Virus record (IMG/VR): IMGVR_UViG_3300046000_009133
Coordinates: 5,668-69,667 of that record
Length of the DNA: 64,000 nucleotides
From: a virus
Reading direction: 5' to 3' (one strand)
A program made the translations under genes and the position numbers. Below, in pieces: positions 1 to 64,000 of the stretch (the first letter of the stretch is position 1; each line of letters opens with the position of its first letter). The notes below the pieces were generated by a model. It worked only from the letters and a program-made list of their open reading frames with translations. It was not told where the DNA came from and ran no database searches.

Positions 1-104
1 GACTTTTCCATATAGTCAAGCAACTGGCGGGCGGTTGCGCCGTTTTGCACGCATTCAATTGCAGCGCGCAAAAAGACTTGGTGAATCTCTTTAAGTTCCA
101 TGAT

Positions 105-428
105 TCACGACTCCAGATAGGCGACAATCGCCTTTTGAGTTTGGGCAGGCAGATCAGACCAGGCAACACGCTTGCGGCGGTTCCGTTCGCGATAAGCTGC
201 AGCTTGGTGCGGCTCAAGAAAGAAGTGGCAGCCTTGCGCGCCGCCCTTGTCAAAGTCCAAGCCGACAACCTGCATTTCCCGGCGCGGCGCGGGTTCCGGG
301 CGCAAGATGATATCAAAATCAAGCGGCGCGGCGGGTTCAATCTTGATCAGGTCCAGCACCTGGGCGCGAACAATGGCGGGCGCGTCCTGCATGAAACGGC
401 GCGGCATTTGGCGGGGGCGGTAAAGATC
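105..428 (-). CDS. hypothetical early phage protein
   Basis: 3' part of ORF 105..482, last gene of the visible leftward operon. Exact start is uncertain (candidate Met codons in the HAMADLY region); coordinates approximate. Confidence 0.5.
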   Translation of the reverse strand, partial: DLYRPRQMPRRFMQDAPAIVRAQVLDLIKIEPAAPLDFDIILRPEPAPRREMQVVGLDFDKGGAQGCHFFLEPHQAAAYRERNRRKRVAWSDLPAQTQKAIVAYLES

Positions 429-463
429 AGCCATAGCGTGAGTCTCCCTTGAAAGGTGAAAGT

Positions 464-1060
464 TTAGCGGTAGTAAATCCAACCGCGGTAAGCTTCGATG
501 TAGGTTTCACCAAATGACTCGGCGGCTTTGGTCATATCGTCGCGGAATATGCCACCGAAAGAATAGCCGGCCGCATCGCTGGAATCCTCAAGAACCTGCC
601 AACCGCCTAGACCTGGCTCCGGCTTATCCGGTGCCCAGAGGTCAAGCTTTAATTCTTCCCGATCCCAATATCCTACGCCGTGCCCTTGGCGGGTGAACCA
701 AAAGTCATTTCCGGCCCGGTCTAGGGTGTACTTATCGCTAACACGCTCAAACCATTGTTGCACAAAACAACCGTCTGGCATGATATGGGAAAGAAAGGCG
801 TCACAATCCCGGGCGATTGCCGCCACGCTGGCACGGGTCAACCGTTCGACTCCCCAGTCGTTCAACAGGTCTTCACGCGAGTCGCCCGTGTCGCCATTGG
901 TAAAGAACATGGCTTCAACGTAGCCTTTCGCAAAGTCGCTCAAATCATTATAGGGGTGAACCTTGACCGGGTTTTGTGGCTTTGCATAACCATAGGCCAC
1001 GGCGCGGTTATGATCGGCGCGAGTCGGCGGGGTGTTCAAGATGAATTGCGGCATGATCAA
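464..1060 (-). CDS. conserved phage hypothetical protein (GNDFWFTRQGHGVGYWDR motif)
   Basis: 198-aa ORF coupled to the upstream gene by an ATGA-type overlap. Motif resembles GHDFWLTRNGHG-type phage proteins. Confidence 0.7.
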   Translation of the reverse strand: MIMPQFILNTPPTRADHNRAVAYGYAKPQNPVKVHPYNDLSDFAKGYVEAMFFTNGDTGDSREDLLNDWGVERLTRASVAAIARDCDAFLSHIMPDGCFVQQWFERVSDKYTLDRAGNDFWFTRQGHGVGYWDREELKLDLWAPDKPEPGLGGWQVLEDSSDAAGYSFGGIFRDDMTKAAESFGETYIEAYRGWIYYR

Positions 1061-1512
1061 TCTTCCCCGTATTCAGAAGCAAGATTCCCAGTGATGTATT
1101 CCACCGCGAACCGGAGTCCCCAAAGCAATGCCATTGCATCAGTCTCCCGGCGCGTGCCGTTCTCGCCCCGGTAGTCATCCCAATTCGCGGCTTTGCGCGT
1201 GCTGATCATCACATCCGACCAATGCAATTCGCCGTCACGGTCGCAATGCGAGCCCAGTTTTTCCCCGGTTTCGCTCAAGTAGTCTTGCACGGCAGCGGCG
1301 ATATCCGACCGGTAGCGACTGGCCATGGTCAACATTGAGGCGGTATAGATTAGATCATTCCACCAGCCCGTTTCCGTGCCGCGCATCGCATCGCCAAAGG
1401 CGGAACGGATAGCGACAAGACGCGCTTCCCCGCGCCATGCTTTGCCGGTTGGCAGATATTCGCGCGCCGATTTCAAGACAGTGCGGCGGCAATAGGCGGT
1501 CAAGCGTTGCAT
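1057..1512 (-). CDS. hypothetical early phage protein
   Basis: 151-aa ORF with AAAAAGGA Shine-Dalgarno upstream and a promoter-like element at 1541-1573. Confidence 0.7.
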   Translation of the reverse strand: MQRLTAYCRRTVLKSAREYLPTGKAWRGEARLVAIRSAFGDAMRGTETGWWNDLIYTASMLTMASRYRSDIAAAVQDYLSETGEKLGSHCDRDGELHWSDVMISTRKAANWDDYRGENGTRRETDAMALLWGLRFAVEYITGNLASEYGED

Positions 1513-1540
1513 GGGTCGATTCCTTTTTCTAAGTTGCTTT

Positions 1541-1591
1541 TCACTTCTAACGTGAAACTAAATCATTAGTCAAGCGACGATTAGCAGGGCT
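1541..1591 (-). promoter_or_regulatory. leftward sigma70-like promoter (TTGACT -35 at 1573-1568) overlapped by TCAC-N7-GTGA site 1541-1555
   Basis: AGTCAAGCG..GATTAG..GGGCT block shared with 2079-2102; a third AGTCAAGC at 14-21. Confidence 0.55.
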
Positions 1592-1761
1592 TCCAGGTCC
1601 AGACTGAAGGCGCGGCAAAAGATCAGTGCATCGGCGGCGCTAAGGCTCACGTCGCCCCGCTCAATCTTGGAATATGTCGCCTGGGTCTTGCTGATCAGCG
1701 CGGCGGCGGCGGTTTGATTCATGCCAGCGGCGGCGCGGGCGGCGGCGAGGTTGCGCAACAT
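1570..1761 (-). CDS. XRE-family helix-turn-helix protein
   Basis: LAAARAAAGMNQTAAAALISKTQATYSKIERG is a canonical HTH_3 pattern. Confidence 0.85.
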   Translation of the reverse strand: MLRNLAAARAAAGMNQTAAAALISKTQATYSKIERGDVSLSAADALIFCRAFSLDLEALLIVA

Positions 1762-2000
1762 CAGCGCTCACCCTTTGCCTGGTTGTCCAAGTTACCGTCG
1801 CAAGCCAATTCGTGCATGATAGCTTGGCCCAGCTTTGCGGCGGCGGCGGCATAGGTCAATTCCGAGTCGACCTGCATTCCATACCGCACCGCAAAGTTGT
1901 CTTTGGCGCGCTGCTGCAGGGTCACCGACCCCCAGCGGATGCACAATTTGTGGCGGGGTTCGGGTTTGGTGTAGTTTCCGCTTTTGGTAAAATATTGCAT
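1761..2000 (-). CDS. hypothetical early phage protein
   Basis: 79-aa ORF with AAAGGGTG SD and TGATG coupling to the XRE gene. Confidence 0.7.
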   Translation of the reverse strand: MQYFTKSGNYTKPEPRHKLCIRWGSVTLQQRAKDNFAVRYGMQVDSELTYAAAAAKLGQAIMHELACDGNLDNQAKGER

Positions 2001-2049
2001 CTTGTCACCCTTTCAATTGAGCCAGAACTTCCCGGCGATTCGTTCGTGA

Positions 2050-2102
2050 CTTTCACTTTGCACTTGTAACTAGCACCTAGTCAAGCGGGGATTAGTCGGG
2101 CT
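2050..2102 (-). promoter_or_regulatory. leftward promoter (TTGACT -35 at 2084-2079) with TCAC half-sites
   Basis: Repeat of the 1568-1591 block, upstream of the first leftward gene. Confidence 0.5.
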
Positions 2103-2228
2103 GCGATTTATCGGGCAAGTGATCTGTGCAGATCAGTTTAGCCTTTCGTGTGACGCCTGGTCGCGCTTACGCACGGGCGCGCGGGCTCAGGTGAGTGGGT
2201 GACAAGCTGGTAGGGAGAAAATTTTATA

Positions 2229-2291
2229 CCCCAGAGAAATCGGAGCCCCAGAGAAATCGGAGCCCCAGAGAAATCGGAGCCCCAGAGAAAT
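2229..2291. repeat. 17-bp tandem repeat CCCCAGAGAAATCGGAG, 3 full copies plus a 12-nt partial
   Basis: Read directly from sequence; no spacers; lies in the divergent intergenic region. Confidence 0.95.
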
Positions 2292-2370
2292 GCAAATCAC
2301 TTTCACTTTTCATTTGACTTTCACGTTGATTCGCAGGAAACGTTCATCAAGCCACCACGGAGAAAACAGC

Positions 2371-2610
2371 ATGAGCATCACCATCGAAAACACCCTGCGG
2401 CGCGTCGTAGGTAATTGCACCGGCGTCGATCCCGCTTCGATTGAACCTGATACACCTTTGACCGGTGACAGCCTTGATCACGTCGAAGTGCTCATGGAAG
2501 TCGAAGATGAATTTGGCATTCAAATCGACGAGGTGAAGTGGGAAGACTGCAAAACCTTCGCCGACTATCTGGCTTTGGTCAAAGCGACCTATGCAGAGGT
2601 GGCCGCATGA
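2371..2610 (+). CDS. acpP: acyl carrier protein (phosphopantetheine attachment site)
   Basis: 79 aa, acidic; GDSLDHVEVLMEVEDEFGIQI matches the ACP DSL motif and helix II; GGAG SD. Confidence 0.88.
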   Translation: MSITIENTLRRVVGNCTGVDPASIEPDTPLTGDSLDHVEVLMEVEDEFGIQIDEVKWEDCKTFADYLALVKATYAEVAA

Positions 2611-2843
2611 ACGATGTTGTCCCGCTTTTCCACAGCGAAGATCGTTTCACCGCAGCAAACAGCATTTACTGCCCCGAAGCGCCAATGGTCGTTGACGTTG
2701 AGCCGGAAGACCCCGGACCCAACGTCAACTGCGGCAATCGTTACGACGCCGATCCTCTGGAATGGATATCGACACGGGCGATGTTTGCAGCTTCGGTTGG
2801 TTTTCTCGCGGCGATGGTCATCATTGCGGTGCTGCCATGGTAG
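2607..2843 (+). CDS. hypothetical protein with C-terminal transmembrane helix
   Basis: ATGA overlap with ACP; hydrophobic C-terminus AMFAASVGFLAAMVIIAVLPW. Confidence 0.6.
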   Translation: MNDVVPLFHSEDRFTAANSIYCPEAPMVVDVEPEDPGPNVNCGNRYDADPLEWISTRAMFAASVGFLAAMVIIAVLPW

Positions 2844-3025
2844 ACTTCGATCCCCGCTGCACTCGCTGCGGCTGCCAGCTGAAGGTCGTGCTGTTTCAGG
2901 TGCGGGTTCCTCGCAACTTACCTCTTAATGCAATGGAACATGCGCTATCTAGCGACCCCCTTCGCTACGACTACGAGCAGCGCGAAGAAATTTCAGACTG
3001 CCCCCGCTGCACTGGCTCGTATTGA
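2837..3025 (+). CDS. small zinc-ribbon-like protein
   Basis: CTRCGC ... CPRC cysteine pairs; overlaps the upstream stop. Confidence 0.55.
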   Translation: MVDFDPRCTRCGCQLKVVLFQVRVPRNLPLNAMEHALSSDPLRYDYEQREEISDCPRCTGSY

Positions 3026-3158
3026 GGATATCATGAAGCATTTTATTTTTGACTATGATGCGATCCTCCGCCCCGGATTTACTATTTACCGCCTGACCCT
3101 TCGGTGTCCAGCCCCGTGTGGGCTGGCGTCCAAATGGCCAAAAGGAGAATAACAGATC

Positions 3159-3704
3159 ATGGATATCTTGAAAATTACAGCAGCGGATGTTGACGGCAAG
3201 AATTTTTATGTCGGACCGGACGTGTCGAATTGGCATGGCTCGATTGAGATTGCCGCAAGTCTGGGGCTTGTTACTTTTCCTGGCAAGATTTCGGCAAAAT
3301 TCAATATTTCCATCAAGGCTGGCACATCCATCGAGGCTGGCGGGTCCATCGAGGCTGGCTGGTGCATCGAGGCTGGCGGGTCCATCAAGGCTGGCGGGTC
3401 CATCGAGGCTGGCTGGTGCATCGAGGCTGGCGGGTCCATCAAGGCTGGCGGGTCCATCAAGGCTGGCAAATCCATCAAGGCTGGCTGGTTCATCAAGGCT
3501 GGCTGGTCCATCGAGGCTGGCAGGTCCATCAAGGCTGGCTGGTTCATCGAGGCAAAAACCATAGGCTGTAAGCTGCGAATTTTTGCTAGCCTGTGCAGTT
3601 GGCGAATCCCGTCAGAGCAGGAAATGACAATCACCGGGAAAATAGTCTCCGGGAATATCGCTTTCGGCATTCACAAATTGCCGGAGGCGCAGTCCAATGG
3701 CTGA
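3159..3704 (+). CDS. hexapeptide-repeat (beta-helix-like) protein
   Basis: About 14 x-I-[EK]-A-G-x repeats encoded by 18-bp DNA units; AAGGAG SD. Confidence 0.8.
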   Translation: MDILKITAADVDGKNFYVGPDVSNWHGSIEIAASLGLVTFPGKISAKFNISIKAGTSIEAGGSIEAGWCIEAGGSIKAGGSIEAGWCIEAGGSIKAGGSIKAGKSIKAGWFIKAGWSIEAGRSIKAGWFIEAKTIGCKLRIFASLCSWRIPSEQEMTITGKIVSGNIAFGIHKLPEAQSNG

Positions 3705-4116
3705 CACATCCACCAACTGGCAATGGTATCAATCACGCCACGAAGATGGCAGCACGTGGTCTGGGCCACACGGCGACCGCGACGAAGCTATTCAATCTGG
3801 CCGCGCAGATTATGATGGCGATGGATTTTTTGTCGCTCAGGCCCACAACGAATCGATCCGTTTGGCTGATTATATCGGCGCGGATCAGGCGCTGGAATTG
3901 GCCGAGGATCGCATCTTTGACAGCGCCCGCGCCAACCCGGACTATGACGATGTGATTCTCGATGCGACCCCGGACCAGCAGCGCGACCTGACGGACCGCA
4001 TCCGCCGCGCCTGCAACGAATGGCAGGACGCACATGGCCTGAAATTCGCCAGCAACACGTTTAGCGGCATGACTGCGCCGGAATGGATTGAACCGGAGGC
4101 GCAGTCCAATGGCTGA
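3697..4116 (+). CDS. hypothetical phage protein
   Basis: 139-aa ORF with GGAGG SD; overlaps the upstream stop. Confidence 0.7.
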   Translation: MADTSTNWQWYQSRHEDGSTWSGPHGDRDEAIQSGRADYDGDGFFVAQAHNESIRLADYIGADQALELAEDRIFDSARANPDYDDVILDATPDQQRDLTDRIRRACNEWQDAHGLKFASNTFSGMTAPEWIEPEAQSNG

Positions 4117-4195
4117 CACCACCAAAATCGAATGGACCGCCACCCGCCTTCTCGCCGGCGTGACCCATGACGGATTTCCGGGGGTAACGGCATGA
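4109..4195 (+). pseudogene. 28-codon remnant of a Gp37/Gp68 (DUF5131)-like gene
   Basis: MADTTKIEWT joined to RLLAGVTHDGFP; these resemble the typical N- and C-termini of this family, with the interior missing. Confidence 0.55.
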
Positions 4196-4542
4196 CCGAC
4201 ACACACGACACCGCCGCCACTCGCGACGTTCTGGCAGAACGCGCCCGCCAGATTGCAGACGAGGACTGGACGCATGAACATGACGACCAACACGACGATG
4301 GAAGTCTTGCATCCGCTGCGGCCTGCTATGCCAGCCCAATTCAACTGACCATTGACGGGGCAGGAGTGGTTGTCGAGCCAGTTTCCGGCGACGAAATCCT
4401 GCCGCTTGGATGGCCGGAAAGTTGGGATTCTGACTGGTGGAAGCCAAGTGATAGACGTCGCGATCTTGTAAAGGCCGCCGCCCTGATCTTGGCCGAGATT
4501 GAACGGATTGACCGCGCAGCCCTGAAAGGCGGTGCAAAATGA
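4192..4542 (+). CDS. conserved phage protein (DVLAERARQ..W..EHDD.H..RRRDLVKAAALILAEIERIDR family)
   Basis: Highly recognisable phage accessory motif. Confidence 0.85.
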   Translation: MTDTHDTAATRDVLAERARQIADEDWTHEHDDQHDDGSLASAAACYASPIQLTIDGAGVVVEPVSGDEILPLGWPESWDSDWWKPSDRRRDLVKAAALILAEIERIDRAALKGGAK

Positions 4543-4742
4543 AAGTCGAAGTTGGAGCCTATTCAAGCGTTGTCGGCGGCTCTGTCCATTTTTACGAGGA
4601 TGACGGCAGGTTCGCTGGTCAGATTGCCATCATGTGCAACACCGATACGCTGCGTGACCCCGCGCTGCAAAAGGCCATCTGCGAAGTCATGGCAAAGGCA
4701 CTGACACAGTTTTTCGCGGAACAGAAAGGCGGTGCAGCATGA
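4539..4742 (+). CDS. hypothetical protein
   Basis: 67 aa; ATGA coupling on both sides. Confidence 0.65.
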   Translation: MKVEVGAYSSVVGGSVHFYEDDGRFAGQIAIMCNTDTLRDPALQKAICEVMAKALTQFFAEQKGGAA

Positions 4743-4903
4743 ACCTCACAAAAGCAATAGCGATAAAGCTGGCGGGCTTCGACGCCCCCGCTGTCATGTC
4801 ACCACATGAGCCTACACCGCAGGCCCGTTTTGACAGGCTGTGGCCGTCGGAACAAGCGCGCCTTTTGAAGCTGGCAGAGCGCATCGAAAGGATCGGAAAA
4901 TGA
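4739..4903 (+). CDS. hypothetical protein (54 aa, MNLTKAIAIKLAG...)
   Basis: Below the ORF-track length cutoff; ATGA-coupled at both ends. Confidence 0.55.
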   Translation: MNLTKAIAIKLAGFDAPAVMSPHEPTPQARFDRLWPSEQARLLKLAERIERIGK

Positions 4904-5355
4904 CCACCCCCATTGACCTGACCCGCCTTGTCGCGCCGCTGGTGTGGGAGCGCGGCGTCGTCGATTACGCCAAGCCCTTCCCGGGGATGAAATATGTCGC
5001 CTGCTCGACAACGCCACATGGATGCTGGGCGTGGTGGCTTGACGGTGATAGTTCCACGCGCACTGTTGAGCGCGACGAACACCACGCCAAAGCCGCCGCG
5101 CAAGCCGACTTCATCGCCCGCATCACCGCATGGCTAGACCCCGCCGCGCTTGCCGCGATGCTGGCCGAGGCGGTGAAGGCAGAGCGGGAAGCGTGTGCAC
5201 GGGTGCTTGACGCCCGTATGGAGGAGATCGTGAAGGACGAAGGCTCTTGGGAGCCGGACACCAACGTCACCAACCTGCCAGAATGGGCCGAAACAGCTTG
5301 CGAAGAATTGGAAGCAGCCGCAGCCGCCATCCGAGCGCGCGGGGTGACGGAATGA
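4900..5355 (+). CDS. hypothetical phage protein
   Basis: VAPLVWE...AKAAAQADF...AEREACA mosaic of common phage accessory segments. Confidence 0.7.
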   Translation: MTTPIDLTRLVAPLVWERGVVDYAKPFPGMKYVACSTTPHGCWAWWLDGDSSTRTVERDEHHAKAAAQADFIARITAWLDPAALAAMLAEAVKAEREACARVLDARMEEIVKDEGSWEPDTNVTNLPEWAETACEELEAAAAAIRARGVTE

Positions 5356-5498
5356 AATTTAAGATCGCACTATCGCTCATCGGCGTGGGGAATATCCTTA
5401 TGGCCGTGGTTCTCATGATTGGCGGTGATCATGGCGGGGGCGAACAAACGATACAGACGGCGGTGCTTTTCTTCATCTGGGCAGAGGTGTGGGCATGA
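5352..5498 (+). CDS. small two-helix membrane protein
   Basis: MKFKIALSLIGVGNILMAVVLMIGG...AVLFFIWAEVWA; ATGA-coupled. Confidence 0.6.
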   Translation: MKFKIALSLIGVGNILMAVVLMIGGDHGGGEQTIQTAVLFFIWAEVWA

Positions 5499-5818
5499 CC
5501 AGCGCATACCCACTACAATGGCCCGATCACCGCAAGCGGACGCCAGCAGAAGATCGCCGTTCGTCGCGTTTCAACGTGACGCCGGGAAAAGCGCGAAACG
5601 AACTGATGGCGGAGATTTTCTGCGCCGGTGGTGAATATGTGGTGCTATCCACAAACGTCGAGTTGCGCCGCCATGCCAAAGCGGGCATGGCGAACGGCAT
5701 TAAGAGTTACTGCCTGCGCCGCACCCACAACTATGAAGATGAAGCGAATGACATTGGCAGCGGGGTGATCTGGATTGGCGACCTTCTGCGTGTTGTATCC
5801 ATGGAGTTAGGCGGATGA
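5495..5818 (+). CDS. truncated/chimeric protein: N-terminus of the phage J-domain-containing family (AYPLQWP...VVLSTNVELR)
   Basis: Similarity to that family appears to stop after STNVELRR; no HPD motif. Confidence 0.5.
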   Translation: MTSAYPLQWPDHRKRTPAEDRRSSRFNVTPGKARNELMAEIFCAGGEYVVLSTNVELRRHAKAGMANGIKSYCLRRTHNYEDEANDIGSGVIWIGDLLRVVSMELGG

Positions 5819-6126
5819 CTGACACACACGACACCGCCGCGCTGGTGGCAAGGGCGCGGGCGGCGCTGGAAGGCACAACGCCGGGGCCTTGGACTGTTGA
5901 AAACAACGAAGATGACGGGGAGCGTTACTTGTGCAGCCCTTTGACAGAGTGCCCAGTAACGACCGTAATGACGTGCGATGACGGCATACTGTCCGAGGCG
6001 GACGCCAATTTCACCGCCGCCGCTCGCACGTTGGTTCCCGACATGGCCGATGCCCTCACCGGCCAAGCCGCCGAGATTGCGCGGCTGCGTAAACTACTCG
6101 GATATAACAATGGGGAACGCGAATGA
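5815..6126 (+). CDS. Ead/Ea22-like accessory protein
   Basis: TPGPW...EADANFTAAARTLVP motif. Confidence 0.65.
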   Translation: MTDTHDTAALVARARAALEGTTPGPWTVENNEDDGERYLCSPLTECPVTTVMTCDDGILSEADANFTAAARTLVPDMADALTGQAAEIARLRKLLGYNNGERE

Positions 6127-6184
6127 CCGACAACGATCTAATCCGTCGCGGCGACGTGCACGCGCACCATCAGGAACCGGTGAA

Positions 6185-6370
6185 ATGAGTCGGCGCACTA
6201 AACCCTGCAAATGCGGAACGCTGATTTTGGATCGCGAAACGCAATGTTGCCATTGCGAGCAGGAAGATGAACAGGCTGCATTTGAAGCCCGAACTGACGT
6301 GATAATGCTGACCAGCGTTGACACGCTGGATGACCTCAAGAACTGGATCAAGGAGTACCTGATCAAATGA
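6185..6370 (+). CDS. small Cys-rich hypothetical protein
   Basis: CKCG...CCHC; coupled to thyX. Confidence 0.5.
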   Translation: MSRRTKPCKCGTLILDRETQCCHCEQEDEQAAFEARTDVIMLTSVDTLDDLKNWIKEYLIK

Positions 6371-7284
6371 CCACCTATCCCGCCAATTTGACCGCCGACG
6401 CCACCTACGAGATACAGCGCACCAGCGTTCCCGCTCTCGACCAGGTATTAGGTCACGCCTTTGATGTGCTCGACCATGGCTTCGTGCGCGTCATCGACTA
6501 CATGGGCGACGACAGCGCCGTGGTGCAGGCAGCGCGCGTTTCCTATGGCACCGGCACCAAAGAAGTCTCAGACGACCGCGGGTTAATCCGCTATCTGATG
6601 CGACATCATCACTCGACTCCGTTCGAGATGTGCGAAATCAAGTTGCATGTAAAACTGCCCGTCTTCGTCGCGCGGCAGTGGATCAGGCACCGCACCGCCA
6701 ACGTCAACGAATACTCAGCACGCTACAGCATCCTTGATCGGGAGTTCTATATCCCTGAGCCCGAGCAGATGGCGATGCAGGCGACCGACAACAAACAGGG
6801 TCGCGCCGAAGTGCTGTCCGCAGAGAAAGCCCGCGAGATTCAGGAATGGCTGATCCGTGATTCAACCAAAGCCTATGATGGATACATCGACGTATCCAAA
6901 CCAGTGGCCGATGGTGGCGAGTATGGTTTGGCGCGGGAACTGGCACGCATGAATCTGCCTGTCAACATCTACACCCAATGGTATTGGAAGGTCGATCTGC
7001 ACAACCTTCTGCATTTCCTGCGGCTGCGGGCTGACCCTCATGCACAATGGGAAATCCGACAGTATGCCAACGTGATCTGCGAACTGGTCAAACAGTGGGT
7101 TCCGCACACGTTTGAAGCGTTCGAGGATTACAAGCAGCACGCGGTCACCTTCTCGCGGCAGGAGGTAGCGATGATCCAGGCTGCCACGCGCGGCTGTCAA
7201 ATCTCGCCAGAAATGGCAACCAAGGCAGGCATGTCGCAGCGGGAAATAGTTGATTTTGTCAAGAAGATCGGCGGTGCGGCATGA
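6367..7284 (+). CDS. thyX: FAD-dependent thymidylate synthase ThyX
   Basis: RQWIRHRTANVNEYSARY ThyX motif; LRLRADPHAQWEIR. Confidence 0.97.
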   Translation: MTTYPANLTADATYEIQRTSVPALDQVLGHAFDVLDHGFVRVIDYMGDDSAVVQAARVSYGTGTKEVSDDRGLIRYLMRHHHSTPFEMCEIKLHVKLPVFVARQWIRHRTANVNEYSARYSILDREFYIPEPEQMAMQATDNKQGRAEVLSAEKAREIQEWLIRDSTKAYDGYIDVSKPVADGGEYGLARELARMNLPVNIYTQWYWKVDLHNLLHFLRLRADPHAQWEIRQYANVICELVKQWVPHTFEAFEDYKQHAVTFSRQEVAMIQAATRGCQISPEMATKAGMSQREIVDFVKKIGGAA

Positions 7285-7658
7285 CCGAAGAAATGCCCGC
7301 TAACAGCAGCGGTGCGAAGCGTGAAAAGCTGCACGCCCTGCCCTACGACTTGATCCCGTTCCAAGAGATCGTTGCCGCCTATGCCAGACCGGCAGAATTT
7401 GGCTCGATCAAATATGAACCATGGAACTGGAGCCGTGGTCTGTCCCGCGTCCAGTTGCTCGGTTCTCTGTTGCGTCACACGTTTTCCTATCTGCGCGGTG
7501 AAGACCGTGACACCGACTCCGGTTTGCTCCACACCGATCACATCCTTTGGAACGCCGTGGCGCTGTGTCACAACGTTCACTGGAACCTGGAAGATGGGCG
7601 GCGCGGCGAACCGTCACGAGCTTACAAAGATGCTGGAAATTCAACGTCTGCCAATTGA
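7281..7658 (+). CDS. dATP/dGTP diphosphohydrolase-domain protein (DUF5664)
   Basis: YDLIP...FGSIKY..WNW.RG...SLLRH...GED.D.DSGL.H..H..WN. Confidence 0.8.
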   Translation: MTEEMPANSSGAKREKLHALPYDLIPFQEIVAAYARPAEFGSIKYEPWNWSRGLSRVQLLGSLLRHTFSYLRGEDRDTDSGLLHTDHILWNAVALCHNVHWNLEDGRRGEPSRAYKDAGNSTSAN

Positions 7659-7709
7659 CGACCCACCATTTCACCTTTAACGTGATTCAAACATCACCGG
7701 AGAGAATCC

Positions 7710-7973
7710 TTGCCCTACCCATCGAACAGCGACAACGCCTACAATGTGACCGCTGACGAACTGATACAGTTTTATGAGCGGCTTGATCAACTTGAAGCGG
7801 AGAAAAAAGACATCTCCGAACAGATCAAGGAAGTCTGGGCAGAGTTCAAGGGTCGTGGGTTTGATGTGAAAGTGGCCCGCATCCACCGCAAGGACCGCAA
7901 ACTCAGCGCCGATGATCGGGCTGAACGTGACGCGAAACTGGAAATGTACAAAGCCGCACTTGGCGACATCTGA
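7710..7973 (+). CDS. GapR/DUF2312-family nucleoid-associated DNA-binding protein
   Basis: ADEL.QF.ER...LE.EKKDISEQIKEV.AE.KGRGFD.KV...MYK.ALG. Confidence 0.9.
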   Translation: MPYPSNSDNAYNVTADELIQFYERLDQLEAEKKDISEQIKEVWAEFKGRGFDVKVARIHRKDRKLSADDRAERDAKLEMYKAALGDI

Positions 7974-7991
7974 CCACAGAAGGAGACACCT

Positions 7992-8354
7992 GTGAAACTC
8001 GGCAATTTGAAATCAAGCATCCGTTCCACCAAAGGCAGCCCCGTGCTGCGGATCGAACTATCCCCCGGTATGGTGACCACACTCGCCCTGATGAAAGGCC
8101 CGCTGCTTGAAGCACTCGATGCAGCCTTTCCCGGTGGCAAAGCCGTGGAAACTGGCATGACGCTGGAGACCAAGGGCGATGACGCCGTGCTGCGTCCGGA
8201 AACCGGTGGCGTCTATGTGATCAGCGCCGCTGCACCTGGTCCGCTACTGGCGATCATGGAGACGGTTGCTCCAGCCCCGGCAGCCTCGCTGCTCGACCTC
8301 GACGATGACCTGTTGCCTGCACCCAAGACAACCACGCTTCTGCTGGACCTGTGA
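7992..8354 (+). CDS. hypothetical protein
   Basis: GTG start with AAGGAG SD; ends TTLLLDL. Confidence 0.75.
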   Translation: MKLGNLKSSIRSTKGSPVLRIELSPGMVTTLALMKGPLLEALDAAFPGGKAVETGMTLETKGDDAVLRPETGGVYVISAAAPGPLLAIMETVAPAPAASLLDLDDDLLPAPKTTTLLLDL

Positions 8355-8355
8355 C

Positions 8356-8640
8356 ATGACCATCACCACCATCGACGAGTTGGAAGATATCATGGCGAAG
8401 ATGGTGGTAAGTGGTGTTTCGGTTCACTTCGGACCATCGACATCCCCGCTGCGCCAAGGGCAATGGTTCGCCAGCACGGGCACTTCGGACACCATGAGAC
8501 AGGTTCGAGGCCCAACGCTGCGCGATGCCCTCAACGCGCTGTTGGGGTTTCAAGATGTTGTTGACGTTATCACCGAACCTGCGAAAGCCGCACCAAGCCG
8601 GAAGCCCGCTGCCACCAATCTGATGGACCTTTTGGCATGA
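8356..8640 (+). CDS. hypothetical protein
   Basis: Operon continuity; ends TNLMDLLA. Confidence 0.7.
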   Translation: MTITTIDELEDIMAKMVVSGVSVHFGPSTSPLRQGQWFASTGTSDTMRQVRGPTLRDALNALLGFQDVVDVITEPAKAAPSRKPAATNLMDLLA

Positions 8641-8882
8641 TGCGTATCATCGGCGATATCGGACGCATCATGGATGAGCGCGATATCCCAGTGATGTCGA
8701 TCCGTCGACCGTCTGAAAAGACCAAGGGGAAATGGCAAGTCTCGTTCAAGGAGACCGAGTTTCGACTCGACTGGACACAGGGAAAACCGTGCTGTGATTT
8801 CGTAAGCGCGTTGGAATCCTGCCTCGGGGAAAAAGTCGTTCAAGTTTCGCCAACCAATCTGGCGGATCTGCTTGATGACTGA
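8637..8882 (+). CDS. hypothetical protein
   Basis: ATGA-coupled; ends TNLADLLDD. Confidence 0.7.
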   Translation: MMRIIGDIGRIMDERDIPVMSIRRPSEKTKGKWQVSFKETEFRLDWTQGKPCCDFVSALESCLGEKVVQVSPTNLADLLDD

Positions 8883-9102
8883 ATCTCTGGAAGACCTGCT
8901 GCGCCGTGCCCGTTCGTCTGGAGTGTCTGCCATCACAATGGATCGTCCCATTGGTGGGGTGACGCGGGCAGGAGCGTGGAAGGCTTTCTCTCACTTCGGC
9001 ACGGGTTACAACGAAGATCCTGCCGCTGCGCTCAGGGAGGCGCTTTTGAAGGCGATAGCGCCACCTCGCAACAAAACCGATCTCAGCAATCTGCTGGACT
9101 GA
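8875..9102 (+). CDS. hypothetical protein
   Basis: Overlaps the upstream stop; ends TDLSNLLD. Confidence 0.65.
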   Translation: MTESLEDLLRRARSSGVSAITMDRPIGGVTRAGAWKAFSHFGTGYNEDPAAALREALLKAIAPPRNKTDLSNLLD

Positions 9103-9134
9103 TCATCACTTTTCCCGTTAATTTCACGAGCATC

Positions 9135-10523
9135 ATGGCAAAAATCATCCTTCATCCCGGCGACAATCGCATCAGTTTAGCCGCGATGGCTGAGAACAGC
9201 GTCGACTCTGTCGTCTGCGATCCACCTTACGGGTTGGTGAGCGTGGTTAAGCGGTTCGGTAAATCCGGCGCGGGTGACTGTACAAAAACCTCCGAACGCA
9301 TTGCGAACAGAACTGACGGTTTCGCCAGAATTGCGTCTGGGGGTTTTATGGGAAAATTGTGGGACGGCAGCGGAATTGAGATTGACCCCGAGTTTTGGGC
9401 ATTGGTTCTGCGCGTCCTGAAACCTGGCGGCTACATCGTCGCCTTCAGCAGCAGCCGCACTTATCACCGCATGGCCTGCGCGATTGAGGATGGTGGCTTC
9501 ATCACACATCCCCTGATCGGCTGGGTCTATGGGCAGGGTTTTCCGAAAGCACACGCTGCTGACAAAGCCATCGACAAGTTGCTGGGGAAAGCAGGCGAGG
9601 TGACCCCGCAGGGTGATCCTGTGAAGCGCATGATCCCCGGCGCCGATCAACTCGACACCGGATCATGGCTCAAGGAAAACGGTCGCGAGTATCAGCCGGG
9701 GCAGTATGTCCCAGCCACACCAGAAGCCGCCGAGTGGGCTGGCTGGGCCTACGGGGGACAGGTGCGCAAGCCCGCGCTGGAACCGATCTACGTTGGTCAG
9801 AAGCCCTTCAGCGAGAAGTCGGGGGCTGCCAACATCCTAAAATGGGGTGTGGGAGCCGTCAACATTGATGGGTGCCGGGTTGCGGGGGAAAGCACTTTAG
9901 TCACGCGACCAGCAGGCAGCTTTGGAAGGATGAACGACGACGGTTGGGAGCCTAAGCCTGGGACAAATGGATCACAATTGGGCCGTCACCCTGCGAATCT
10001 CATAACCGATGGATCGCCCGAGGTCATCGACCTGTTCCCCAACACCAAGAGCGGCAAACCCGGCGTCATGCGCAAGGGCGTCAATGACGGTGCCTGCTAC
10101 GGCGCAGAGTCCCGGCCACCTGGCACCCAGATGACGGGCTTCGGTGATGAAGGCTCTACCGCCCGCTTCTTCGAGTCCTATCCATTCGACGGCGAGCCCA
10201 TTTTCTACCAAGCGAAGGGTGGCAAGGAGGATCGTGCTGGCAGCCGCCATCCAACGGTGAAACCCATCGCTCTGATGCAGGCATTAGTTCGACACATCAC
10301 ACCCCCAGGTGGCACCGTTCTCGATCCCTTCGCTGGCAGCGGCACAACCGGCGAAGCTGCCTTGCGTGAAGGCTTCAATTGCATCCTGATGGAAGCCGAG
10401 CCAGAGTATATCGACTTCCTCTACAATCGTTTTGCTGGTCGGATGAATGCCAAGTTATCTGTAAGCAATCTGAATGAGTTGTTGGATACTCCCTCAACCG
10501 ATCTCAGAAACATTCTTTTCTAA
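9135..10523 (+). CDS. DNA amino-methyltransferase (N6A/N4C, beta class)
   Basis: DSVVCDPPY (motif IV) N-terminal; HPTVKP and VLDPFAGSGTT (motif I) C-terminal. Confidence 0.95.
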   Translation: MAKIILHPGDNRISLAAMAENSVDSVVCDPPYGLVSVVKRFGKSGAGDCTKTSERIANRTDGFARIASGGFMGKLWDGSGIEIDPEFWALVLRVLKPGGYIVAFSSSRTYHRMACAIEDGGFITHPLIGWVYGQGFPKAHAADKAIDKLLGKAGEVTPQGDPVKRMIPGADQLDTGSWLKENGREYQPGQYVPATPEAAEWAGWAYGGQVRKPALEPIYVGQKPFSEKSGAANILKWGVGAVNIDGCRVAGESTLVTRPAGSFGRMNDDGWEPKPGTNGSQLGRHPANLITDGSPEVIDLFPNTKSGKPGVMRKGVNDGACYGAESRPPGTQMTGFGDEGSTARFFESYPFDGEPIFYQAKGGKEDRAGSRHPTVKPIALMQALVRHITPPGGTVLDPFAGSGTTGEAALREGFNCILMEAEPEYIDFLYNRFAGRMNAKLSVSNLNELLDTPSTDLRNILF

Positions 10524-10534
10524 AGGAAATTACT

Positions 10535-10801
10535 ATGAATTTTGAAAACCTTCCGTTTGTCATCATGGCACAAAACGGCAAAGTCAAGGACACTTGGCGC
10601 GTTGTTTCAACCGGTGACTATGACCAAGACTGTGCTCTTGGTCGAAAACATTTTCGGGCACTCATGCTCGTGATGAATGCAACCAGCAACCCGCTTTACT
10701 TGGTTCGGGTGATCGAAGGGCAAGCCGCCAAGTACGCCACATGGGGCGGCATCGAAGCAGGATTCCTGTCGGCCATGTCCGACGAACTCAGTTCGTTGTA
10801 A
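10535..10801 (+). CDS. hypothetical protein
   Basis: AAAGGA SD; last gene of the rightward operon. Confidence 0.65.
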   Translation: MNFENLPFVIMAQNGKVKDTWRVVSTGDYDQDCALGRKHFRALMLVMNATSNPLYLVRVIEGQAAKYATWGGIEAGFLSAMSDELSSL

Positions 10802-10906
10802 GCATTTCTGGCATGGCAGCCTCCTGTTGGTAGGAAGATCAATCACCAGCCGGGATTTCGCTATGCGCCTATTGCGACCGCCAACAGCCCGGCGCAATCG
10901 CGCAGT

Positions 10907-11143
10907 TCATGCGCCGACATTCGCCGCGTGACGGCCCGCGCATTCGCCATACAGGTCGATCACCCGTCCGGCCCACACCTCGACTGCTTGGTCGGTTATC
11001 GGTGGGGCAGGAAGCCCCGGCAAGGGCGCGCAAAGCTGGTCAAGGCTGGCCTGCGGCGGCACGGTTGGCGGCTTTAATCCTCTGGTCGAGCCGCAAGCCG
11101 CGAGAAGGAGAGAGGCAAGCAGCGTTATATACAGGTTCCGCAT
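10907..11143 (-). CDS. o-spanin (Rz1-like lipoprotein)
   Basis: Lipobox LLLAAC, Pro-rich; overlaps the i-spanin 3' end. Confidence 0.85.
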   Translation of the reverse strand: MRNLYITLLASLLLAACGSTRGLKPPTVPPQASLDQLCAPLPGLPAPPITDQAVEVWAGRVIDLYGECAGRHAANVGA

Positions 11144-11369
11144 AGGCTTGATCCTCCAGTTCGCGTGATATCATCCGGTTAGCCTCCACAAGGGCCAGCC
11201 GTTCGGTCTCAGCCGCCGCAAGGGCGATGCCCGTCTCTGTGGCCTCCTGCTGCGCCACGGCCCACGCTGCGACGTGCTTGGCCTCATTGTCTGCCCGCCC
11301 CTTGACGTAGCCACCAGCGCCCGCGCTAAGGGCCATCAGCAGCGCGCCAAGGATCAGATAGGGGTTCAC
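11040..11369 (-). CDS. i-spanin (Rz-like)
   Basis: N-terminal TM then GYVKG and coiled coil; position after the endolysin. Confidence 0.8.
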   Translation of the reverse strand: MNPYLILGALLMALSAGAGGYVKGRADNEAKHVAAWAVAQQEATETGIALAAAETERLALVEANRMISRELEDQAYAEPVYNAACLSPSRGLRLDQRIKAANRAAAGQP

Positions 11370-11551
11370 GCCGCCACCCGCTGCACGCAGGTAAACTCGG
11401 CGTCAAGCCCCGGCGTGACGCGCTCCATGAGCATCACAACAGCCGCGCCCGTCAGGTTACAGGACCTGGCGTCATGGGTCAGCGCCCAAGGCACCTGTCC
11501 GGTTTGGCCGCCGAATGTCAGCGTGAGAACCACGAGCCATTCCATCATCAC
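11366..11551 (-). CDS. small hypothetical protein in lysis cassette
   Basis: Coupled overlaps at both ends. Confidence 0.55.
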   Translation of the reverse strand: MMMEWLVVLTLTFGGQTGQVPWALTHDARSCNLTGAAVVMLMERVTPGLDAEFTCVQRVAA

Positions 11552-12039
11552 GCCTCGTTGGTCGAAATAGCACCGTCACGGCGCATCAGCGACAGGGGTG
11601 TGTTGGGGTTCTTGAATGTCGAAGGCCATCGGACAGCTTCGCAGCGGGTCTTGGCGATCCAAGTGTAACCGATGGCGTCACTCTGATTGCCCCCCAAAAC
11701 CCGGTATTCGGTCGCGGACTGGCCAACGAGGATGCCGACATGGCCACCAGACGGGCGCTTGAAGGCAGCGATGGCCCCAAAGCACGGGCGGCACTCGGAC
11801 CCAAGATACATCCAATTCAGCGCCCAATAGGGGTTCTTGCCCAGATCGCCAGGGCGCGGCTCGTTAGGCAAGGCCAGATGCAGCGCTGTATCAACTGCGT
11901 CACCGCACCAAGGCAGCTTTGCCGGATCGCCCAACGTCACCCCGTCTGACCTGAGCCATTTTGCCAGCCGATCATGGTCGCGGACCTCGTGCCAGCCCAT
12001 GACCTTTTCAAATTCGGTGATCCATGGAATAGCGTTCAT
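11548..12039 (-). CDS. endolysin, NlpC/P60-CHAP-like (TIGR02594 type)
   Basis: PWCG catalytic Cys; GGHVG His; VLGGNQSD. Confidence 0.9.
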   Translation of the reverse strand: MNAIPWITEFEKVMGWHEVRDHDRLAKWLRSDGVTLGDPAKLPWCGDAVDTALHLALPNEPRPGDLGKNPYWALNWMYLGSECRPCFGAIAAFKRPSGGHVGILVGQSATEYRVLGGNQSDAIGYTWIAKTRCEAVRWPSTFKNPNTPLSLMRRDGAISTNEA

Positions 12040-12167
12040 TTGAGCACCTCAAGAATGCGTGGCAAGAACATGATCATCACGGCAATCGCCCCGCCCCATC
12101 GCAGCCGGTGCCACAGATCACTCAGCATAGATTTTCTGTCGCGGCGGATGGTGCGAGGATCAAACAT
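12036..12167 (-). CDS. small membrane protein (43 aa), possible holin/antiholin component
   Basis: MFDPRTIRRDRKSMLSDLWHRLRWGGAIAVMIMFLPRILEVLK; GGAGG SD; ATGA overlap with the endolysin. Confidence 0.5.
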   Translation of the reverse strand: MFDPRTIRRDRKSMLSDLWHRLRWGGAIAVMIMFLPRILEVLK

Positions 12168-12534
12168 CAGGACCTCCCTGATTGGGGTCGGACGGCAGCA
12201 CACCGCGCCGCAAACGTGTCAACAACACCTCAAAGACACCTGGTAGGATCAGGCCGGCAAGATAAGCTGATGAACCAGCCAAGCCCCCCACAACGGGGGC
12301 TACGGTTTCGCTGGGCAGGTTTACGGCCCACATCACCAGCGGCAAAGCCAGCGCACCCACGCCGCCCGCAACCAGCGCGCCAATTGCTGTGTGGCGGATC
12401 AGATCGCGGCGCGAAACCTTGATCAGCAAGCCCGATGTGGCGCCACCCATCGCCCCCCAGGCAGCCACGCTGAACACCGCAGAGCCAGCCACCGCTTGCA
12501 GCACATCCGCCCAAAGGCCACCTTCAGTTGACAT
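12160..12534 (-). CDS. putative holin
   Basis: About three hydrophobic segments; upstream of the endolysin. Confidence 0.75.
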   Translation of the reverse strand: MSTEGGLWADVLQAVAGSAVFSVAAWGAMGGATSGLLIKVSRRDLIRHTAIGALVAGGVGALALPLVMWAVNLPSETVAPVVGGLAGSSAYLAGLILPGVFEVLLTRLRRGVLPSDPNQGGPDV

Positions 12535-12694
12535 AGTTCACCCCTCGCGTCTGTGGTTTTTCTGGTCCTAGGGTCAGCGCCGCCGCTGCCGTTTTGATGA
12601 TCCGCTTGACTAGCGCTTCTTTCTCGACAGTCACTCAGTCCTAGCAGTTGCCATTTTCTGACCTATCCAAACACGAATGTCAACTTTAGCGTGA

Positions 12695-13216
12695 TTATGC
12701 GGCCGGCGTATCGAACCCAAGGTAATAAGCAACAAGCCTCAGTTTGTTCGTATTGCCGCTACCTGTTCCTCCGTTCAAGGTCACCAGAACATCTGTCGCC
12801 GCGAAGGTTGGAAATGGTGCGACGACTCCGATGTTCTGCGCGCCTGTCGTAACTCCTATGGTGGCACCAAATGCCGCAGGCGTGCCTGTGTAGCCTACGT
12901 CAAAGCTGGTCGGACCGCCTGTCAGTGCAGCGACGACATAACTGGTGACGCAGAGAACGATGGCTCGCGCCGGGATCAAGGCTGTCGCTGTAACCGATGT
13001 GCCGTCTGGGGTCAGCAACACCATAGTCGCGTTCAATGACAAGCGACCCTGTGTGCCGACAGGCTTTACCAATGTTCGATTCAACTGCCCATCCAGCAGA
13101 TCGCGGACCTGACCGAAGTTCCCTTCCCGACTGTTGCCGCCTTGAACCAGTGCAAAGATATCGGCAAGATCAAGAGTAGTCGCGTTGGTCAGAGCAGAAG
13201 TTTCTAGGTTCGCCAT
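12695..13216 (-). CDS. tail fibre/accessory protein (C-terminus like DUF2793-associated jelly-roll domain)
   Basis: LIPARAIVLCVT...TSFDVG...AFGATIG...NIG...RLVAYY; last tail gene. Confidence 0.6.
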   Translation of the reverse strand: MANLETSALTNATTLDLADIFALVQGGNSREGNFGQVRDLLDGQLNRTLVKPVGTQGRLSLNATMVLLTPDGTSVTATALIPARAIVLCVTSYVVAALTGGPTSFDVGYTGTPAAFGATIGVTTGAQNIGVVAPFPTFAATDVLVTLNGGTGSGNTNKLRLVAYYLGFDTPAA

Positions 13217-13228
13217 TTTGGAAGTCCT

Positions 13229-15601
13229 TTAGACTATGAGGTTGCCCGGTGCCATGTCGCCCGACAGCGCTAAGGTGTTGCCAGCCATGTCACCAGAAAG
13301 TGCAAGTATATCGTCGCTCGTAAGGTTCATGATCACGCCGATCTCGTGCCCTTGCAGGGATTCCAGACCGTCCCGCACCGCGACAACCCGCACCACTGCC
13401 GATAGGTTGCCAGCAAACTCGCCGCGCGAAAGCAGGTAACTGGTGCCCGTCAACCCACTGATTGTGGCGATCGGTGTCAAGTCTGGCTCTGTAATATAGA
13501 TCGTGGTGGTCTGACCGGCTTCCGGTCCCATGTCGCTGTCAGTCCAGAGCAGCGCCTGCGCGGATTCGTTGATCCGGTTGCGGCGAGCCCATGTCACCAA
13601 CATTGACGTTCCGCCTTCTAGATCGAATGTGCCGAAGGCGGTCGTGTTGATCTTCACATTGGCCGGCCGATTGGGAAGATGCGGCCGTTCACTCAGAACA
13701 ATATCGACCATCGGGGCATCAGCAATGGGTAGCAACCCAAGGCTTGTGCGTGTGCGAAAATGATAGGAAGCAGTTTCGAATGCTGATCTGCGCGTTGGAT
13801 CGGGAACTTGCGTGTCGCTTGGGATAAACCAGATACGAGTCCCGATCGCCCATTCTTTTGGAGTGGTGTCAAGCATACCGCGGTCCAGCGTATAGCCTGC
13901 GCCGTCAACAGTTCTCAGCAGAGCAATTTCGGTGGCACCATCGTCTTCTTGCCCAATCAGCACAAACTGACCGGGCGCTGGTGGCAGCCCGAGGTAACCC
14001 GGCATCGCAGGAATGATCGTTTCAACTTCTGCATCCAAAATCAGATCGGTTTCCCAACTACCACGAAGTTGTCGGTCACCGAACGACTGCTGCACGATCT
14101 CGCCAGTTGACAGAGCGCCGTACCCGATCAACTCGTAACCTACGTCATCTTCGCCGTCTGGTCCGATGGTGAAGGCCGAAATAACCTCTGGATAGAGCAA
14201 TTCGCTTACGTCATCCATCCCGAGCGCGGCGGCTGTCATGAACGCCGGGGCTGTTCCGGTCTGCAAATAGACCAGTGGTGCGGGCGGTTGCGAGGGATCG
14301 ACCCAGCCCGTGTCTGTGGGCGATAGATAACTCGCGCGATCGAGCGAGAAGATGTCTTCGTAAAGCGATAGTTTGACCGTGTTCGAAGTGGTACCAACAA
14401 CCACGTTTGCCACTCGGAAGTAGGCACTTTCAATGCTGCGGTCTGGCCAGACGAGTTCAACAACATCGTAGATGACCGTCTTCCAGAACTGCTTGGTGAC
14501 CTCGACATCGCAAGTAGCAATCGGATGAACCACGGCCGCGAGGTCACGTTCGGCAACCGCTATGGCCAGTGTCTGCGATGCGATTCCGTGATAGTTCCGG
14601 CTGTCTGATGCTGGTTGAGCCCCTTGCATACCGATAGCAGCCAGATCCTGAGCGACTACAGTTTCCTCTTTGCCCGTCTCTGGGTTGGTCCAGGTGACAA
14701 CAATTTCGTTCGAGATGTCGCCCCAAAGCTTCATCTTGAAGTTTGAGAGCTTGGCGTTATCAGGATTGACCTGCGGAACGGTCACTTCTGGATCAACTGC
14801 GCGGAGCAGTTTCAGCGTGTGCTTCCCCGTGGCCGGGTCCACGAACAACGCACCCTGGATATGATCCAAGCATTCTTTAACAAAATCTTCAATCTTGCTT
14901 TGGCGAGTCCATATCATATTCCCGCCGAAATTTTCATCATAAAGTGTCTGCGCAGCTTGTTCAAACGAGCCAATGTTGAACGCCCCGAAACTCTCACCCA
15001 TCCCCCAGTCGCGATTTGTCATCGCCTCAAAGATCATGTGGGCAAAGTTGGCCGACCACTGCTGATTGCCGAAAGAGTCGTCTGCCACTCTGATCATGGC
15101 GATTGAAGGATTAAGCCCTTGCGGTGCTCGACGAACACGAACGGTTATCTTTTTCAAGTATGGGTTGTTCGAGGACCAATGAAATCCTTTTGAGTCCGAA
15201 GCAGTTCCGTTCAGTGCCGCGAACGTAGGCCAGAGGAAACCCGTGTCTTCGATGTTGTCATTGCGCAGGCCGGTGAAAACCAAGCTGGCAAGCCCCCGGA
15301 AACCTGGGCAGGTTGAGGCTGTCAGGCCAAAGCGACTCCAGATCGGTCCCGGTAACTTCTGCTTTTCGTTGCCGTTCAGCCACCAGATCAGGCCCTTGAC
15401 GCCACCTTCTTTCTTGTTGCCGCCGAACAGATCGGGCTTGTCGATCTTGCGAACCGTGTTGTTGGTGTCGGACCCACGCCACGCTTCTTTGTCACCGACT
15501 TTGATCGCAACGAGTTCCAGTCCAGGACCGGCAGCGCAGACGCCAACGTGCATCGACATATAATGCTCGGATACTTGGACTTCGGCGCCTGGCTTACCCA
15601 C
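13229..15601 (-). CDS. tail tip / central tail (host-specificity J-like) protein, Chi-like
   Basis: YMSMHVG.C...PDLFGG.KKEGG...PGFRGL...NNPYLK; RG.LDTTP; WARRNR. Confidence 0.85.
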   Translation of the reverse strand: MGKPGAEVQVSEHYMSMHVGVCAAGPGLELVAIKVGDKEAWRGSDTNNTVRKIDKPDLFGGNKKEGGVKGLIWWLNGNEKQKLPGPIWSRFGLTASTCPGFRGLASLVFTGLRNDNIEDTGFLWPTFAALNGTASDSKGFHWSSNNPYLKKITVRVRRAPQGLNPSIAMIRVADDSFGNQQWSANFAHMIFEAMTNRDWGMGESFGAFNIGSFEQAAQTLYDENFGGNMIWTRQSKIEDFVKECLDHIQGALFVDPATGKHTLKLLRAVDPEVTVPQVNPDNAKLSNFKMKLWGDISNEIVVTWTNPETGKEETVVAQDLAAIGMQGAQPASDSRNYHGIASQTLAIAVAERDLAAVVHPIATCDVEVTKQFWKTVIYDVVELVWPDRSIESAYFRVANVVVGTTSNTVKLSLYEDIFSLDRASYLSPTDTGWVDPSQPPAPLVYLQTGTAPAFMTAAALGMDDVSELLYPEVISAFTIGPDGEDDVGYELIGYGALSTGEIVQQSFGDRQLRGSWETDLILDAEVETIIPAMPGYLGLPPAPGQFVLIGQEDDGATEIALLRTVDGAGYTLDRGMLDTTPKEWAIGTRIWFIPSDTQVPDPTRRSAFETASYHFRTRTSLGLLPIADAPMVDIVLSERPHLPNRPANVKINTTAFGTFDLEGGTSMLVTWARRNRINESAQALLWTDSDMGPEAGQTTTIYITEPDLTPIATISGLTGTSYLLSRGEFAGNLSAVVRVVAVRDGLESLQGHEIGVIMNLTSDDILALSGDMAGNTLALSGDMAPGNLIV

Positions 15602-15602
15602 G

Positions 15603-15812
15603 TCAGGAATCCTTCTCGGCTGTGCGTTTCACTTCCACAATCCGTTCAATGTAAGGGTCGAACCCTTTTCCCATCAGTTCTGATTTCGGGAGCCCGTTCT
15701 TGACGAAGCTTTGAAAATCCACGCCAGCCTCAATCATTCGGCGTCTGGTTCCACGAGAACAGAATAGCTGTCGAAAGTCGTCGATCTTGATGATTGGGTC
15801 TTCGTCGGACAT
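15603..15812 (-). CDS. small tail assembly protein, Chi-like
   Basis: CSRG.RR....G.DF..F.KNG motif; synteny. Confidence 0.75.
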   Translation of the reverse strand: MSDEDPIIKIDDFRQLFCSRGTRRRMIEAGVDFQSFVKNGLPKSELMGKGFDPYIERIVEVKRTAEKDS

Positions 15813-15815
15813 TGA

Positions 15816-16058
15816 TCAAGCTTTCACGTTGAAGGTCTTGGTAGATTTCTCGCCGAACCAAACGATATTCACCCCGCTAACTTCAATCTCTCCAAACACC
15901 ACCGGAATAGGTCGACCGGATTCTGCTGTCGGGTCTTCAAGGTCTTTCACTTCATCCGGTTTTGCGCTTTTGGGCGTACCCATGAGCAAGTAGCCGATGA
16001 CCTGAAGTGCGACTCCGACCAATAGTTGATAAAGGAAAGGTAAGAGTGCGAATGGCAA
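15816..16058 (-). CDS. small tail assembly protein, Chi-like
   Basis: PTAESGRPIPVVFG...NIVWFG. Confidence 0.85.
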   Translation of the reverse strand: MPFALLPFLYQLLVGVALQVIGYLLMGTPKSAKPDEVKDLEDPTAESGRPIPVVFGEIEVSGVNIVWFGEKSTKTFNVKA

Positions 16059-16099
16059 AGAACACTTCCTTCGGTGAGATTATCACATTAAACGTGACA

Positions 16100-18580
16100 T
16101 TAGTAGAATTGGTTCTTCTGCGATAGGGGGTTTTCCAACGGGATCAGAGGCTGCCCACCAAAGTTCAGGATATTGCTGTGCAGCACGTTGCAGTCAGCCA
16201 TGTTGCGACGACACCCAAGCACCACGTTGACGCTCATCGCGACCGCCAATCCGCGCAATGAACCGCGCACCGTCACTTCAAGGCCGCTTGCTTCCGCTTT
16301 GGCAATCGTGCGTGTCTCTTTACGTCCGCTTGCCGCTGTCCACTCCAACAGCCCACCGATGTATCGGGCAGGGTCAATGGGCGCAATAGCCACACCAACC
16401 TGCACCCGGTTGCGAATGATTCCTGTCACCGTCCTTGAAATCGTAGCATCAACTTTATTCGCACGGCACTGCGACCCGTAAAGCACATGGGGGCAACCAA
16501 GTTGATAGTTACGCCGAAGCCCCGGCCGCTGGATTGATGTCGATACCGGCACCGCGTTGAAAGCGATTTCGTGCGAGTTGAACTCTGGTGCCGTGATCCG
16601 CCCGAGCCATTGCGCCGGGTAATCAACCAGTGACGGAATGTCATCCATTTGTCCCTGAAACACGGTCAAATTGACAACCTGCGAGGGAGGGTAGCCGATG
16701 AATTCGTCTTCGAGCCCCGACCCTGCCGCCATTGTGATGGTGATGTCCGACTTGTCCAACGTCCCGGTCGTCGAGATGTCGCTGTGTTTAATGGCCCACG
16801 GTTGATAGGTGATGCCAGCTCGAACAATAGCTGTTTCGGCATTGGTGAAAGCATAGGGACCAAAGGTGCCATGCTCGAATGCACGACCCGGCGATGTGCG
16901 GCCGGTCAGCCAGTGGCCCGTGGCCCAGTTCGCAGCATCACCAAAGTAATCAGCGCGCGTCGGGAACACAGGATAGGGTCGTGCGTCCCAGGTCCACAAG
17001 CTGATCTTTCCGAAGTCGATCATGTCGGGGTTGTTCGGCCCATCTGGGTGCCAGTAATCCAGCGTTGCTTCCAAATAGGCACGCATCACAGCGGCGTCTG
17101 GACGGCCGTTCGAAAAGTGCGGCGTGTCACTCTCGCTGGATTTCGGATCAAGGAAGACGTTGGGCTGGTTCGGCCCTTTGTCGATGGCCGCGCAGCCGAG
17201 TTCGGTGAACACGATAGGCTTGAGTCCCGGCACCCACGCTGTCGCTGAAACGTCACGCACCCCGGCCACGCGGTTGTGGTGGGCATTCGTCCACCAGCCC
17301 CGGATATCCTTCTGTCGAAAGACCCAAGGTTCGCTGTAGGCCCCATCGGTGATCGGGCTTCTGGTCTGATTGGTTCGCGCGAGATCGCTGGCGTAGAACC
17401 AATCGAAGTATTCCCCACCTTCGATGTTCGCTTTCAAATAATTCGGATCGTGCAGGGAGTTGAAGCCAGCGAGCCAGTCCAGATGCGTGAAGCCTTCGCG
17501 CCAATCGGCCCCGGGCGAATAGTTGTCGATGCCAACATAGTCGATGTTGATGTCTGACCACAGCGGATCGAGATGGAAGCGTACATCGGTGCCGATCTTG
17601 TGGGAGTGAAATTCAGACCAGTCGGCGGCGTAGGAGATGTTTACGTCACCCCCGAGAATGCTCCTGGCTGCCGCAGCAAGCGTTTTCAGCTTGGCGACGG
17701 CCGGATAGGCGAAGACCTCGTTGCGCACGGTGGTCAACCCGACCAATTCGCTGCCGATCAGAAAGTCATCGACTCCAGCAGCGTTGGCAATAGTGGCCAT
17801 GTGCAGAATGAAACGGTTGAACTTCCACTCTGCTGCCCCGCTGTAATTGACTCGCAACTCGCCGGCGTTCCAAGAGAAGTCCGCAGCAGTGCTTCCACCG
17901 AAGAAGGCGTTGGCCTGCGTGGTGGCTGTGGTTGTCGCATCCACGCTGCCAGCCTCCCCCGCTGCCGGGTGGCAAGTGATCCGACCTCGCCACGGGTAGG
18001 CAGCTTGCGCAGCTTCGCCGTAGGGGTCTGGCAAGGCGTTGCCGGCAGCAATGTCCATCATGACGAAAGGATAGAGTGTGACCTTGAGCCCTGCTGCCTT
18101 GATGGCCACAATAGCTTCGTAGATGGTGCGGTCTGACGGGGCTCCACCATAGGCAGGTTTGCCTGAAATCTGCGAAACGACTTGGGCTGTGCCCCGGACA
18201 AGATCGCCCACTTTCCATTCGTAGGGCAGCGTGCTTCCGCTGGCAGTTTCGACTTTGGGCCGGATTTCGCAGTTCCCACAGCGTAGATCGGTCCCATGCC
18301 AGGCGACGACCAAGCTGACGTGCTCCAGATGTGGCGCAGATGCCAGAAGGTCTTCCAGCGACGAACTGAAATCACTGACTGCCTGCCCTGCGTATCGGTT
18401 CTTCGGCTGCCCGGTGCTGCTGTCAGTGACAAGCGTTGTGCCGTAACCGAATTCCGTCGCACCCGGTATGATGGTGACCGACCTCATCAAAGATTCCAGC
18501 ATTGGATCGCTGCCCTTGAACAAGAACAACTTGCTGGGGTTGCCGCGATGCCGAGAGGATTCTTTGATACCAAATGCCAT
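16100..18580 (-). CDS. baseplate hub (DUF2163/BR0599-like) with inserted GTA-type glycoside-hydrolase-like TIM barrel
   Basis: C-terminal GC.R...DC...N..NFGG.P.IP; internal YPWRGRIT, IGSEL.GLT, YAADWSE, GIDNY, FTELGC, WDARPYP, GHWLTGR. Confidence 0.85.
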   Translation of the reverse strand: MAFGIKESSRHRGNPSKLFLFKGSDPMLESLMRSVTIIPGATEFGYGTTLVTDSSTGQPKNRYAGQAVSDFSSSLEDLLASAPHLEHVSLVVAWHGTDLRCGNCEIRPKVETASGSTLPYEWKVGDLVRGTAQVVSQISGKPAYGGAPSDRTIYEAIVAIKAAGLKVTLYPFVMMDIAAGNALPDPYGEAAQAAYPWRGRITCHPAAGEAGSVDATTTATTQANAFFGGSTAADFSWNAGELRVNYSGAAEWKFNRFILHMATIANAAGVDDFLIGSELVGLTTVRNEVFAYPAVAKLKTLAAAARSILGGDVNISYAADWSEFHSHKIGTDVRFHLDPLWSDINIDYVGIDNYSPGADWREGFTHLDWLAGFNSLHDPNYLKANIEGGEYFDWFYASDLARTNQTRSPITDGAYSEPWVFRQKDIRGWWTNAHHNRVAGVRDVSATAWVPGLKPIVFTELGCAAIDKGPNQPNVFLDPKSSESDTPHFSNGRPDAAVMRAYLEATLDYWHPDGPNNPDMIDFGKISLWTWDARPYPVFPTRADYFGDAANWATGHWLTGRTSPGRAFEHGTFGPYAFTNAETAIVRAGITYQPWAIKHSDISTTGTLDKSDITITMAAGSGLEDEFIGYPPSQVVNLTVFQGQMDDIPSLVDYPAQWLGRITAPEFNSHEIAFNAVPVSTSIQRPGLRRNYQLGCPHVLYGSQCRANKVDATISRTVTGIIRNRVQVGVAIAPIDPARYIGGLLEWTAASGRKETRTIAKAEASGLEVTVRGSLRGLAVAMSVNVVLGCRRNMADCNVLHSNILNFGGQPLIPLENPLSQKNQFY

Positions 18581-18592
18581 GTTCAACAGTTC

Positions 18593-19891
18593 CTATGCTT
18601 CAGGTGTCAAAGATTCGAGCGCCATGATTTGCACAACAGCCTGTCCAACATCATCGGTAAGCCACCGAATTGTCAAACTATCGCTGGCAAAACGGCAGAC
18701 ATTCAGCCAGCAAATCATTACTATTTGGCTTTGTGGAATATCTGCACCGACCGCAGTATCAAACTCGATTCTGCTGAACAGACCGCTGGACCCGGTGTCA
18801 AAGCTTTCGTCGAAGTCCAAAGAGAACGCACCGGGGCCGGGATCATCGGTGGCGATAATGTTGATGATTTTTCGAAACAGCCAGGTTCCGTCAAACAGTT
18901 TGATCGCCAACGCAGTTTCAACCGTGGAAAGTGCATACGTCTCACCGACTGCGCTGCCTACGACAGTCAGATACTCACTCCCATTGGCAATACCGCCGCT
19001 TGGCAGCATGTCGGTAGTCCAAGAAGGGCTGTAGAACTCCCCTTGGCGTCCGCGCATCTGATTGAACAAGGTCAACAGCACGCCGATGTCATCGCGGCTG
19101 CGATCCGCATAGTTAAACTGTGTGATTTTCGTGTAGAACTCGATCGGCAGGAATGCCTTCACGATGCCGCGGTCATAGTCAACTTCTTCGATACCAGAAG
19201 AAAAAGAAACCGATGGTTGCTGTGCCCAATTGGGTGAGGCAAGCAGAACCGGGCGGCCGTTGAACGTTCCGAGGGATGTTGAACCCATCAAAGGAACCCC
19301 ACTGGGAGCATTTACTTCGAGCGAGATAGACGATGTGGACACGCGATCGGTGACATGGTTAAGGGTTACGTTTTTGTTCAATCTCCCACTGACCACGGGG
19401 CGAATAACCGTGCCCTTGGGCCATGCTTTCGTCAGTGGGGCGGTTAGACCAATTTGCACATTGGTCAAAATAGTGTCGAAATCTTCACCGTAGTCGATGC
19501 TGAAAGACCCAACGCCAGTTAGTTCCTCGCCGCCAACAAACTCGCTTGCGTCCAGATCGGAAAGAACCAGGAGCATGTCTTCAGTTAGCCAAGGTGCGTT
19601 TTCAACTACGATTTCAGTTGCGCCAATGACTGTCGCAACTGAAAGCACTGCGGCATAGCGAGCAGGATCAGCAATCGAGATGCTGTCAGCGCCCCGAGAG
19701 TGCATCAGTGCCTTGAATGCCAAGAGGCGATCATCCCAAAGCAGTGTCGAAAAACTGATGGTCCGACGAGGCGTCAGCCGCTCGGCTACGCGCTGCTCCC
19801 GGCCCGAGTAAGATGTGAAAACAGTCGTCCGAAACTCATAGGTCTCAGTGACATTTTCGGTCCAGTTAGGCACAAGATGATAGTTCGTCAT
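18593..19891 (-). CDS. distal tail / minor tail protein
   Basis: PNW...V.E..EF.T...SGREQR...R..PRR; follows the tape measure gene. Confidence 0.8.
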   Translation of the reverse strand: MTNYHLVPNWTENVTETYEFRTTVFTSYSGREQRVAERLTPRRTISFSTLLWDDRLLAFKALMHSRGADSISIADPARYAAVLSVATVIGATEIVVENAPWLTEDMLLVLSDLDASEFVGGEELTGVGSFSIDYGEDFDTILTNVQIGLTAPLTKAWPKGTVIRPVVSGRLNKNVTLNHVTDRVSTSSISLEVNAPSGVPLMGSTSLGTFNGRPVLLASPNWAQQPSVSFSSGIEEVDYDRGIVKAFLPIEFYTKITQFNYADRSRDDIGVLLTLFNQMRGRQGEFYSPSWTTDMLPSGGIANGSEYLTVVGSAVGETYALSTVETALAIKLFDGTWLFRKIINIIATDDPGPGAFSLDFDESFDTGSSGLFSRIEFDTAVGADIPQSQIVMICWLNVCRFASDSLTIRWLTDDVGQAVVQIMALESLTPEA

Positions 19892-22800
19892 CCGAGAACC
19901 CCGCCCAACTGACGGGATCTGCGAGTCATAAAGTTGAGCATGATCTTTTCGCCGATCTCCGTGGAAAGAGCAGCCTCCAGCACATCGGCAGGATCGAACA
20001 CGTTCACGTTCTTGATGGTCGTGTTTGACTGTGCTGCACCACCATTCATCACATGCCGCGGGTCATCGCGGGTCAGCATTTCCTCGTCCTTCAACCCAAT
20101 GATCGGCACCTCATTCGGCCCGAGTCCGAGAACTCCGCCAGAGTGGAACCGCTGCGCGCCTGCAAAGACGCCGGGGTTGACCATGCGGCTGCCGGAACCA
20201 CCGCTGCGACCAACCACACCGCCACTGTGGAACAACTTGCCCAGCAACCCAGCCAAGAAACCACCACCACCTCCAGCTTTTGAGCCACCACTAAGCGCAT
20301 TGAACAGCGCCTGTTTGACAATGGCCTTTCCAATCTCGATCAGGAACTCCCCAATACCCTGCATCAAGGTTTGGAAGAACGCCTGAGCCACGTTCGTCCC
20401 ATTGGCAATGGCTTCGGCCAAGGCGCTGAACGCATTGCTTCCAATGTCGGCCAACCGCTCATTGATGCTTTCAGCATTCGGCAGGAAATTGGTTTCCAGA
20501 TCCTCAATCACGTCTCCGATACCATCGCGAAGATTCTTCAACTTCAGGATAGCAGCATCGGCACCGGGTCCACCCATAGCCGTCCAGAACATAATGGCGT
20601 CGTCGATTGCGGCTTGCAGCGACATTTCCGTGGCGTTGATCTCGCCGACGATCTCAATAACCTTACCACCGTCACCAGCAGCCTGTGCGATTTCGAGGCT
20701 TTCAAGCAGCAGAGATCGCTGCTCCAGCAGCCGGTTGACTTCCATTTCGACGTTCTGCCGGTCGAACAATGCGCCCGCAGTGCGTTCAATCTCTGCGCGC
20801 TGCTCCTTGGTCAGTGTCAGACCGGCCCGCTGTGCCTCAAGTTCTTCCTCTCGCAACGCCTTGGTAATAGCAGCCTGCCGCGCTTCCAGAGTGGCGTTCG
20901 ACAATTCAAACTGCTGACCTTCAATGCGCTGTTTGTAGGCGTCAAGGTAGTCTTTTTCATTCTTGACCCGTTCGGCATCCAATTCGGAAAGGCGGGTATT
21001 GATCGCCAATTCGTTTTGCGATATGCCCATTTTCTTTTCGGCCCATGCCACAACTTCCGATGCGTTTTTGCCTTCCAGAATGCTTTTGTTCGCATTGATT
21101 TGGTCAGACCCAAGGATGTCCGATACAGGAGTCGATGCTTGGGCTGCCAATACCCCCGCAGCGCCCCGCGGACCAAGGAAGTGCGCCAGATAAAGCGCAG
21201 CGTCGGTCGTCGCGACACCGGCCTTCTGAAGCACGGCCGCGTTCTCACGAGCATACAACTCGACCATTTGGCGAGATATTGCAGAGTCTTCCCGCAACGC
21301 CAGAATCGCGGCTTCGGTCATTCCGGCTGCGCGGTCGGGGAAGTATGTCTTGAACATCGACAACCAGGTTGCCGAGATAAATTGTCCCAAACCCGTGGCT
21401 GACGACAGTGGATTTTTCGCCGAAGCATTACCGCCAGATTCCACACCGACGATCTTATCCACCAGTCCAGACATGCCAGTGCCCAGCGTTGTATTGGCGG
21501 CGCTGCGGTCGAACGTGATCCCGGCTTGCTCACGCAGCAGGCGCGTCTGTTCTTCAGTCAACCCAAGGAACTCAATCCCAAGTTCATTTGCACGTTCCAA
21601 GGCCGTATTGCGAGCATCCAGCAATGTATTCTCAATGAACTGTTCGCGGCTGGTCAGTGCTGCCAGATCGGCTTCTTCCCGCATCTTGGTGATCTGCTCA
21701 TCCAAGAGCCCGTTGACATCAAGTTGGAGCTTCTTTTCTTCTTCCGTCGCGTCTGTCGTTTTATCTGTCGATGCAGTCACGCCGTCTTGTGCGGATTTGA
21801 TTTCTTCAATCCGCTTGGCGATAGCCTGATATTGGGTCTCAACTTCTGCTAGCTGCTTTTTCAAATCTGTGGTGACAGAAGTGTCCAGAGCGTTCGCGCC
21901 GAACATTGCCTGATCCGCGAGTTGTTGTTGTGCAATAAGACGGCGAAGATCTTGGCGCTGCTTGTTCAACGATGCTTCTTGATCGGGGAGTGATAAATTC
22001 TCAAACGATGTTCCAACAGCGACGCCTGCCGCCAGACCTTTCGTAACTTTTTCGAGGGCGATGACGGCCAGTTCCGCCGCACCAGTTATGCTGCCGAGAA
22101 GGATCACTACGGCATCGAACACCACTGAATCTGCCAACGCAGTAACCAGATCGTCCCAGGCTGAAGTGAGTTCTTTTATGTTGGTTTCGAACGATGTGGC
22201 TACAGGAACCGTGTCTTTCAGTCGTCCAGCCAAAATGCGCTGTGCTTCACTCAGCGCGGCAGCCCGGTCACCGCCGGCGTCCATTGCGCGGATGTGGGCA
22301 AGTTGATCCGCGGTCAGGAATTTCAGTTCCTGGTCGAGCGTCCTTACATCGTCAATGTTTCCCGTGAATGCCTTGGAGAGTTTCGCAGCCGCGTCGCCAA
22401 CGTCGATACCTGCAACGTCCGAAAGTTGCTTCGCCATCTGGGCCAAGGGAAGCATCTCATCGCCAGAAAGACCTTCTTTGATAAAGGCCAGCGAAATCTT
22501 CCGAGCATCCTCGATCGCGATACCGAACTTCTGCATTTCGCTGGCGTTGGCTGCTAAAGATTCCGCGCTGTACCGCCCCCCATCTGCCATCAGCGCCAAT
22601 TGTGAAGTGAAGACTTCCACGGATTTAGATTCTGTGCGGACCCGCATGAAAGCCGCTATGAACGGCGAAAGAACTGCAGTAACGGCTGCGATCTGCGGAA
22701 TGGACCGGACTAACCCGACCATCATCTGTGGCCAAATCTGGGCGAACTGACCGGCCTGCTGTGCGAGGATTTGGATGGGTGCCTGACCCATCGCTACGCC

Positions 22801-23571
22801 GCCGATCACGTCATTGAGTTGATACCCGAGGTTGACCATCTGATACGGTCTCAGGCCGTAGAGTTCAACGTCTTGGGATTCACCTTTGCGACCGCCGCTG
22901 TCGCCTCTAACTGGCCGATTTCCTCTACGACCACCCCTGATCCATTCCACCTCTGCTGCAATAATTCTGGCTTCTGACGCTTGGGCAGCCGCAGCAATAC
23001 GATCAGCATCATCTTTGTAAGACTGAGCCAAAGCTACGGCAATGGCAGATCGCCTCTGGTCTTCCTTTTGAATATAGTTCCCGCCAGGGGCGTCGGTTAT
23101 AATCCCTTTACTGGACGCATTATTGCTGACCGCTGCAACTTTGTTGAGCGCCGTCGCCGTTTGATTGGCCGCAGTGGTTTGCTGCTGCATCAGTGCGACG
23201 TTGTGACTCCAGGAACTAAAGCCGCTTTTCTGTGCTGTGGTGATAGCTTGAGTTCTGTTAGTGACTTGCCCCAGCGATGCCTGCAACTCCAGAGCCTTCG
23301 CTTGCAGTTTGGCTTTTTGGGTAATTATGCGCGCCATCTCGGCACGGCTGGCACCTTGCGTTGAAATCAGTTGCTTGAATTCGACATTGAGATTTTTGAT
23401 TGAAGTCTGAGTTTCGGCGAGAGCCTGTTTGTTCGCAATCGCCATGCGCTTCATTGCCGTCGCGGAAGTCGCGGCGACATCGTTTTGCATCTTCTTCAGG
23501 TTGTCGAGAACCTTGCTGAACTGATCTCTGGCGCGAACAACCAGATCGACTGTGCGTTCGTTATTCGCCAT
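19888..23571 (-). CDS. tape measure protein with internal lytic-transglycosylase-like domain
   Basis: 1227 aa, helical; NLGYQLNDV..G...GQ....I..QQ.GQ; VESGG...SSATGLGQF...YLAHFLG; FHSGG repeats. Confidence 0.92.
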   Translation of the reverse strand: MANNERTVDLVVRARDQFSKVLDNLKKMQNDVAATSATAMKRMAIANKQALAETQTSIKNLNVEFKQLISTQGASRAEMARIITQKAKLQAKALELQASLGQVTNRTQAITTAQKSGFSSWSHNVALMQQQTTAANQTATALNKVAAVSNNASSKGIITDAPGGNYIQKEDQRRSAIAVALAQSYKDDADRIAAAAQASEARIIAAEVEWIRGGRRGNRPVRGDSGGRKGESQDVELYGLRPYQMVNLGYQLNDVIGGVAMGQAPIQILAQQAGQFAQIWPQMMVGLVRSIPQIAAVTAVLSPFIAAFMRVRTESKSVEVFTSQLALMADGGRYSAESLAANASEMQKFGIAIEDARKISLAFIKEGLSGDEMLPLAQMAKQLSDVAGIDVGDAAAKLSKAFTGNIDDVRTLDQELKFLTADQLAHIRAMDAGGDRAAALSEAQRILAGRLKDTVPVATSFETNIKELTSAWDDLVTALADSVVFDAVVILLGSITGAAELAVIALEKVTKGLAAGVAVGTSFENLSLPDQEASLNKQRQDLRRLIAQQQLADQAMFGANALDTSVTTDLKKQLAEVETQYQAIAKRIEEIKSAQDGVTASTDKTTDATEEEKKLQLDVNGLLDEQITKMREEADLAALTSREQFIENTLLDARNTALERANELGIEFLGLTEEQTRLLREQAGITFDRSAANTTLGTGMSGLVDKIVGVESGGNASAKNPLSSATGLGQFISATWLSMFKTYFPDRAAGMTEAAILALREDSAISRQMVELYARENAAVLQKAGVATTDAALYLAHFLGPRGAAGVLAAQASTPVSDILGSDQINANKSILEGKNASEVVAWAEKKMGISQNELAINTRLSELDAERVKNEKDYLDAYKQRIEGQQFELSNATLEARQAAITKALREEELEAQRAGLTLTKEQRAEIERTAGALFDRQNVEMEVNRLLEQRSLLLESLEIAQAAGDGGKVIEIVGEINATEMSLQAAIDDAIMFWTAMGGPGADAAILKLKNLRDGIGDVIEDLETNFLPNAESINERLADIGSNAFSALAEAIANGTNVAQAFFQTLMQGIGEFLIEIGKAIVKQALFNALSGGSKAGGGGGFLAGLLGKLFHSGGVVGRSGGSGSRMVNPGVFAGAQRFHSGGVLGLGPNEVPIIGLKDEEMLTRDDPRHVMNGGAAQSNTTIKNVNVFDPADVLEAALSTEIGEKIMLNFMTRRSRQLGGVLG

Positions 23572-23830
23572 TCATCATGTCCTTCAAAACGTTACTGAGG
23601 TCTTTGGCAGCTCGTTTTGTGCCTTCTGGCTTGACGTTCATATTGGGGATCGTGGAGAGCGCCATTTGCAAAAGCGAGGTCTGTGCTGCCATTTGAACGC
23701 CTATCCGTTTGGCCACTATTCCAGCTTCCACAAAAACCATTCCGACCGGATATCGCATTGCATGGGGGTGTCCGTGATCGAGCAACATGCTGACCTGGCT
23801 ACGGATACCTGCGACCCATCGGTTCAGGTT
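23561..23830 (-). CDS. tail assembly chaperone extension (gpT-like), probably reached by -1 frameshift
   Basis: The -1 frame is open across the chaperone stop (PENLNRWVAGIRSQVSMLLDHGHP...YP). Confidence 0.6.
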   Translation of the reverse strand, partial: NLNRWVAGIRSQVSMLLDHGHPHAMRYPVGMVFVEAGIVAKRIGVQMAAQTSLLQMALSTIPNMNVKPEGTKRAAKDLSNVLKDMMNGE

Positions 23831-24252
23831 TTCGGGCGTGTCAGGCTTACCGCGCCTTGCATCGCCCGAACGACGATCTCCATCACCTTTTCCAGTCCAC
23901 CTTCAGCCACCAGCGTCAACCGCATGATCTTGTCCAAGGCGTCGATCTGCACACTGAAGGGCAACGTTGCCACCTTGTCTGCGGCCGACAGATTGCCCAT
24001 TGCACAGGCAATGATTGCCGATGCGAGCGGGACAAAACCCTCACCCATCTCCATGGCAATCGCAGTTGGATCGCCAAACAGCTTTCCACTGACGGCTGTG
24101 TCGTAGATGGGCGCCAGTTCGGGCAAGTAATGCCGCACAATATACATGACCTGAGCCAGTCCGAGACCGCGAACCTGATAGCGTTTGCCATCAAATTCGA
24201 CGATCTCGAACGGGATCACCAGATCAGCAATGTCATCGAATGTGTCTCCCAT
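23824..24252 (-). CDS. tail assembly chaperone (gpG-like)
   Basis: VRGLGL motif; between major tail and tape measure genes. Confidence 0.8.
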   Translation of the reverse strand: MGDTFDDIADLVIPFEIVEFDGKRYQVRGLGLAQVMYIVRHYLPELAPIYDTAVSGKLFGDPTAIAMEMGEGFVPLASAIIACAMGNLSAADKVATLPFSVQIDALDKIMRLTLVAEGGLEKVMEIVVRAMQGAVSLTRPKT

Positions 24253-24261
24253 TTCGATGCC

Positions 24262-25050
24262 TTACGCGGCAGGGAAGTTGTTGCGGTAGGCCAGCGGCAG
24301 TGAACCAAGCTTCAGCGCCGTGATGGTCAGCGGAATTTGCTGCCAGGTTGGCGAGTCAGGATCGGTCAGCATCGACAGGTCACCGTTGGGCGTGATCGTC
24401 GCACGCGGAATCCAGATTTCGGACTGCTCGCCAAAGGGGTTGTTCGAGAGGAATTTGATTTCACCTTCGACTTCTTTGTTGTCGGCCAGGATCTGCTTGT
24501 GCGTTGATGCTGCCACGTTGTAGATAACAATCAGATCTGCGTCTTCGGCGATGCCACCACCGCTCAGGACAGTTAGCATACCGGACGCCACGTCGAACGT
24601 GTAATCGGTGTTGTTGACGTGAACCGTCGCGCCGGTCGCTACCGAGGTAACGGTGACATTGCGCAGGCCGGTCGGAGCAACCAAACTGACGCCCAACTGG
24701 TACATCCGTCCCTTTACCACGTCGACCAGAGTTTCGGTTGATCCAGTCGCCGATGCCGTGGTAATCGTGGTCACGCTCGCAGACATGAACCACAGACGCA
24801 TGTTGTCTGCCTTCACGTCATCGGTCATCACCGAACCGGACAGATCGTCACCAATGATCAAACGCTTGTCACGGTTCCGATAACCTTGTTGCGAAGACCG
24901 ATGTTCCAGCGGCGTTACGTCGCGGGACAGCGTGAATTCTGGGCAGTTGCCCATTGGAAGGTAACCCTTGCCAGCGAACGTGCCAGTGACAAACGGGTTG
25001 AAAAGGATGGACCCACGCGGGACCACGAGGTTATTCGACTGATAGTCCAT
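24262..25050 (-). CDS. major tail tube protein
   Basis: N.VVPRG...GNCPEF.L...NNP.G...P.A...PNGD; AAGGAG SD. Confidence 0.85.
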   Translation of the reverse strand: MDYQSNNLVVPRGSILFNPFVTGTFAGKGYLPMGNCPEFTLSRDVTPLEHRSSQQGYRNRDKRLIIGDDLSGSVMTDDVKADNMRLWFMSASVTTITTASATGSTETLVDVVKGRMYQLGVSLVAPTGLRNVTVTSVATGATVHVNNTDYTFDVASGMLTVLSGGGIAEDADLIVIYNVAASTHKQILADNKEVEGEIKFLSNNPFGEQSEIWIPRATITPNGDLSMLTDPDSPTWQQIPLTITALKLGSLPLAYRNNFPAA

Positions 25051-25137
25051 GGTTCACTCCTTTGTTGTATTGCACTTATAGCGTGAAATTGCGCCTCTTG
25101 GAAGGGGGTCAATGCGACTCCGAGCATCGCTGCCCCC

Positions 25138-27492
25138 TTATGCCGACAACCGCAGCACAGCGTCACCGTATCCGGTTACGTCGATCAAAACCTGCGACCC
25201 CGCGACAACCGTTGACCCGACAGAAATCGTCCCGCCTGTCGAAAGCACCTCAACCGTGCGACCATTGAGTTCGCTTGGGATTGCAACGGCCGTGTTCGTC
25301 AGGGTCTGGTGGGCTGTGATATAGACGTAATCCTTGCCGTCCATGCTGACGATCACGCCGGGCACCGTCAGGTCGGTGTCGGTTGGCAGGAATGGCGCGC
25401 GGAAAGCAGTCACCAGATCATTGTTGCCAACGGCTGCGTCACCCGCCGCGAAATCAACGGCAGTCGGATACATTTTCTCTGCTGACGAGAAAAACAGCAC
25501 GTCATTCACTTTTGCCGCCCGTGCCGCAGGCACACCCAACCCGACATCGCGGCTATAGCCAAATAGATGCCCCGAAACTGCAACCCCGCCACTGTCTTTG
25601 CCGATCAGTGCAAAATGGCTGGCCGGATCGGCAGGATTTGTGCAGGACGTGCGCGGGATACGGATTTCTGCGGCGTTGGCCGTAATGTCCGCGACGGATT
25701 GGAAATTGTAGCCAGATACGACCGACACTGACGGCACATAGAGGCAGACCGCGCTTTGCATCCCCGGCGTGCTGTCCGCAGGCAGTGCCAGCCGTTGCAA
25801 CTGGATGCCGCCCCAATAGTCGGTTGCCGCAGAACGGCGATAGGCGTCTTTAACACCATGCCCCGCACGGACTGACATCGCGCCCCATTGGTTCCACTCG
25901 TAGACATAAGCAAAACGCACTTGCTGTTTGGCCGAGGTATAGTTGGGCGTCACTGCCCCAACTGCTGCAATCAGCGCGTCTTGTTGAGCGGCGGCGTTGA
26001 TCAGCGCGTAGGTTTCGCCAATGATCAGCCGCGCGCCAGCATAGACCCCATCTGCAGTAATGGCCGTGTCGTCGAGGCGCACATTCACGACATAATCCGT
26101 GATGATCGGGTGCATCTGGATTTGCGCCGATGCGCTGGCCGTGATGGCCCCGGTATTGGTAGCGCCAGACACATGCGTAAAATTGAGGCTGGACGGGGCT
26201 GACGTGGCGATGGACCACTTGTCTTGCGTCCCGGTATAGCGCCGCACGAATGACAGCGTTCCGGTCGTGTCGATCAGCATCATCACCCAGTTGCTCGTCC
26301 CGTCCGACCAGATTGACCCAACATCCGCGTTGGCCTTGCCATGGGCAGCCGCAGTCAGGCGATAGCCAATCACACCATGCGATCCGCCTAAATACATGCT
26401 GTTGAGCCGGATCGGACATGCCTCGTCAAATCCGCCAAAATGCACCAGCGTTGACGTGTTGAACGCTGCAATGGTCGAGATGGCGGTGGTCGATTTTGCA
26501 ATAAAGCGGATGCCCCGGAAATCAACAACCTGCGACTGTATTAGGCGGCTGCGATCCAGCGCGCGGCCAACGTCCAGTCGCCAGACCACATCATAGGCGG
26601 TGGATTGCTGCGCCCCGGCACGGATGTAAAGCTCCGATCCTTGCCGCGCGACTGTGATTTGTCCGGTTTCGACCGGGTTAAAATCAGCAGCAGCGGCGGT
26701 ATAGACGCCACCGGAATAGGCAGCGAAAGACAGCGCCGATGCACCCTCGTTGAGCATGGTCGCAGCCGAAACCAGATCAACATGCGCCGCCGTCACTGGC
26801 GTTGCGGCAGAGAAGTCCGTTGTGTTGCGCATGTTTGGCGCGACAGAAACCGCAGCGGCAGGCGTCGTGAACGTGATCTGACGCGGCAATGCGGCTGGAA
26901 GCGGGTTGAACCCGGTCGTGATGTAGGAATGCAGCGATCCGTCAGCGTTGTAAAATTGCAGGAACCCGTTGGTGTGGAGATACGTCCCACCCGGTGCGCC
27001 ATGGATTGACAGAGTGTAGGTCGTGTTTGCTTTTAGCATCGGCGTCTTGCGGCTGACCCACCACGACCAGCCGCTGCCAGCCGTGGATATTGCGGACAGC
27101 AGCCCAGTCGTGTTGCTCCGCACGCGCGCGAGTTGATTCGCAGTCGTGGTCCCGATGGCCGGGGCCACATCACCAGACGGCGCGGCCACGTCCGAGATCG
27201 CCGGGTTCCAGTTGTTTGTCAGGTCAGGGCTGGAAATGATGCTCAACACGTCAACCTGCGGCAGCGGTTCGATAATCGAATCTGCGGCGGCCCGCGCTGC
27301 ATCGCGGGCGGCTTCGGCGTTTTGCGCCCATGCCATCGCTTCATCGGAATATGTCTTACCAATCGCCTCATCAATGACATCAGCAACGAAACGTTGGCCC
27401 ACCCGCAATTTTGCAGCGTCAATTTGACCTGTCAAATTGTCAGGATAAAGTGATGGGATAGCATCGCGGAGATCATCAGTGTCTACAGGCAT
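25138..27492 (-). CDS. large tail fibre / receptor-binding-like protein
   Basis: 784 aa, Ala/Thr/Gly- and beta-rich; N-terminal PDNLTGQIDA..LR segment; inside the tail operon. Confidence 0.65.
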   Translation of the reverse strand: MPVDTDDLRDAIPSLYPDNLTGQIDAAKLRVGQRFVADVIDEAIGKTYSDEAMAWAQNAEAARDAARAAADSIIEPLPQVDVLSIISSPDLTNNWNPAISDVAAPSGDVAPAIGTTTANQLARVRSNTTGLLSAISTAGSGWSWWVSRKTPMLKANTTYTLSIHGAPGGTYLHTNGFLQFYNADGSLHSYITTGFNPLPAALPRQITFTTPAAAVSVAPNMRNTTDFSAATPVTAAHVDLVSAATMLNEGASALSFAAYSGGVYTAAAADFNPVETGQITVARQGSELYIRAGAQQSTAYDVVWRLDVGRALDRSRLIQSQVVDFRGIRFIAKSTTAISTIAAFNTSTLVHFGGFDEACPIRLNSMYLGGSHGVIGYRLTAAAHGKANADVGSIWSDGTSNWVMMLIDTTGTLSFVRRYTGTQDKWSIATSAPSSLNFTHVSGATNTGAITASASAQIQMHPIITDYVVNVRLDDTAITADGVYAGARLIIGETYALINAAAQQDALIAAVGAVTPNYTSAKQQVRFAYVYEWNQWGAMSVRAGHGVKDAYRRSAATDYWGGIQLQRLALPADSTPGMQSAVCLYVPSVSVVSGYNFQSVADITANAAEIRIPRTSCTNPADPASHFALIGKDSGGVAVSGHLFGYSRDVGLGVPAARAAKVNDVLFFSSAEKMYPTAVDFAAGDAAVGNNDLVTAFRAPFLPTDTDLTVPGVIVSMDGKDYVYITAHQTLTNTAVAIPSELNGRTVEVLSTGGTISVGSTVVAGSQVLIDVTGYGDAVLRLSA

Positions 27493-27533
27493 GTCTAACT
27501 CCCAAGGTGATAATCACCTATAACGTGATTTGA

Positions 27534-28070
27534 TCAACTCGCAAAAGGGTTTTCGAGGTCTTCCGCCAAAAGCAGGGTAACGCCAACCAAGAAGTAGGCA
27601 TGATCAGATATTTCATCGCGACCAGGGCGATGTACTGGCTGGCCGATCGACATGCTCATCACACATGGAGCCCTCATCGGTTTATTGAGTCCGAGAATTC
27701 CCGTCGACGATTGCTTCGCTCTCACAAGCGCTTTGGTGACTTCGGCAGATAGCCCATAGGCAGGGTCAAGGGGATGGTTCTTGTCGTCAGCGACGAATCC
27801 CTGAATCAAGACTCGGAATGTATTTTGACTTTTCCCGCTTGTGGTCGAACCGTTGAATGCTTCCGGCGCACGCGGATCTTCCAGCACTGATAACATAGGT
27901 AGAGGATCGTTGGCACCGAAGAAGTCGCGCCCGCGGAACACGCGCTCGGTCACACGATCTGCGCTATCCATGAAGTCACCAAGGTCAAAAGTGTAATAGT
28001 TGGCAACGGTGATTTCTTTCAGCGCATCGCAGATGCCCTTCATCACTTGAAGGCGGAATGGGTCACCCAT
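27534..28070 (-). CDS. tail terminator protein
   Basis: VFRGR..FG..DPLPMLSVLE...QGFV.DD..HP.DPAY; Chi-like synteny. Confidence 0.8.
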   Translation of the reverse strand: MGDPFRLQVMKGICDALKEITVANYYTFDLGDFMDSADRVTERVFRGRDFFGANDPLPMLSVLEDPRAPEAFNGSTTSGKSQNTFRVLIQGFVADDKNHPLDPAYGLSAEVTKALVRAKQSSTGILGLNKPMRAPCVMSMSIGQPVHRPGRDEISDHAYFLVGVTLLLAEDLENPFAS

Positions 28071-28698
28071 TGCTTTTCTCCAGCAGTTCAATTTGGCGAT
28101 GGAACTCACCGACCATGAAATCTAAAGCTTCGGGGCTCAGTTCTTCATAAACGCCATCACCATCTGTGGCAGCCAGCAGCGCCTGATCAACAGATGGTCC
28201 GTAAAGGAGCCAGAGGTTTTTCCCGATCTCTTTCGGCTTATAGGCGCCGGGCGGCTGACCTCCGTTGGTTCGGACAGCCAAGCCTACGTTGTTGTTCCGC
28301 AACCTGATCAAGAAGGCCCGAGGAATTGCCTTAAAGCCGCCACCGGTTTTGACGCGCACGTCGATCTTGTCACCCTTGGGGCGCTGTGATCCTGCCGTTG
28401 GCACCTTCTGTTTTGCGAATCGTGCAAGTGAAGTCGCAGCGTCTCGCCCCTCGATCGAGCCGAACAGTGATCCGTTGCGAGCACGCTGTCGAACCCACAG
28501 TCGCTTGGTCGCTGGCCCAAGGTAGGACGCAGGAAAGGCCACCTGGTCCAGCACGGCGCGGGCGGCACGGGTGCGAGTACGATCCAAAGTCTTGTTAATG
28601 GATCGGGTAATGGCAGTTTCGATGTTGACAGGAAGATTGCCGGCCGCATCCGCGAACTTTTCCAAGCCTTCCAGAATGATCACGGAATCCTGATTCAT
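28063..28698 (-). CDS. neck / tail completion protein (lambda Z-like)
   Basis: Basic; SLARF...AFLI.L...LYGPSVDQ. Confidence 0.75.
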   Translation of the reverse strand: MNQDSVIILEGLEKFADAAGNLPVNIETAITRSINKTLDRTRTRAARAVLDQVAFPASYLGPATKRLWVRQRARNGSLFGSIEGRDAATSLARFAKQKVPTAGSQRPKGDKIDVRVKTGGGFKAIPRAFLIRLRNNNVGLAVRTNGGQPPGAYKPKEIGKNLWLLYGPSVDQALLAATDGDGVYEELSPEALDFMVGEFHRQIELLEKSNG

Positions 28699-29108
28699 GT
28701 CAGCACGCCGATCCATACGGGGTCGCTGAGATCAAGGTCTACTATCAAGGCAGTCAACTCGGTCTGCGCCACTTCGCTGACTTCAACCCAGATGTAGGTT
28801 TCTCGCTCTGGTTTGCTCGGCCCTGTGAAGTAGGCTTCTGTGCTGCTCAAGATCACATAAGCTTTTGACAGCACGCCTTCTGGGACCACAGGCAATTGTG
28901 ATTTTTGGAAGATGATGCGATCTGCAGTGTCCAACATCGCGGCACCATCGGTTTCAAACTGCGGTCGCTCAACCACTGGCTTGCGATGCACGCGGACGGT
29001 AACAGCGACAGGTGTGCCTGTGGCGTGAGTCAAGTAGACAGCCGGAATTTCGAAGTGCCTATGCACGTCGCCCAGCATCGCTCGCTTTTTCTCACGCCAC
29101 CCAGCCAT
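28695..29108 (-). CDS. head-tail joining protein
   Basis: WRE.KR....DVH..F..PA.Y; synteny. Confidence 0.7.
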   Translation of the reverse strand: MAGWREKKRAMLGDVHRHFEIPAVYLTHATGTPVAVTVRVHRKPVVERPQFETDGAAMLDTADRIIFQKSQLPVVPEGVLSKAYVILSSTEAYFTGPSKPERETYIWVEVSEVAQTELTALIVDLDLSDPVWIGVLT

Positions 29109-29111
29109 TGG

Positions 29112-29555
29112 TCAGTCGATCAAGTTTTTCGAAGCTTTGCCTTTCAGCTTGGCTTCGGCAGCAGCAGCTTCGGCAGCAGCAGCTTCGGCAGCAGCGGCTT
29201 CGGCAGCAGCGGCTTCGGCAGCAGCGGCTTCGGCAGCAGCGGCTTCGGCAGCAGCGGCTTCGGCAGCAGCGGCTTCGGCAGCAGCGGCTTCGGCAACAGC
29301 GGCTTCGGCAGCAGCGGCTTCGGCAGCAGCGGCTTCGGCAGCAGCGGCTTCGGCAGCAGCGGCTTCGGCAACAGCGGCTTGCAGATCAGGGTTGCTCATT
29401 TTGAACAACGCGATCTCGGCGCTGGTGGCCTCACGAATTGCACCCATCAGCAGCATTTCCGCGAAGTTTTTCACATCGGTCACAGGCAGCACAGTGCCAG
29501 GTTCGATTGCGATCTGCCGCATGATGATCCGATGCAGACTATATGCAAAATCCAT
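29112..29555 (-). CDS. virion-associated protein with (AAAAE)15 tract
   Basis: GGGAG SD; ORF directly after the major capsid gene. Confidence 0.7.
   Translation of the reverse strand: MDFAYSLHRIIMRQIAIEPGTVLPVTDVKNFAEMLLMGAIREATSAEIALFKMSNPDLQAAVAEAAAAEAAAAEAAAAEAAAAEAAVAEAAAAEAAAAEAAAAEAAAAEAAAAEAAAAEAAAAEAAAAEAAAAEAKLKGKASKNLID
29151..29380. repeat. 15-bp tandem repeat (GGCTTCGGCAGCAGC), about 15 copies
   Basis: Read directly from sequence. Confidence 0.95.
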
Positions 29556-29576
29556 GGGAGTCTCCCTTCTAAGATG

Positions 29577-29610
29577 AAAAGCGCGCAGCCCCGTTGTGAG
29601 GCTGCGCTGT
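29577..29610 (-). terminator. intrinsic terminator after major capsid gene
   Basis: GCGCAGCC/GGCTGCGC stem followed by TTTT on the minus strand. Confidence 0.65.
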
Positions 29611-29614
29611 TGGC

Positions 29615-30727
29615 TTACGGTGCCAGCACGTTGGCCAGCAACGTAGCGTTCGGGTTGATCGGCACCATCAGCGGAGCGGACTCGTGCTGAATGTATTCGA
29701 CCTCTTGGGGCTTCGGCCCCAGCCAGTTCTGGCCGAAGATTTCCAGCGGCATGTAACTGGCGGCGCGGGACTTGATCGCACCGAACGCCTGGTGACCCAT
29801 CACGTCTTCAGCAGTGCCGGTGAACAGCATCTGATGCGAACCCAAGTAGCGGGTCGATGCGTTCGTCTGCGGATCGAGGTAGGTCGAGTTGTCCACCCAC
29901 AGTTCGATGATCTGGCCAGAAGCGCCGCCGACGCCGATGGTCCCAACACGGAACACTTTCTGACCCGCAGCCGTGTAAAGCCCACGCTCATATTCCAACA
30001 CAGGCTTTGAACTGTAGTTCATATCCAGCAACGCTTTGAACTCAGCGTTCGCACGCATCGCTTTCCAGACGTTCGCGCCCATGGTCACACGAACCGGGAC
30101 TGCGCCAAAGGCCGTCACGGACATGGTGTCGATCACCAGTTGCAGGAAGTCCAGAATGGACACACCAACATCACCGAAGCGGTCACCTGGGCCAAGCGTG
30201 ATTGTGTGCCCAGCGTCACGCTGGAAGTCCACCAGGGTCGAAGGGTATTCATCCCCGACCAAAGTGATCTTGCCATCACGCAACGCCACAGCCGCCATGT
30301 AGTTGTGCGTGCGCTTGATGGCACGAACATGCGAGGAAGTCATCGCAGCCCGGATCAAGTCGAGGCGCTGCATGGGGGTGATCAAATCCAGGCGCACTTG
30401 GCTCATGTTCGAGTCGATACCAACGCGCCGGGTCAGGGGCATCAGAGGGTCGATCTCGTCATGCACCTTCACATAGGCAGGCTTGAACCGATAAGCAGTC
30501 GAACTGTCGTCATAGACCGACCGGCCCCGCCCTTCAGGCAACACGAACGGCGCCAGTTTGCGGTTCAGAATCGGCATCTTTTCGAAGTCGATATAACCGG
30601 TCGCATCGGTCTCGACGGTTTTGGTGAACCACTGCATCCAGTAGAGGGGATCTTCCTCCACATGGCGCATCACACCCAAGAAGGTGTTGGTGTCCCAAAG
30701 TTCATAGTTCACAGAAGTCGAAGGCAT
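29615..30727 (-). CDS. major capsid protein (lambda gpE-like)
   Basis: KLAPFV.P...G......F.PAYVK; C-terminal ESAPLMVP..PNA. Confidence 0.92.
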   Translation of the reverse strand: MPSTSVNYELWDTNTFLGVMRHVEEDPLYWMQWFTKTVETDATGYIDFEKMPILNRKLAPFVLPEGRGRSVYDDSSTAYRFKPAYVKVHDEIDPLMPLTRRVGIDSNMSQVRLDLITPMQRLDLIRAAMTSSHVRAIKRTHNYMAAVALRDGKITLVGDEYPSTLVDFQRDAGHTITLGPGDRFGDVGVSILDFLQLVIDTMSVTAFGAVPVRVTMGANVWKAMRANAEFKALLDMNYSSKPVLEYERGLYTAAGQKVFRVGTIGVGGASGQIIELWVDNSTYLDPQTNASTRYLGSHQMLFTGTAEDVMGHQAFGAIKSRAASYMPLEIFGQNWLGPKPQEVEYIQHESAPLMVPINPNATLLANVLAP

Positions 30728-30745
30728 GGTGTGGGCTCCTTTCCG

Positions 30746-31528
30746 TTATGCGCCGCGAACAGCGACGATGATGTTGGTAGGGGTAGGAGCGTCACGGAAT
30801 GCCGCTTCTTTCTTCGCGTTGGTGTCGTAAGAACCGTGCCAGATCAGCGCGTCACGGTTGAAGCAGCCCGAATACCAGACAGGAGCGCCCAACGTGCCAG
30901 TTGCACCGAGGGTGGCAGACTGCGCCAGAACGCCAATGGGTTTCACGCCGCCAAGGTTCCGCCCGCCCGCCAACGTCGCGGCGCCGAACGAAGTACCAGT
31001 GCCCGCTTCCGTGGTGACAACATCGTTACCGTTCGGACCTAGTTCCTTGGCCGTGATCGTCACCACGCCAACCGCAGACGAAGCGGTGACAGACGGATGG
31101 GATACAGTGTCCGCTCCGTAGGTCGTGCCAGCACCAGCGGCGCCATTGATTGCGGCAACCAAGTTGGCAGCAGACGCCGTGACGGAAGCGCCAATCAGCA
31201 CCTGGTTTGCAGCAGTCAGTGCTGCAACGAGCGTGTAGGTCCGCGTGCCGATGGTGATGGTGTCTGCAGCCGTGCCTACGCCCGAGAACGTCAGAGTGCC
31301 AGTTGCAGCGGCCGCAGCCGCACCATAGGTCGCCAGTGCCAGTTTGCCGGCAGCATCCAGACCAACGACTGAAAACTGCGCGAACGAAGTATTGATCGCC
31401 ATCGGGAAGCTGAACGCCTGTTGCAGTTCTGGATGCTGACCAGCAAGCAGATAGTTTTGCAGATAACTGTCCATGACCTCAAAGGAGGCACGGCCCAAAT
31501 CAGCATAGGGTGGGGTGATGGTTGCCAT
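30746..31528 (-). CDS. head decoration protein (gpD-like) with internal beta-rich insertion
   Basis: PIGVLA...V.YSGCFN.DAL.W core; ~110-aa ATGTLTF...TLAGG insert. Confidence 0.8.
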   Translation of the reverse strand: MATITPPYADLGRASFEVMDSYLQNYLLAGQHPELQQAFSFPMAINTSFAQFSVVGLDAAGKLALATYGAAAAAATGTLTFSGVGTAADTITIGTRTYTLVAALTAANQVLIGASVTASAANLVAAINGAAGAGTTYGADTVSHPSVTASSAVGVVTITAKELGPNGNDVVTTEAGTGTSFGAATLAGGRNLGGVKPIGVLAQSATLGATGTLGAPVWYSGCFNRDALIWHGSYDTNAKKEAAFRDAPTPTNIIVAVRGA

Positions 31529-31534
31529 TGGTAC

Positions 31535-32872
31535 TTACTCCTTCTTGGCTTTGAAACCGTCGATGCCGAACTCCCGAAGGTTGCTCAGCACGCTCGACTT
31601 GGCGTCGGTCTTGTCGTCCTCGTCGTCGTCGCCCGCTGTGATACCGGGTTGCTCAGTCCCAGCCATCGCTGCTTTGAGCATTCCTTTCGGAGCCCCTGCG
31701 GTGGCCGTGGTCTGCTTGTCGCCAGCAGATGCAACCGCCTTTTCTTCCGGTAGCTTGGCTAGTTCGATGGCAGCAGCTTCGGCGGTGATGCCCAGATTGA
31801 CCATCATCCGGGCGGCGCTCGGGCGGGTCTTGGCCAGATCGGAATCCAGAATGGTGGAAATCCGGGTGCGTTCGTCGGTGACGCCGAGGGTCTTGCCTTC
31901 GCTCACACCTTCCGCTTTCGCGGTCGCGGTCGCAGCAGCAACAGCCGTTGCAACCTGCGCTTCAACTTGGGCCTGCGTGATATTGTCGGCCATTTCGTCC
32001 TCTCCTTCAGAGTTGATTGTGGCCACGAAGGCCGTGATTGCGTCGTCAAAAGTGCCAATTGCATCGGCCAACCCGTTTTCGATCGCCTCTTGCGCCATGA
32101 ACGTCAGAGCATTGGTTTTATCGACCGCCACTTCGCTCATTCCGCGGTTCCGTGCCACAATGGCCACGAACTGATTGTGGAACTCATCCACGCGAGCCTG
32201 AATGCGCTCTTGGGCATCCTTGCTCAAAATCTCATAGGGGTTACCTTCCATCTTTCCAGGCTTCGACCTGATAATAGTGGTCTTGTATCCCGCGTTCGCC
32301 AGCATCTCGGAATATTCCATGTGGATAACAACCACACCGATAGATCCCACCCCACCCGTCCGCGCCACGGTGATGCTGTCAGCGACAGAGGCGATGCTGT
32401 AGGCAGCCGAGTAAGCATGTTCGCAGGCAAAGGATTGGATAGGCTTGCGCCCGCGCACCGCGAATATTTTGTCAACCAGTGCGAAGTTGCCGGAAACCAG
32501 CCCGCCGCCAGAGTCGATCACCAGAGCGATACCCTTCACATCCGAGTCGTCCATGCCACGCTTGACGGCTTCCCAGATGTATTCGTAGCCGGTGGCGTAA
32601 GCGCCATAGGCGTAGGGGAAGTTGTTCAGCAGCACGCCTTTGACCGGGACATGCAGAATGCCATCTTTGACTTTGTACGGCCGGTAGTAGGACCGATAGT
32701 CATCTGTGCTGAACCAGAAGTCGTTGTCGTTCGCCGTTTCGATCTTGGCGAATTCCGCCGAGGCTTCCTCAACTTTGGACAAGCAGGCTTCCAACCACGC
32801 GCTGCGGCCTTCTTCGATCAGCGCAGGCTGATCATTGAACTGCGCCATCAGATGATTCATTTTATGCGACAT
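31535..32872 (-). CDS. prohead protease/scaffold (peptidase S49)
   Basis: IDSGGG, AYSAAYSIAS, GSIGVV, A.EAIENGLAD. Confidence 0.93.
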   Translation of the reverse strand: MSHKMNHLMAQFNDQPALIEEGRSAWLEACLSKVEEASAEFAKIETANDNDFWFSTDDYRSYYRPYKVKDGILHVPVKGVLLNNFPYAYGAYATGYEYIWEAVKRGMDDSDVKGIALVIDSGGGLVSGNFALVDKIFAVRGRKPIQSFACEHAYSAAYSIASVADSITVARTGGVGSIGVVVIHMEYSEMLANAGYKTTIIRSKPGKMEGNPYEILSKDAQERIQARVDEFHNQFVAIVARNRGMSEVAVDKTNALTFMAQEAIENGLADAIGTFDDAITAFVATINSEGEDEMADNITQAQVEAQVATAVAAATATAKAEGVSEGKTLGVTDERTRISTILDSDLAKTRPSAARMMVNLGITAEAAAIELAKLPEEKAVASAGDKQTTATAGAPKGMLKAAMAGTEQPGITAGDDDEDDKTDAKSSVLSNLREFGIDGFKAKKE

Positions 32873-34541
32873 TCTTCTCCCTTTCTTTTCCGGTTAGGGA
32901 GTTCTGCATGTCCTGGGTGTTCGGGTCGGTGTAGATGGACGGTATCTTCAAATCTGTATCCATTGCCAGTTCGCGCTTGATCTGCCGCTTGATCTGCCGC
33001 CAGTCGCCGCCCGACATTTTCGCAATTTCAACTTCCTGCGTGGACAAGCCGTTTTTCATCCGCAGAATTGCTGCCTGCGTCTCTTTCAACGGGTCGATCT
33101 GTCCCTGCCCCGCACCGATCCACGCAGCCTCACAATAGGCGTCGATGTTCTGCGACTCGTAGAAGTTTGGCATGTTGCGGCGCTTGAAGCATTCCAGATC
33201 GGCATAGTTGACGGCTTCTTCCATCCACAGCCGATAAACGAAGTTCGCGGTGCCATCGGCCACGAGGCGTTTCTTGGGCAACATGCCACGCAGCGACTCG
33301 CCAATGCTGGCACGGGCCGACGAGTAGTTCGTCTTCGTGTAGTCGCGCGAAAGCTGCTCGTAAGAGACCCCGAGGCTGGTTGCGATGTGGCGCAGCAGCG
33401 ATGCTTCGAATTGCTCACCCAAGGGGCTTTGCGCGCCGGGGTTTTGAATTTTCAGATGGGTGTTCGGCAGGAAGACGGGGATCTTCGCGCCTTCCATATG
33501 GATGTTACGGGCGCTGTCTTGGTAAGCAGCCTGCATCTCCAGAAACTTCTGGATACCATCCACATAAGGGTTTTCAGATGTCTGACCGGCGCCCATGGAC
33601 AGGGCAGCTTCGCCCGGAATATCAGTTTCGATGGTGGCAGCATAAGTCGCGCCGATCACGGCACGCTGCAATTCGGTCTTGCGGAAATGCTTCAGCATCC
33701 GCATTTCGCTAAGAGCAGTCACCATCCCAGCTACGCCGCGCGTCTGATCCGGCCGCAGGCTTTCGTAGATGTGCAGAACCTGCTGTCGACCCCAAGGGTT
33801 GAACCGCTTCACCCGTTTCCAAGTGGGCAAGCCAAAGTTGCCGTAGGTCAGCCGCACGTCATTCGGATGCTCTGTGCGAATGTGATATGCGATTGGGGCA
33901 CCGCGCTTCGTGCGCTCAACACCCGAACGAATCCGCTGAGTGTAGGCGAAATCCAACCCTTGCGGTGTGCTCAGGCGATCCGCGTCAATCATCATCATGT
34001 TCGAGGCAAACGGGCGTCCATCATCGTCCCATTCAGCAGTGCCCAGCACCTCGCCACCAGAGACATGGGTGCCGACAGCAAGCCGTATCAAACCTGTCAG
34101 CGTGTTGACGCGTTGCGCATCCGGCCAGCACATCGGGCTTTCAGCCCAGAAGCCGAAACGGGTTTCGATTTCTTCCTGCGCCTCGGATTCCCAGTCCTCA
34201 TCAATTTTGCCAAACAGGATCTTGCTGTTGGGCTTCGCATTGAGGCGATACTGCTCACCAACGATGGTGTCTTTGTGGGTCGCAGCGCCGCCCGCCACAT
34301 AGGCATCGTTGCGCTGCATGTCGCGCACACGGGCGTCCAGACGCGGTTTCTCATAGAGCATGTCACCGTCAGCGGAACGTAGCGGCGGTGCCCATGTCGC
34401 AAGTTGATCATGGACGCTCGACCCATCATAAGCTACTCCGCCACCGGCCACTGCCATAACCGGTGGCGGAGCAATCGCATCAGCCGTGGTCAGGGAGACA
34501 CCATCCAGAGGGCCGAGCAGATGGGAGAGATCGGTGCTCAT
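32862..34541 (-). CDS. portal protein (lambda family)
   Basis: RD..RND; R.DQTRGV; GVSYEQLSRDY...NYSSARAS; IDPLKE. Confidence 0.95.
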   Translation of the reverse strand: MSTDLSHLLGPLDGVSLTTADAIAPPPVMAVAGGGVAYDGSSVHDQLATWAPPLRSADGDMLYEKPRLDARVRDMQRNDAYVAGGAATHKDTIVGEQYRLNAKPNSKILFGKIDEDWESEAQEEIETRFGFWAESPMCWPDAQRVNTLTGLIRLAVGTHVSGGEVLGTAEWDDDGRPFASNMMMIDADRLSTPQGLDFAYTQRIRSGVERTKRGAPIAYHIRTEHPNDVRLTYGNFGLPTWKRVKRFNPWGRQQVLHIYESLRPDQTRGVAGMVTALSEMRMLKHFRKTELQRAVIGATYAATIETDIPGEAALSMGAGQTSENPYVDGIQKFLEMQAAYQDSARNIHMEGAKIPVFLPNTHLKIQNPGAQSPLGEQFEASLLRHIATSLGVSYEQLSRDYTKTNYSSARASIGESLRGMLPKKRLVADGTANFVYRLWMEEAVNYADLECFKRRNMPNFYESQNIDAYCEAAWIGAGQGQIDPLKETQAAILRMKNGLSTQEVEIAKMSGGDWRQIKRQIKRELAMDTDLKIPSIYTDPNTQDMQNSLTGKEREKNVA

Positions 34542-34765
34542 GAGAAAATCGGTCGCAAAGGACGAACCGCTGCGGTCGTCGTGCCAGCGATCTGCTGCTT
34601 GAGCCACTGGATATACGCCCAAAGCCGAGACGCATTTGCTGCGGTGTAGCGCGCACGTTCCCCGTTCGCGTCCTGCGCTTCCACCATCGACTTGCCAGTT
34701 TGCAGGTCGTGATAGGCTGCTTCAGCCTCGACCAGCCACGCTTGCATTTGTTCGACGGTCGCCAT
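34538..34765 (-). CDS. head-tail adaptor gpW-like
   Basis: L.EAEAAYHDL.TG......D.NGE...YT.AN...L..YI. Confidence 0.9.
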   Translation of the reverse strand: MATVEQMQAWLVEAEAAYHDLQTGKSMVEAQDANGERARYTAANASRLWAYIQWLKQQIAGTTTAAVRPLRPIFS

Positions 34766-34859
34766 GTGAGAACGGTCCTGTGAGCAATCCTATTGCAGGA
34801 ATACATCAGTCACGTTTCACTTGCAAGTATTGCTTGATTTTCAATCTGTTAGTGAAACT

Positions 34860-37070
34860 CTAGCCTAGCTTCTTGGCCAGTTCTTCCATCGTGAGGCGTT
34901 TCACCTTCACCGGTTCTGTGGGCGGTGCATCCTCGTAACTCGGCAAGAACACATGATCGTTGCCGTCCCACTCGGCTGCCCAAGATGGAACATTGGTTTC
35001 TTCATCCCATCCAATCCGATGGAACTGGATATTGTCGAAGGGCGAGTCCACTTCCACCGGCCGCATCGCTAGTGCCAAGGCATAAGCGGTCAAGTCAAAG
35101 GATTCATTGCGGCGGCTGCCGATCTTCTTCCAACCTTTCGCATCTCTGATTTCGTTTGTCATCTGCTTGAAGAACCACCCAGGCATCCAATTCGGGTAGC
35201 GCAGCATCCCGCCGCCAGCATCGTCCTCCGACTTGACCCTCCTCGCCATGAACCCGGCCACGCCGTCTTTGGCAATCGTTGAGCCAACGTGAATGCGGGG
35301 AATTGCACCGCGCACCAGCGCGTGTTTCGAATTCGCACCAGCTTCCGTGATGCTGGTCTTGGCGATGGGCCAGTTCGGCGTCGGTTCACCTTTGGTGATC
35401 GCGAACTTCCGGTGGCTTCCATCGCCAAGTTCTTTTAGGCGCAACCAGAAACGATAAGCTTGCGTGGTGACGCCTTCTTGTCCGTAACCGTCAACTGAGC
35501 ACATCTTGACGCGCATCCGGCGTCCTGATCCATCAGCCAGTTCGTAGGTCCGCTTGAAGCATTGCTCGTAGAGCATGTCCCAATCTTCGGGAAAGGCTCG
35601 GGGATCGACGGGCAGGTTCTTGCCATCACCATCCAGCCGGTCTGACGAAGTGATCTTGAATCCGTCGATCACCACCATATCGCCGTTCGGCATGAAGCCG
35701 GTCGTCTGGCAGACAAAGCCATCGCCTTGCACGTCAACCGTGATCAGGATGAATCGCACGCCCTCTGGTACCGTGGGATTGTCTTTGGTCGATCCCCAAT
35801 CTTCAACCTTCTCTTTCAGGTCTTCCGGGTTCCGGTCAGACAGTCGCGCCTTAGAAATGTAATAGGAACCATTGTCGGTGGTCGTCCACTTGCGCAGCGG
35901 GCCTTCATCTCTAGTCGCCTCAAATGCGCGGCTGGCCGTGAGATATGATGCCACCAACTCGCCCCAGGTGTAGTATCCGGCGGCCGGCCCCTTGAGCCAA
36001 AAGCTTGCAATCTTGCTGCGGCGCATCTTCTGCCCAGAGATCGGCACCATCTCCCCTTTGGCGTTGATGTAGGCACCCTGCGGCACCCAGCGGCCGCGAG
36101 CGTTAAGCCCTTCCTTGGCTGCTGGCGGAATTGGTTTGCCGCAGCAAGGGCACTCCAGATAGACCGCTTCGGCAGCTTCTGTGATGTCCTCAATATCCTG
36201 CCAGCCTTTCAGCAGATCAAAGGTGCCTTCGAACCATTGGAGGCAATCATCATGGACGCACTGCCACATCCAGAGCCGCCGATCGCCGCGGTTGTAGAGT
36301 TCGAAGATTCCAGTCGAAGGTGGTGCCTCGTGTGGGTGGGTCGGGCGCCACTTCGGATCTTCCATTTCCTTGTCGGGGTTCGGGCTGCTCTCAGCAGCGC
36401 ACATGCCACGCCGCCCCTTGGTTCGCGTCCGTACTGAGCCGAGATCGTAGGGGTTGGAGGATTCAACCGCATCATCGGGAATCCGGTCATAGTCCATAAA
36501 GCCGACCTTACCCACGGTGATGGCCGAGAGGTTCGATGCGGTCGGGAAGGTCAAGTTGAAGCGCATCCCAGATTTGAATTGCTTGTCGAATGTGTTGTCG
36601 AATTGCCTCGCTGTCATCTGACGAGCGCGAACGTCAGTTGAGGCAATCAGAAAGCGATCAAATTCTCCCTTGGACCATTTTCGACCGTTCTTCATGTCAT
36701 TGTGAACAATCAGCATGTCGTCCGGGTCGTTCATTACCGTGTGGGTTGTCCAGTTCAGAAAAATCACGGACTTCCCTGTTCTCGCCGGCCCCACGAAAAT
36801 CATGCCCGTATGATCAAGGCTGGTGAGCGTGTCCTGGGGTTCGGCGATGTAGGGTGTCTTGCGCAGGGACCAATGCACTGTGCGACCGCCACCGTCACCG
36901 AGCATGGTGTATTTCATCGCGGACTCGGTGACCGTCAGCCGCTCGTTGGGCACGAAGTCGCTGGCCACTTTGGCAAGCAAGCCCTCCAGCGTGCGGAAGG
37001 GCGCGCGGTCTAACGTCTCCTGCATCGAGGGGGCTTTGGTGACCTTCTTAGATTTCTGTGTGGTCGTCAC
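34860..37070 (-). CDS. terminase large subunit (lambda gpA family)
   Basis: GPARTGKS Walker A; ESSP; YNRGDRR; TVDVQ; RNESFDL..Y. Confidence 0.95.
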   Translation of the reverse strand: MTTTQKSKKVTKAPSMQETLDRAPFRTLEGLLAKVASDFVPNERLTVTESAMKYTMLGDGGGRTVHWSLRKTPYIAEPQDTLTSLDHTGMIFVGPARTGKSVIFLNWTTHTVMNDPDDMLIVHNDMKNGRKWSKGEFDRFLIASTDVRARQMTARQFDNTFDKQFKSGMRFNLTFPTASNLSAITVGKVGFMDYDRIPDDAVESSNPYDLGSVRTRTKGRRGMCAAESSPNPDKEMEDPKWRPTHPHEAPPSTGIFELYNRGDRRLWMWQCVHDDCLQWFEGTFDLLKGWQDIEDITEAAEAVYLECPCCGKPIPPAAKEGLNARGRWVPQGAYINAKGEMVPISGQKMRRSKIASFWLKGPAAGYYTWGELVASYLTASRAFEATRDEGPLRKWTTTDNGSYYISKARLSDRNPEDLKEKVEDWGSTKDNPTVPEGVRFILITVDVQGDGFVCQTTGFMPNGDMVVIDGFKITSSDRLDGDGKNLPVDPRAFPEDWDMLYEQCFKRTYELADGSGRRMRVKMCSVDGYGQEGVTTQAYRFWLRLKELGDGSHRKFAITKGEPTPNWPIAKTSITEAGANSKHALVRGAIPRIHVGSTIAKDGVAGFMARRVKSEDDAGGGMLRYPNWMPGWFFKQMTNEIRDAKGWKKIGSRRNESFDLTAYALALAMRPVEVDSPFDNIQFHRIGWDEETNVPSWAAEWDGNDHVFLPSYEDAPPTEPVKVKRLTMEELAKKLG

Positions 37071-37561
37071 TTCAGAAGCTCCGCAAGGTTGCTACCCGAA
37101 AGCAAAACCAGCGGCGCGTCACCCTTCACATAAAGCGGGTGGCGCGGGCTTCCATGCTTAGTTTTTCCCAAACATTTCAAACGCGATCCACAAATCTCAA
37201 TCACATCAATTGCACGATAGTTCGCCATTGCGTGCGCGCCCCATGCGCCGACGAGGGGTCCGTCAATCCGTTCAACGAGGTTTTGAATGAAGTGGTCATT
37301 CTCCGGTCCAACGGGGTCTTCAGTTCCGAACAAATTTTCAGGGTTGGTGGACCTGAGAGCGAACAGATTGGCGACCATGATCGAACCGCAGTTTTCGCGC
37401 TTTGCAAATTGAATGCAGCGGCGAATTGTGGGGTCGTCGGCTTCAGCATCAGCAGTGCTTGGGTTCAACATGATGAAACCCATAGTCGGCCCGTCAGACC
37501 ATCGGCGCGTCAAGCGGTAACGATACAACCCACAGTTTGAAATGATTGCATCCGACTTCAT
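37067..37561 (-). CDS. DUF1643 family protein
   Basis: YRY.L.R.W...FIMLNPSTAD...DDPTIRRC...NLFA.R.T.P...AWG...PRHPLY. Confidence 0.92.
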   Translation of the reverse strand: MKSDAIISNCGLYRYRLTRRWSDGPTMGFIMLNPSTADAEADDPTIRRCIQFAKRENCGSIMVANLFALRSTNPENLFGTEDPVGPENDHFIQNLVERIDGPLVGAWGAHAMANYRAIDVIEICGSRLKCLGKTKHGSPRHPLYVKGDAPLVLLSGSNLAELLK

Positions 37562-38265
37562 TCCCCACCTGCCTCATCATAACCATCCAGCCGCGCGTCA
37601 GAAATTTCGTCCATGATCGTGTGACCCATCGACGCCGTGGCGAACTGCTTCGGCTTGTCAACCAAGGCGTCTTTCACGCGCACCATCAGCAGATTCACCT
37701 GATCGGTGATCCAGTTGTATTGCTCGTTTGACAGCGTGTCCTTGTCGGGCATGTCCTCGACCCAGTTCTGAGTCTCGCTCTTGATCATCATCAAAACACG
37801 GCCGAGCAGCGCCATCACATCGTCGTCGTGCCACAGTTGACCGGCTTTCTGCATCGCGCGGATGCGCCCGTTCATGGAATCCCAGAACGCCTTGGAAACC
37901 TGCGGCGGTAAGCTGGCTTGGTTCTGCTGGGCGAACCAGTCTTCGATGTCACCTTTGGGCGGCACCAGATAGGTCATGGCCGTCATCAGATCGTACATGG
38001 GATGCTGCTTGCCCTGATGCGTGGTCCAGGATGCAACGGGGCACTTCTCCAGACGCTTTTGTATCTGGCGCGGTTGTTTACCGAGCATTGACGCCAAGAA
38101 GGTCGCACCGACCGGCTGCCGGAACACGCTGTAATGCGGCATGGTCATGCTCATCGCAGCTTCTTCGGCGTCACGGGCACGCAGCGCTGCTTCTTCGCGC
38201 GTCGGGCGTCCGAGCTTCTGGCGCGGCGCGTCTTCGCCAAGCAGGTTCGACAGGTCAGTTGGCAA
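37558..38265 (-). CDS. terminase small subunit (DUF1441-like)
   Basis: LPP...KAFWD....R......G.LW; upstream of terL. TTG start at 38265 is inferred. Confidence 0.75.
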   Translation of the reverse strand: MPTDLSNLLGEDAPRQKLGRPTREEAALRARDAEEAAMSMTMPHYSVFRQPVGATFLASMLGKQPRQIQKRLEKCPVASWTTHQGKQHPMYDLMTAMTYLVPPKGDIEDWFAQQNQASLPPQVSKAFWDSMNGRIRAMQKAGQLWHDDDVMALLGRVLMMIKSETQNWVEDMPDKDTLSNEQYNWITDQVNLLMVRVKDALVDKPKQFATASMGHTIMDEISDARLDGYDEAGGE

Positions 38266-38437
38266 GGGTTTCTTCCATCCACTTGTCAACGACTTCAAGC
38301 GGCCACACCGCAACCCGGTGCGAGAGGCGCTTCGGCGCTGGAAAACGACCGTCCCTGATCCTGCGATGGATTTCCGTCTTCGACAGGGCGGTCTTCACCA
38401 CCAAGTCTTTCATCCTAAGAAACTGTCCGTCGCTCAT
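38255..38437 (-). CDS. alpA: AlpA-family regulator / recombination directionality factor
   Basis: FLRMKDLVVKTALSKTEIHRRIRDGRFPAP.RL..R.VAVW...EV..W. Confidence 0.9.
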   Translation of the reverse strand: MSDGQFLRMKDLVVKTALSKTEIHRRIRDGRFPAPKRLSHRVAVWPLEVVDKWMEETLAN

Positions 38438-38513
38438 TGATGCGCCCCCATGTGGGCCAATGAGTATCACATTTCGCGTGACATTCAACTACGAATCACG
38501 CTATGAAGATCAG

Positions 38514-39030
38514 GTGAAGTGCAGAGGGATTGAGGCGATGGGCCAAAACCTCGAACTGTAGCCAAGGAGCCAGCCATGAAGCTGTAACCCGCCTGTAGTT
38601 GAACAAACGTTGAAAATCGGCTTTGAGACTAAAACGAGGGGCGCGTCTCGGGTAACGCGCAACAAGTTACGAACCGTGGCGGACCTTATGGTTGCAGGTT
38701 CATCATGGGAATAGGCCACAGATACCCATGGCTTAAAGGCTGAAGTGACAAAACGCGGCTTGACGACGCCAGTAGCAGCCCAACCGTCTGCGTGGTCCCG
38801 GAAATACGGGACAACCGCTTTCTGGCGGTGCATCATTGGAGAAATTGGGCATAGTTTCTCTGTAATACCAATGCCAAGGTTTTGATGCACCCCCTGAGCG
38901 CGGAAAACGACACTTAGTAAGCGGGCCTGACACCACGCAGAGAAGTGAAGGGTGATCGCCGTGCTCTCCATATCCCTCCATGGGATGACTGCCCTGTCAA
39001 ACTGGCTCCTGCTTCGGCGGGAGCCTTTTT
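38514..39030 (+). ncRNA. large structured non-coding RNA candidate (~500 nt), family unassigned
   Basis: No credible ORF; many exact helices (38787-96/38932-41, 38828-35/38883-90, 38834-39/38868-73, 38704-09/38725-30, 38641-46/38655-60, 38524-30/38972-78); promoter-like GTGACA-18-TATGAA upstream; terminator at the 3' end. Confidence 0.75.
39004..39030 (+). terminator. intrinsic terminator
   Basis: GGCTCCTGC-TTCG-GCGGGAGCC-TTTTT. Confidence 0.9.
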
Positions 39031-39043
39031 ATGAGAGGGTGTT

Positions 39044-39952
39044 GTGCCGAAAAGAGTAGATTTCACGGGTCAAGTAATTGGCGAAGTTCGTGTGGTAACT
39101 TACCTTGGCGAATACAAGTACGCTTGCGTTTGCTCATGTGGGGAAACCTATACGGCCAACTATCAGCATCTCACAAAATCGTTGAATCCAAACTGCGGAT
39201 GTACCCCGCAAACACGGAAACCAAGAATAGATCTTTCTGGAAAGCGTTTCGGAAAGTTACAGGTGCTATCCTACGCGAAACGCAGCAATTGGCGGTGCCT
39301 GTGTGACTGCGGCAAAGAAACCATTGTGAACAGTCAAAACCTAAAGAAAGGCGCCACTAAGTCATGTGGCTGCGGACGCGGTTTATTTGACTTAAATGGA
39401 ATGAAATTCGGTAGATGGACGGTTTTATCAAAGGTAACCGTTGCCGAACGGAAAACTTACTATGGAAGTAAATATCTATGCCAGTGCGAATGTGGCACAA
39501 TAAGAGAAGTTTATGCAAGTGCTCTAAATAAGATCGAAGGCGCTGCCGGCAGATCAGCAAGTTGTGGCTGTCTAATGCGCGAAATAGTTACGAAAATGAG
39601 AACTACCCACGGCAAAACCAACACTTCACAATTTCAAATGTGGCAGAACGCCAAAAACAGAGCTAAAGCGAAGAAACTGCCGTTCACAATATCCGTGGAT
39701 GATATTGTTACGCCAGCGACCTGCCCCCTCCTTGGTATTCCGCTGCTCGCATCGAAAGTAAAAAAGAATCCTGGTAGCCCAAGCTTGGACCGAATCTTAC
39801 CTCATCGGGGCTATGTCAAAGGCAACATTCAAGTAATTTCAGATAAAGCAAACACGATAAAAAATAATTCATCGTTCGTGGATTTTGAAAAAATTTACCT
39901 CAATTGGAAAGCTACTATTAGCAGAACTGATCTCAGTGAACTGCTACGATAA
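39044..39952 (+). CDS. free-standing HNH-type endonuclease with three Cys-rich repeats
   Basis: 3x (G..FG.L.V...C.C.CG...SCGC); C-terminal CPLLG..SLDRI...GYVKGNIQVIS..AN..KN; AT-rich relative to flanks. Confidence 0.85.
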   Translation: MPKRVDFTGQVIGEVRVVTYLGEYKYACVCSCGETYTANYQHLTKSLNPNCGCTPQTRKPRIDLSGKRFGKLQVLSYAKRSNWRCLCDCGKETIVNSQNLKKGATKSCGCGRGLFDLNGMKFGRWTVLSKVTVAERKTYYGSKYLCQCECGTIREVYASALNKIEGAAGRSASCGCLMREIVTKMRTTHGKTNTSQFQMWQNAKNRAKAKKLPFTISVDDIVTPATCPLLGIPLLASKVKKNPGSPSLDRILPHRGYVKGNIQVISDKANTIKNNSSFVDFEKIYLNWKATISRTDLSELLR

Positions 39953-41140
39953 GAAAAGTGTCAAATCAGTTTTAGACTTTTGACCTGCAACTATGTCTAA
40001 CCTGTTTGACCACCAAGTCATAAGTGCTACTCTTTGCGGCCACCATTCGGCCGCGTTATAGGCTGACCTGACTCTATCCAAAGGAACATGGGCCAACTGG
40101 CGTTCGATCCAGTCTGACTGCCACAACCCACTTTCGTTAAGAACCGTAGAGGCTAATCCCCGAAAACCGTGAACGGTAGTTTTAGCCCCGCTGCTGTGCG
40201 GCCCGTAACCGAGGTCCGTCAAAAAATAGAGCAAGCAATTGTTCGACACCGGCTTCTTGTTGCTGACGAAACCGGGCAAGATCCACGGGCTGCCGTCTGA
40301 CAGATCGCGCAGCCGGCGCAGCAGATCCTGCGACTGCCGTGTCAGCGGAACCATGTGGGTCTTGCCCATCTTCATCCGTTCGCCGGGAATCGTCCACACG
40401 TCGCCGTCGATCTCATCCCACCGGCCAAACTGGATTTCATTCGGACGCACGAAGGTATGGACGACCAACTCCAGCGCCAGTTGGGTTCGACCTGCACCGC
40501 TGGCACGCAGGCGCCGGAAGAACTCGGGAAGTTCACTTTCGGCCAGCTTGGCGCGGTGCTTCACATCCGGCATCGGTTTCAAGGCGGGCTTGAGATCGGC
40601 AGCCGGGTTGAATTTGATCAGCCCCTCGGCAATGGCATATCGGAAGATTGTGTTGACCATCTCGCAGATGCGCTTGGCCGTGTAGATCGCTTCCCGATCC
40701 TCGATCGCCCGCAGCAGCTTCAAAATTTCAGGCGGTTCGATTTGGTCGATAGGACGTGACCCGAGAACCGGCAGAATGTCATCCTCGATCCGAGACCAGA
40801 AGCGGGCGCTGTAAGAGGTCTTCCATTTAGCCTGGTTGTCGGCGAACCAGCGACGGGCGATTTGGTCGAAGCTCTGCAATGCTGCTGCTTTCGCCCCAGG
40901 GTCTTTCCCCTCGCGTAGCATCATCTTGATGCGCTCCCGTTCAGCCCGCGCCTCGCCCAGCGATGTCGCCGGATACTTCCCCAAGGCAGCGGTGCGGCGC
41001 TTGCCGGCGTAGGTGTAGTCCATGCGCCACAGCCGACTGCCGTTGATCTGCACGAGCAGGTAGAGCCCCGCAGCGTCGGTGATCTTGTGGGGCTTGTCGG
41101 TCGGCTTGGCGGTGCGGCAGGCGGCGTCAGTTAGGGGCAT
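39944..41140 (-). CDS. int: tyrosine integrase, P4-like with N-terminal arm-binding domain
   Basis: D..GLYL.V...GSRLWR..Y...GK.....LGKYP; catalytic R (VRPNE), K, HGFR, LAH, AYN. Confidence 0.96.
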   Translation of the reverse strand: MPLTDAACRTAKPTDKPHKITDAAGLYLLVQINGSRLWRMDYTYAGKRRTAALGKYPATSLGEARAERERIKMMLREGKDPGAKAAALQSFDQIARRWFADNQAKWKTSYSARFWSRIEDDILPVLGSRPIDQIEPPEILKLLRAIEDREAIYTAKRICEMVNTIFRYAIAEGLIKFNPAADLKPALKPMPDVKHRAKLAESELPEFFRRLRASGAGRTQLALELVVHTFVRPNEIQFGRWDEIDGDVWTIPGERMKMGKTHMVPLTRQSQDLLRRLRDLSDGSPWILPGFVSNKKPVSNNCLLYFLTDLGYGPHSSGAKTTVHGFRGLASTVLNESGLWQSDWIERQLAHVPLDRVRSAYNAAEWWPQRVALMTWWSNRLDIVAGQKSKTDLTLFLS

Positions 41141-41260
41141 TTAGAACTTTCGCAGGTTCCAAATTATCTGAACACAGTTCCAGATGATACCAATGCCGAA
41201 AACGATCTGAACAAAGACACACATCATTGTGGCCATGTTGATAATTTCTACAACTTCCAT
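41141..41260 (-). CDS. 39-aa hydrophobic peptide
   Basis: MEVVEIINMATMMCVFVQIVFGIGIIWNCVQIIWNLRKF; AAAGGA SD; its TAA abuts the integrase ATG. Confidence 0.55.
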   Translation of the reverse strand: MEVVEIINMATMMCVFVQIVFGIGIIWNCVQIIWNLRKF

Positions 41261-41308
41261 CTTCCGTTTCCTTTTTGCTCGGCTTGGCAGTGCGGCAGGC
41301 GGCGTCAC

Positions 41309-41521
41309 TTAGGGGCATTGCGACTTCACCTCGGGATGATAGATGATCGTCGCGTTCATCTCGGTTGCCGTGCGAGTCAGTGCATCGAACATTGTTTCAT
41401 CGCGGTATTGAACGAAGCCGGTCAAGGGTTCCTTGCGACCATCGACATAAACCACAGTCAAGCCGTCCAAGCCGACGCTCGCCAGAGGGATGCCCGTGTG
41501 CTTAAACTCTGGAATTTCCAT
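41309..41521 (-). CDS. hypothetical protein
   Basis: 70-aa ORF between attP and integrase. Confidence 0.55.
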   Translation of the reverse strand: MEIPEFKHTGIPLASVGLDGLTVVYVDGRKEPLTGFVQYRDETMFDALTRTATEMNATIIYHPEVKSQCP

Positions 41522-41554
41522 CTTCCCATCTCCCACTACGGTATCGCCGAGCGA

Positions 41555-41773
41555 CTACCGTGAAATCTACCGTGAATTTTCTGGGACACATGGGTTCCCA
41601 CCGGCACCTATAATCTAGGCCATCCGTTGAAAAACCTCAAGAAAAATACTCATTGGCACTCACCCCTTGCCGGATTGGTGCGGATAAAAGCAACCACTTA
41701 TCATTTGAAATCAACGCGGTAGACGGGTCGATGCCGTAAATGATACCGTAAAATAGTTGGGACGCATGGGTTC
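41555..41773. other. putative attP with duplicated arm-site blocks
   Basis: Two blocks (T[A/G]CCGT[G/A]AA x2 plus TGGGAC[A/G]CATGGGTTC) repeated with identical 176-bp offset, near int. Confidence 0.7.
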
Positions 41774-41795
41774 TTATGGGCACTTATGCAGCGAA

Positions 41796-42269
41796 TCAAG
41801 CAAGCAAAGTTGCCCGACGGGGAACGACACCTCGCCCAAGCGGGGGACCGTACTTCATGCTGTGTTCCATCTGCGCCGCCATGATACGAGGGTCTTCACC
41901 AAACCGTTTCTCGCGCACATAGGCATGGATGCAGGAATACCGATCCCTAGAGACATCGCGCCAGGAGAAGTTCGGAATTTCCTTTCGGAACATGCACCAT
42001 TCGCCATCAAGACCATCCCAGTATTCCCGCTCCTTGTGAACGCAGTAAGACAAGACAATCGGATAGGCTGTGCCGTTCCAAACGCCAACATGCGCGACCG
42101 TTGCCGAGATCATATAGGGTTGAAACGGTCGCACCCAATCTTCGAAGTATAGGAACGATACATTATCGCCCACTTCGAGAAACGGTGCCCTTGGGGGTGC
42201 CCCGATAGCAGACAGTGGGATGACAGCAAGCGCGCCGCCGGCAACCAAAAACTCACGACGACTCAGCAT
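41796..42269 (-). CDS. hypothetical protein with twin-arginine signal
   Basis: MLSRREFLVAGGALAVIPL matches S-R-R-x-F-L. Confidence 0.65.
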   Translation of the reverse strand: MLSRREFLVAGGALAVIPLSAIGAPPRAPFLEVGDNVSFLYFEDWVRPFQPYMISATVAHVGVWNGTAYPIVLSYCVHKEREYWDGLDGEWCMFRKEIPNFSWRDVSRDRYSCIHAYVREKRFGEDPRIMAAQMEHSMKYGPPLGRGVVPRRATLLA

Positions 42270-42507
42270 TTAGGTCTCCCTGTTTCTCGGTCAAAAGCTC
42301 AGCAATCCGGCAGGATAGTTCGCCATTCCCACCGCTATCTTCATTCAACAATGACGGGCATTCACCGACGACCATTGCGTGAAGTTCTCTCAACGCATCA
42401 GTCAGTGCATTGATCTTAGCGCAACGTGTACGATTGCTAGCCCAAGCTTGTTCCAGAGCTATTTTGCAACCGGCCAATTCTGACCGCACTTTTGCCCCCG
42501 CTTCCAT
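42253..42507 (-). CDS. hypothetical protein
   Basis: GECPSLLNEDSGG segment; operon continuity. Confidence 0.55.
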   Translation of the reverse strand: MEAGAKVRSELAGCKIALEQAWASNRTRCAKINALTDALRELHAMVVGECPSLLNEDSGGNGELSCRIAELLTEKQGDLNAESS

Positions 42508-42803
42508 CACGCCGCCACCAGCCACACATGCAGCGGGTCGACCCACTGCCGCAGCATCCGATAAATCCGCTCCAGCCCCGCAGGCTCAGGATGCGAGCGC
42601 ACCCATATGCCCGTGCTCGGGTTGAAGTTGTCCCTGAACCACTCGTCGAGATCCGGCCGCATGGTGCTGCGTTCCAGATCGACCTTTCGCGCCGTGTGAT
42701 CGAACACGGCATCGGTGACGAGTGAGTCGTCGTGGACCTCATAGGCCCAAGCGTAGACCGCGACCCGGATGCGGAGTTGAGTTTCTTCGCAGACGCCGAT
42801 CAT
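42507..42803 (-). CDS. small protein resembling domain Ia of NAD-dependent DNA ligase
   Basis: AWAYEVHDDSLVTDAVFD, compare YY..D.P.ISD.EYD. Confidence 0.65.
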   Translation of the reverse strand: MIGVCEETQLRIRVAVYAWAYEVHDDSLVTDAVFDHTARKVDLERSTMRPDLDEWFRDNFNPSTGIWVRSHPEPAGLERIYRMLRQWVDPLHVWLVAA

Positions 42804-42973
42804 CAGATTCGCCCCCGATTGTAATCATCCCAACGCTCTTGCCAGTATTCCTCCATCTCGTCGAAGCAAGGCGAGCAACTGATCATCCAGTTGGAGTCCT
42901 CATCGACGTAGGCGGTATTCATGCGCCGCCGCGCAACAGTGGTAGCTTCTTTTTCACAGCATGGACACTTCAT
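42803..42973 (-). CDS. small zinc-finger-like protein
   Basis: CPCC...RR.NTAY.D...N....C..C. Confidence 0.6.
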   Translation of the reverse strand: MKCPCCEKEATTVARRRMNTAYVDEDSNWMISCSPCFDEMEEYWQERWDDYNRGRI

Positions 42974-44964
42974 GCGGCACACATCCAAATCACCATTGCA
43001 TCGGTCTGCACCGGCACCGCGTCGATGATTATCCCGTCCAGTTCGGCCAGATGCCGGTCGAGGCGTCGCCCGATCCAGGTGACGCAGGGCACGGCCCAAC
43101 TGTTGCCGACTTGCTTGTAGCGGGGTCCATCAGCAGCCATTCCCTTGCCGACTGGTACTAGGGTCCAATTTTTAGGAAAGCCCTGGAGTGATTCACATTC
43201 TTCGGGCATCAAACGCCGCACCGCCATTTCGGTCGAAGCTATGATCGGCTGCCCGCGACCCGTGCCGTCCTCTGAACCATCGAATCCTTCTGCCTTCAGC
43301 GTGTGAGTGATGTCGCCAGTCACGCAGACAGCCAGTTGCCCGCCGCCGTTTACATGTGACCCGGAATGGTTCATCGCCCGCATCGTCGGTGCCAGATCAG
43401 CCGTCTCATCATTGCCGTAGTCCTTCGACGAGAACGCCAGCACATGCGGCTTGTCACCACCACCACCACTCGCCCGAAGAGTCCCGGCCACCTCGTCACC
43501 CAGTTCCGCCGTGCCGCCGCCTTCCCTGCCGCGCAGAGCGACTGATATGGCGACTGCTGGCGGATGGTTGCCCGCGGCCAAGCTGAAGCAGGGGTCACCC
43601 CACTGCGGGTTGCTGCCGTTCTCGGGGCTGGTGATCTGCGTCGTGTTGAAGGGAAGAACGGCAACCGCGTGCTGCTTTGAGGATTGCAGCGTGAACATCG
43701 GATCACCATCACTGCCAATGCCAATGCCAGCGCGCGGGTCGGTGGTGCTGTTTCCGGTTCGCGCACCAGCTTCCAGAATCGGGATGACAGGTTGCAACAC
43801 TGCAGGGAAGCGGTTCTTTTCAGGCATCGTTTGGCCCTTGTGCAGCACCGCGTCGAGCGTCTGGCTGATGGGCGAACCGTCCCACCATTGCGGGGCTAGA
43901 TCAGCAGCGCCGGCCACCTGGTGACCGGCGTACACCGATTGCATGGTGGCCTTGTTGAATCCACACTCGGTATCCAGAGCACCGACTAATTCAGCAGCGC
44001 CATCCAATCCGCTTCCGACAAGATATGCTCCCCGCTGGCTGAACAGTTCTTGGTTGCTTTGTCCAATTCCACCTGTGTTGAAGGACTGGTTGAGACTGGG
44101 ATGGGGGTTGGCGGGGTTGTCCCAGTGACTGCCGCGGTAAGCGCCTTCATCAGAGGTTCCGGCAACGCTTTCCCCCGCGTCTCTGCTCGGCGCAGAATCC
44201 CGGCGCAGGCCGTCGAACTCAAGTAATACGACTTGGGGATCAAACCCCTCACGAGCACTTGCGACAAGGAACACACGCTCGCGTCGTTGGGCCAAACCGA
44301 AATATTGGGCATCGCTGGATCGCCAACCGACTGTCCTGCGGGGTCCAGCAACAGCACCTGCACTTGGCCACTTTGCCACATGCTCACTGGTTTCTTTTTT
44401 CCATGTCCAATGGGCAGAGGACCGTCCCTGTTCAGGTCGTGGACCCGGTTCGACGGGATATTCCACACCCACGAGTGCTGCGAGAAAATGTCCGAATGCG
44501 TTACCGCTGTCGCTTCTGACACCTGGAACGTTTTCCCAGAAGACAACACAAGGCTGCTGTCCGCGAGCAGCGCGGCGATCGTCGATGGCATTGGCAAGTT
44601 CCACGAATGAGAGTGTCAATTGGCCGCGAGGGTCACTCAAACCGCCGCGCAGCCCCGCGATCGAAAACCCTTGGCACGGCGTACCTCCGCAAAGGATATC
44701 CGGTGCTTCGGCAGCACCAGTTCGCACAGCTTCCGGCAGCCGGGTCATATCGCCCCAGTTGACGATTCTGTCGCCCCACTGGATGCGCTTCAGCGATTTC
44801 TCTGTACCTTCCATTGGAAAGCGTGGCGCAGTCGCGCCGAGACGATGTGCCAAAACCGCAGACGCAGAAACATCAACTTCTGCCAGCCAAGCAGCCTCCC
44901 AACCAATGGAGTGCCATGCAACGCTCGCCGCTTCAATTCCCGAACACACCGAACCGAACCGCAT
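42970..44964 (-). CDS. DNA (cytosine-5) methyltransferase with expanded variable region
   Basis: CSGI (I), GGTPCQGFS (IV), WENVPG (VI), QRRERVF (VIII), RRLMPEECESLQGFP (IX), YKQVGNS (X). Confidence 0.96.
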   Translation of the reverse strand: MRFGSVCSGIEAASVAWHSIGWEAAWLAEVDVSASAVLAHRLGATAPRFPMEGTEKSLKRIQWGDRIVNWGDMTRLPEAVRTGAAEAPDILCGGTPCQGFSIAGLRGGLSDPRGQLTLSFVELANAIDDRRAARGQQPCVVFWENVPGVRSDSGNAFGHFLAALVGVEYPVEPGPRPEQGRSSAHWTWKKETSEHVAKWPSAGAVAGPRRTVGWRSSDAQYFGLAQRRERVFLVASAREGFDPQVVLLEFDGLRRDSAPSRDAGESVAGTSDEGAYRGSHWDNPANPHPSLNQSFNTGGIGQSNQELFSQRGAYLVGSGLDGAAELVGALDTECGFNKATMQSVYAGHQVAGAADLAPQWWDGSPISQTLDAVLHKGQTMPEKNRFPAVLQPVIPILEAGARTGNSTTDPRAGIGIGSDGDPMFTLQSSKQHAVAVLPFNTTQITSPENGSNPQWGDPCFSLAAGNHPPAVAISVALRGREGGGTAELGDEVAGTLRASGGGGDKPHVLAFSSKDYGNDETADLAPTMRAMNHSGSHVNGGGQLAVCVTGDITHTLKAEGFDGSEDGTGRGQPIIASTEMAVRRLMPEECESLQGFPKNWTLVPVGKGMAADGPRYKQVGNSWAVPCVTWIGRRLDRHLAELDGIIIDAVPVQTDAMVIWMCAA
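43986..44597 (-). CDS. overlapping +1-frame ORF inside C5-MTase, resembling the M.EcoHK31I beta polypeptide
   Basis: SLSQVL....P..YYLS..AC.GILRRA..RGK.LPEPL..AL; similarity recalled, not computed. Confidence 0.6.
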   Translation of the reverse strand: MPMPSTIAALLADSSLVLSSGKTFQVSEATAVTHSDIFSQHSWVWNIPSNRVHDLNRDGPLPIGHGKKKPVSMWQSGQVQVLLLDPAGQSVGDPAMPNISVWPNDASVCSLSQVLVRGLIPKSYYLSSTACAGILRRAETRGKALPEPLMKALTAAVTGTTPPTPIPVSTSPSTQVELDKATKNCSASGEHILSEADWMALLN

Positions 44965-45033
44965 CCAAAACTCCCCAAAACAGAGCCTCAGACTACCCGT
45001 TCAAAGTGAAACTGTAAACGTTAAAAGTGAAAC

Positions 45034-45717
45034 TCAGAGTCTTTCTGCAAAAGTCCGTATCTGTTTCCACCCATTGGATTTTTCCACTTCGAACGTCCCA
45101 CCCTTGCGTTTTCCTTGCACTTCGACCTGCTCCCAATCCAATTCAAAGAATTCGCACTGGAGCGGTCCCACCAGTAAGACGGCGATTAGAATCGTCGCAC
45201 GAGCTTCAACGGGAACAGATACTGTCCAGTCCTCGCCAGCGAGTCGTCCGGTCACCACATGAAAGGCATACTGCGCACCCTTGATGATTGCATAGAGGTC
45301 TATCTTCTCCTGCGCTGCCCTCACATCATCATCACGCGGAAACGCAGGATGAGCGCCGCACATTCCAACAAATCCTGCTACAACGTTGACTGCTCCATCG
45401 GCGGATGCGTTGCGAACTCGCTTCTGTTTTTCATTCAGATCAGGCGATTTCCCTATGGAAAGCCAAGCCTCATCGACCTTCAACACTTGTGCGAGAGTCG
45501 AAAGCGTCTTGAAGCGCGGACGCGCTTCTCCAGCGAACCACTTTCGCACGGTTTCCTGTGTCACCACCTGACCCGACTTCTTTTCGATCTGGGCAACGAA
45601 CCAGCCCAGACGCCCATAATTGGGCGGCGGTACATCTGGGTTTCCGTCACAAGCTTGGGCCATGCGAACGGCGAAATCTGGATGCGTTACCTTGTCAATT
45701 TTGGCCATCAACTTCAT
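45034..45717 (-). CDS. XRE/CI-like repressor
   Basis: VTQETVRKWFAGEARP....LAQVLKVDEAWLSIG HTH; operator-like sites on both sides. Confidence 0.8.
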   Translation of the reverse strand: MKLMAKIDKVTHPDFAVRMAQACDGNPDVPPPNYGRLGWFVAQIEKKSGQVVTQETVRKWFAGEARPRFKTLSTLAQVLKVDEAWLSIGKSPDLNEKQKRVRNASADGAVNVVAGFVGMCGAHPAFPRDDDVRAAQEKIDLYAIIKGAQYAFHVVTGRLAGEDWTVSVPVEARATILIAVLLVGPLQCEFFELDWEQVEVQGKRKGGTFEVEKSNGWKQIRTFAERL

Positions 45718-45773
45718 CCTTTTACTCTGAGTTACAGTTCACGAGGATGAAGTATTAACTCTTAATGTGAAAA

Positions 45774-48164
45774 TCAACATTTATAGAGAAAATTTTGAAT
45801 TATGCGATCCTGAGTTGCACCTTTCTCTTGCAACACGTCCAATGCGCGTTCATCATAGGTGCCTTCAGCAATGATGGGATAAATCAGCACTTGCTTCGTT
45901 TGTCCAGCGCGAGGCAGCCGCATGTTGGCCTGCTGCCACAGTTCCAGCGACCAGGTGAGATCGAACCATGCCGCGAGGTGCCCTCCATACTGGAGGTTTG
46001 TGCCGTGGCCGATCGAATTATGAGAGACGAACATATCGCCTTGCTTGTTGCGGATCAAGAAGCGATGGCGCGGCCCGCAGTTCACTAGGTCGTAGACATC
46101 GGCTCTCCGCTCAACATCAACTCCAGAGAACGCTGTGCCATCAGTCTGCGCCGGCGACCTGTCGCGTTCGGCCCCGTTCCGTACATCGAAGCCTTCGCGT
46201 CCCTCACAGCTTCTTCTGCACTCATTCCTTGCTTCATGCGACTGCGCAGACGAGTCTTTGTTATCCCGCTCCGTCGACACACTTCCGCAAGATGAAGATG
46301 TTCCCCCTGAAATCCCAGAAGCAGGTTGTTCCGTTTGTTTGACTGTTGTGCGAACGGAGTGACCCAAGTGCAGTTTTCGACACAGTAGTTGCCGTTTACG
46401 TCCACTCTTTCCAAAGTGGAAAACTCCCGGTAGTTGGTAGCCATGTCTCTGAAAAAATTCTCGAAAGTTCGCCAGTCCCGCGATACTGAAATGCCTCTGG
46501 CGCCGTAGTTCTCCCAATCCTGCGACTTCGGGTTCAGACAGCGATCCTTCATGCCGTTCCAAATCCTGTATATCCGACTGGCGCTCATATGATGATGTTT
46601 TTCTGTCTGCAGAGCACAATGTCGGCAGAACTTTCGTCCCGACGAAGTGTGTTTTTTGACATTCTGCATCGTGGTGCAGGACATCGCCCAGCATTCCGAG
46701 CATCGCACGATAACGAGCGTCATCTCCCTTGTAGGTGTACTGCGCCCTTTCTCTAGTTGCGTAAGAATTTCCAACACTATCAGCCCTTTCCCATAGATCG
46801 TTGACCAGAATCTTGTGATCCGGTGTCATTTCGATACCAAATACGCTGATTACGGGCTTGAAGCCCGAGTACGAACATCCCTCGTGTTCGACAAACTGCT
46901 CACCATCGAAGACGCGATCAGTGCTCAGGACATCCGCGATCTTGATCCATCCGCGGAACTCGGTCAAAACTTCTGTCTCACCAGCCAAGCAGGCGGGGTG
47001 AGCTGCCAATTTCTTGATCTTTCCCCGATTCCAGTCAGCAACCAGATCACCCTTATACTCGTTGGCAACCACCGCGTCAGGATGGTGCTTCAGGATCATG
47101 TCTTTGGTGAATTTGTAGCCGTAGAAGATCAACCAGTTTTCATCCGGCGCCATTTCAAGAAGTTCGTTCAGCGCCTCAATCTTTGCCTCGTGAACGTGCG
47201 CCACGCTGCGGTCTTCGCGATAGGCACCACCACCGGCCATCTGCATGAGTTTATTCGCCAGAACGCCTTTCGAGACCGCCTCAACATCGTGGATCTGCGA
47301 GTAGAGCGTCTTCTCAAGCTCGCGGTATTCCTCCATCGCTTTGGGCGGCAGCCGCACGCGCATCGGGATGAACTGTGCATCCTCAGACACCTTCTTCGGG
47401 GGAATCGTGACGGCAAGGTCGCCCATCTGCGACAGGATGCCTGTTTCAGCATTTCCCTTCGGCGTGATGGTGTGATTGTAAGGGTCTTTGTCGAACCACC
47501 GTTTTTCGAAATCGCTCTTGTCGCGTCCGAGCGCGGCACCCTGATCCAGCAGATACGATTGACCCCAGAGCCCTTTCAAATCGCCGGGTGTGCCGGTCAA
47601 CTCGACGATGCGCTTGATCTTGCGGCGGGCAGTGGTCATCACACCGAAGCGAGTCATGTTGCCGCCCGCTCGCGCCTTGACCACAATCTCGCCGGTTGCC
47701 TTGTTGACGGTCTTCACTTTGGTCGGCAGAGTGCGGCCTTCCCCGGCACGGAACCGGGACGACTCGTCGATGATCACCATATCCCAGTACCAGTTTTCGA
47801 TGGTGCGGATTTGTTTGGCGAGCCACGGTAAGTTTTCGAAGTTGATCGTGGTGATCTCGGCGCGACGGTTGATCGCGCTAATGCGTTCTTCTGCGGTCCC
47901 AACCGCGACCGCGCAACTGACGGCTTGTGTCCGCTGCCAGACTTTCAGTTCGTCGGGCCAAGTGTTCATGGCGACAAAGCGGGGGCCGATCATAAGAACG
48001 TGCTGCACTGTCAACCGGTTCAGCAAACTGACAGTTCCATCCAGACTACCACCTGTCTTGCCTTGGCTCATGTCAGCAATGATCATCACCGCCTCACGCT
48101 CTTGCACGAGGCGGCTGATCAGTTTCTGCCCGTCCCAGAGGTCGTCAGGACTGCGAATGGGCAT
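45774..48164 (-). CDS. SNF2-family helicase containing an intein
   Basis: DMSQGKT, IIDESS, LTGTP, HPA|SIGHGTNLQ, Q...RL.R.GQ; ATG at 48164 overlaps the dcd stop. Confidence 0.93.
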   Translation of the reverse strand: MPIRSPDDLWDGQKLISRLVQEREAVMIIADMSQGKTGGSLDGTVSLLNRLTVQHVLMIGPRFVAMNTWPDELKVWQRTQAVSCAVAVGTAEERISAINRRAEITTINFENLPWLAKQIRTIENWYWDMVIIDESSRFRAGEGRTLPTKVKTVNKATGEIVVKARAGGNMTRFGVMTTARRKIKRIVELTGTPGDLKGLWGQSYLLDQGAALGRDKSDFEKRWFDKDPYNHTITPKGNAETGILSQMGDLAVTIPPKKVSEDAQFIPMRVRLPPKAMEEYRELEKTLYSQIHDVEAVSKGVLANKLMQMAGGGAYREDRSVAHVHEAKIEALNELLEMAPDENWLIFYGYKFTKDMILKHHPDAVVANEYKGDLVADWNRGKIKKLAAHPACLAGETEVLTEFRGWIKIADVLSTDRVFDGEQFVEHEGCSYSGFKPVISVFGIEMTPDHKILVNDLWERADSVGNSYATRERAQYTYKGDDARYRAMLGMLGDVLHHDAECQKTHFVGTKVLPTLCSADRKTSSYERQSDIQDLERHEGSLSEPEVAGLGELRRQRHFSIAGLANFREFFQRHGYQLPGVFHFGKSGRKRQLLCRKLHLGHSVRTTVKQTEQPASGISGGTSSSCGSVSTERDNKDSSAQSHEARNECRRSCEGREGFDVRNGAERDRSPAQTDGTAFSGVDVERRADVYDLVNCGPRHRFLIRNKQGDMFVSHNSIGHGTNLQYGGHLAAWFDLTWSLELWQQANMRLPRAGQTKQVLIYPIIAEGTYDERALDVLQEKGATQDRIIQNFLYKC
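46017..46991 (-). mobile_element. intein (325 aa) in helicase motif V
   Basis: Block A CLAGETEVLT; block B MTPDHKIL; block F VYDLVNCGPRHRF; block G VSHN followed by Ser+1. Removal restores HPASIGHG.NLQ. Confidence 0.93.
46085..46777 (-). CDS. HNH-type homing endonuclease in +1 frame nested inside the intein
   Basis: H.MS.SRIYRIWNGMKDRC.NP....W.NYG.RGI.V...W..FENF..DM.....TLER.DVNGNYC.ENC.W.....Q..NKR; N-terminal CxxC pairs. Confidence 0.88.
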   Translation of the reverse strand: MLEILTQLEKGRSTPTREMTLVIVRCSECWAMSCTTMQNVKKHTSSGRKFCRHCALQTEKHHHMSASRIYRIWNGMKDRCLNPKSQDWENYGARGISVSRDWRTFENFFRDMATNYREFSTLERVDVNGNYCVENCTWVTPFAQQSNKRNNLLLGFQGEHLHLAEVCRRSGITKTRLRSRMKQGMSAEEAVRDAKASMYGTGPNATGRRRRLMAQRSLELMLSGEPMSTT

Positions 48165-48613
48165 CAGTTTTGCAGGATTGCCGGGATGGGACGGTCGGCC
48201 TGCCCTTGATACTTGCCACGGTACTGCGCCGGTTGCCGCAACTGATGGAACAGAACCTGCGCGATACCAGATCCCGCCACAATTCGAAGCGGTTTCCACC
48301 CGTGGTAAATCAACTCAAGAGTCAACCAACCTTCCCATCCGCTTTCGATCACGGTGTTAAAGACCGACAGTTTGCGCCGTGCCCAGGTGCTCTTGTCATG
48401 AACCACACCGACCAGATCGTCAGGCATCTGGAAATGTTCAATCGTGGATGCCAACACGAAGCGGCGCAGCGGATGCAGCACCACATCCTGTTTAATGCGA
48501 ATGTCGTAGCCTGCTTCGCTCAGGCCATAGGAGACACCGTGGAGTCGCATCTTCGCACCCATCATATCCGTGATGGGTGCTGCATTCAGAAGTGCTTGCT
48601 GATTGACGATCAT
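48164..48613 (-). CDS. dcd: dCTP deaminase / trimeric dUTPase superfamily
   Basis: SYGLSEAGYDIR, DKSTWAR, NTVIESGWEGWLTLEL, IAQVLF, KYQGQ. Confidence 0.88.
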   Translation of the reverse strand: MIVNQQALLNAAPITDMMGAKMRLHGVSYGLSEAGYDIRIKQDVVLHPLRRFVLASTIEHFQMPDDLVGVVHDKSTWARRKLSVFNTVIESGWEGWLTLELIYHGWKPLRIVAGSGIAQVLFHQLRQPAQYRGKYQGQADRPIPAILQN

Positions 48614-48614
48614 T

Positions 48615-50918
48615 TCAGCCGCACTTGCTGTGGCCGCAGTCGATGCACTGGAAACACCCGGCTTCATGCTTCACGTTCCCCGAAAAGCACTTCGGGCACA
48701 TCTCGCCACCCTTGCGAGGCTCTGACACCTCGACCTCGTGACCACCATCATCAACCATCGCAGCGCGAGTCTCGGCGATATAGCCGATCGCAATCATGTG
48801 CCGCTCGATCACCCCACCAATGGCAGCCAATACCGAAGGAATGTATTTCCCCTCGACCCATGCACCACCCTTCGGATCGAAGACGGCTTTCAGTTCTTCC
48901 GCGACGAAGCGACTGTCATGCGGGCGACGGAAGACCGCGGAGATCATGCGAGTCAGAGCCACCGTCCAGGCGAAATGCTCCATGTTCTTGGAATTGATGA
49001 ACACCTCGAACGGCCGACGCTGACCGTTCTCCACAATGTCGCTGATGGTGACGTATATCGCGTGGTCGCTCAACGGCCACTTGATCTTGTAGGTTGCGCC
49101 GTCTAGCGCGTCGGGGCGTGCGACGATCTCGCCAACTAGGGGCACCACTTCTTTCTTCGGTGCTTCGGTCACGCTCAGAACCGAACCGGTTACATCATTC
49201 GGCCGATAAGTGGTACAGCCTTTGCAGCCAAGTTCATAAGCTCTAAGATACACCGACTTGAAGTCTTCGAAGGTGATATCTTCGGGCAGGTTGATGGTCT
49301 TGGAAATGGAACTATCGACCCACTTCTGAACTATACCGGTCATTGCCAAATGCGCTTCGGGGGAAAGATTTTGTGAGGTCACAAAATAATCAGGAAGCAG
49401 ATCGTTTGACCAGTTCGAAAAGCCGTCGCTGTTGTCGTTCCAAAACTCTCGGTAGGCAGCAACAGCATAATCTTCGACGATTTCTTCACGTTTCGAACCA
49501 TCGTCCTGCAAGACCTTTCGAACATAGGACAGAGCAAATACAGGTTCGATACCAGAAGAAACGTTACCTGCATAAAGGCTGATGGTGCCGGTCGGTGCAA
49601 TAGACAACAACAGAGCATTGCGGATGCCGTATTTTGCGATTTCACTTTTAAGGCTGACAGGCAACATGCGACCGGCGAAACGTGGTGCCTTCAAGAACTC
49701 ATCAGCGTCGAATGTTTGAAAAGAACCTTTTTCGATCGCCAAACCAAGACTGGTATTATAGGCAGCTTCGGCAATCAGGGCCATGACTCGGTCAGTCCAA
49801 GCCACAGCAGCCTCTGAGCCGTAAGTCAGGCCGCACATGATCAGGGCGTCAGCCAATCCCGTCACACCCAAGCCAAGTTGCCTGTCGCTTTTGGCTTTCA
49901 ACATCTGCGCTTCAAGAGGGTAGTTACTCACCTCAATCACGTTGTCCATTGCACGGATCGCAGTTTCAACCACTTCTTCCAACCGATCCATGTCGATCCA
50001 CGAAGCCTCGGTAAAAGCATTTCGAACGAGCATAGCCAAATTTATCGACCCAAGAAGGCAGGAAGCGTATGGTCCCATTGGCTTCTCTGCGCAAGGGTTA
50101 GTGGTGGCAATAGTTTCTATATACCCTATGTTGTGATCAGCATTCACGCGGTCAATGAAAATAACACCAGGTTCAGCAAAGGCATAAGTATTGCCCATGA
50201 TACGATCCCACAGGTCGCGTGCCTTGATCGTTTTTTCCGAAATCGTTTCCCCATGTCGGTTCTCAAAATGCAACCGCCACGGGGCATCCTCTTTTACCGC
50301 GCCCATGAAAGCATCTGTGACCAACACGGAGAGGTTGAACATACGAAGTCGGGCAGGATCTCGCTTTGCTTCAATGAACGCTTCAATATCAGGATGATCG
50401 CAACGCATCGTCGCCATCATCGCGCCGCGCCGACTGCCTGCAGACATTATAGTTCTGCACATGGAATCCCAAACGTCCATAAAAGATAATGGTCCTGAAG
50501 CATCGGCTGCCACACCCTTCACTTCAGAACCCATGGGGCGAATAGTGCTGAAATCGTAGCCGATCCCACCACCCTGCTGCATGGTCAAGGCAGCTTCCTT
50601 CAGATGCGAAAAAATCCCATCCATGGAATCCGGTATTGTGCCCATAGTATAACAGTTCGCAAGCGTGACTGCTCGACCTGTTCCAGCGCCAGAAATGATG
50701 CGACCAGCAGGCGAAAACTCGCGGCTCACCATGATGTCGTAGAACTGCTTTTCCCAATGGGTTCGATTAAAAACACCATCTTCCGCAGCAGCCAACGCCT
50801 TAGCAACCCGCCGCCAAGTATCATTCATGGTTTGATCAATGGGCGTGCCATCGGCAGCTTTGAAACGATACTTCATATCCCAAATCTGATGGGAAATCTG
50901 CGGCAGTTCATCCGTCAT
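48615..50918 (-). CDS. nrdJ: class II (B12-dependent) ribonucleotide reductase with C-terminal TSCPD/Zn-ribbon
   Basis: PAGRI, NCY, TNPCAE, CLLGSINL, IAPTGTIS, KGCTTYR, terminal C..CG.SKC; no NrdB gene. Confidence 0.95.
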   Translation of the reverse strand: MTDELPQISHQIWDMKYRFKAADGTPIDQTMNDTWRRVAKALAAAEDGVFNRTHWEKQFYDIMVSREFSPAGRIISGAGTGRAVTLANCYTMGTIPDSMDGIFSHLKEAALTMQQGGGIGYDFSTIRPMGSEVKGVAADASGPLSFMDVWDSMCRTIMSAGSRRGAMMATMRCDHPDIEAFIEAKRDPARLRMFNLSVLVTDAFMGAVKEDAPWRLHFENRHGETISEKTIKARDLWDRIMGNTYAFAEPGVIFIDRVNADHNIGYIETIATTNPCAEKPMGPYASCLLGSINLAMLVRNAFTEASWIDMDRLEEVVETAIRAMDNVIEVSNYPLEAQMLKAKSDRQLGLGVTGLADALIMCGLTYGSEAAVAWTDRVMALIAEAAYNTSLGLAIEKGSFQTFDADEFLKAPRFAGRMLPVSLKSEIAKYGIRNALLLSIAPTGTISLYAGNVSSGIEPVFALSYVRKVLQDDGSKREEIVEDYAVAAYREFWNDNSDGFSNWSNDLLPDYFVTSQNLSPEAHLAMTGIVQKWVDSSISKTINLPEDITFEDFKSVYLRAYELGCKGCTTYRPNDVTGSVLSVTEAPKKEVVPLVGEIVARPDALDGATYKIKWPLSDHAIYVTISDIVENGQRRPFEVFINSKNMEHFAWTVALTRMISAVFRRPHDSRFVAEELKAVFDPKGGAWVEGKYIPSVLAAIGGVIERHMIAIGYIAETRAAMVDDGGHEVEVSEPRKGGEMCPKCFSGNVKHEAGCFQCIDCGHSKCG

Positions 50919-50991
50919 GGCAGTCCTCTTTTGATTGATTCTCACTTCATAAGTGAAAACTACATCTTGTTTTCAGATAAAGCAACCAGTG

Positions 50992-52290
50992 CTACCAGGT
51001 GTAGACGATGCAATGTCCTGCGCCACCCGTGCCGCCATTGCCACCAAGGCCGGGGTTCATCCCCACACCCCCGCCGCCAGCACCACCACCGCCCACACCA
51101 CCGTCACCACCATTAGCACCGCCTACCGATGCTGTAACCGATGTTCCGCCCCCACCGCCTCCGTGACCCGCACGTCCAGAGTTACCGCCGCCGCCCGCAC
51201 CACCGGCAGTCGGGGCGGCACCGTCCGTGCCAACAGCGCCGCCGCCCGCGCTGACATAGGAACCTGATCGCCCGCCTGCTCCACCAGCGACAACCGTAGG
51301 TGTCGCGCTGTGTGATCCACCAGCACCGCCGCCGCCGCCACCCCGGATAGATGATCCGCCATTTGATCCCGCAACGGGCGTGGCCGCAATACCAGCGCCC
51401 GCCGCGCCGCCAAACTCCGCGTTTACGTTCGTACCAACTACGACCGTTCCGGTGATACCCTGCCCACCCGCACCGTTTGAGGCAGACGTTGGCAAGCCGC
51501 CCGTACCACCGGATGTGCTGCCAGTCCCACCGGCGCCACCCGCACCACCGCCACCCCCGCCACCCGTAGCAAGTGCAGAAATTGCACCGCCTGCACCACC
51601 ACCGCCGCCGAACGCGGTAAGCCAGTTCCCAAACGAGGTGTTGCCACCAATACCACCCGACCCGCCCGCAGCACCCGCTACGCCCCGGATACCTGCCGCC
51701 CCACCCGTGCCGATGGTAACGGCCTCGGTGCTGGATAAATCAGATGCGGCGAACGTGCTCAGCGCATGAGCGCCACCACCGCCCCCACCGCCGCCCTTGG
51801 CGACAACGGCAGTTGCAAGCGATGCCCCCGCCCCACCACCGCCGCCAGCCCCAATGGCCTCAACAATCACGATCTTCGGGGTAAAGTTCGTCGGTTTGAT
51901 CCATGTGCCGCCCACCCCGGAAAATACCTGAATATCAGGATACCCATTGGGGGCGACACCTGATGCAGACCATCCCTTATCCAGCGTGAAAAACACCGCT
52001 TGACCAGCAGAGATGACCTCGCGCCATTGGATATGCGCGACAGTGCCGTTGTGCTTGTCGATCGTCACCGTTTGCGGGCTTGCGCCGTTGTTGAAGATCA
52101 CCAAAGACTTGATCAACCGCTGACCAGCCCCCGGCGCGGCGAGAGCCGTTGTTGTTGTCGCCGTGCTAATCGTCACCTCGCTTGACCCCACTGTCGCCCC
52201 CGGCAAGTCGGCGTAGGTAACAGACACATCCGTTGATGACGCCGCAGATGTGGTTACGCGAAGTGTTGTTGAAGCATCATCCAAGATCAT
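50992..52290 (-). CDS. glycine-rich virion fibre-like protein
   Basis: W.KP....V.VE.IGAGGGGG...GG.GG.G...VYTW glycine-rich domain. Confidence 0.75.
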   Translation of the reverse strand: MILDDASTTLRVTTSAASSTDVSVTYADLPGATVGSSEVTISTATTTTALAAPGAGQRLIKSLVIFNNGASPQTVTIDKHNGTVAHIQWREVISAGQAVFFTLDKGWSASGVAPNGYPDIQVFSGVGGTWIKPTNFTPKIVIVEAIGAGGGGGAGASLATAVVAKGGGGGGGGAHALSTFAASDLSSTEAVTIGTGGAAGIRGVAGAAGGSGGIGGNTSFGNWLTAFGGGGGAGGAISALATGGGGGGGAGGAGGTGSTSGGTGGLPTSASNGAGGQGITGTVVVGTNVNAEFGGAAGAGIAATPVAGSNGGSSIRGGGGGGAGGSHSATPTVVAGGAGGRSGSYVSAGGGAVGTDGAAPTAGGAGGGGNSGRAGHGGGGGGTSVTASVGGANGGDGGVGGGGAGGGGVGMNPGLGGNGGTGGAGHCIVYTW

Positions 52291-52291
52291 A

Positions 52292-52483
52292 TCAAACCAC
52301 CCATGAAAAAATCGGGCTCGGTGGCTGCCAATCGGCGTCACCGTCCGTCGCGCTGGCCTTGGTCAGCACTTGCCCCGTGGTGCCACCAGCAGGCACGCCA
52401 GCGCCGCCGCCCGGCAGGCTGTCACCAGTTGGCAACTCCTGCGTCTGACCTGCAATGGTCACAAGTGGGCGACGTTCTGCCAT
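52292..52483 (-). CDS. small fibre-associated protein
   Basis: RRPLV...G...ELP.GD and PAGGTTGQVL.K.S..D.D..W. Confidence 0.7.
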   Translation of the reverse strand: MAERRPLVTIAGQTQELPTGDSLPGGGAGVPAGGTTGQVLTKASATDGDADWQPPSPIFSWVV

Positions 52484-52486
52484 GAC

Positions 52487-52987
52487 TTACACCAGCAGAA
52501 TCGACGGGTTGCTTTGGAAGTTCACGGTTGTCGTGCTGGTGGCAAACCCCACGACTTGCACCACGTTACCTGCCGCCGATGGTGCCGCTGCCTGACCCGC
52601 TCCAGCCGTGGTAGATAGGAACACTTTGCCAGCGGTTTGGCCGGTCACTTGGGTATTTGTGCCCTCAAAATAAACCGTCGCAGATGCCGCCGATCCGAAT
52701 GCAGACAACACAAAACCCATAGCCTCTTTTCCCGAGACTGTGGCATCGGCCTTGCGCGCTTTAGCACCAGTGGAGTTCCAGATGTTTACCCAATCTCCAG
52801 CAGCAAGTGCTTCACTCGTGGTAATTACCTGCGTATCAGCACTGACACCCACAGGCATCATGGACGAGTCAATGCGACCCGTCCCGTCCAGTTGCGGGAT
52901 TTTGCCAGCATCCCCAGCGCCCGCCGACGCAACAAGCCCTGAAACCTCTGTCATTTGCCCCGCGACGTTTGCGATGTATTTAGCCAT
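52487..52987 (-). CDS. capsid cement/decoration-like protein
   Basis: GAGDAGKIP.LD..GRID.SMMP; SEALAAGD.VN...RKADA...A.GFV; AGGAG SD. Confidence 0.7.
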   Translation of the reverse strand: MAKYIANVAGQMTEVSGLVASAGAGDAGKIPQLDGTGRIDSSMMPVGVSADTQVITTSEALAAGDWVNIWNSTGAKARKADATVSGKEAMGFVLSAFGSAASATVYFEGTNTQVTGQTAGKVFLSTTAGAGQAAAPSAAGNVVQVVGFATSTTTVNFQSNPSILLV

Positions 52988-52990
52988 GTC

Positions 52991-53464
52991 TCAACTCCTA
53001 TAGATGGTTGGTCGCAGATTTACTGCAATTTTGGTTGCGCTGACCGCTGTGCCAATTTGACGTAACGTACCAATGGGTTCGGTCTGTGTTAATACACCCA
53101 CATTCCCGACGAAGATCGGCCCACCTGGCGTCCATGTCCAAGTCGGCTCATCCATGACGCCATTGTGAATATAGTCCGCCGGTGTGCCTATAGATGCAGC
53201 ACCGGCGGTGATCCCGATGGCTAGATCAATGGTCTCTTCAGTGGTGTGAAGGCCCTCTGCGGTGATGACGCGATGTCCACCCAATGCTTCACCGGCGGTG
53301 ATTGTCTCTTGCGCAGGAGTCCCAGGTTCGCCCCGCAGCCCCCGATTCACGTCCAGCGAGACCGCTACAGTCTGATCCCGCGGAGATGCGATCAGCACCG
53401 AAGACTTGCCGCTCGGCTGAAGTTCGACCGTCGCGCGGGTCAGTTTGAGCAGGACCGACATCAC
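52991..53464 (-). CDS. capsid cement/decoration-like protein
   Basis: AGEALGGHRV...AIGIT..AA...G...EP.W.WTPG.PIFVG..G.LTQT.P. Confidence 0.7.
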   Translation of the reverse strand: MMSVLLKLTRATVELQPSGKSSVLIASPRDQTVAVSLDVNRGLRGEPGTPAQETITAGEALGGHRVITAEGLHTTEETIDLAIGITAGAASIGTPADYIHNGVMDEPTWTWTPGGPIFVGNVGVLTQTEPIGTLRQIGTAVSATKIAVNLRPTIYRS

Positions 53465-53769
53465 CTGACCTCGATCTGGACAGCTTCTAGGGTATCAACC
53501 AGATCATCGCCGTTGGAGAAGTAATCCGCATCGCTTCGAGAAATCCGCAGCAGATGCACCCCTTTTGGCCACGTTGCTGTAACTACCGCCGATGCGTAAA
53601 TCTCAAAATTGCGCGTGTCGATCTGCGTCACTGTGCAGACTGTATTTGGTGCTGAACCTGAAAAATCGACGACCGCAGACAGAGTTGTAGCACCAGTGAA
53701 AGGATCACCAGCCTTCCATTCGCCGGGAAGAACGAACGAACTACCGCCCGTGAACAGAATTTTGCTCAC
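53461..53769 (-). CDS. hypothetical structural/adaptor protein
   Basis: GAGGGA SD; TA.WP.G pattern like baseplate upper/adaptor domains. Confidence 0.55.
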   Translation of the reverse strand: MSKILFTGGSSFVLPGEWKAGDPFTGATTLSAVVDFSGSAPNTVCTVTQIDTRNFEIYASAVVTATWPKGVHLLRISRSDADYFSNGDDLVDTLEAVQIEVR

Positions 53770-53779
53770 AACATGTCCC

Positions 53780-54136
53780 TCACATTTCCCGTGACTTTAA
53801 CGTGTTTCCCGTCGCGGAGCAAGTCGTCTGACTCTTGAGAAATTCGATAGTCTCATCTGCGGTGTAGAACACTTTTACCTCCACCCCGACCGCTGCCAGT
53901 CGCTTGTGTTCCTCGGGCTGGCCTGCTGTGAATGCGGTCTTTTTGCCCTTGCGCAGCACCTTGAACTCGATCGGGATGATCTTGCCGAAGCCAAAGAAGA
54001 AGCGATCCGGGCAACTGCGCCTCCCGGCGTACTGCATCTTGCGCACAACCCATCCATTTGATTCAGCCCAGGCAACGGCCGTCAGTTCTTCGTTTGCTTC
54101 CAGTTCGCGCCGCTCAAAGTCGAAATCATCAGGCAC
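53780..54136 (-). CDS. VRR-NUC domain nuclease
   Basis: GW.VRK....GRRSCPDR......IEFK......Q...H.RL...G..V; GTG start inferred. Confidence 0.85.
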   Translation of the reverse strand: MPDDFDFERRELEANEELTAVAWAESNGWVVRKMQYAGRRSCPDRFFFGFGKIIPIEFKVLRKGKKTAFTAGQPEEHKRLAAVGVEVKVFYTADETIEFLKSQTTCSATGNTLKSREM

Positions 54137-54347
54137 TTTCACGGTGAGGGCTCCATAGATAATGCACATTGGTTCCGTAGAATCGGATGTGGCAGTGTGG
54201 GTGCTCGACCAGTGGCCAGTTGCGCTGAAACCGCGCCTGCTGCCACCGGGTGCCGGGGTGATTCTCGTACTGGAAAACCCCTTCGCCAGCAGCGACCGCG
54301 CCACCGCAGCGGTAGCAGGTTCCAGCGAAACGGTTGATCTCGCTCAT
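54129..54347 (-). CDS. small zinc-binding hypothetical protein
   Basis: NRFAG.CYRCG..V.AGEG...H..C; ATGA-coupled to the polymerase. Confidence 0.65.
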   Translation of the reverse strand: MSEINRFAGTCYRCGGAVAAGEGVFQYENHPGTRWQQARFQRNWPLVEHPHCHIRFYGTNVHYLWSPHRESA

Positions 54348-56380
54348 GGCGCCACCGCGAACTGCGACAGGACTGCCCTGCGATTGGCCTTGGTGATGCG
54401 GATGCGTTTTTGGGGTGGTTTAATCTCACCAAAGTAGCCGAGGTCACGCAAAATTTCAGTCGTTTCCTCGATATACTTCGCGTAGTCGATGTCGCTGGGA
54501 AACTCATCGGGAAGATTCATCGCAGGGATGGCGCCATCAGATTTCGGCACCTTTTTGAAATTGCCGGTCGAGGCGTGAGGCTCTTTTTCCATGATCGGTG
54601 CGCCGTCGATGCCCCAATAATAGCGCACCACCTTACCGAGATACTCGTCGCGCCAAGTTGCGCCCTTTGACGCCTTAATCACCGTCACGAAGTCCCGGAT
54701 GTCACGGCTGGCGCGAATTGTGTCCTCAATCGAAGTGCCGTCCTTGATCAGCCCTAGCGCAGCGTCAGAGCAGATCGTCGCCTGGGGGTTTTTCATCAGT
54801 TGCCCGCGCACCGGGTCGAAATCGGATGAGTCTTTATTCCATGGGTTGCCGAGCGGACCTTTGCGCTTGTGACCGCCATCGGGCTTGATCGCAAAATAGC
54901 TGTTGACCGACTGGTTGTAGACAGACTTGTATTCGCCGAACTCCAATTCCATCACGGTGTCGCGTTCCCATTGCGAACAGATCGCTTCCAATGGTGACGG
55001 ATTCAGCCGGTCGCGATTCAGCCCCCCGTAGAGGTGCCGCGGGCATCGGAACAGCACACCATCAGTGTTGCCGCTAACAACCGGAATCCCGGCACCCTCG
55101 GCGCGCTCGATCAGCATCAACAGGGTCAGTTGACCGGTCAGCGTGACCGAGATCATTAGGTGGGGGGCATAGAGAGCGCTGTATCTGCTGCCGAGCTTTC
55201 CGTACACGCCATTGAGCTGGATCTTACCCCCCTTGTCGGCGACCTGGCATTCAAGAAGCTCTTGCTCCAGCAACTTTTTTCGATCAGGATCGTTGACGCT
55301 TTTGAGTTCGACCTTGACATCCTTGCTGCGCTTTTTCGCCCTAATCCTTGTGTCCATCACTTCCTGATAGACGGTAAGGAAAGCGGGTCCGAGCGCCTGG
55401 GGATACAGTCCGAGCATCAGAATCAGGCGGGGGTACTGGCCGGCGACATCAGCGTCCACTAAGATTGAGTCTTCATCGCTGTGAACCGCGCGATTGGCCT
55501 CAGTGCTATGTAGCCCGCCGATACCCATTTGATAGGTTGTAGCGCCGATGGTGACCTTCGTATCGGCCAACCACTTCGGCATGTCGACCTTGCCGTCAGA
55601 GGTGATGATGAAATCGGTCGTGCGCAATCGCTCAAGGATGCTCTGCAACTCAGGCGTCCGAAACCGCATGAACTCGGGAACCGGATAACGGAACATCGTT
55701 CCCGGCTTAACGGACGGCCGGTCGATCTGTTTACCTGTGATCTGCTCGACCCGCTTCTTAACGATGGCTTCGCCGATCTGGCTATCCGACTTCGACATGA
55801 AATAGAGACCGTGCTTCTCACCCAAGTCACGGCGCAGTTGCAGGGGTTCGGCGAGAGTCGTCCACAGGTTCTCGGTCGCATCGAGATCGCTATGGAGACA
55901 GTAATCGCCAACAACATCCATCTGCGCATCAGTTAGAACTGTGCTCTCATGGTAAGGTAAATCCTGCAACCGCGTTCCGTGCATCCGACCGTTGAGCGCC
56001 TTCAAACCGGCAAAGGCATTCGGCTGCGGTTCCATGAGGTCGATGTGGTGGTTCTTTACGTCCCACGGTAGCCGGATGCCAAGGAAGTCCTCAACCTCCC
56101 ACGGCTTCAGATTGCCCTTGATGATGCCATCGCTGGCCCGCTTCAACTTTTCATTGGTCACGTTCTCGTCGAGCGAGTACCAGATCATCGGCAAGTCATA
56201 GGTCAGGCTGTTGTAGCCCACGGTTTCATTGCGCAGCAAAATGCGCCGCACGAAATCCCGATCATAGTTCTGATTGCGCCCGCTGAACTCGACACCGACC
56301 CGCTTTCCATCGTGCTGGCGCTTGAAGCCGACGAAAAAGTAATTCTGGTAGCACTCAATGTCGGTGAAAATTGTGTGCAT
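54344..56380 (-). CDS. DNA polymerase, family B-type, with N-terminal 3'-5' exonuclease
   Basis: DIE (ExoI), YN...YD (ExoII), YC..D (ExoIII); DVAGQYP (A), K..LNGVYGK (B), NTDG (C). Confidence 0.9.
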   Translation of the reverse strand: MHTIFTDIECYQNYFFVGFKRQHDGKRVGVEFSGRNQNYDRDFVRRILLRNETVGYNSLTYDLPMIWYSLDENVTNEKLKRASDGIIKGNLKPWEVEDFLGIRLPWDVKNHHIDLMEPQPNAFAGLKALNGRMHGTRLQDLPYHESTVLTDAQMDVVGDYCLHSDLDATENLWTTLAEPLQLRRDLGEKHGLYFMSKSDSQIGEAIVKKRVEQITGKQIDRPSVKPGTMFRYPVPEFMRFRTPELQSILERLRTTDFIITSDGKVDMPKWLADTKVTIGATTYQMGIGGLHSTEANRAVHSDEDSILVDADVAGQYPRLILMLGLYPQALGPAFLTVYQEVMDTRIRAKKRSKDVKVELKSVNDPDRKKLLEQELLECQVADKGGKIQLNGVYGKLGSRYSALYAPHLMISVTLTGQLTLLMLIERAEGAGIPVVSGNTDGVLFRCPRHLYGGLNRDRLNPSPLEAICSQWERDTVMELEFGEYKSVYNQSVNSYFAIKPDGGHKRKGPLGNPWNKDSSDFDPVRGQLMKNPQATICSDAALGLIKDGTSIEDTIRASRDIRDFVTVIKASKGATWRDEYLGKVVRYYWGIDGAPIMEKEPHASTGNFKKVPKSDGAIPAMNLPDEFPSDIDYAKYIEETTEILRDLGYFGEIKPPQKRIRITKANRRAVLSQFAVAP

Positions 56381-56961
56381 TACAGATCAAGCATGGTGCT
56401 ACCAATAGCAGGATCAGCCACAACCTTCCGACCCTTGATTTCCTGCCACATGCTGCTGACCCACATCGCCTGATGCCGAGCGTCATCCAGCGCGTTGTGA
56501 TAGACGCCGGCGCTGCTCTCAATCTTCGGTGCCCTGCGACCAGCCAGCAGCGCGACTGTGCGACAGCAACGCACGTTCCAGAACTTCCAGGGTGACAACT
56601 GCCCGAGCGCCTTGTGATAGGCATATTCGAGAATCGTCATGTCGAAACTGGGTCCGTTGCCCCAAACCTCAATATCTTTCCAGCCTGAGCGACCGAATTT
56701 CGTCAGTTCAGTAAGCCCTTCAGCCAGCGTCTTTTGACCCGATATCGCAGCTTTACGAGCAGGGTCAGCCTGTGACATCCACCACTTGAAAGTATCACCA
56801 TCTGGAACACTGTGATGAAAAGCATCGACCGGCGAAATCGCGACATAGAACTCGGCGCCGAGCTTCGATTTGTCCGGATCAAACATCACCGCCCCAATCG
56901 AAAGCACAGGTGCATTTGCCCGCTGCCCGCAGGTCTCAATGTCAATCATCATATGGTTCAT
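56380..56961 (-). CDS. DEDDh 3'-5' exonuclease (exonuclease VIII N-terminal/DUF5051-like)
   Basis: MIDIET, WGNGPSFD, HNALDDA.HQA. Confidence 0.9.
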   Translation of the reverse strand: MNHMMIDIETCGQRANAPVLSIGAVMFDPDKSKLGAEFYVAISPVDAFHHSVPDGDTFKWWMSQADPARKAAISGQKTLAEGLTELTKFGRSGWKDIEVWGNGPSFDMTILEYAYHKALGQLSPWKFWNVRCCRTVALLAGRRAPKIESSAGVYHNALDDARHQAMWVSSMWQEIKGRKVVADPAIGSTMLDL

Positions 56962-57020
56962 AACGTGAATCTCCCGTAAAAAGTGATTCGAGGGGCAGTG
57001 CAAACCGCCCCTCGCTGCTG

Positions 57021-57707
57021 TCAGAGGTCCAACAAGCTGCCAGACGAAGCGGCGCCGGTCTTCGGTCCGCTGTCGAAGCTGTCGTCTTCTTCCAGCGTGT
57101 CAAAGTCGTCGTCATCGACATAAATGCCGCCGCCGCCCAGACGCTCGCCTTCCTGATGCGACCGAACCGCCTCGACAGAGCACGTCAGACGCGCAGTTCC
57201 GCCATTGTCGGTCCCATAGAAACTGATGATAACGTCGCAGTACGAACCGTTGTAGACGATCTCGTTGATCTTGGTGACATCCTCGATCACCTTCTTGTAA
57301 CGATCGCGGATTTGAGGTCTGCTTTTTCCAGCGGCCGGACCTTTGCTCGCAAGAACGAGGTTTCCTTCATAACCCTTGTATATTTCACCCTTGTCGGTTT
57401 TGAACCGCTCGCCTTTCCGCAACGCACACTGCTTCGGATCATCGGCCATCAAGGTCTTGTACCAGTCTTCCGGTCGCTTGAACTCACGCGCCGCGGCCTT
57501 CATCGCCGAAATAGTGGCAGCCTGATTGCTCTCGAAATCCGGCGAACCTGTTTCCAACAGCCAGTTTGCACCATGCGTCGGTTTCGCAGATGGGTCTTTG
57601 TTCTTCTTCGGAAGTGATGCTACTTGAAGCGACTCAGCAAATGAAGCACGCACCCTTGTCAGTGTAACGGTGCGGCCAGTTGCGTCTTTGGAATTCACTT
57701 TTCCCAT
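57021..57707 (-). CDS. ssDNA-binding protein (DUF2815-like)
   Basis: VR.SF...Y.G.Y.D...S.EAVR...GE.LGGG plus acidic tail. Confidence 0.8.
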   Translation of the reverse strand: MGKVNSKDATGRTVTLTRVRASFAESLQVASLPKKNKDPSAKPTHGANWLLETGSPDFESNQAATISAMKAAAREFKRPEDWYKTLMADDPKQCALRKGERFKTDKGEIYKGYEGNLVLASKGPAAGKSRPQIRDRYKKVIEDVTKINEIVYNGSYCDVIISFYGTDNGGTARLTCSVEAVRSHQEGERLGGGGIYVDDDDFDTLEEDDSFDSGPKTGAASSGSLLDL

Positions 57708-57740
57708 TTTCTCTCTTTCTCTCTTTCTCTCTTTCTCGGT

Positions 57741-59030
57741 TCAGTCTAAGTCTTCAAAGTCATCATCCGAAATCACCGTATAGGCTTCCTTCGGATGATC
57801 AGCCGATACGAGTTTCGGCCTTCCTGGTGGTCGTCGCACCAGTTCCTGAAGGGCATCATACTCATCAGGATGCCCTAATTTCTTGCGACCCGGCTTCATC
57901 AACCGTTCGATTTCTGTGATACCGATAACCTGCAGAGGCTTGAAAGCATCAGCCCGCAGCGCCTTCACAACCAGTGTCTCGGCAGCCTTCTCATCAGCGA
58001 AATAACGGTGACCCTGATCGCCCATGATGGCCTTGGAACCCGGATCGGGGTCGCCTGCCATTGCTGCGTCAAGCGAAGCCTGGTGCATCTGCGCAAGCCA
58101 TGCACGAATGTCGGAAGCGTGTTTGACGATGTAGTAGCGCAGAGCCTTGGGCATTTGGGCTGGGTCGCGAAACGTTGGTGCCTCACTGCCGTCCATCAGG
58201 CCAACACCGAGCATGTTCAGGTGCCAAGCGTTCCGCGCAGCGCAGCCACGCTTGGTTTTGCGAACTGGACACCACTGGCAGCCTGCCTTGGTCGGTACAA
58301 ATTCCACGTCGCCACGCTGGACGCGATCATACGCAGCGCGCATTTCTTCACCGAAGGCGAGCAGTTCAGGTAGCGTGATTTCCCAGAACTTCATCCCGCC
58401 TGCACGAGGCTGGTCGATGTTCATCACGACGCCATCAACCTCGGGACGACCGAGCATGTGCCACACGCCGAGCATGTACGCGCGCAACTGGCGGCTACCG
58501 ATAGCGGCAACTGGTTTCCCGACACCATTCTTGTAATCGCTACCATAAAGCTTTTTCTTGTAGACCCAAGCCGTGTCGCAAGTGCCGAACTGATTAGGTA
58601 ACCAAGGACTCAGGTCAACACGGATCTCGACCATCGGCGTTGACGTGTGCTGCCTGATCCAGTCGATGCCTTCAACCAGCCGATCCGCCATGTCTTCGTC
58701 GATGGTAAAGCTGAAACCATCAGCAGCGAATGTCGAACCCACAAAATGAAACGGCTGTAGATTCAGTTCGAGGCACAGTTGTCGAACCTCGTGCAGCGCA
58801 GTGCCTTCTGCTGAAAAACTGGTGGAACCTCTGTCAGCGAGCACGACATCATCATATGCACCAGCTCCGAATTCAATCACGTCATCTTCGCTGATCTGTT
58901 CCCCGTCGCTTTCCAGATCGGAAGCCTTGATCTCGCCAGCCCGCAGCAATTGGTCAATCAACGGCACCGATGCCGTGCAGACCATAGCCCGATCAAGGCC
59001 GGAAGGGGGGAACAGGCGCGCGTGTGCCAT
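57741..59030 (-). CDS. DUF2800 Cas4-like/PD-(D/E)XK nuclease
   Basis: HA...PS...R...C; EGT..H; FGTCD; DYK.G.G; QL..Y..G; QPR; C.WC. Confidence 0.88.
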   Translation of the reverse strand: MAHARLFPPSGLDRAMVCTASVPLIDQLLRAGEIKASDLESDGEQISEDDVIEFGAGAYDDVVLADRGSTSFSAEGTALHEVRQLCLELNLQPFHFVGSTFAADGFSFTIDEDMADRLVEGIDWIRQHTSTPMVEIRVDLSPWLPNQFGTCDTAWVYKKKLYGSDYKNGVGKPVAAIGSRQLRAYMLGVWHMLGRPEVDGVVMNIDQPRAGGMKFWEITLPELLAFGEEMRAAYDRVQRGDVEFVPTKAGCQWCPVRKTKRGCAARNAWHLNMLGVGLMDGSEAPTFRDPAQMPKALRYYIVKHASDIRAWLAQMHQASLDAAMAGDPDPGSKAIMGDQGHRYFADEKAAETLVVKALRADAFKPLQVIGITEIERLMKPGRKKLGHPDEYDALQELVRRPPGRPKLVSADHPKEAYTVISDDDFEDLD

Positions 59031-59533
59031 CAGTAACGCTTGCCACCAACAGCTCGGTTCTCCAGCTTGTGGTCGGCACGGTCCTTATTGAAACGGTTCT
59101 TTTCGATGATTGCGCCAGCGAGATCGTAACCGCGGGCCGCACAAGTATCCATGATGCGGATGACGCAATCCGCAAACTCTACCTCCTGACCGGGCCGATG
59201 GGGCAATTTATCGTCCATCAAGCCTTTCCGATCAGCTTCCAGTGCCTCGGACAGTTCGCTGTGCATCAGGGCGACGACTTCCCCAAAGTTCCGATCCACA
59301 ACATTACCAGTCGCCGGATCGCGATACCAACCAGCCTCAGTTGCGGTCTTGTGGGCAAGATGTTGCGCAGCCTGAAGGCCGATGCGTGCGAGTTGCTCAG
59401 TATCCTCCAACCAGTTCTCTACTGATTTGATTTGATCCGGCATATCAGCATGACCATGGACATGCTTTTGGATCATCGACCGAGCATCGCGCAGCGTCCT
59501 AAGTGCCTGTTTAACATTCATCATTTTAACCAT
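59030..59533 (-). CDS. MazG-like nucleotide pyrophosphohydrolase
   Basis: ALMHSELSEALEA.RK...EVEFADC.IRI.D...EK..FN..R..H. Confidence 0.85.
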   Translation of the reverse strand: MVKMMNVKQALRTLRDARSMIQKHVHGHADMPDQIKSVENWLEDTEQLARIGLQAAQHLAHKTATEAGWYRDPATGNVVDRNFGEVVALMHSELSEALEADRKGLMDDKLPHRPGQEVEFADCVIRIMDTCAARGYDLAGAIIEKNRFNKDRADHKLENRAVGGKRY

Positions 59534-59623
59534 TTCAGTCTCCCAGGGTTCTTTCAGCAGGCGATTACCGCCTCTTGGAAGAACCCTGCCCATTGCAGGA
59601 CAGGGGTAATGATCAGATGAGGC

Positions 59624-59809
59624 TCACAGCGCCCCCAAACCAGCTTCGGTGATCTGCGCGCCGGCATAACCTCGGTTGATGTTCAGCCCGACATGGGGAG
59701 TAATGAACCCAACATCGCGAAGCTTGCCGAAGTGGACGATCGCCATCGGGCCGGGTTTGTCAGCCACCGCTTGCAGGGCTGCCTTCTGTTTTTCAGTCAT
59801 GGAAAACAT
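59624..59809 (-). CDS. small hypothetical (winged-helix-like) protein
   Basis: AAAGGA SD; L...G.I...ITEAG..AL. Confidence 0.55.
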   Translation of the reverse strand: MFSMTEKQKAALQAVADKPGPMAIVHFGKLRDVGFITPHVGLNINRGYAGAQITEAGLGAL

Positions 59810-59834
59810 GGTCGTTCCTTTTGTGTTGGAGGGA

Positions 59835-60302
59835 TCAGTCCAGCAAGCCGCCGGCGGCAGGCGCGGTCGTCAAATCGCCCTTGGCAACCTGCGCTGCCAA
59901 GTTGTCCTTGAACACCTGGATTGCGTCGTCCTTGATGTTCGCGACATCGAACGCATCGGTAGGGGTTCCCGGCTTCTTGATCGCGTCATGCTGCAACAGC
60001 TTCTTCACCTTGTCCTTGCGCGCCTGCCGTTCTTCCTCACGGGTAGCCCCACCAACCCAGGCGCCAATGGACGCAGCAATTTCCTCATAGACCGTGGGAT
60101 CGACGCCAGAAGCTGCGGGTTCTGTTTTGGTCTCAGCAGGTTTGGTTTCGGCAGGCTTCGCAGCAACAGCCTTTGCGGCGGGGGCAGCGCTGGACTTCAC
60201 AGCCTCGATCGCCTCAGAGCGCAACGCCATCAAATTCTTGGTGGCTTCAGTGTTGTCCTTCAGCGCGGCGGTCAGGTCTTTCAACAGGTCTTCAAGTGCC
60301 AT
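59835..60302 (-). CDS. hypothetical Ala/Pro/Lys-rich protein, first gene of replication operon
   Basis: GGGGAG SD; position typical of Chi-like phages. Confidence 0.75.
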   Translation of the reverse strand: MALEDLLKDLTAALKDNTEATKNLMALRSEAIEAVKSSAAPAAKAVAAKPAETKPAETKTEPAASGVDPTVYEEIAASIGAWVGGATREEERQARKDKVKKLLQHDAIKKPGTPTDAFDVANIKDDAIQVFKDNLAAQVAKGDLTTAPAAGGLLD

Positions 60303-60470
60303 GGGTGTCTCCCCTTTTGGCGTGAATGTCACGACAAACGTGACGATGAGCCACTTTGAACATAGGGCGTTCTTTATTTCAAGTGAAAAGTGCATACTTT
60401 CACGGCACAGTTGATTTTGCTCTGTGATGGGGGTAGAGGTTGAGTCTCACGCAGACAAAGAGGGTGACCT

Positions 60471-60779
60471 GTGACGAAAACTCCCAACCAAACCGGACGA
60501 CCACCAAAGACGAAACGGCCGAGCATTTATTCGACGCCGCTCTACAAGCTTATGTTGTCGAATCTGCCTGAGCGGTTCATTTCCGAAGACGGAAAAGTGA
60601 ACACGCTGAAGCTGTCGGAAGCCATGAAAAACAAGCGCATGACCATCTATCGCTGGTTTCAGGGTTTCAACATGAGCGTCAAATCCGCGAATCAGTTGGC
60701 TGAACTTTCGGCCGCTTCAAAATGTGAAAGAAAAGGGCTTCTTACCGTACAAAAGCTGTTGCCGTTCGTCGGCCTCTGA
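60471..60779 (+). CDS. HTH DNA-binding protein (Cro-like)
   Basis: LSEAMKNKRMTIYRWF; divergent, precedes the primase. Confidence 0.7.
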   Translation: MTKTPNQTGRPPKTKRPSIYSTPLYKLMLSNLPERFISEDGKVNTLKLSEAMKNKRMTIYRWFQGFNMSVKSANQLAELSAASKCERKGLLTVQKLLPFVGL

Positions 60780-60794
60780 CGGTCAGAACATATC

Positions 60795-63383
60795 ATGGCA
60801 ACAGTTCCCACGCTCTCGGGCGTGCTTGCACACATTCGCCCGCTGGTCATTGCTGGAGCATCCTGTCACTGGTTGCACCCATTCGACTATGTTGATGAAA
60901 ACGGCTACAAGCGCGGCAAGACGCCGCGGGCATCCAAATGGTCCGAAGAACCGACGCTCGATCTTGCTGATCTGGAACGCACCTATCGTGACCGGTCAAA
61001 TATCGGCATTCGCTTGGGCGAACCGTCGCTGATTTCAGGCTTCTATCTTCATCTGATCGACCTTGATGTTCGCAAGCCAGAGCTTGAAGCCGAAGCATGG
61101 GCAGCATTGCTTGCGATCTGGCCGGAAGCCCGTAACTTTCCTCGCGTTATCAGCGGCAGCAGGGGTGCCAGCAGACACATTTACTTCCTGTCGCGGCAAC
61201 CGTTTCGCAAACTGAAACTGGCAAAATCCACGACATTTGATCTGGTTTGGGACGACATTCAAAAGCGCCATGTTTCCCGAAATGATTGGGAAATCGACCT
61301 GATGGGCACCGGTTCCCAAGCGGTTATCCCCCCATCATTGCATCCCGATACCGGACTCGCCTACGAATGGGAGCAGGCGCTTGATTTTTCGATGCTGGAT
61401 CTGGGAATTGGCCCGATTGTTGCAGTCGAATCCATTGAAGCCTGGGGCGCGCGGCTGACGCAGCCCGAATCAGATGAAGACGATCTTGAGACCCTGTTCA
61501 ATAACTCCCCGCTGAACCTCGACGATGATCAGATTGATGAAATTCTTACTTTGATCCCGAATGACGGCGAAGAATTTGACAGTGCTGGGAACCTGATTCG
61601 AACCGGCGCCCACTATGACGATTACATCGAAGTCGGCATGGCGCTGCACCACCAGTATCAAGGAACTGAAGACGGCTTCATAAAATGGGTCGATTGGGCT
61701 TCGCAAGCGTCAAAGTTCGACCTGAAACACGCCCGCTATCGCTGGGACAAGTCGTTCGGGGATGCCAAGAATCCGGTTCGCATGGCCACGTTGATCCAGA
61801 AGGCAAACACCAATCGCCTCAAGTCCGAGCACGACTTCGAAACAGAGGATTCGTTCGAAACCGGCACCGCTTTGATGATTCGACCGGTTACAGACCTGTC
61901 GGCGCTGCTGGACGGTCCGGTATCGACTACCAGTCTGAGCAATATCTTGAGCGGATCAGCCCCGGCACCACCGAAAGCCGCCGAACCGGAGCCCGATGCG
62001 AATTGGGAACGGCTGCTGGCGCGGAATGAAGAAGGGGAGTTGAAGTCGAACGCGCACAACCTCGCCCTTATCGCGGCCAATGACCTGCGGCTTGTTGGCG
62101 TTCCGGCGATCAACGAATTCACTCAGGAGATCGTGTTGCGGAAGACACCAATGCGAATTCGCAAGAAGGACCGCGCCAGTGCAAACCCGGTTCGCAATTT
62201 GGAAGGTCGCCTTTGGACATTGAGTAACCCGATCAACGGCGATTTTTGGATTGATTCCCACGACAGCGCAATCCGCATCATGTTCGAAGCACCAAGCACC
62301 CAAGGAGGGTATGGAATAAAAGTAACCGATCGAGATCTCAAAGCCGGGATAGACGCGGCAGCTCAGAAGAACGCCTTTCATCCAGTTCAGCAGAAGTTAA
62401 AATCGTTCGTCTGGGATGGCATTCCTCGGGCCGAGCAGATGTTCATCGACTTTCTGGGCTGTCCCAACACCCCCTATCACCGCGAAGCGGCCTTGATGAC
62501 ACTGGTTGGCGCCGTGGCGCGCGTCTTCGAACCGGGACACAAGTTCGACTTCGTACCAATCCTTGAAGGTATACAGGGTAAAGGCAAAACGACCTTCATC
62601 CGCACTCTTGCGATGGATTGGTACAGCGAGTTGACCGGTGACATCAGCGATGTGCAGGAAATGGTCGAACACATGCAAGGCTCGTGGATCATGGAGATCG
62701 GCGAGTTATCCTCTATGCACAAGTCCGAGGTCAACGACCTGAAGGCATTCGTCTCACGCACCGAAGACAAGACCCGTCTCGCCTATGGCAAACGCGCAAT
62801 GGTCTTCCCGCGGCAGTGCATCTTCATCGGATCGACCAACGACAACGAATACCTCCGCGACCAGACCGGTGGCCGTCGCTTCTGGCCGATCAAATGCCAT
62901 ATCGAAGGCGAGATCGACAACGAGCGGTTCCACGGTATTGTTCATCAGTATTGGGCCGAAGCATTGACCATCTACCTCGCCATGCGAGCATCAAAGCCGC
63001 ATGGCGACCTGCCCCTTTACCTCCGTGACGAGATCGCCGCCAAGGAAGCCATGCTGATGCAGGAGAGCCGCCGCGTCGAGACCTCGGAAGACGTGCTATC
63101 CGGTCTAATCGCTGCTTGGCTAGAACGTCCCGTGGATGACGAAACCGGGTTCGACGACCTCGACACCACCGCCCCGAAACAGTACCGCCAGGAAACCTGC
63201 ACCGCTGAGATATGGGAGCGGGTCATGGGCGGAAAGCAGGGTAATATTCCTCAGAATGAGTCGATCAAGATCGGTCGCGCGATGACTATTCTGGGTTGGC
63301 CAAGAACGGAGAACGGGGTTCGGGACCGCCCGTTGAACAAGATATACGGTAAAACCCGCGTCTACGTCCGACCTACGAAATAG
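60795..63383 (+). CDS. primase-polymerase / PriCT-2 / VirE(VapE)-like helicase fusion
   Basis: NIGIRLG, IDLD, H.Y, VIPPSLHPDTG..YEW; W..WA....KF; LEGIQGKGKTT; GSTN...YLRDQTGGRRFWP. Confidence 0.93.
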   Translation: MATVPTLSGVLAHIRPLVIAGASCHWLHPFDYVDENGYKRGKTPRASKWSEEPTLDLADLERTYRDRSNIGIRLGEPSLISGFYLHLIDLDVRKPELEAEAWAALLAIWPEARNFPRVISGSRGASRHIYFLSRQPFRKLKLAKSTTFDLVWDDIQKRHVSRNDWEIDLMGTGSQAVIPPSLHPDTGLAYEWEQALDFSMLDLGIGPIVAVESIEAWGARLTQPESDEDDLETLFNNSPLNLDDDQIDEILTLIPNDGEEFDSAGNLIRTGAHYDDYIEVGMALHHQYQGTEDGFIKWVDWASQASKFDLKHARYRWDKSFGDAKNPVRMATLIQKANTNRLKSEHDFETEDSFETGTALMIRPVTDLSALLDGPVSTTSLSNILSGSAPAPPKAAEPEPDANWERLLARNEEGELKSNAHNLALIAANDLRLVGVPAINEFTQEIVLRKTPMRIRKKDRASANPVRNLEGRLWTLSNPINGDFWIDSHDSAIRIMFEAPSTQGGYGIKVTDRDLKAGIDAAAQKNAFHPVQQKLKSFVWDGIPRAEQMFIDFLGCPNTPYHREAALMTLVGAVARVFEPGHKFDFVPILEGIQGKGKTTFIRTLAMDWYSELTGDISDVQEMVEHMQGSWIMEIGELSSMHKSEVNDLKAFVSRTEDKTRLAYGKRAMVFPRQCIFIGSTNDNEYLRDQTGGRRFWPIKCHIEGEIDNERFHGIVHQYWAEALTIYLAMRASKPHGDLPLYLRDEIAAKEAMLMQESRRVETSEDVLSGLIAAWLERPVDDETGFDDLDTTAPKQYRQETCTAEIWERVMGGKQGNIPQNESIKIGRAMTILGWPRTENGVRDRPLNKIYGKTRVYVRPTK

Positions 63384-63415
63384 CCTGTAATCTATCATGT
63401 ATCAGGCTGCATTTG

Positions 63416-63439
63416 ACCCGCTTCGGCGGGTTTTTTGTT
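63416..63439 (+). terminator. intrinsic terminator after primase
   Basis: GACCCGC-TTCG-GCGGGTT-TTTT. Confidence 0.85.
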
Positions 63440-63513
63440 AGGAAATCGACTGTATAGCAAGATGGATTTTACAAGAATCGCGCAGATGGTGATTTTTCTA
63501 TTTTACCCACTCT

Positions 63514-63735
63514 TGGCCACTCTGACCACTTGGCCACTCGACTCTCCTGGAGTCTCCAACGACCCCCCTCTTTCACATTACCAGTGTAAGTGCCTGTCAG
63601 GCCAATTACCCATTTAACCCTCTATATAGACTTTATAGGAAAGTAAGTGGCCAGAGTGGCCAGAGTGGTTAGTATCTGAAATATAAGCACTTTTCCGGCC
63701 ACTCCAGCTTGGCCACTACGATTGTCTAGTGGCCA
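63514..63735. repeat. about 7 (T)GGCCACT copies in both orientations around an AT-rich core; candidate replication origin
   Basis: Copies at 63514, 63531, 63646, 63655, 63697, 63710, 63728. Confidence 0.6.
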
Positions 63736-63793
63736 GTTGATTGTATGCGATGATTGATTTTACGCAGTTTCGTTGAGATGGATTTTGCAACAT

Positions 63794-63906
63794 TTCAACA
63801 ATCGTTGAACAGTCTTAGGTCTCATTTCAAGTATTGTTGAAATTAGAACCATTCTAAACTGTCGATCTCGATCAGGAAACCTGCGGACTGTTCAACGATT
63901 GTTGAA
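63794..63906. repeat. perfect 21-bp inverted repeat TTCAACAATCGTTGAACAGTC, 71-nt spacer
   Basis: 63794-63814 is the exact reverse complement of 63886-63906. Confidence 0.9.
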
Positions 63907-64000
63907 GGGTTCCGGCTAAATGCTTGATTTTGCAGGTAAACAGCCCAGTTTCACTGTGATATTTTTCAAAATAGGAATGAATCGGGTTCTTTCCTTCTCC

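Follow-up and report, generated by a model that had tools for sequence, protein, structure and literature searches.

Genomic context of the locus

The window analyzed here, a 64,000-nt stretch of viral DNA, belongs to a temperate phage related to the Rhodobacter RcD-cluster siphophages. When ORFs of at least 60 aa are chosen greedily along it, the gaps between them sum to 4455 of 64,000 nt, and the largest ORF-free gap (38438–39043; 606 nt) lies between the start of an AlpA-family gene and an HNH endonuclease ORF. The AlpA-family excisionase/regulator gene (38255–38437, - strand; Pfam PF05930, E = 4e-10; PHROG "excisionase and transcriptional regulator") is the first of the terminase operon, and its homologue in phage RcGingersnap is annotated "excise". 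On the other side, the free-standing HNH ORF (39044–39952, + strand; PHROG 374, E = 4.5e-42) is followed by the gene for a tyrosine integrase (39944–41140, - strand; Pfam PF22022, PF13356, and PF00589).

The gap occupies a variable cargo slot, with the integrase on one side and the AlpA/excisionase–terminase operon on the other. In relatives, the slot carries cargo on the opposite strand, namely a tRNA-like gene with a terminator behind it (L021 and L013), a UmuC-like gene (L002), or a 680-aa ORF (L003 and its kin), so that a promoter directed away from AlpA would be needed in the slot. ARAGORN finds no tRNA or tmRNA across the 64-kb window; a tRNA guessed at in the letters of the relative after position 39045 was dropped, as ARAGORN finds none in L020.

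The HNH ORF is of the zinc-ribbon-repeat, homing-type endonuclease kind with no RuvC match and has a low GC content (0.45/0.45/0.43 by codon position). It is a recent low-GC insertion and does not occur in relatives that share the RNA blocks. It begins 14 nt past the T-run of a terminator, which leaves no space for a promoter of its own, and it would therefore need + strand transcription from upstream. Its absence from L020, together with the divergence of a second lineage after position 38966, indicates that the putative RNA and the HNH ORF are not one unit.

The gap is non-coding

The gap is non-coding, and the preliminary description, which had found no convincing ORF here, was correct on this point. 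None of the six frames of the gap shows a trend in GC content across codon positions, whereas real genes have GC3 values of 0.58–0.74. The 153-aa antisense ORF (ORF153), which had been raised as a possible conserved unit, finds no support: no homologue was found among proteins of 84–268 aa, neither Pfam nor PHROG gives a match, and, as we read the L020 letters, only 38 codons of its frame stay open in that relative.

Predicted secondary structure and the terminator

Every helix listed in the preliminary description can be read directly in the + strand sequence. A 10-bp helix, TCTGCGTGGT (38787–96) with ACCACGCAGA (38932–41), which also appears in the inverted-repeat list (I4), closes a predicted multibranch domain (38787–38941). 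The domain holds TCCCG/CGGGA (38796–800/38807–11), ACCGC/GCGGT (38814–18/38825–29), GTGCATCA/TGATGCAC (38828–35/38883–90), CATTGG/CCAATG (38834–39/38868–73), and GAGAAA/TTTCTC (38839–44/38855–60); the last two share G38839 and cannot both form in full. CATGGG/CCCATG (38704–09/38725–30), the hairpin GCGCGT/ACGCGC (38641–46/38655–60), which the scan calls terminator-like on the - strand, and a long-range 5′–3′ helix, GAGGGAT/ATCCCTC (38524–30/38972–78), complete the set. A further hairpin, ATCCC/GGGAT with a CCUCC-containing loop (38972–38986, + strand), keeps its stem in L020, where the loop is altered and shorter.

In terms of folding strength, the whole 517 nt gives z = -2.85 on the + strand (0 of 100 shuffles as good) and z = -1.77 on the - strand (6 of 100). 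The signal is concentrated in one clearly over-structured domain of 159 nt (38785–38943), with z = -4.94 on the + strand and -3.89 on the - strand (0 of 300 shuffles each), which ranks 7th of 2840 composition-adjusted windows across the 64 kb. The stretches 38514–38702 (z = -1.6) and 38652–38786 (z = -0.7) fold no better than shuffles. The + strand fold includes G·U pairs in P5 and P7 that become A·C mismatches on the - strand. All of the strong helices are purely Watson–Crick, and for this reason both strands, and duplex DNA, fit them equally; palindromic DNA or protein sites would mimic compensation.

The UUCG terminator proposed earlier holds up as a strong + strand element (39004–39030; -17.7 kcal/mol), in which a GC-rich 9-bp stem with a UUCG loop (39004–25) is followed by T5, giving the hairpin and U-run of a Rho-independent terminator on the strand that would be transcribed. 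In L020, a T>C change at 39007 is matched by A>G at 39022, converting a U-A pair to C-G, and a G>A change at 39005 leaves one mismatch.

Conservation among close relatives

The comparison draws on one full relative, L020, and on fragments, in the form of contigs, from about two further lineages; all are close kin. The contigs come from 4 runs in a list of sequencing runs with 24 rows from 16 studies (3 rows may be the source sample); those of runs X5, X16, and X19 make up the second lineage. The shares listed for the other runs carry no weight here. In these few relatives, only the segments 38438–38513, 38815–38924, and 38889–38966 are conserved.

The second lineage differs from the window at 5 of 315 nt in 38652–38966, compared with 22 of 269 nt in the AlpA part, and its sequence departs from that of the window after 38966. 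Of its four changes within 38652–38937, two fall in hairpin loops and two form a compensated pair, G38839–C38860 to U–A; in simulations with four random substitutions, a double change with no broken pair arises at a frequency of ~0.0017. The 5′ segment of the putative RNA (38514–38651, + strand; 138 nt, fold z = -1.6) is replaced among the close relatives recovered: a 37-nt stretch stands in place of 38520–38651 in three contigs (X5, X16, and X19), and L020 has unrelated sequence.

The best-conserved structural element is a predicted three-way junction of ~110 nt (38815–38924, + strand), to which a covariance model aligns L020 at 64 bits. It comprises P3 (CCGCUU/AAGCGG), P4 (a stem of 38824–35 with 38883–93 that carries a swappable apex), and P7 (a hairpin at 38894–38917). 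Pairing of 38896–903 with 38959–66 would be an alternative to this junction. In L020, P3 and P7 are unchanged, and four P4 pairs are changed on both sides and remain Watson–Crick; none of six slid registers of P4 yields more than one double-changed Watson–Crick pair. Beside this conserved base, the upper stem of P4 consists in L020 of unrelated sequence that still pairs over 4–5 positions. Overlapping the junction is a near-invariant block of 78 nt (B2, 38889–38966), 77 nt of which are identical in L020 and for which one difference (38962) is listed in the second lineage. By comparison, L020 has 87% identity in the flanking gene for the terminase small subunit (91% as protein) and 93% in AlpA. 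Recent recombination among phages, instead of selection, could account for the high identity of the conserved blocks.

The outer parts of the structure are not shared in this way. In L020, 4 of 8 modelled pairs of the 10-bp closing helix (P1) are broken, and P2, P5, and P6 are absent; in two lineages the GAGGGAT/ATCCCTC helix is missing one arm or both. Taken as a whole, the L020 version does not outdo shuffled sequence in folding (z = -1.09 and -1.45). What is conserved is the ~110-nt junction and the 78-nt block, a result that does not support the single large, ornate, conserved RNA of ~520 nt, or the divergent GOLLD or ROOL, that had been proposed; the element is a mosaic restricted to close relatives.

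The compensated pairs number one in the second lineage and, in L020, four in P4 and one in the terminator, from two to three lineages only; since the comparators are all close kin, these amount to few events. Covariation scored on an alignment that was fitted to the model, again of two to three lineages, is reached by 30 of 500 column shuffles. The structural support is real but thin.

The promoter/operator block

The block adjoining AlpA (38438–38513) is near-identical in the relatives, with one difference in 72 nt in L020 and one listed difference in the second lineage. It contains the palindrome ATCAC-N7-GTGAC at 38466–38482 (core TCAC-N7-GTGA, 38467–81), which recurs with TTCAA ~35–45 nt upstream of AlpA in seven other loci (L002, L011, L012, L013, L020, L021, and L024). 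By our assignment of hexamers, the - strand elements for AlpA would be a -35-like TTGAAT (38488–38483) and TGA-TACTCA (38469–38461), and a + strand candidate promoter would consist of GTGACA (38478–83), an 18-nt spacer, and TATGAA (38502–07).

The candidate + strand promoter, GTGACA-18-TATGAA, is identical in L020, and the pattern GTGACW-N17/18-TA is present, by our reading, in three of four distinct sequence types. The preliminary description had placed a -35 at 38478 and a -10 at 38502, overlapped by TCAC-N7-GTGA; these letters are present, but a promoter scan of 38000–39500 called no sites, because its rule demands that the second hexamer end in T. Judged by consensus, the candidate is a weak promoter.

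Distribution

Searches with the gap itself point to a narrow distribution, with no detectable counterpart in more distant relatives. BLAST in distant mode against phage and plasmid collections gave no match. Exact scans, in collections from which near relatives may be missing, found no copy of a 24-mer from 38773–96 in viral, genome, or metagenome collections, and none of a 24-mer of the invariant block or a 25-mer of the operator in viral contigs; an 18-mer, which covers a site that is variable in relatives, matched one viral contig (L015) that has no further similarity, and this match was taken as chance.

Related loci were collected through the neighboring proteins. The terminase small subunit retrieved 12 viral loci (47–57% identity), 5 metagenome loci (47–91%), and none in genome contigs; AlpA retrieved no loci, and the HNH protein one distant locus. 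Of the loci recovered, L020 alone resembles the gap at the DNA level. When the gap was aligned locally to 13 int–AlpA slots, 12 gave z ≤ 1.5, and the remaining slot, L010 (z = 3.5, reached by 1 of 100 shuffles), is not significant over 13 tests. Across 20 sources, a covariance model of the domain recovered only the window and L020, with a next best match at E = 0.11.

Alternative explanations

The foremost alternative is that the region acts as DNA and specifies no functional RNA, its conserved blocks being protein sites (operator, activator, or Xis/IHF-type) or recombination linkers and its hairpins palindromic sites or by-products. The block at 38438–38513, with a palindrome conserved in seven other loci, is best explained as the AlpA promoter and operator, and the Watson–Crick helices suit duplex DNA as well as either strand of RNA. 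The mosaic organization also fits: there are about four configurations, and in each of them sharp-edged near-identical blocks border inserts that are not homologous. Moreover, the gap contains TTCAAC/GTTGAA half-sites, which the genome end carries again in the form of three 16-nt palindromes. What DNA sites explain poorly is the strong terminator, which points in one direction and has a compensated change in its stem, the replacement of the upper stem of P4 by unrelated sequence that still pairs, and the energetic preference for the + strand; the HNH ORF, too, would require + strand transcription from upstream. We regard this explanation as a serious one that is nevertheless improbable on balance.

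Somewhat less probable is that the - strand is the functional one. The gap would then serve as 3′ trailer to the integrase message, or as a leader reached by read-through from the early/int genes ahead of the AlpA–terminase operon, with the hairpin of 38815–35 and 38883–903 serving as an RNase III-type or insulating element in sib-like retroregulation or a block to read-through. The - strand carries integrase, AlpA, and the late genes, and the gap falls between them, the 21-nt arms of this hairpin are 81% complementary (inverted repeat I1), the domain remains significant on the - strand (z = -3.89), and a terminator-like - strand hairpin is found at 38660–38641. However, AlpA has, by our reading, its own conserved promoter directly upstream, so that the normal AlpA message need not include the gap; the - strand fold is the weaker of the two, its G·U pairs having become A·C mismatches; and the 38660–38641 hairpin is without a T-run in the second lineage, as we read the inserted letters. 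The sib arrangement of lambda works because attP sits between int and sib, whereas attP in this phage is on the other side of int.

A decayed or unrecognized protein gene is very unlikely, whether it be ORF153, what is left of a lost moron, or a gene for a small protein like the 75-aa ORF of L020. ORF153 is open over 153 codons, and the L020 ORF occupies the same place, begins at a conserved ATG, and has coding-like GC values (0.59/0.51/0.68). Against this, ORF153 has the flat composition, the missing matches, and the 38-codon frame in L020 described above, the 75-aa ORF is without a homologue or a PHROG match, and its ATG leads in the window to a stop after 4 codons. A tblastx comparison of the gap with 19 loci returned only the identical blocks of L020 and three weak matches, one of 28 aa at E = 0.003 (L008/L023) and two shorter ones at E = 0.27 (L002 and L016); the 28-aa one does not share the ORF153 frame and falls in sequence that looks non-coding. 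Identities of 98–99% and a compensated pair are also unlike decay.

Less likely still is a cos (packaging) or attP (integration) site, which the position between the integrase and terminase genes would suggest, given that in phages with lambda-type terminases cos is usually just upstream of the small-subunit gene. In the RcD cluster, however, the genome end adjoins the primase gene and is ~21 kb away from the gene for the terminase small subunit, and this record ends 617 nt past its own primase gene, so that synteny with the RcD phages places the virion DNA ends beside that gene. The RcD-cluster relatives have 12-base 5′ overhang ends, as given in Table 3 of PMC8601537. As for attP, the repeats and tRNAs lie on the 5′ side of int: a 54-nt direct repeat pair (41558/41734) is upstream of int in the window, and in prophage relatives a tRNA is just upstream of int (a tRNA-Leu 165 nt upstream in L021 and a tRNA at 22–104 in L012). 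No arm-type repeat family was found in the gap, and one X16 contig is unbroken across 38251–38966 except for the 37-nt replacement.

The phage context, the size, and an HNH ORF that follows in the manner of HEARO would suit a divergent member of GOLLD, ROOL, HEARO, the group I/II introns, tmRNA, or RNase P, but this is scarcely credible, as none of these classes is found even at E ≤ 10 over 38300–39200, the 4227 Rfam models give no match at gathering scores in the whole 64-kb window, and the HNH ORF is separable from the RNA in L020 and the second lineage. The search of 38300–39200 at E ≤ 10 returned only terminator-driven sRNA noise; the best scores, SorY at 21.8 bits (gathering score 111) and anti-hemB at 20.2 (gathering score 49.5), as well as suhB/mmgR on L020, are all far under their gathering scores and were rejected.

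A putative + strand RNA

The reading that we favor, with about even confidence and from sequence comparison, is that the gap encodes a moron-like, terminator-ended non-coding RNA on the + strand, with a conserved structured core and a putative regulatory role. The gap would be a small autonomous cargo unit of the moron type that specifies RNA and not protein. Transcription would start near 38513, from the candidate + strand promoter, which shares sequence with the conserved AlpA operator, proceed away from AlpA, and end at the intrinsic terminator, giving an RNA of ~0.5 kb in this phage and ~0.35 kb in L020. Such an RNA would be a patchwork, in which the 5′ part and the stem tips are swapped between close relatives and the junction (38815–38924), the following block to 38966, and the 3′ hairpin with the terminator are kept. 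Read-through of the terminator would supply the HNH gene inserted just behind it. The gap stretch is present in contigs of one RNA-seq study, although such contigs do not show transcription, strand, or ends; the contig ends at 38329 and 38937, coming from this single study, are not counted as a hint of transcript ends.

As to function, we would guess at regulation: the RNA would be produced by the prophage or during early infection and would act through the invariant block on the neighboring AlpA/late operon or on host messages. A bolder version, to which we assign only a slim chance, would make the unit a phage regulatory RNA of a new kind, in which the junction and the invariant 3′ block form a scaffold, swappable tips and 5′ modules confer specificity, and the RNA provides immunity or timing control of the AlpA–terminase operon. 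Control might be exerted by pairing of 38882–38894 with the AlpA ribosome-binding site, or by mutual exclusion at the overlapping divergent promoters. The complementarity of 38882–38894 to the AlpA ribosome-binding region covers 12 of 13 nt, is marginal, and is lost in L020; in an ungapped target search, the AlpA start region came second of 70, a result matched by 14 of 500 shuffles, and the pairing is no more than a lead. Ranking targets by RNA duplex was uninformative, as it returned long bulged duplexes.

If the unit is transcribed, this temperate phage would be using the integrase–excisionase cargo slot for an RNA in place of a protein gene. With its small conserved junction and exchangeable modules, the unit would then offer a tractable model for the evolution of non-coding RNAs in phages through the exchange of modules. 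It could also show that RcD-like phages, whose hosts are of the Rhodobacter type, control excision or their late genes partly through RNA. The narrow distribution of the element limits its general impact. The new class of giant, ornate RNAs suggested in the preliminary description is not opened by a patchwork found in close relatives only.

Comparison with known systems

The closest parallels are the moron-type non-coding RNAs of prophages, such as DicF, IsrK, and the anti-sRNAs of EHEC prophages. Like these, the gap would be a self-contained unit that a temperate phage carries in a variable cargo slot, with a putative promoter of its own and an intrinsic terminator; it has no protein-coding capacity and is found in close relatives only. 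Unlike them, at ~0.35–0.5 kb it would be larger than typical sRNAs and has a predicted multibranch domain, and any target or link to Hfq would be conjectural.

The antisense or countertranscript control RNAs of plasmids and phages, including CopA, RNA I, c4 of P1/P7, and CI RNA of P4, share with the gap a conserved lower stem whose upper stem and loop vary between related elements. The gap unit likewise adjoins a promoter switch of the lysis–lysogeny type. It differs in that an overlapping target transcript would be hypothetical and that the single complementarity found, to the AlpA ribosome-binding region, is marginal and lost in L020.

GOLLD and ROOL resemble the gap unit in their phage or prophage context and in their length of several hundred nucleotides. 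The slot carries a tRNA-like gene in the relatives L021 and L013, and GOLLD and ROOL often lie near tRNAs, according to PMC5737381. The gap unit differs in having only one conserved junction of ~110 nt, common to the window and L020, in having no homologue found beyond close kin, and in matching no Rfam model.

HEARO and the omega-RNA of IscB lie upstream of an ORF with an HNH domain, and the gap, too, places a predicted structured RNA directly upstream of an HNH endonuclease ORF. In this case, however, no Rfam model matches, the ORF encodes a zinc-ribbon-repeat HNH protein without a RuvC match, and it is a recent low-GC insertion that is missing from relatives with the same RNA blocks.

Folding of the Gap and Its Gene Neighborhood

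The source record is a linear IMG/VR virus of 69.7 kb, with the window spanning its bases 5668–69667, and gene content was assigned by Pfam and PHROG scans. A lambda-type head module (GpA-like large terminase at 34860–37070, lambda-family portal, S49 protease, and capsid E) is encoded along with GTA-like tail genes, PolB, primase, ribonucleotide reductase, ThyX, and methylases. The small terminase subunit (37558–38313) is 50–51% identical to its counterparts in the Rhodobacter capsulatus RcD-cluster phages, whose gene order is helicase–HTH–integrase–"excise"–(methylase)–small terminase–large terminase. In the window, an AlpA-family "excise" gene (38255–38437, − strand) is followed by 606 nt (38438–39043), the largest ORF-free gap of a greedy ORF map, and then by a low-GC HNH endonuclease ORF (39044–39952, + strand; PHROG 374, E 4.5e-42) and a tyrosine integrase, int (39944–41140). 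The free-standing HNH ORF, which has three Cys-rich repeats, is inserted exactly behind a terminator and is convergent with int, whose stop it overlaps by 9 nt; it is missing from L020, a metagenome locus and the closest full relative.

The preliminary description proposed a large base-paired RNA of ~520 nt in this gap, and all of its helices were found at the positions it gave, as was a strong UUCG terminator on the + strand (39004–39030; 9-bp stem, T5, −17.7 kcal/mol). The proposed promoter letters (GTGACA at 38478–83 and TATGAA at 38502–07, with a palindrome) are also present, but a promoter scan called nothing. For the whole 517 nt, z is −2.85 on the + strand, where none of 100 shuffles folds as well, and −1.77 on the − strand (6 of 100). 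The signal comes from 38785–38943 (z = −4.94 on + and −3.89 on −; 0 of 300 shuffles each), and the fold is unremarkable in the 5′ 189 nt (z = −1.6) and in 38652–38786 (z = −0.7). In a ranking of 2840 composition-adjusted windows drawn from all 64 kb, the domain comes seventh; the windows above it lie at the far right end of the record, apart from one intergenic window among the tail genes. That right end (63380–64000), expected to be cos-proximal, gives the strongest such signal (z about −5 on both strands); a 16-nt palindrome of the TTCAAC..GTTGAA type occurs there in three copies, alongside inverted repeats of 18–26 nt. The third most overstructured 159-nt window, 24121–24279 (− strand, z = −4.5), lies in a short gap between tail-region ORFs; a search of it for repeats found none.

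Relatives and Patchwork Architecture

DNA similar to the gap was absent from the phage and plasmid collections searched, and loci retrieved through their small terminase protein (47–57% identity) show no similarity to it. The comparison drew on contigs of four sequencing runs and on L020, and we infer the assignment of the metagenome contigs to lineages. Run X4, with pieces identical to the window, may represent the same population as the window phage. Contigs of X5, X16, and X19 form a second lineage, which differs from the window at 22 of 269 nt in the AlpA part and at only 5 of 315 nt in 38652–38966; similarity stops at 38966, and a 37-nt stretch replaces 38520–38651. Another X5 contig keeps 38517–38663 joined directly to 38889 onward. 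In L020, whose small terminase is 91% identical to that of the window, identity is 87% over the small terminase part (37572–38254), 93% over AlpA (38255–38437), 71 of 72 nt over the promoter/operator block (38438–38509), 77 of 78 nt over an invariant block (38889–38966), and 84% over the 3′ part (38967–39045), with 213 unrelated nt in place of the variable part (38510–38888). Because of these block-wise identities and replacements, the region is, as aligned, a patchwork: about four configurations occur, each with its own inserts flanked by two near-invariant blocks.

Conserved Structure

Between 38652 and 38937 the second lineage carries four substitutions, two in hairpin loops (38721 and 38802) and two that turn the predicted pair G38839–C38860 into U–A; four substitutions placed at random leave every pair unbroken and yield one double change in a fraction of about 0.0017 of cases. 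L020 aligns to a covariance model of the domain at 64 bits, with helix P3 (CCGCUU/AAGCGG) and the P7 hairpin (38894–38917) identical to the window. P4 (38824–35/38883–93) differs in sequence in its upper part, four pairs being altered on both sides and all still Watson–Crick, versus at most one double change in any of six slid registers; in this two-row, model-fitted alignment the covariation is matched by 30 of 500 column shuffles. In the L020 terminator stem, 39007 T>C is offset by 39022 A>G and 39005 G>A gives one mismatch, and an ATCCC/GGGAT hairpin keeps its stem with an altered loop.

A single conserved 520-nt ornate fold does not survive this comparison: taken whole, the L020 unit does not fold better than its shuffles, P2, P5, and P6 have no counterpart there, and the 10-bp closing helix P1 (38787–96/38932–41) is present in the window but has four of eight modelled pairs broken in L020. 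Likewise, the long-range 5′–3′ helix GAGGGAT/ATCCCTC exists in the window, but its 5′ arm is lost in both other lineages and its 3′ arm also in the second. The predicted conserved structure is a ~110-nt three-way junction (38815–38924) with a swappable tip, an invariant tail, a 3′ hairpin, and the terminator.

Orientation of the Unit and Alternative Assignments

The window and seven other loci, which represent four distinct sequence types, have an ATCAC-N7-GTGAC palindrome followed by TTCAA at ~35–45 nt upstream of the AlpA start. Read by eye, the − strand of this block has a −35-like TTGAAW, a 16-nt spacer, and an extended −10, in our reading a putative AlpA promoter with its operator in the spacer; with AlpA having its own promoter, the gap would not simply be the AlpA leader. 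Also by eye, the + strand has GTGACW and, 17–18 nt on, a hexamer starting with TA in three of the four sequence types. ATCAC-N7-GTGA is matched exactly once more, within the small terminase gene (37695–37710, − strand; L001 707–722); this copy could be chance or a second operator.

In relatives, the slot between int and AlpA holds cargo encoded on the opposite strand to AlpA: a 680-aa ORF in L003 and its kin and, in L002 (252–2045), a Y-family polymerase (UmuC/ImpB-like, 429 aa) together with a 107-aa ORF without family. The more distant relatives L021 and L013 share a tRNA-like gene there (L021 3093–3166, opposite strand to AlpA), called tRNA-Cys(GCA) by ARAGORN, with tRNA-Sec its best Rfam match (25 bits, E 0.008, below threshold) and a terminator-like hairpin ~150 nt downstream. 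In the window, the HNH ORF starts 14 nt past the terminator T-run and therefore needs + strand transcription from upstream. Taken together, the promoter letters, the opposite-strand cargo, and the HNH ORF position are read most economically as a putative + strand unit between ~38513 and 39030. The stretch occurs in contigs of one RNA-seq study, a presence that indicates neither transcription, strand, nor ends.

A protein-coding gap is not supported. The GC3 excess typical of the phage's genes is absent from every frame, and a comparison of the 153-aa antisense ORF with proteins of 84–268 aa gave no homologue, nor did it hit a Pfam or PHROG family; by eye, its frame in L020 ends after 38 codons. 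Against 19 loci, tblastx of the gap returned only the identical blocks of L020, one 28-aa match (L008/L023, E 0.003) that is out of frame with this ORF in noncoding-looking sequence, and two shorter ones (L002 and L016, E 0.27).

An attP in the gap is very unlikely because a pair of 54-nt direct repeats upstream of int (at 41558 and 41734; 72% identical, 176 nt apart) and the tRNAs of prophage relatives L021 and L012 (just upstream of int) put the attachment site on the other side of int. This repeat region (41537–41790), in which TACCGTRAA-type repeats and a GGGACRCATGGGTTC motif occur, is a candidate for attP and its arm-type sites. Nearby, ~49 nt from the start of the integrase gene region occur twice (41093–41141 and 41271–41319, 90% identical) on either side of an AT-rich insert of ~130 nt, an arrangement that resembles a small insertion accompanied by a long target duplication at the int 5′ end. 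Only one copy is present in L020, whose integrase (2526–2830) has an internal deletion, matching that of the window only at residues 1–36 and 331–397. A cos site is expected at the record ends rather than in the gap, because the left end of RcD phages, which have 12-base 5′ overhangs according to Table 3 of PMC8601537, adjoins the primase gene and is ~21 kb away from the small terminase gene, and the source record stops 617 nt past its own primase gene.

Comparison with Known RNAs

The gap is likely a noncoding RNA unit whose conserved, structured core is small, and to this extent the preliminary description stands; with only one junction, of ~110 nt, conserved between the window and L020, the element is not a large ornate RNA class. 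We commit only to a class, a putative moron-like regulatory noncoding RNA. Complementarity of 38882–38894 to the AlpA Shine–Dalgarno/start region (12 of 13 nt, second among 70 start regions) is not counted as evidence, as 14 of 500 shuffles do as well and it is lost in L020.

GOLLD and ROOL are described in PMC5737381 as often residing in prophages, near tRNAs. The suggested divergent relative of these RNAs was not borne out: no Rfam model matched the window at gathering scores, the best two of six weak matches over 38300–39200 at E ≤ 10 (SorY and anti-hemB) rest on the terminator far below their own gathering scores, and phage context is the sole feature in common. By analogy, prophage-encoded regulatory RNAs and countertranscripts in which the lower stem is conserved and the upper stem variable would offer a closer likeness to the element than do GOLLD and ROOL.

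Follow-up and report, generated by a model that had tools for sequence, protein, structure and literature searches.

The window, a 64,000-nucleotide stretch of viral DNA (positions 5,668 to 69,667 of IMG/VR record IMGVR_UViG_3300046000_009133), appears to carry a mobile intein, placed in a conserved motif of a phage helicase of the SNF2 type; the mobility gene of this intein appears to be a separate cistron that lies, in the +1 frame, between its two splicing regions. Judged from sequence comparisons, we give this reading a probability of about 0.85. The arrangement is real, is under selection and is common to many phages, but other inteins have previously been described with an arrangement of this kind.

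An intein in a phage helicase gene

The ATG at 48164 is likely to be the true start of the helicase, rather than the upstream GTG at 48299 (Table 1), and the resulting 796-aa protein is database protein P0001. The Pfam model SNF2-rel_dom scored 22.7 bits on the helicase (E 6e-05), under its cut-off of 24.9, and BLASTP aligned the protein with the 'DNA helicase' of Rhodobacter phage RcMaeve at 59-80% identity. The RcMaeve protein is intein-less and shows the insertion to be exact, reading AHPA/SIGHGTNL against AHPA-[325 aa]-SIGHGTNL in the window. AHPA/SIGHG is also uninterrupted in the two-piece matches to 23 Rhodobacter phage records. L073, which at 66% identity is the closest helicase in IMG/VR, has AHPA/SIGHGT without interruption and lacks an intein. 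The helicase and its intein come from a lake-water phage.

Table 1. Positions in the window of the helicase gene, the intein and the nested gene
Feature	Position	Strand	Description
Helicase ORF	45774-48299	minus	841 aa, read from GTG at 48299
SNF2-type helicase gene, intein host	45774-48164	minus	796 aa from ATG at 48164 (P0001)
N-extein	46992-48164	minus	Ends ...KLAAHPA; from alignment to intein-less homologue
Intein	46017-46991	minus	325 aa; Cys1 (46991-46989) to His-Asn (end 46017), then Ser+1; between AHPA and SIGHG
N-terminal splicing region	46778-46991	minus	Intein nt 1-214; CLAGETEVLTE..., MTPDHK; helicase frame only
Purine-rich tract	46784-46792	minus	GGGAAAGGG; 6 nt upstream of nested GTG; candidate Shine-Dalgarno site
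Nested gene, +1 frame	46085-46777	minus	230 codons and TAG, GTG start; endonuclease-like protein
Intein-frame spacer	46098-46777	minus	About 227 aa between the splicing regions; DNA shared with nested gene
C-terminal splicing region	46017-46097	minus	VYDLVNCGPRHRFLIRN...FVSHN
C-extein and stop codon	45774-46016	minus	Begins SIGHGTNLQYGG...; 80% identity to RcMaeve helicase C-terminus

The boundaries of the intein given in an earlier, sequence-only reading of this DNA (325 aa from Cys1 at 46991 to a His-Asn end at 46017, followed by Ser+1) proved correct. All residues of a Class 1 intein were found, namely C1, TPDH (T56, H59), H324-N325 and Ser+1. Among 41 aligned relatives, C1, T56, H59, H324 and N325 were invariant, as were V299, D301, G306, R308 and F311 in the C-terminal splicing region. 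Model searches for Hint domains, which had been proposed for the intein frame, gave a partial answer: TIGR01445 (intein_Nterm) scored 20.6 bits, below its cut-off of 24.5, and none of the Pfam intein or Hint models matched the window intein. Pfam matches in the 41 relatives were to Vint (2/41) and Intein_splicing (1/41). A profile of the intein family matched PDB chain 'NEQ068' (E 4.4e-4), which we take to be half of a split intein. By these sequence features, that is, the exact insertion, the invariant splicing residues and the NEQ068 profile match, the element is a real intein.

The earlier claim that the intein frame has no nuclease motifs between its splicing blocks also held. The central part of this frame matched no nuclease family in Pfam, and the only PHROG matches fell within the N-terminal splicing region, at residues 16-73. 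The composition of the spacer is 57% disorder-promoting and 24% hydrophobic residues.

The nested gene and its relatives

Both frames had been described as open over about 690 nt. Over the 693 nt of the nested gene, the nested frame contains only its own terminal TAG and the intein frame no stop, while the third frame contains 13. The TAG (46085-46087) lies inside Asp-Leu codons of the C-terminal splicing region. The nested protein has an N-terminal CxxC...CxxC arrangement, the core motifs YGARGI and ERVDVNGNY..NCTW, and a C-terminus that is helix-turn-helix-like in appearance. The window contains two more ORFs nested on the same strand as their host gene (25850-26419 and 43986-44597), and neither had a PHROG match.

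The nested start falls at intein nt 215 in all 38 unique helicase inteins, and is ATG in 36 and GTG in two; in the window it is GTG. Relatives have TGGGTGGAGGC where the window has the purine-rich GGGAAAGGG tract, which is weaker than theirs. GGAG or GAGG occurs within positions -18 to -4 of the nested start in 21 of the 38, and a looser Shine-Dalgarno-like word in 27. We infer from its sequence and position that the tract may function as a Shine-Dalgarno site. An own start at a fixed position supports the suggestion, made in the sequence-only reading, that a nuclease-like protein could be made separately from the helicase precursor. Compared with free-standing homing endonuclease genes, the nested gene has its own start, yet it lies wholly inside the helicase gene.

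As both frames lie on one strand and in one mRNA, programmed ribosomal frameshifting might be imagined to fuse the endonuclease to the intein, in frame, in part of the precursor. This would require two shifts in opposite directions, however, and the nested gene has its own stop and a conserved ATG at a fixed site. RNA folding around the nested start was also not significant (z -0.13). We regard such fusion as having next to no probability.

Related IMG/VR loci were found by an alignment-based scan; single-sequence IMG/VR scans with the intein or the nested protein yielded no close relative. The related loci number 65. At 55 of them, where the intein is complete in 53 cases and cut by a contig end in two, a homologous ORF was out of frame; at none was it in frame. 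In all 46 full-length related loci the +1 ORF spanned 195-257 codons (31-49% identity to the nested protein, E 4.7e-24 to 4.3e-68), and the +2 frame reached 23-143 codons at most. The sequence-only reading had named stops and a lack of constraint in the +1 frame of homologues as grounds for abandoning it; we observed the opposite. Frames are broken in two relatives (L054 and L066), and one further locus (L005) has a stop in the intein frame near the contig end. The motifs of the nested protein were in frame in none of 120 related helicase proteins. Among longer proteins, only two (424 and 471 aa) were seen to have the nested protein fused in frame, in a search that is weak for showing absence.

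Nothing was found to favour an assembly or sequencing error, in which two compensating indels would mask an ordinary in-frame endonuclease domain. Contigs from two other runs cover 45774-48069 (run X2) and 45774-47253 (run X3), and agree with the window across the intein with 0 differences and 0 gaps; no RNA run is among those listed as containing the region. Because these contigs are identical and 55 related loci share the out-of-frame arrangement, with none in frame, such an error is excluded for practical purposes, in line with the earlier view that a simple assembly frameshift was unlikely.

The family is large. The nested protein matches 930 phage records (tblastn) and has 178 database homologues, those on long contigs being probably free-standing, and the intein family has matches in 192 phage-collection records. 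The arrangement also occurs in named phages, namely APSE-1 (P45/P46), Sodalis phage SO-1, Salmonella Jerseyvirus, Caulobacter phage GB2A and Shewanella phage SFCi1. The nested ORF is unannotated in the records of SFCi1, GB2A and Salmonella phage vB-SeS-01, and that of the window is absent as a called gene from a collection of 5.8 billion proteins, where the best match is 60% identical. Genes nested in longer genes are passed over by gene callers.

Selection on the two overlapping frames

As a null for stop codons, we resampled the synonymous codons of the nested ORF 20,000 times, under a codon-usage model and by shuffling. The intein frame was stop-free in only 0.0001 (codon usage) or 0.00005 (shuffle) of resamplings, which contained a mean of 8.1-8.4 stops against none observed. 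Since synonymous reshuffling predicts about 8 stops here, selection accounts for both frames being open. Over the overlap in 43 unique sequences, 0 intein-frame stops were observed against a mean expectation of 10.7, and the third frame averaged 17.3. This avoidance of stops lends support to the proposal of a dual-coding selfish element, in which the intein frame would need only to stay open.

Nucleotide diversity by codon position provided a further view of the two frames. In the N-terminal splicing region, values at the first, second and third positions were 0.308/0.248/0.595, an ordinary coding pattern, and in the C-terminal splicing region they were 0.305/0.129/0.612 by intein-frame position. 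Within the overlap the values for intein-frame positions were 0.606/0.42/0.371. This shifted pattern is the nested frame's own, 0.426/0.378/0.594, with the third position most variable.

We estimated dN/dS for two pairs of intermediate distance, and the contrast between the frames derives from these two only. In the overlap, the pair L022-L034 gave 0.12 for the nested frame and 0.81 for the intein frame, and the pair L009-L029 gave 0.07 and 1.63, respectively; the N-terminal splicing region of the latter pair gave 0.06. Mean pairwise identity over the overlap was 0.449 in the nested frame and 0.265 in the intein frame. As had been predicted, purifying selection acts on the nested frame but not on the intein frame of the overlap. 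Across the overlap, the intein frame evolves freely save for the exclusion of stop codons.

Homing endonuclease genes commonly decay once fixed, and mini-inteins as well as the two frameshifted relatives do occur in this family. The +1 ORF could then be a decaying, functionless endonuclease remnant that is open only through recent entry. This is contradicted by the ORFs intact in 46 of 46 full-length loci despite 31-49% protein identity, by the codon-position diversity and by the low nested dN/dS, and the conserved position of the nested start likewise speaks against it. We hold a remnant to be very improbable. The family offers a large natural data set on the evolution of overlapping frames, where one frame has to encode a protein that folds and the other has merely to stay free of stops.

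The nested protein, its mobility and related systems

The nested ORF matched PHROG 3377 with an E value of 4.9e-47 and PHROGs 374, 2081 and 953 with E values no higher than 9.7e-15, all labelled 'HNH endonuclease', labels that are annotations and not tests. RefSeq gives the same name to APSE-1 P46 and SO-1 gp39. None of 76 nested-family members matched Pfam HNH models or, at cut-off, NCBIfam nuclease-family models. HNH models gave nothing for six nested ORFs when E values as high as 10 were allowed, and a PDB sequence search with a profile of the nested protein gave nothing at E 1 or E 10. Other Pfam matches in the family were to the AP2 DNA-binding domain (3/76) and, in a few members, to HTH or NUMOD models. 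In a protein atlas the nested protein fell among viral 'hypothetical protein' clusters only, and the nearest named neighbours had NUMOD-type domains at a low share, which we treat as leads only. Of the intact HNH-type endonuclease originally described at 46777-46085, the intact 230-codon ORF stands, while 'HNH' is a putative class taken only from PHROG family names.

The nested family shares a motif E-R-x-D...N-C-x-W...Q..N, in which R124, C136, W138 and Q144 do not vary at all and D126, N135 and N147 vary very little. HNH_3 proteins carry 'HH.D' where this family has 'ER.D' with the invariant Arg. The usual catalytic His may therefore be missing, in which case the nested protein may cut by a variant mechanism or only bind DNA. 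It might be no nuclease at all, but descend from a homing endonuclease and serve in DNA binding or regulation, with the intein spreading, if it spreads, via a nuclease acting in trans or by descent only. The lack of matches to HNH models, the AP2, HTH and NUMOD matches and the Arg at the usual position of the catalytic His are consistent with such a protein. The matches to five PHROG families, each bearing the name 'HNH endonuclease' or 'restriction endonuclease' (E 9.7e-15 to 4.9e-47), argue for a nuclease, and so do the location of the nested protein in the usual place of intein endonuclease domains and the intact ORF in 53 complete loci. Active movement is also suggested by the scattered occurrence of the intein in close helicases and by the disagreement between the identities of inteins and of exteins. 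On balance, a protein that is not a nuclease seems unlikely.

The hints of mobility come from comparisons of related loci. The intein is absent from the closest helicases. Loci L039 and L040 have inteins that are 99.9% identical and exteins that are 97.7/94.1% identical, and in L017 and L018 identity is 91-94% over the exteins and 77% over the inteins. Mini-inteins at the same helicase site retain the first part of the overlap. If the element is a mobile intein with a +1 mobility cistron, ribosomes would initiate internally on the helicase mRNA to make the nested protein, which would cleave intein-less helicase alleles of co-infecting phages near AHPA/SIGHG. Repair would copy the intein and the nested gene into the cut allele, and protein splicing would then excise the intein, together with its probably unstructured spacer of about 227 aa, from the helicase precursor. 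For intein engineering, an unconstrained spacer of this length that presumably does not prevent splicing has practical interest.

The sequence-only reading had allowed that a similar architecture may have been reported before. This is so: the architecture is not new, since two preprints of 2025-2026 describe out-of-frame intein endonucleases of other nuclease families (bioRxiv 10.1101/2025.01.02.630785; 10.64898/2026.09.14.751524). In the first (Gosselin, Arsenault & Gogarten; bioRxiv 10.1101/2025.01.02.630785), actinobacteriophage inteins carry an endonuclease VII-like endonuclease in reading frame 3, with HNH endonucleases only in frame in that survey, and are proposed to have originated when an endonuclease gene that had been free-standing invaded an intein. 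They resemble the window in having a same-strand, out-of-frame endonuclease gene between the splicing blocks and an open intein frame without recognisable structure. They differ in the endonuclease VII-like protein, in the frame used and in their hosts, which are polymerase, capsid, terminase and thymidylate synthase genes. Compared with them as described there, the window family is distinguished by its fixed nested start, its upstream purine tract and its very large metagenomic membership. The present family supports the view that inteins become mobile when a free-standing endonuclease gene invades a mini-intein.

The second preprint (Phillips, DeSimone & Gogarten; bioRxiv 10.64898/2026.09.14.751524) reports a LAGLIDADG endonuclease that lies out of frame in a cyanobacterial dnaX intein. 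There too the overlapping endonuclease frame is under purifying selection, intein-frame dN/dS is raised in the overlap, and mini-intein and empty alleles exist side by side. That system uses LAGLIDADG, the +2 frame and a bacterial chromosomal gene, whereas the window has a PHROG-3377-type protein in the +1 frame of a phage helicase. Hidden HNH insertions of the ShiLan type, found in phage methylases (Arsenault et al., 2025; PMC11855218), likewise place an out-of-frame, HNH-labelled gene within a phage gene whose frame is open throughout. ShiLan has no splicing domain and, according to that paper, no detectable ribosome-binding site, in contrast to the conserved splicing flanks and the purine-rich tract before the start in the window. 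Fractured genes combine split inteins with free-standing endonucleases (Dassa et al., 2009; PMC2677866), and share with the window a separate endonuclease cistron with intein splicing halves and a coding overlap at the cistron end. In those systems the host is split into two ORFs with overlaps of 6-69 bp, whereas in the window the host frame is continuous and overlaps the whole 693-nt gene.

APSE-1 (P45/P46) and SO-1 (gp38/gp39) share with the window both the family of the intein and that of the nested protein, and differ in their host gene, which is a family-A DNA polymerase and not a helicase. The 306-aa APSE-1 polymerase intein contains a +1 ORF of 222 aa (E 2e-23 to the nested ORF of the window), and the 299-aa SO-1 intein a +2 ORF of 253 aa (E 2.5e-9). 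In a literature search that took in few subscription journals, we found no paper on the APSE-1 or SO-1 nested genes as out-of-frame intein endonucleases, and none in which SNF2 or PolA inteins carry a member of this nuclease-like family in another frame; preprint supplements may list relatives. It is possible, though we put it forward only tentatively and consider it rather doubtful, that the window intein is the first recognised member of a large, old phage intein clade occupying a conserved SNF2 helicase motif and two family-A DNA polymerase sites. In such a clade the mobility gene would never be in frame but would be an obligate nested cistron with its own conserved start, encoding a nuclease-like family that would lack the usual HNH catalytic histidine. 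The SO-1 record labels its element a 'type I self-splicing intron' despite the continuous polymerase frame.

The helicase intein and its nested reading frame

From its sequence, the predicted host gene of the intein is a SNF2-type helicase. The Pfam model SNF2-rel_dom matched slightly under its cut-off, and the product aligned with the 'DNA helicase' of the Rhodobacter phage RcMaeve in two blocks of 59% and 80% identity. Translation likely starts at the ATG at 48164, in agreement with the 796-aa database protein P0001. The RcMaeve alignment was interrupted precisely at AHPA/SIGHGTNL, where the window carries 325 additional residues, and this break point bore out the intein boundaries proposed in the sequence-only reading. 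TIGR01445 (intein_Nterm) gave a sub-threshold match to the intein frame. No family matched the centre of this frame, PHROG matches being confined to residues 16-73 of the N-terminal splicing part, in keeping with the earlier statement that the centre lacks nuclease motifs. The amino-acid composition of the window's spacer, the overlap as read in the intein frame (57% disorder-promoting and 24% hydrophobic residues), is only suggestive of disorder.

Features of the window and of the inteins in named phages
Feature	Sequence	Position	Strand or frame	Size and remarks
Helicase ORF	window	45774-48299	minus	841 aa from GTG
Intein	window	46017-46991	minus	325 aa; starts CLAGETEV, ends FVSHN, then Ser
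Nested ORF	window	46085-46777	minus, +1	230 codons, open
Cytosine-C5 DNA methyltransferase	window	42970-44964	minus	664 aa, long
Polymerase P45	APSE-1 (L069, NC_000935.1)	677-3658		intein 306 aa
Nested ORF	APSE-1		+1	222 aa
Polymerase gp38	Sodalis SO-1 (L070, NC_013600.1)	1094-4282		intein 299 aa
Nested gp39	Sodalis SO-1	2578-3336	+2	253 aa
Polymerase	Salmonella Jerseyvirus vB-SeS-01 (L072, OP494211.1)	1660-4758		intein 299 aa
Nested ORF	vB-SeS-01		+2	248 aa, unannotated
Nested ORF in DNA polymerase intein	Shewanella SFCi1		+1	224 aa, unannotated
Nested ORF in polymerase intein (306 aa)	Caulobacter GB2A		+1	219 aa, unannotated

Two stop-free frames had been claimed over ~690 nt; across the 693 nt of the open nested ORF the intein frame indeed contained no stop, and the third frame contained 13. 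When synonymous codons of the nested ORF were resampled 20,000 times under host-codon-usage and shuffle models, the intein frame was stop-free in 0.0001 and 0.00005 of the resamplings, respectively, with a mean of 8.1-8.4 stops. A simple assembly frameshift had been argued against at the outset, and the intein region was identical in contigs of two other lake-water sequencing runs (separate assemblies, though possibly of one campaign): the X2 contig, covering 45774-48069, and the X3 contig, covering 45774-47253, each showed no differences and no gaps across the intein. The virus record of 69,667 bp is rated complete and carries the nested gene in single copy.

Relatives, initiation and selection

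With the intein segment as query, 231 proteins were found at E <= 0.001, and the following figures concern the 120 listed. Alignment extended across all 325 intein residues in 118 of these (27-42% identity), and P0081 and P0100 carried internally shortened inteins. The junction H-P-x/C...H-N/S was found in 117 of the 118 full-aligning proteins, most with SNF2-family Pfam domains; the exception, P0109, has its intein in a family-A DNA polymerase. Motifs of the nested protein were in frame in none of the 120.

An alignment of eleven intein segments retrieved 65 loci, 5 from genomes and 60 from IMG/VR. Forty-six carried full-length inteins with an open intein frame and a +1 ORF of 195-257 codons, and each of these ORFs was similar to the nested protein of the window, at 31-49% identity and E 4.7e-24 to 4.3e-68. 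A related ORF lay in +1 in six further loci (L007, L061-L065) and in +2 in one (L059); a +1 homologue was also present in two loci cut by a contig end (L005, with an intein-frame stop 13 nt from that end, and L046). Seven loci had mini or shortened inteins (L047, L050, L052, L053, L057, L058, L060), two had broken frames (L054, L066), and one (L067) was a terminase intein with in-frame LAGLIDADG-like motifs, as read by eye. Thus, in the comparison of homologous inteins that had been proposed as a check, the out-of-frame ORF recurs, and the nested protein family was in frame with the intein at 0 of the 65 loci.

A single frameshift in the overlap of L054 (88-2452) shortens the nested gene and divides the helicase into N- and C-terminal parts; L066 (2414-3500) has several frameshifts, and pieces of the nested gene occupy all three frames. 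Either locus may reflect decay, a split-intein state or assembly errors. Second, upstream inteins occur in L056 (2-3520), a polymerase, where the central region differs, and in the helicase L047 (305-3346), where LAGLIDADG-like motifs were read by eye.

The first nested codon fell at intein nt 215 in all 38 unique helicase-clade inteins, as ATG in 36 and GTG in two, one of them the window. TGGGTGGAGGC or a variant precedes this start in helicase-clade inteins, with GGAG or GAGG at -18 to -4 in 21/38 and a looser purine word in 27/38; the window has a weaker site, GGGAAAGGG, six bases 5' of its GTG. From these signals we infer that the nested gene would be initiated separately. Its stop lies 37-70 nt before the intein end, in the window within the Asp-Leu codons of VYDLV.

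The sequence-only reading had predicted purifying selection on the +1 frame and only stop avoidance in the intein frame. Among 43 unique sequences, nucleotide diversity at intein-frame codon positions 1/2/3 was 0.308/0.248/0.595 in the N-terminal and 0.305/0.129/0.612 in the C-terminal splicing region. In the overlap it was 0.606/0.42/0.371 by the intein frame and 0.426/0.378/0.594 by the nested frame; diversity being highest at nested-frame position 3, the 'wobble' position there is that of the nested frame. Translated over the overlap, the sequences shared a mean pairwise identity of 0.449 in the nested frame compared to 0.265 in the intein frame. Two pairs were at a useful distance for dN/dS (Nei-Gojobori): L022-L034 gave 0.12 for the nested and 0.81 for the intein frame, and L009-L029 gave 0.07 and 1.63, respectively, with 0.06 for the N-splicing region. 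The other 18 pairs examined, >98% identical and with few changes, showed the same lean weakly. With synonymous codons shuffled, an average of 10.7 intein-frame stops was expected, whereas none was observed in any of the 43 sequences; the third frame had a mean of 17.3. Both predictions were thus borne out. Taken together, the original observation is confirmed, and its dual-coding interpretation is supported.

Nature of the nested protein and known precedents

The nested protein had been called an HNH-type endonuclease. It matched PHROG 3377, 'HNH endonuclease' (E 4.9e-47), and four further nuclease-labelled PHROGs, and tblastn found relatives in 930 phage records. The HNH class was not borne out at the level of domain models: Pfam/NCBIfam HNH models matched 0 of 76 family members, HNH models matched none of six nested ORFs even allowing E up to 10, and a PDB sequence search gave no match. 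The conserved core of the family is E-R-x-D...N-C-x-W...Q..N-K. HNH_3 proteins have H-H-x-D at the core position, and the invariant Arg of the nested protein would presumably stand for the usual general-base His. Nuclease class is the weak point of this reading.

Earlier reports of similar architecture had been suspected, and out-of-frame intein endonucleases are already in print. Among actinophage inteins, an endonuclease VII-like gene occurs in frame 3 and LAGLIDADG or Vsr-like genes in antisense, HNH endonucleases being found solely in frame in that survey (bioRxiv 10.1101/2025.01.02.630785). A cyanobacterial dnaX intein has a +2-frame LAGLIDADG gene, with the same selection signature as the present family (bioRxiv 10.64898/2026.09.14.751524). 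Both preprints credit the first notice to Gorbalenya 1998. In phage methylases, an out-of-frame HNH gene lies hidden, there without any splicing domains (PMC11855218). The architecture is therefore known, and the present family is a further case, of which we found no description in the literature searched (few subscription journals, no preprint supplements). The family is distinguished by its size, its fixed internal start, its putative nuclease and its occurrence in familiar phages, whose records mostly leave it out or label it wrongly.

Mobility and phage context

The closest helicases, L073 (66% identity) and those of Rhodobacter phages (~59%), lack the intein. The L039 and L040 inteins were 99.9% identical compared to 97.7% and 94.1% for their flanks, and those of the L031-L049 cluster 98.5-99.9%, with flanks at 94-98%. 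Conversely, in L017 and L018 DNA (inteins 2501-3400 and 614-1513), exteins were 91-94% identical and inteins only 77%. Both kinds of mismatch suggest that related phages have exchanged inteins. Mini-inteins of 145-197 aa at the same helicase site (L050, L052 and L053, 2501-2986 at most; L047, 2501-3091) retain the ...ARYTYQGDDA... stretch, which lies over the nested gene's 5' end; this fits loss of that gene by internal deletion. Intein-less neighbours, identity mismatches and mini-inteins are together hints, not proof, of homing and decay.

Matches to the intein were present in 192 records of a phage collection, including 145 from Salmonella phages. We inspected six: APSE-1, SO-1, GB2A, SFCi1, vB-SeS-01, and RcMaeve for the intein-less allele. 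In APSE-1, P46 (2931-3353), nested in P45, is annotated as a 141-aa 'HNH endonuclease'; the +1 frame has no stop over 222 aa, and P46 may start upstream of its annotated start. In the SO-1 record, gp38/gp39 bear the note 'type I self-splicing intron' (group I intron), which looks like a misannotation because the polymerase frame is continuous through the intein (CLHRHTQV...LVAHN/C). In vB-SeS-01, the only record inspected among the 145, the nested ORF belongs to the same protein family, and the neighbouring helicase is likewise annotated as intein-containing.

In the window's methyltransferase, residues 1-641 aligned to just 288 positions of the PHROG 116 profile, and matches to other families of methyltransferase were limited to residues 1-253 or 465-641; the middle ~200 aa look like an insertion. 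A nested same-strand ORF (43986-44597) had no PHROG match. The order over 42970-50945 is ribonucleotide reductase, small ORF 48164-48667, helicase, small ORF 45034-45717 and methyltransferase. This parallels RcMaeve (reductase, deoxycytidylate deaminase, helicase, helix-turn-helix protein), so that the phage is distantly related to that group of Rhodobacter phages.
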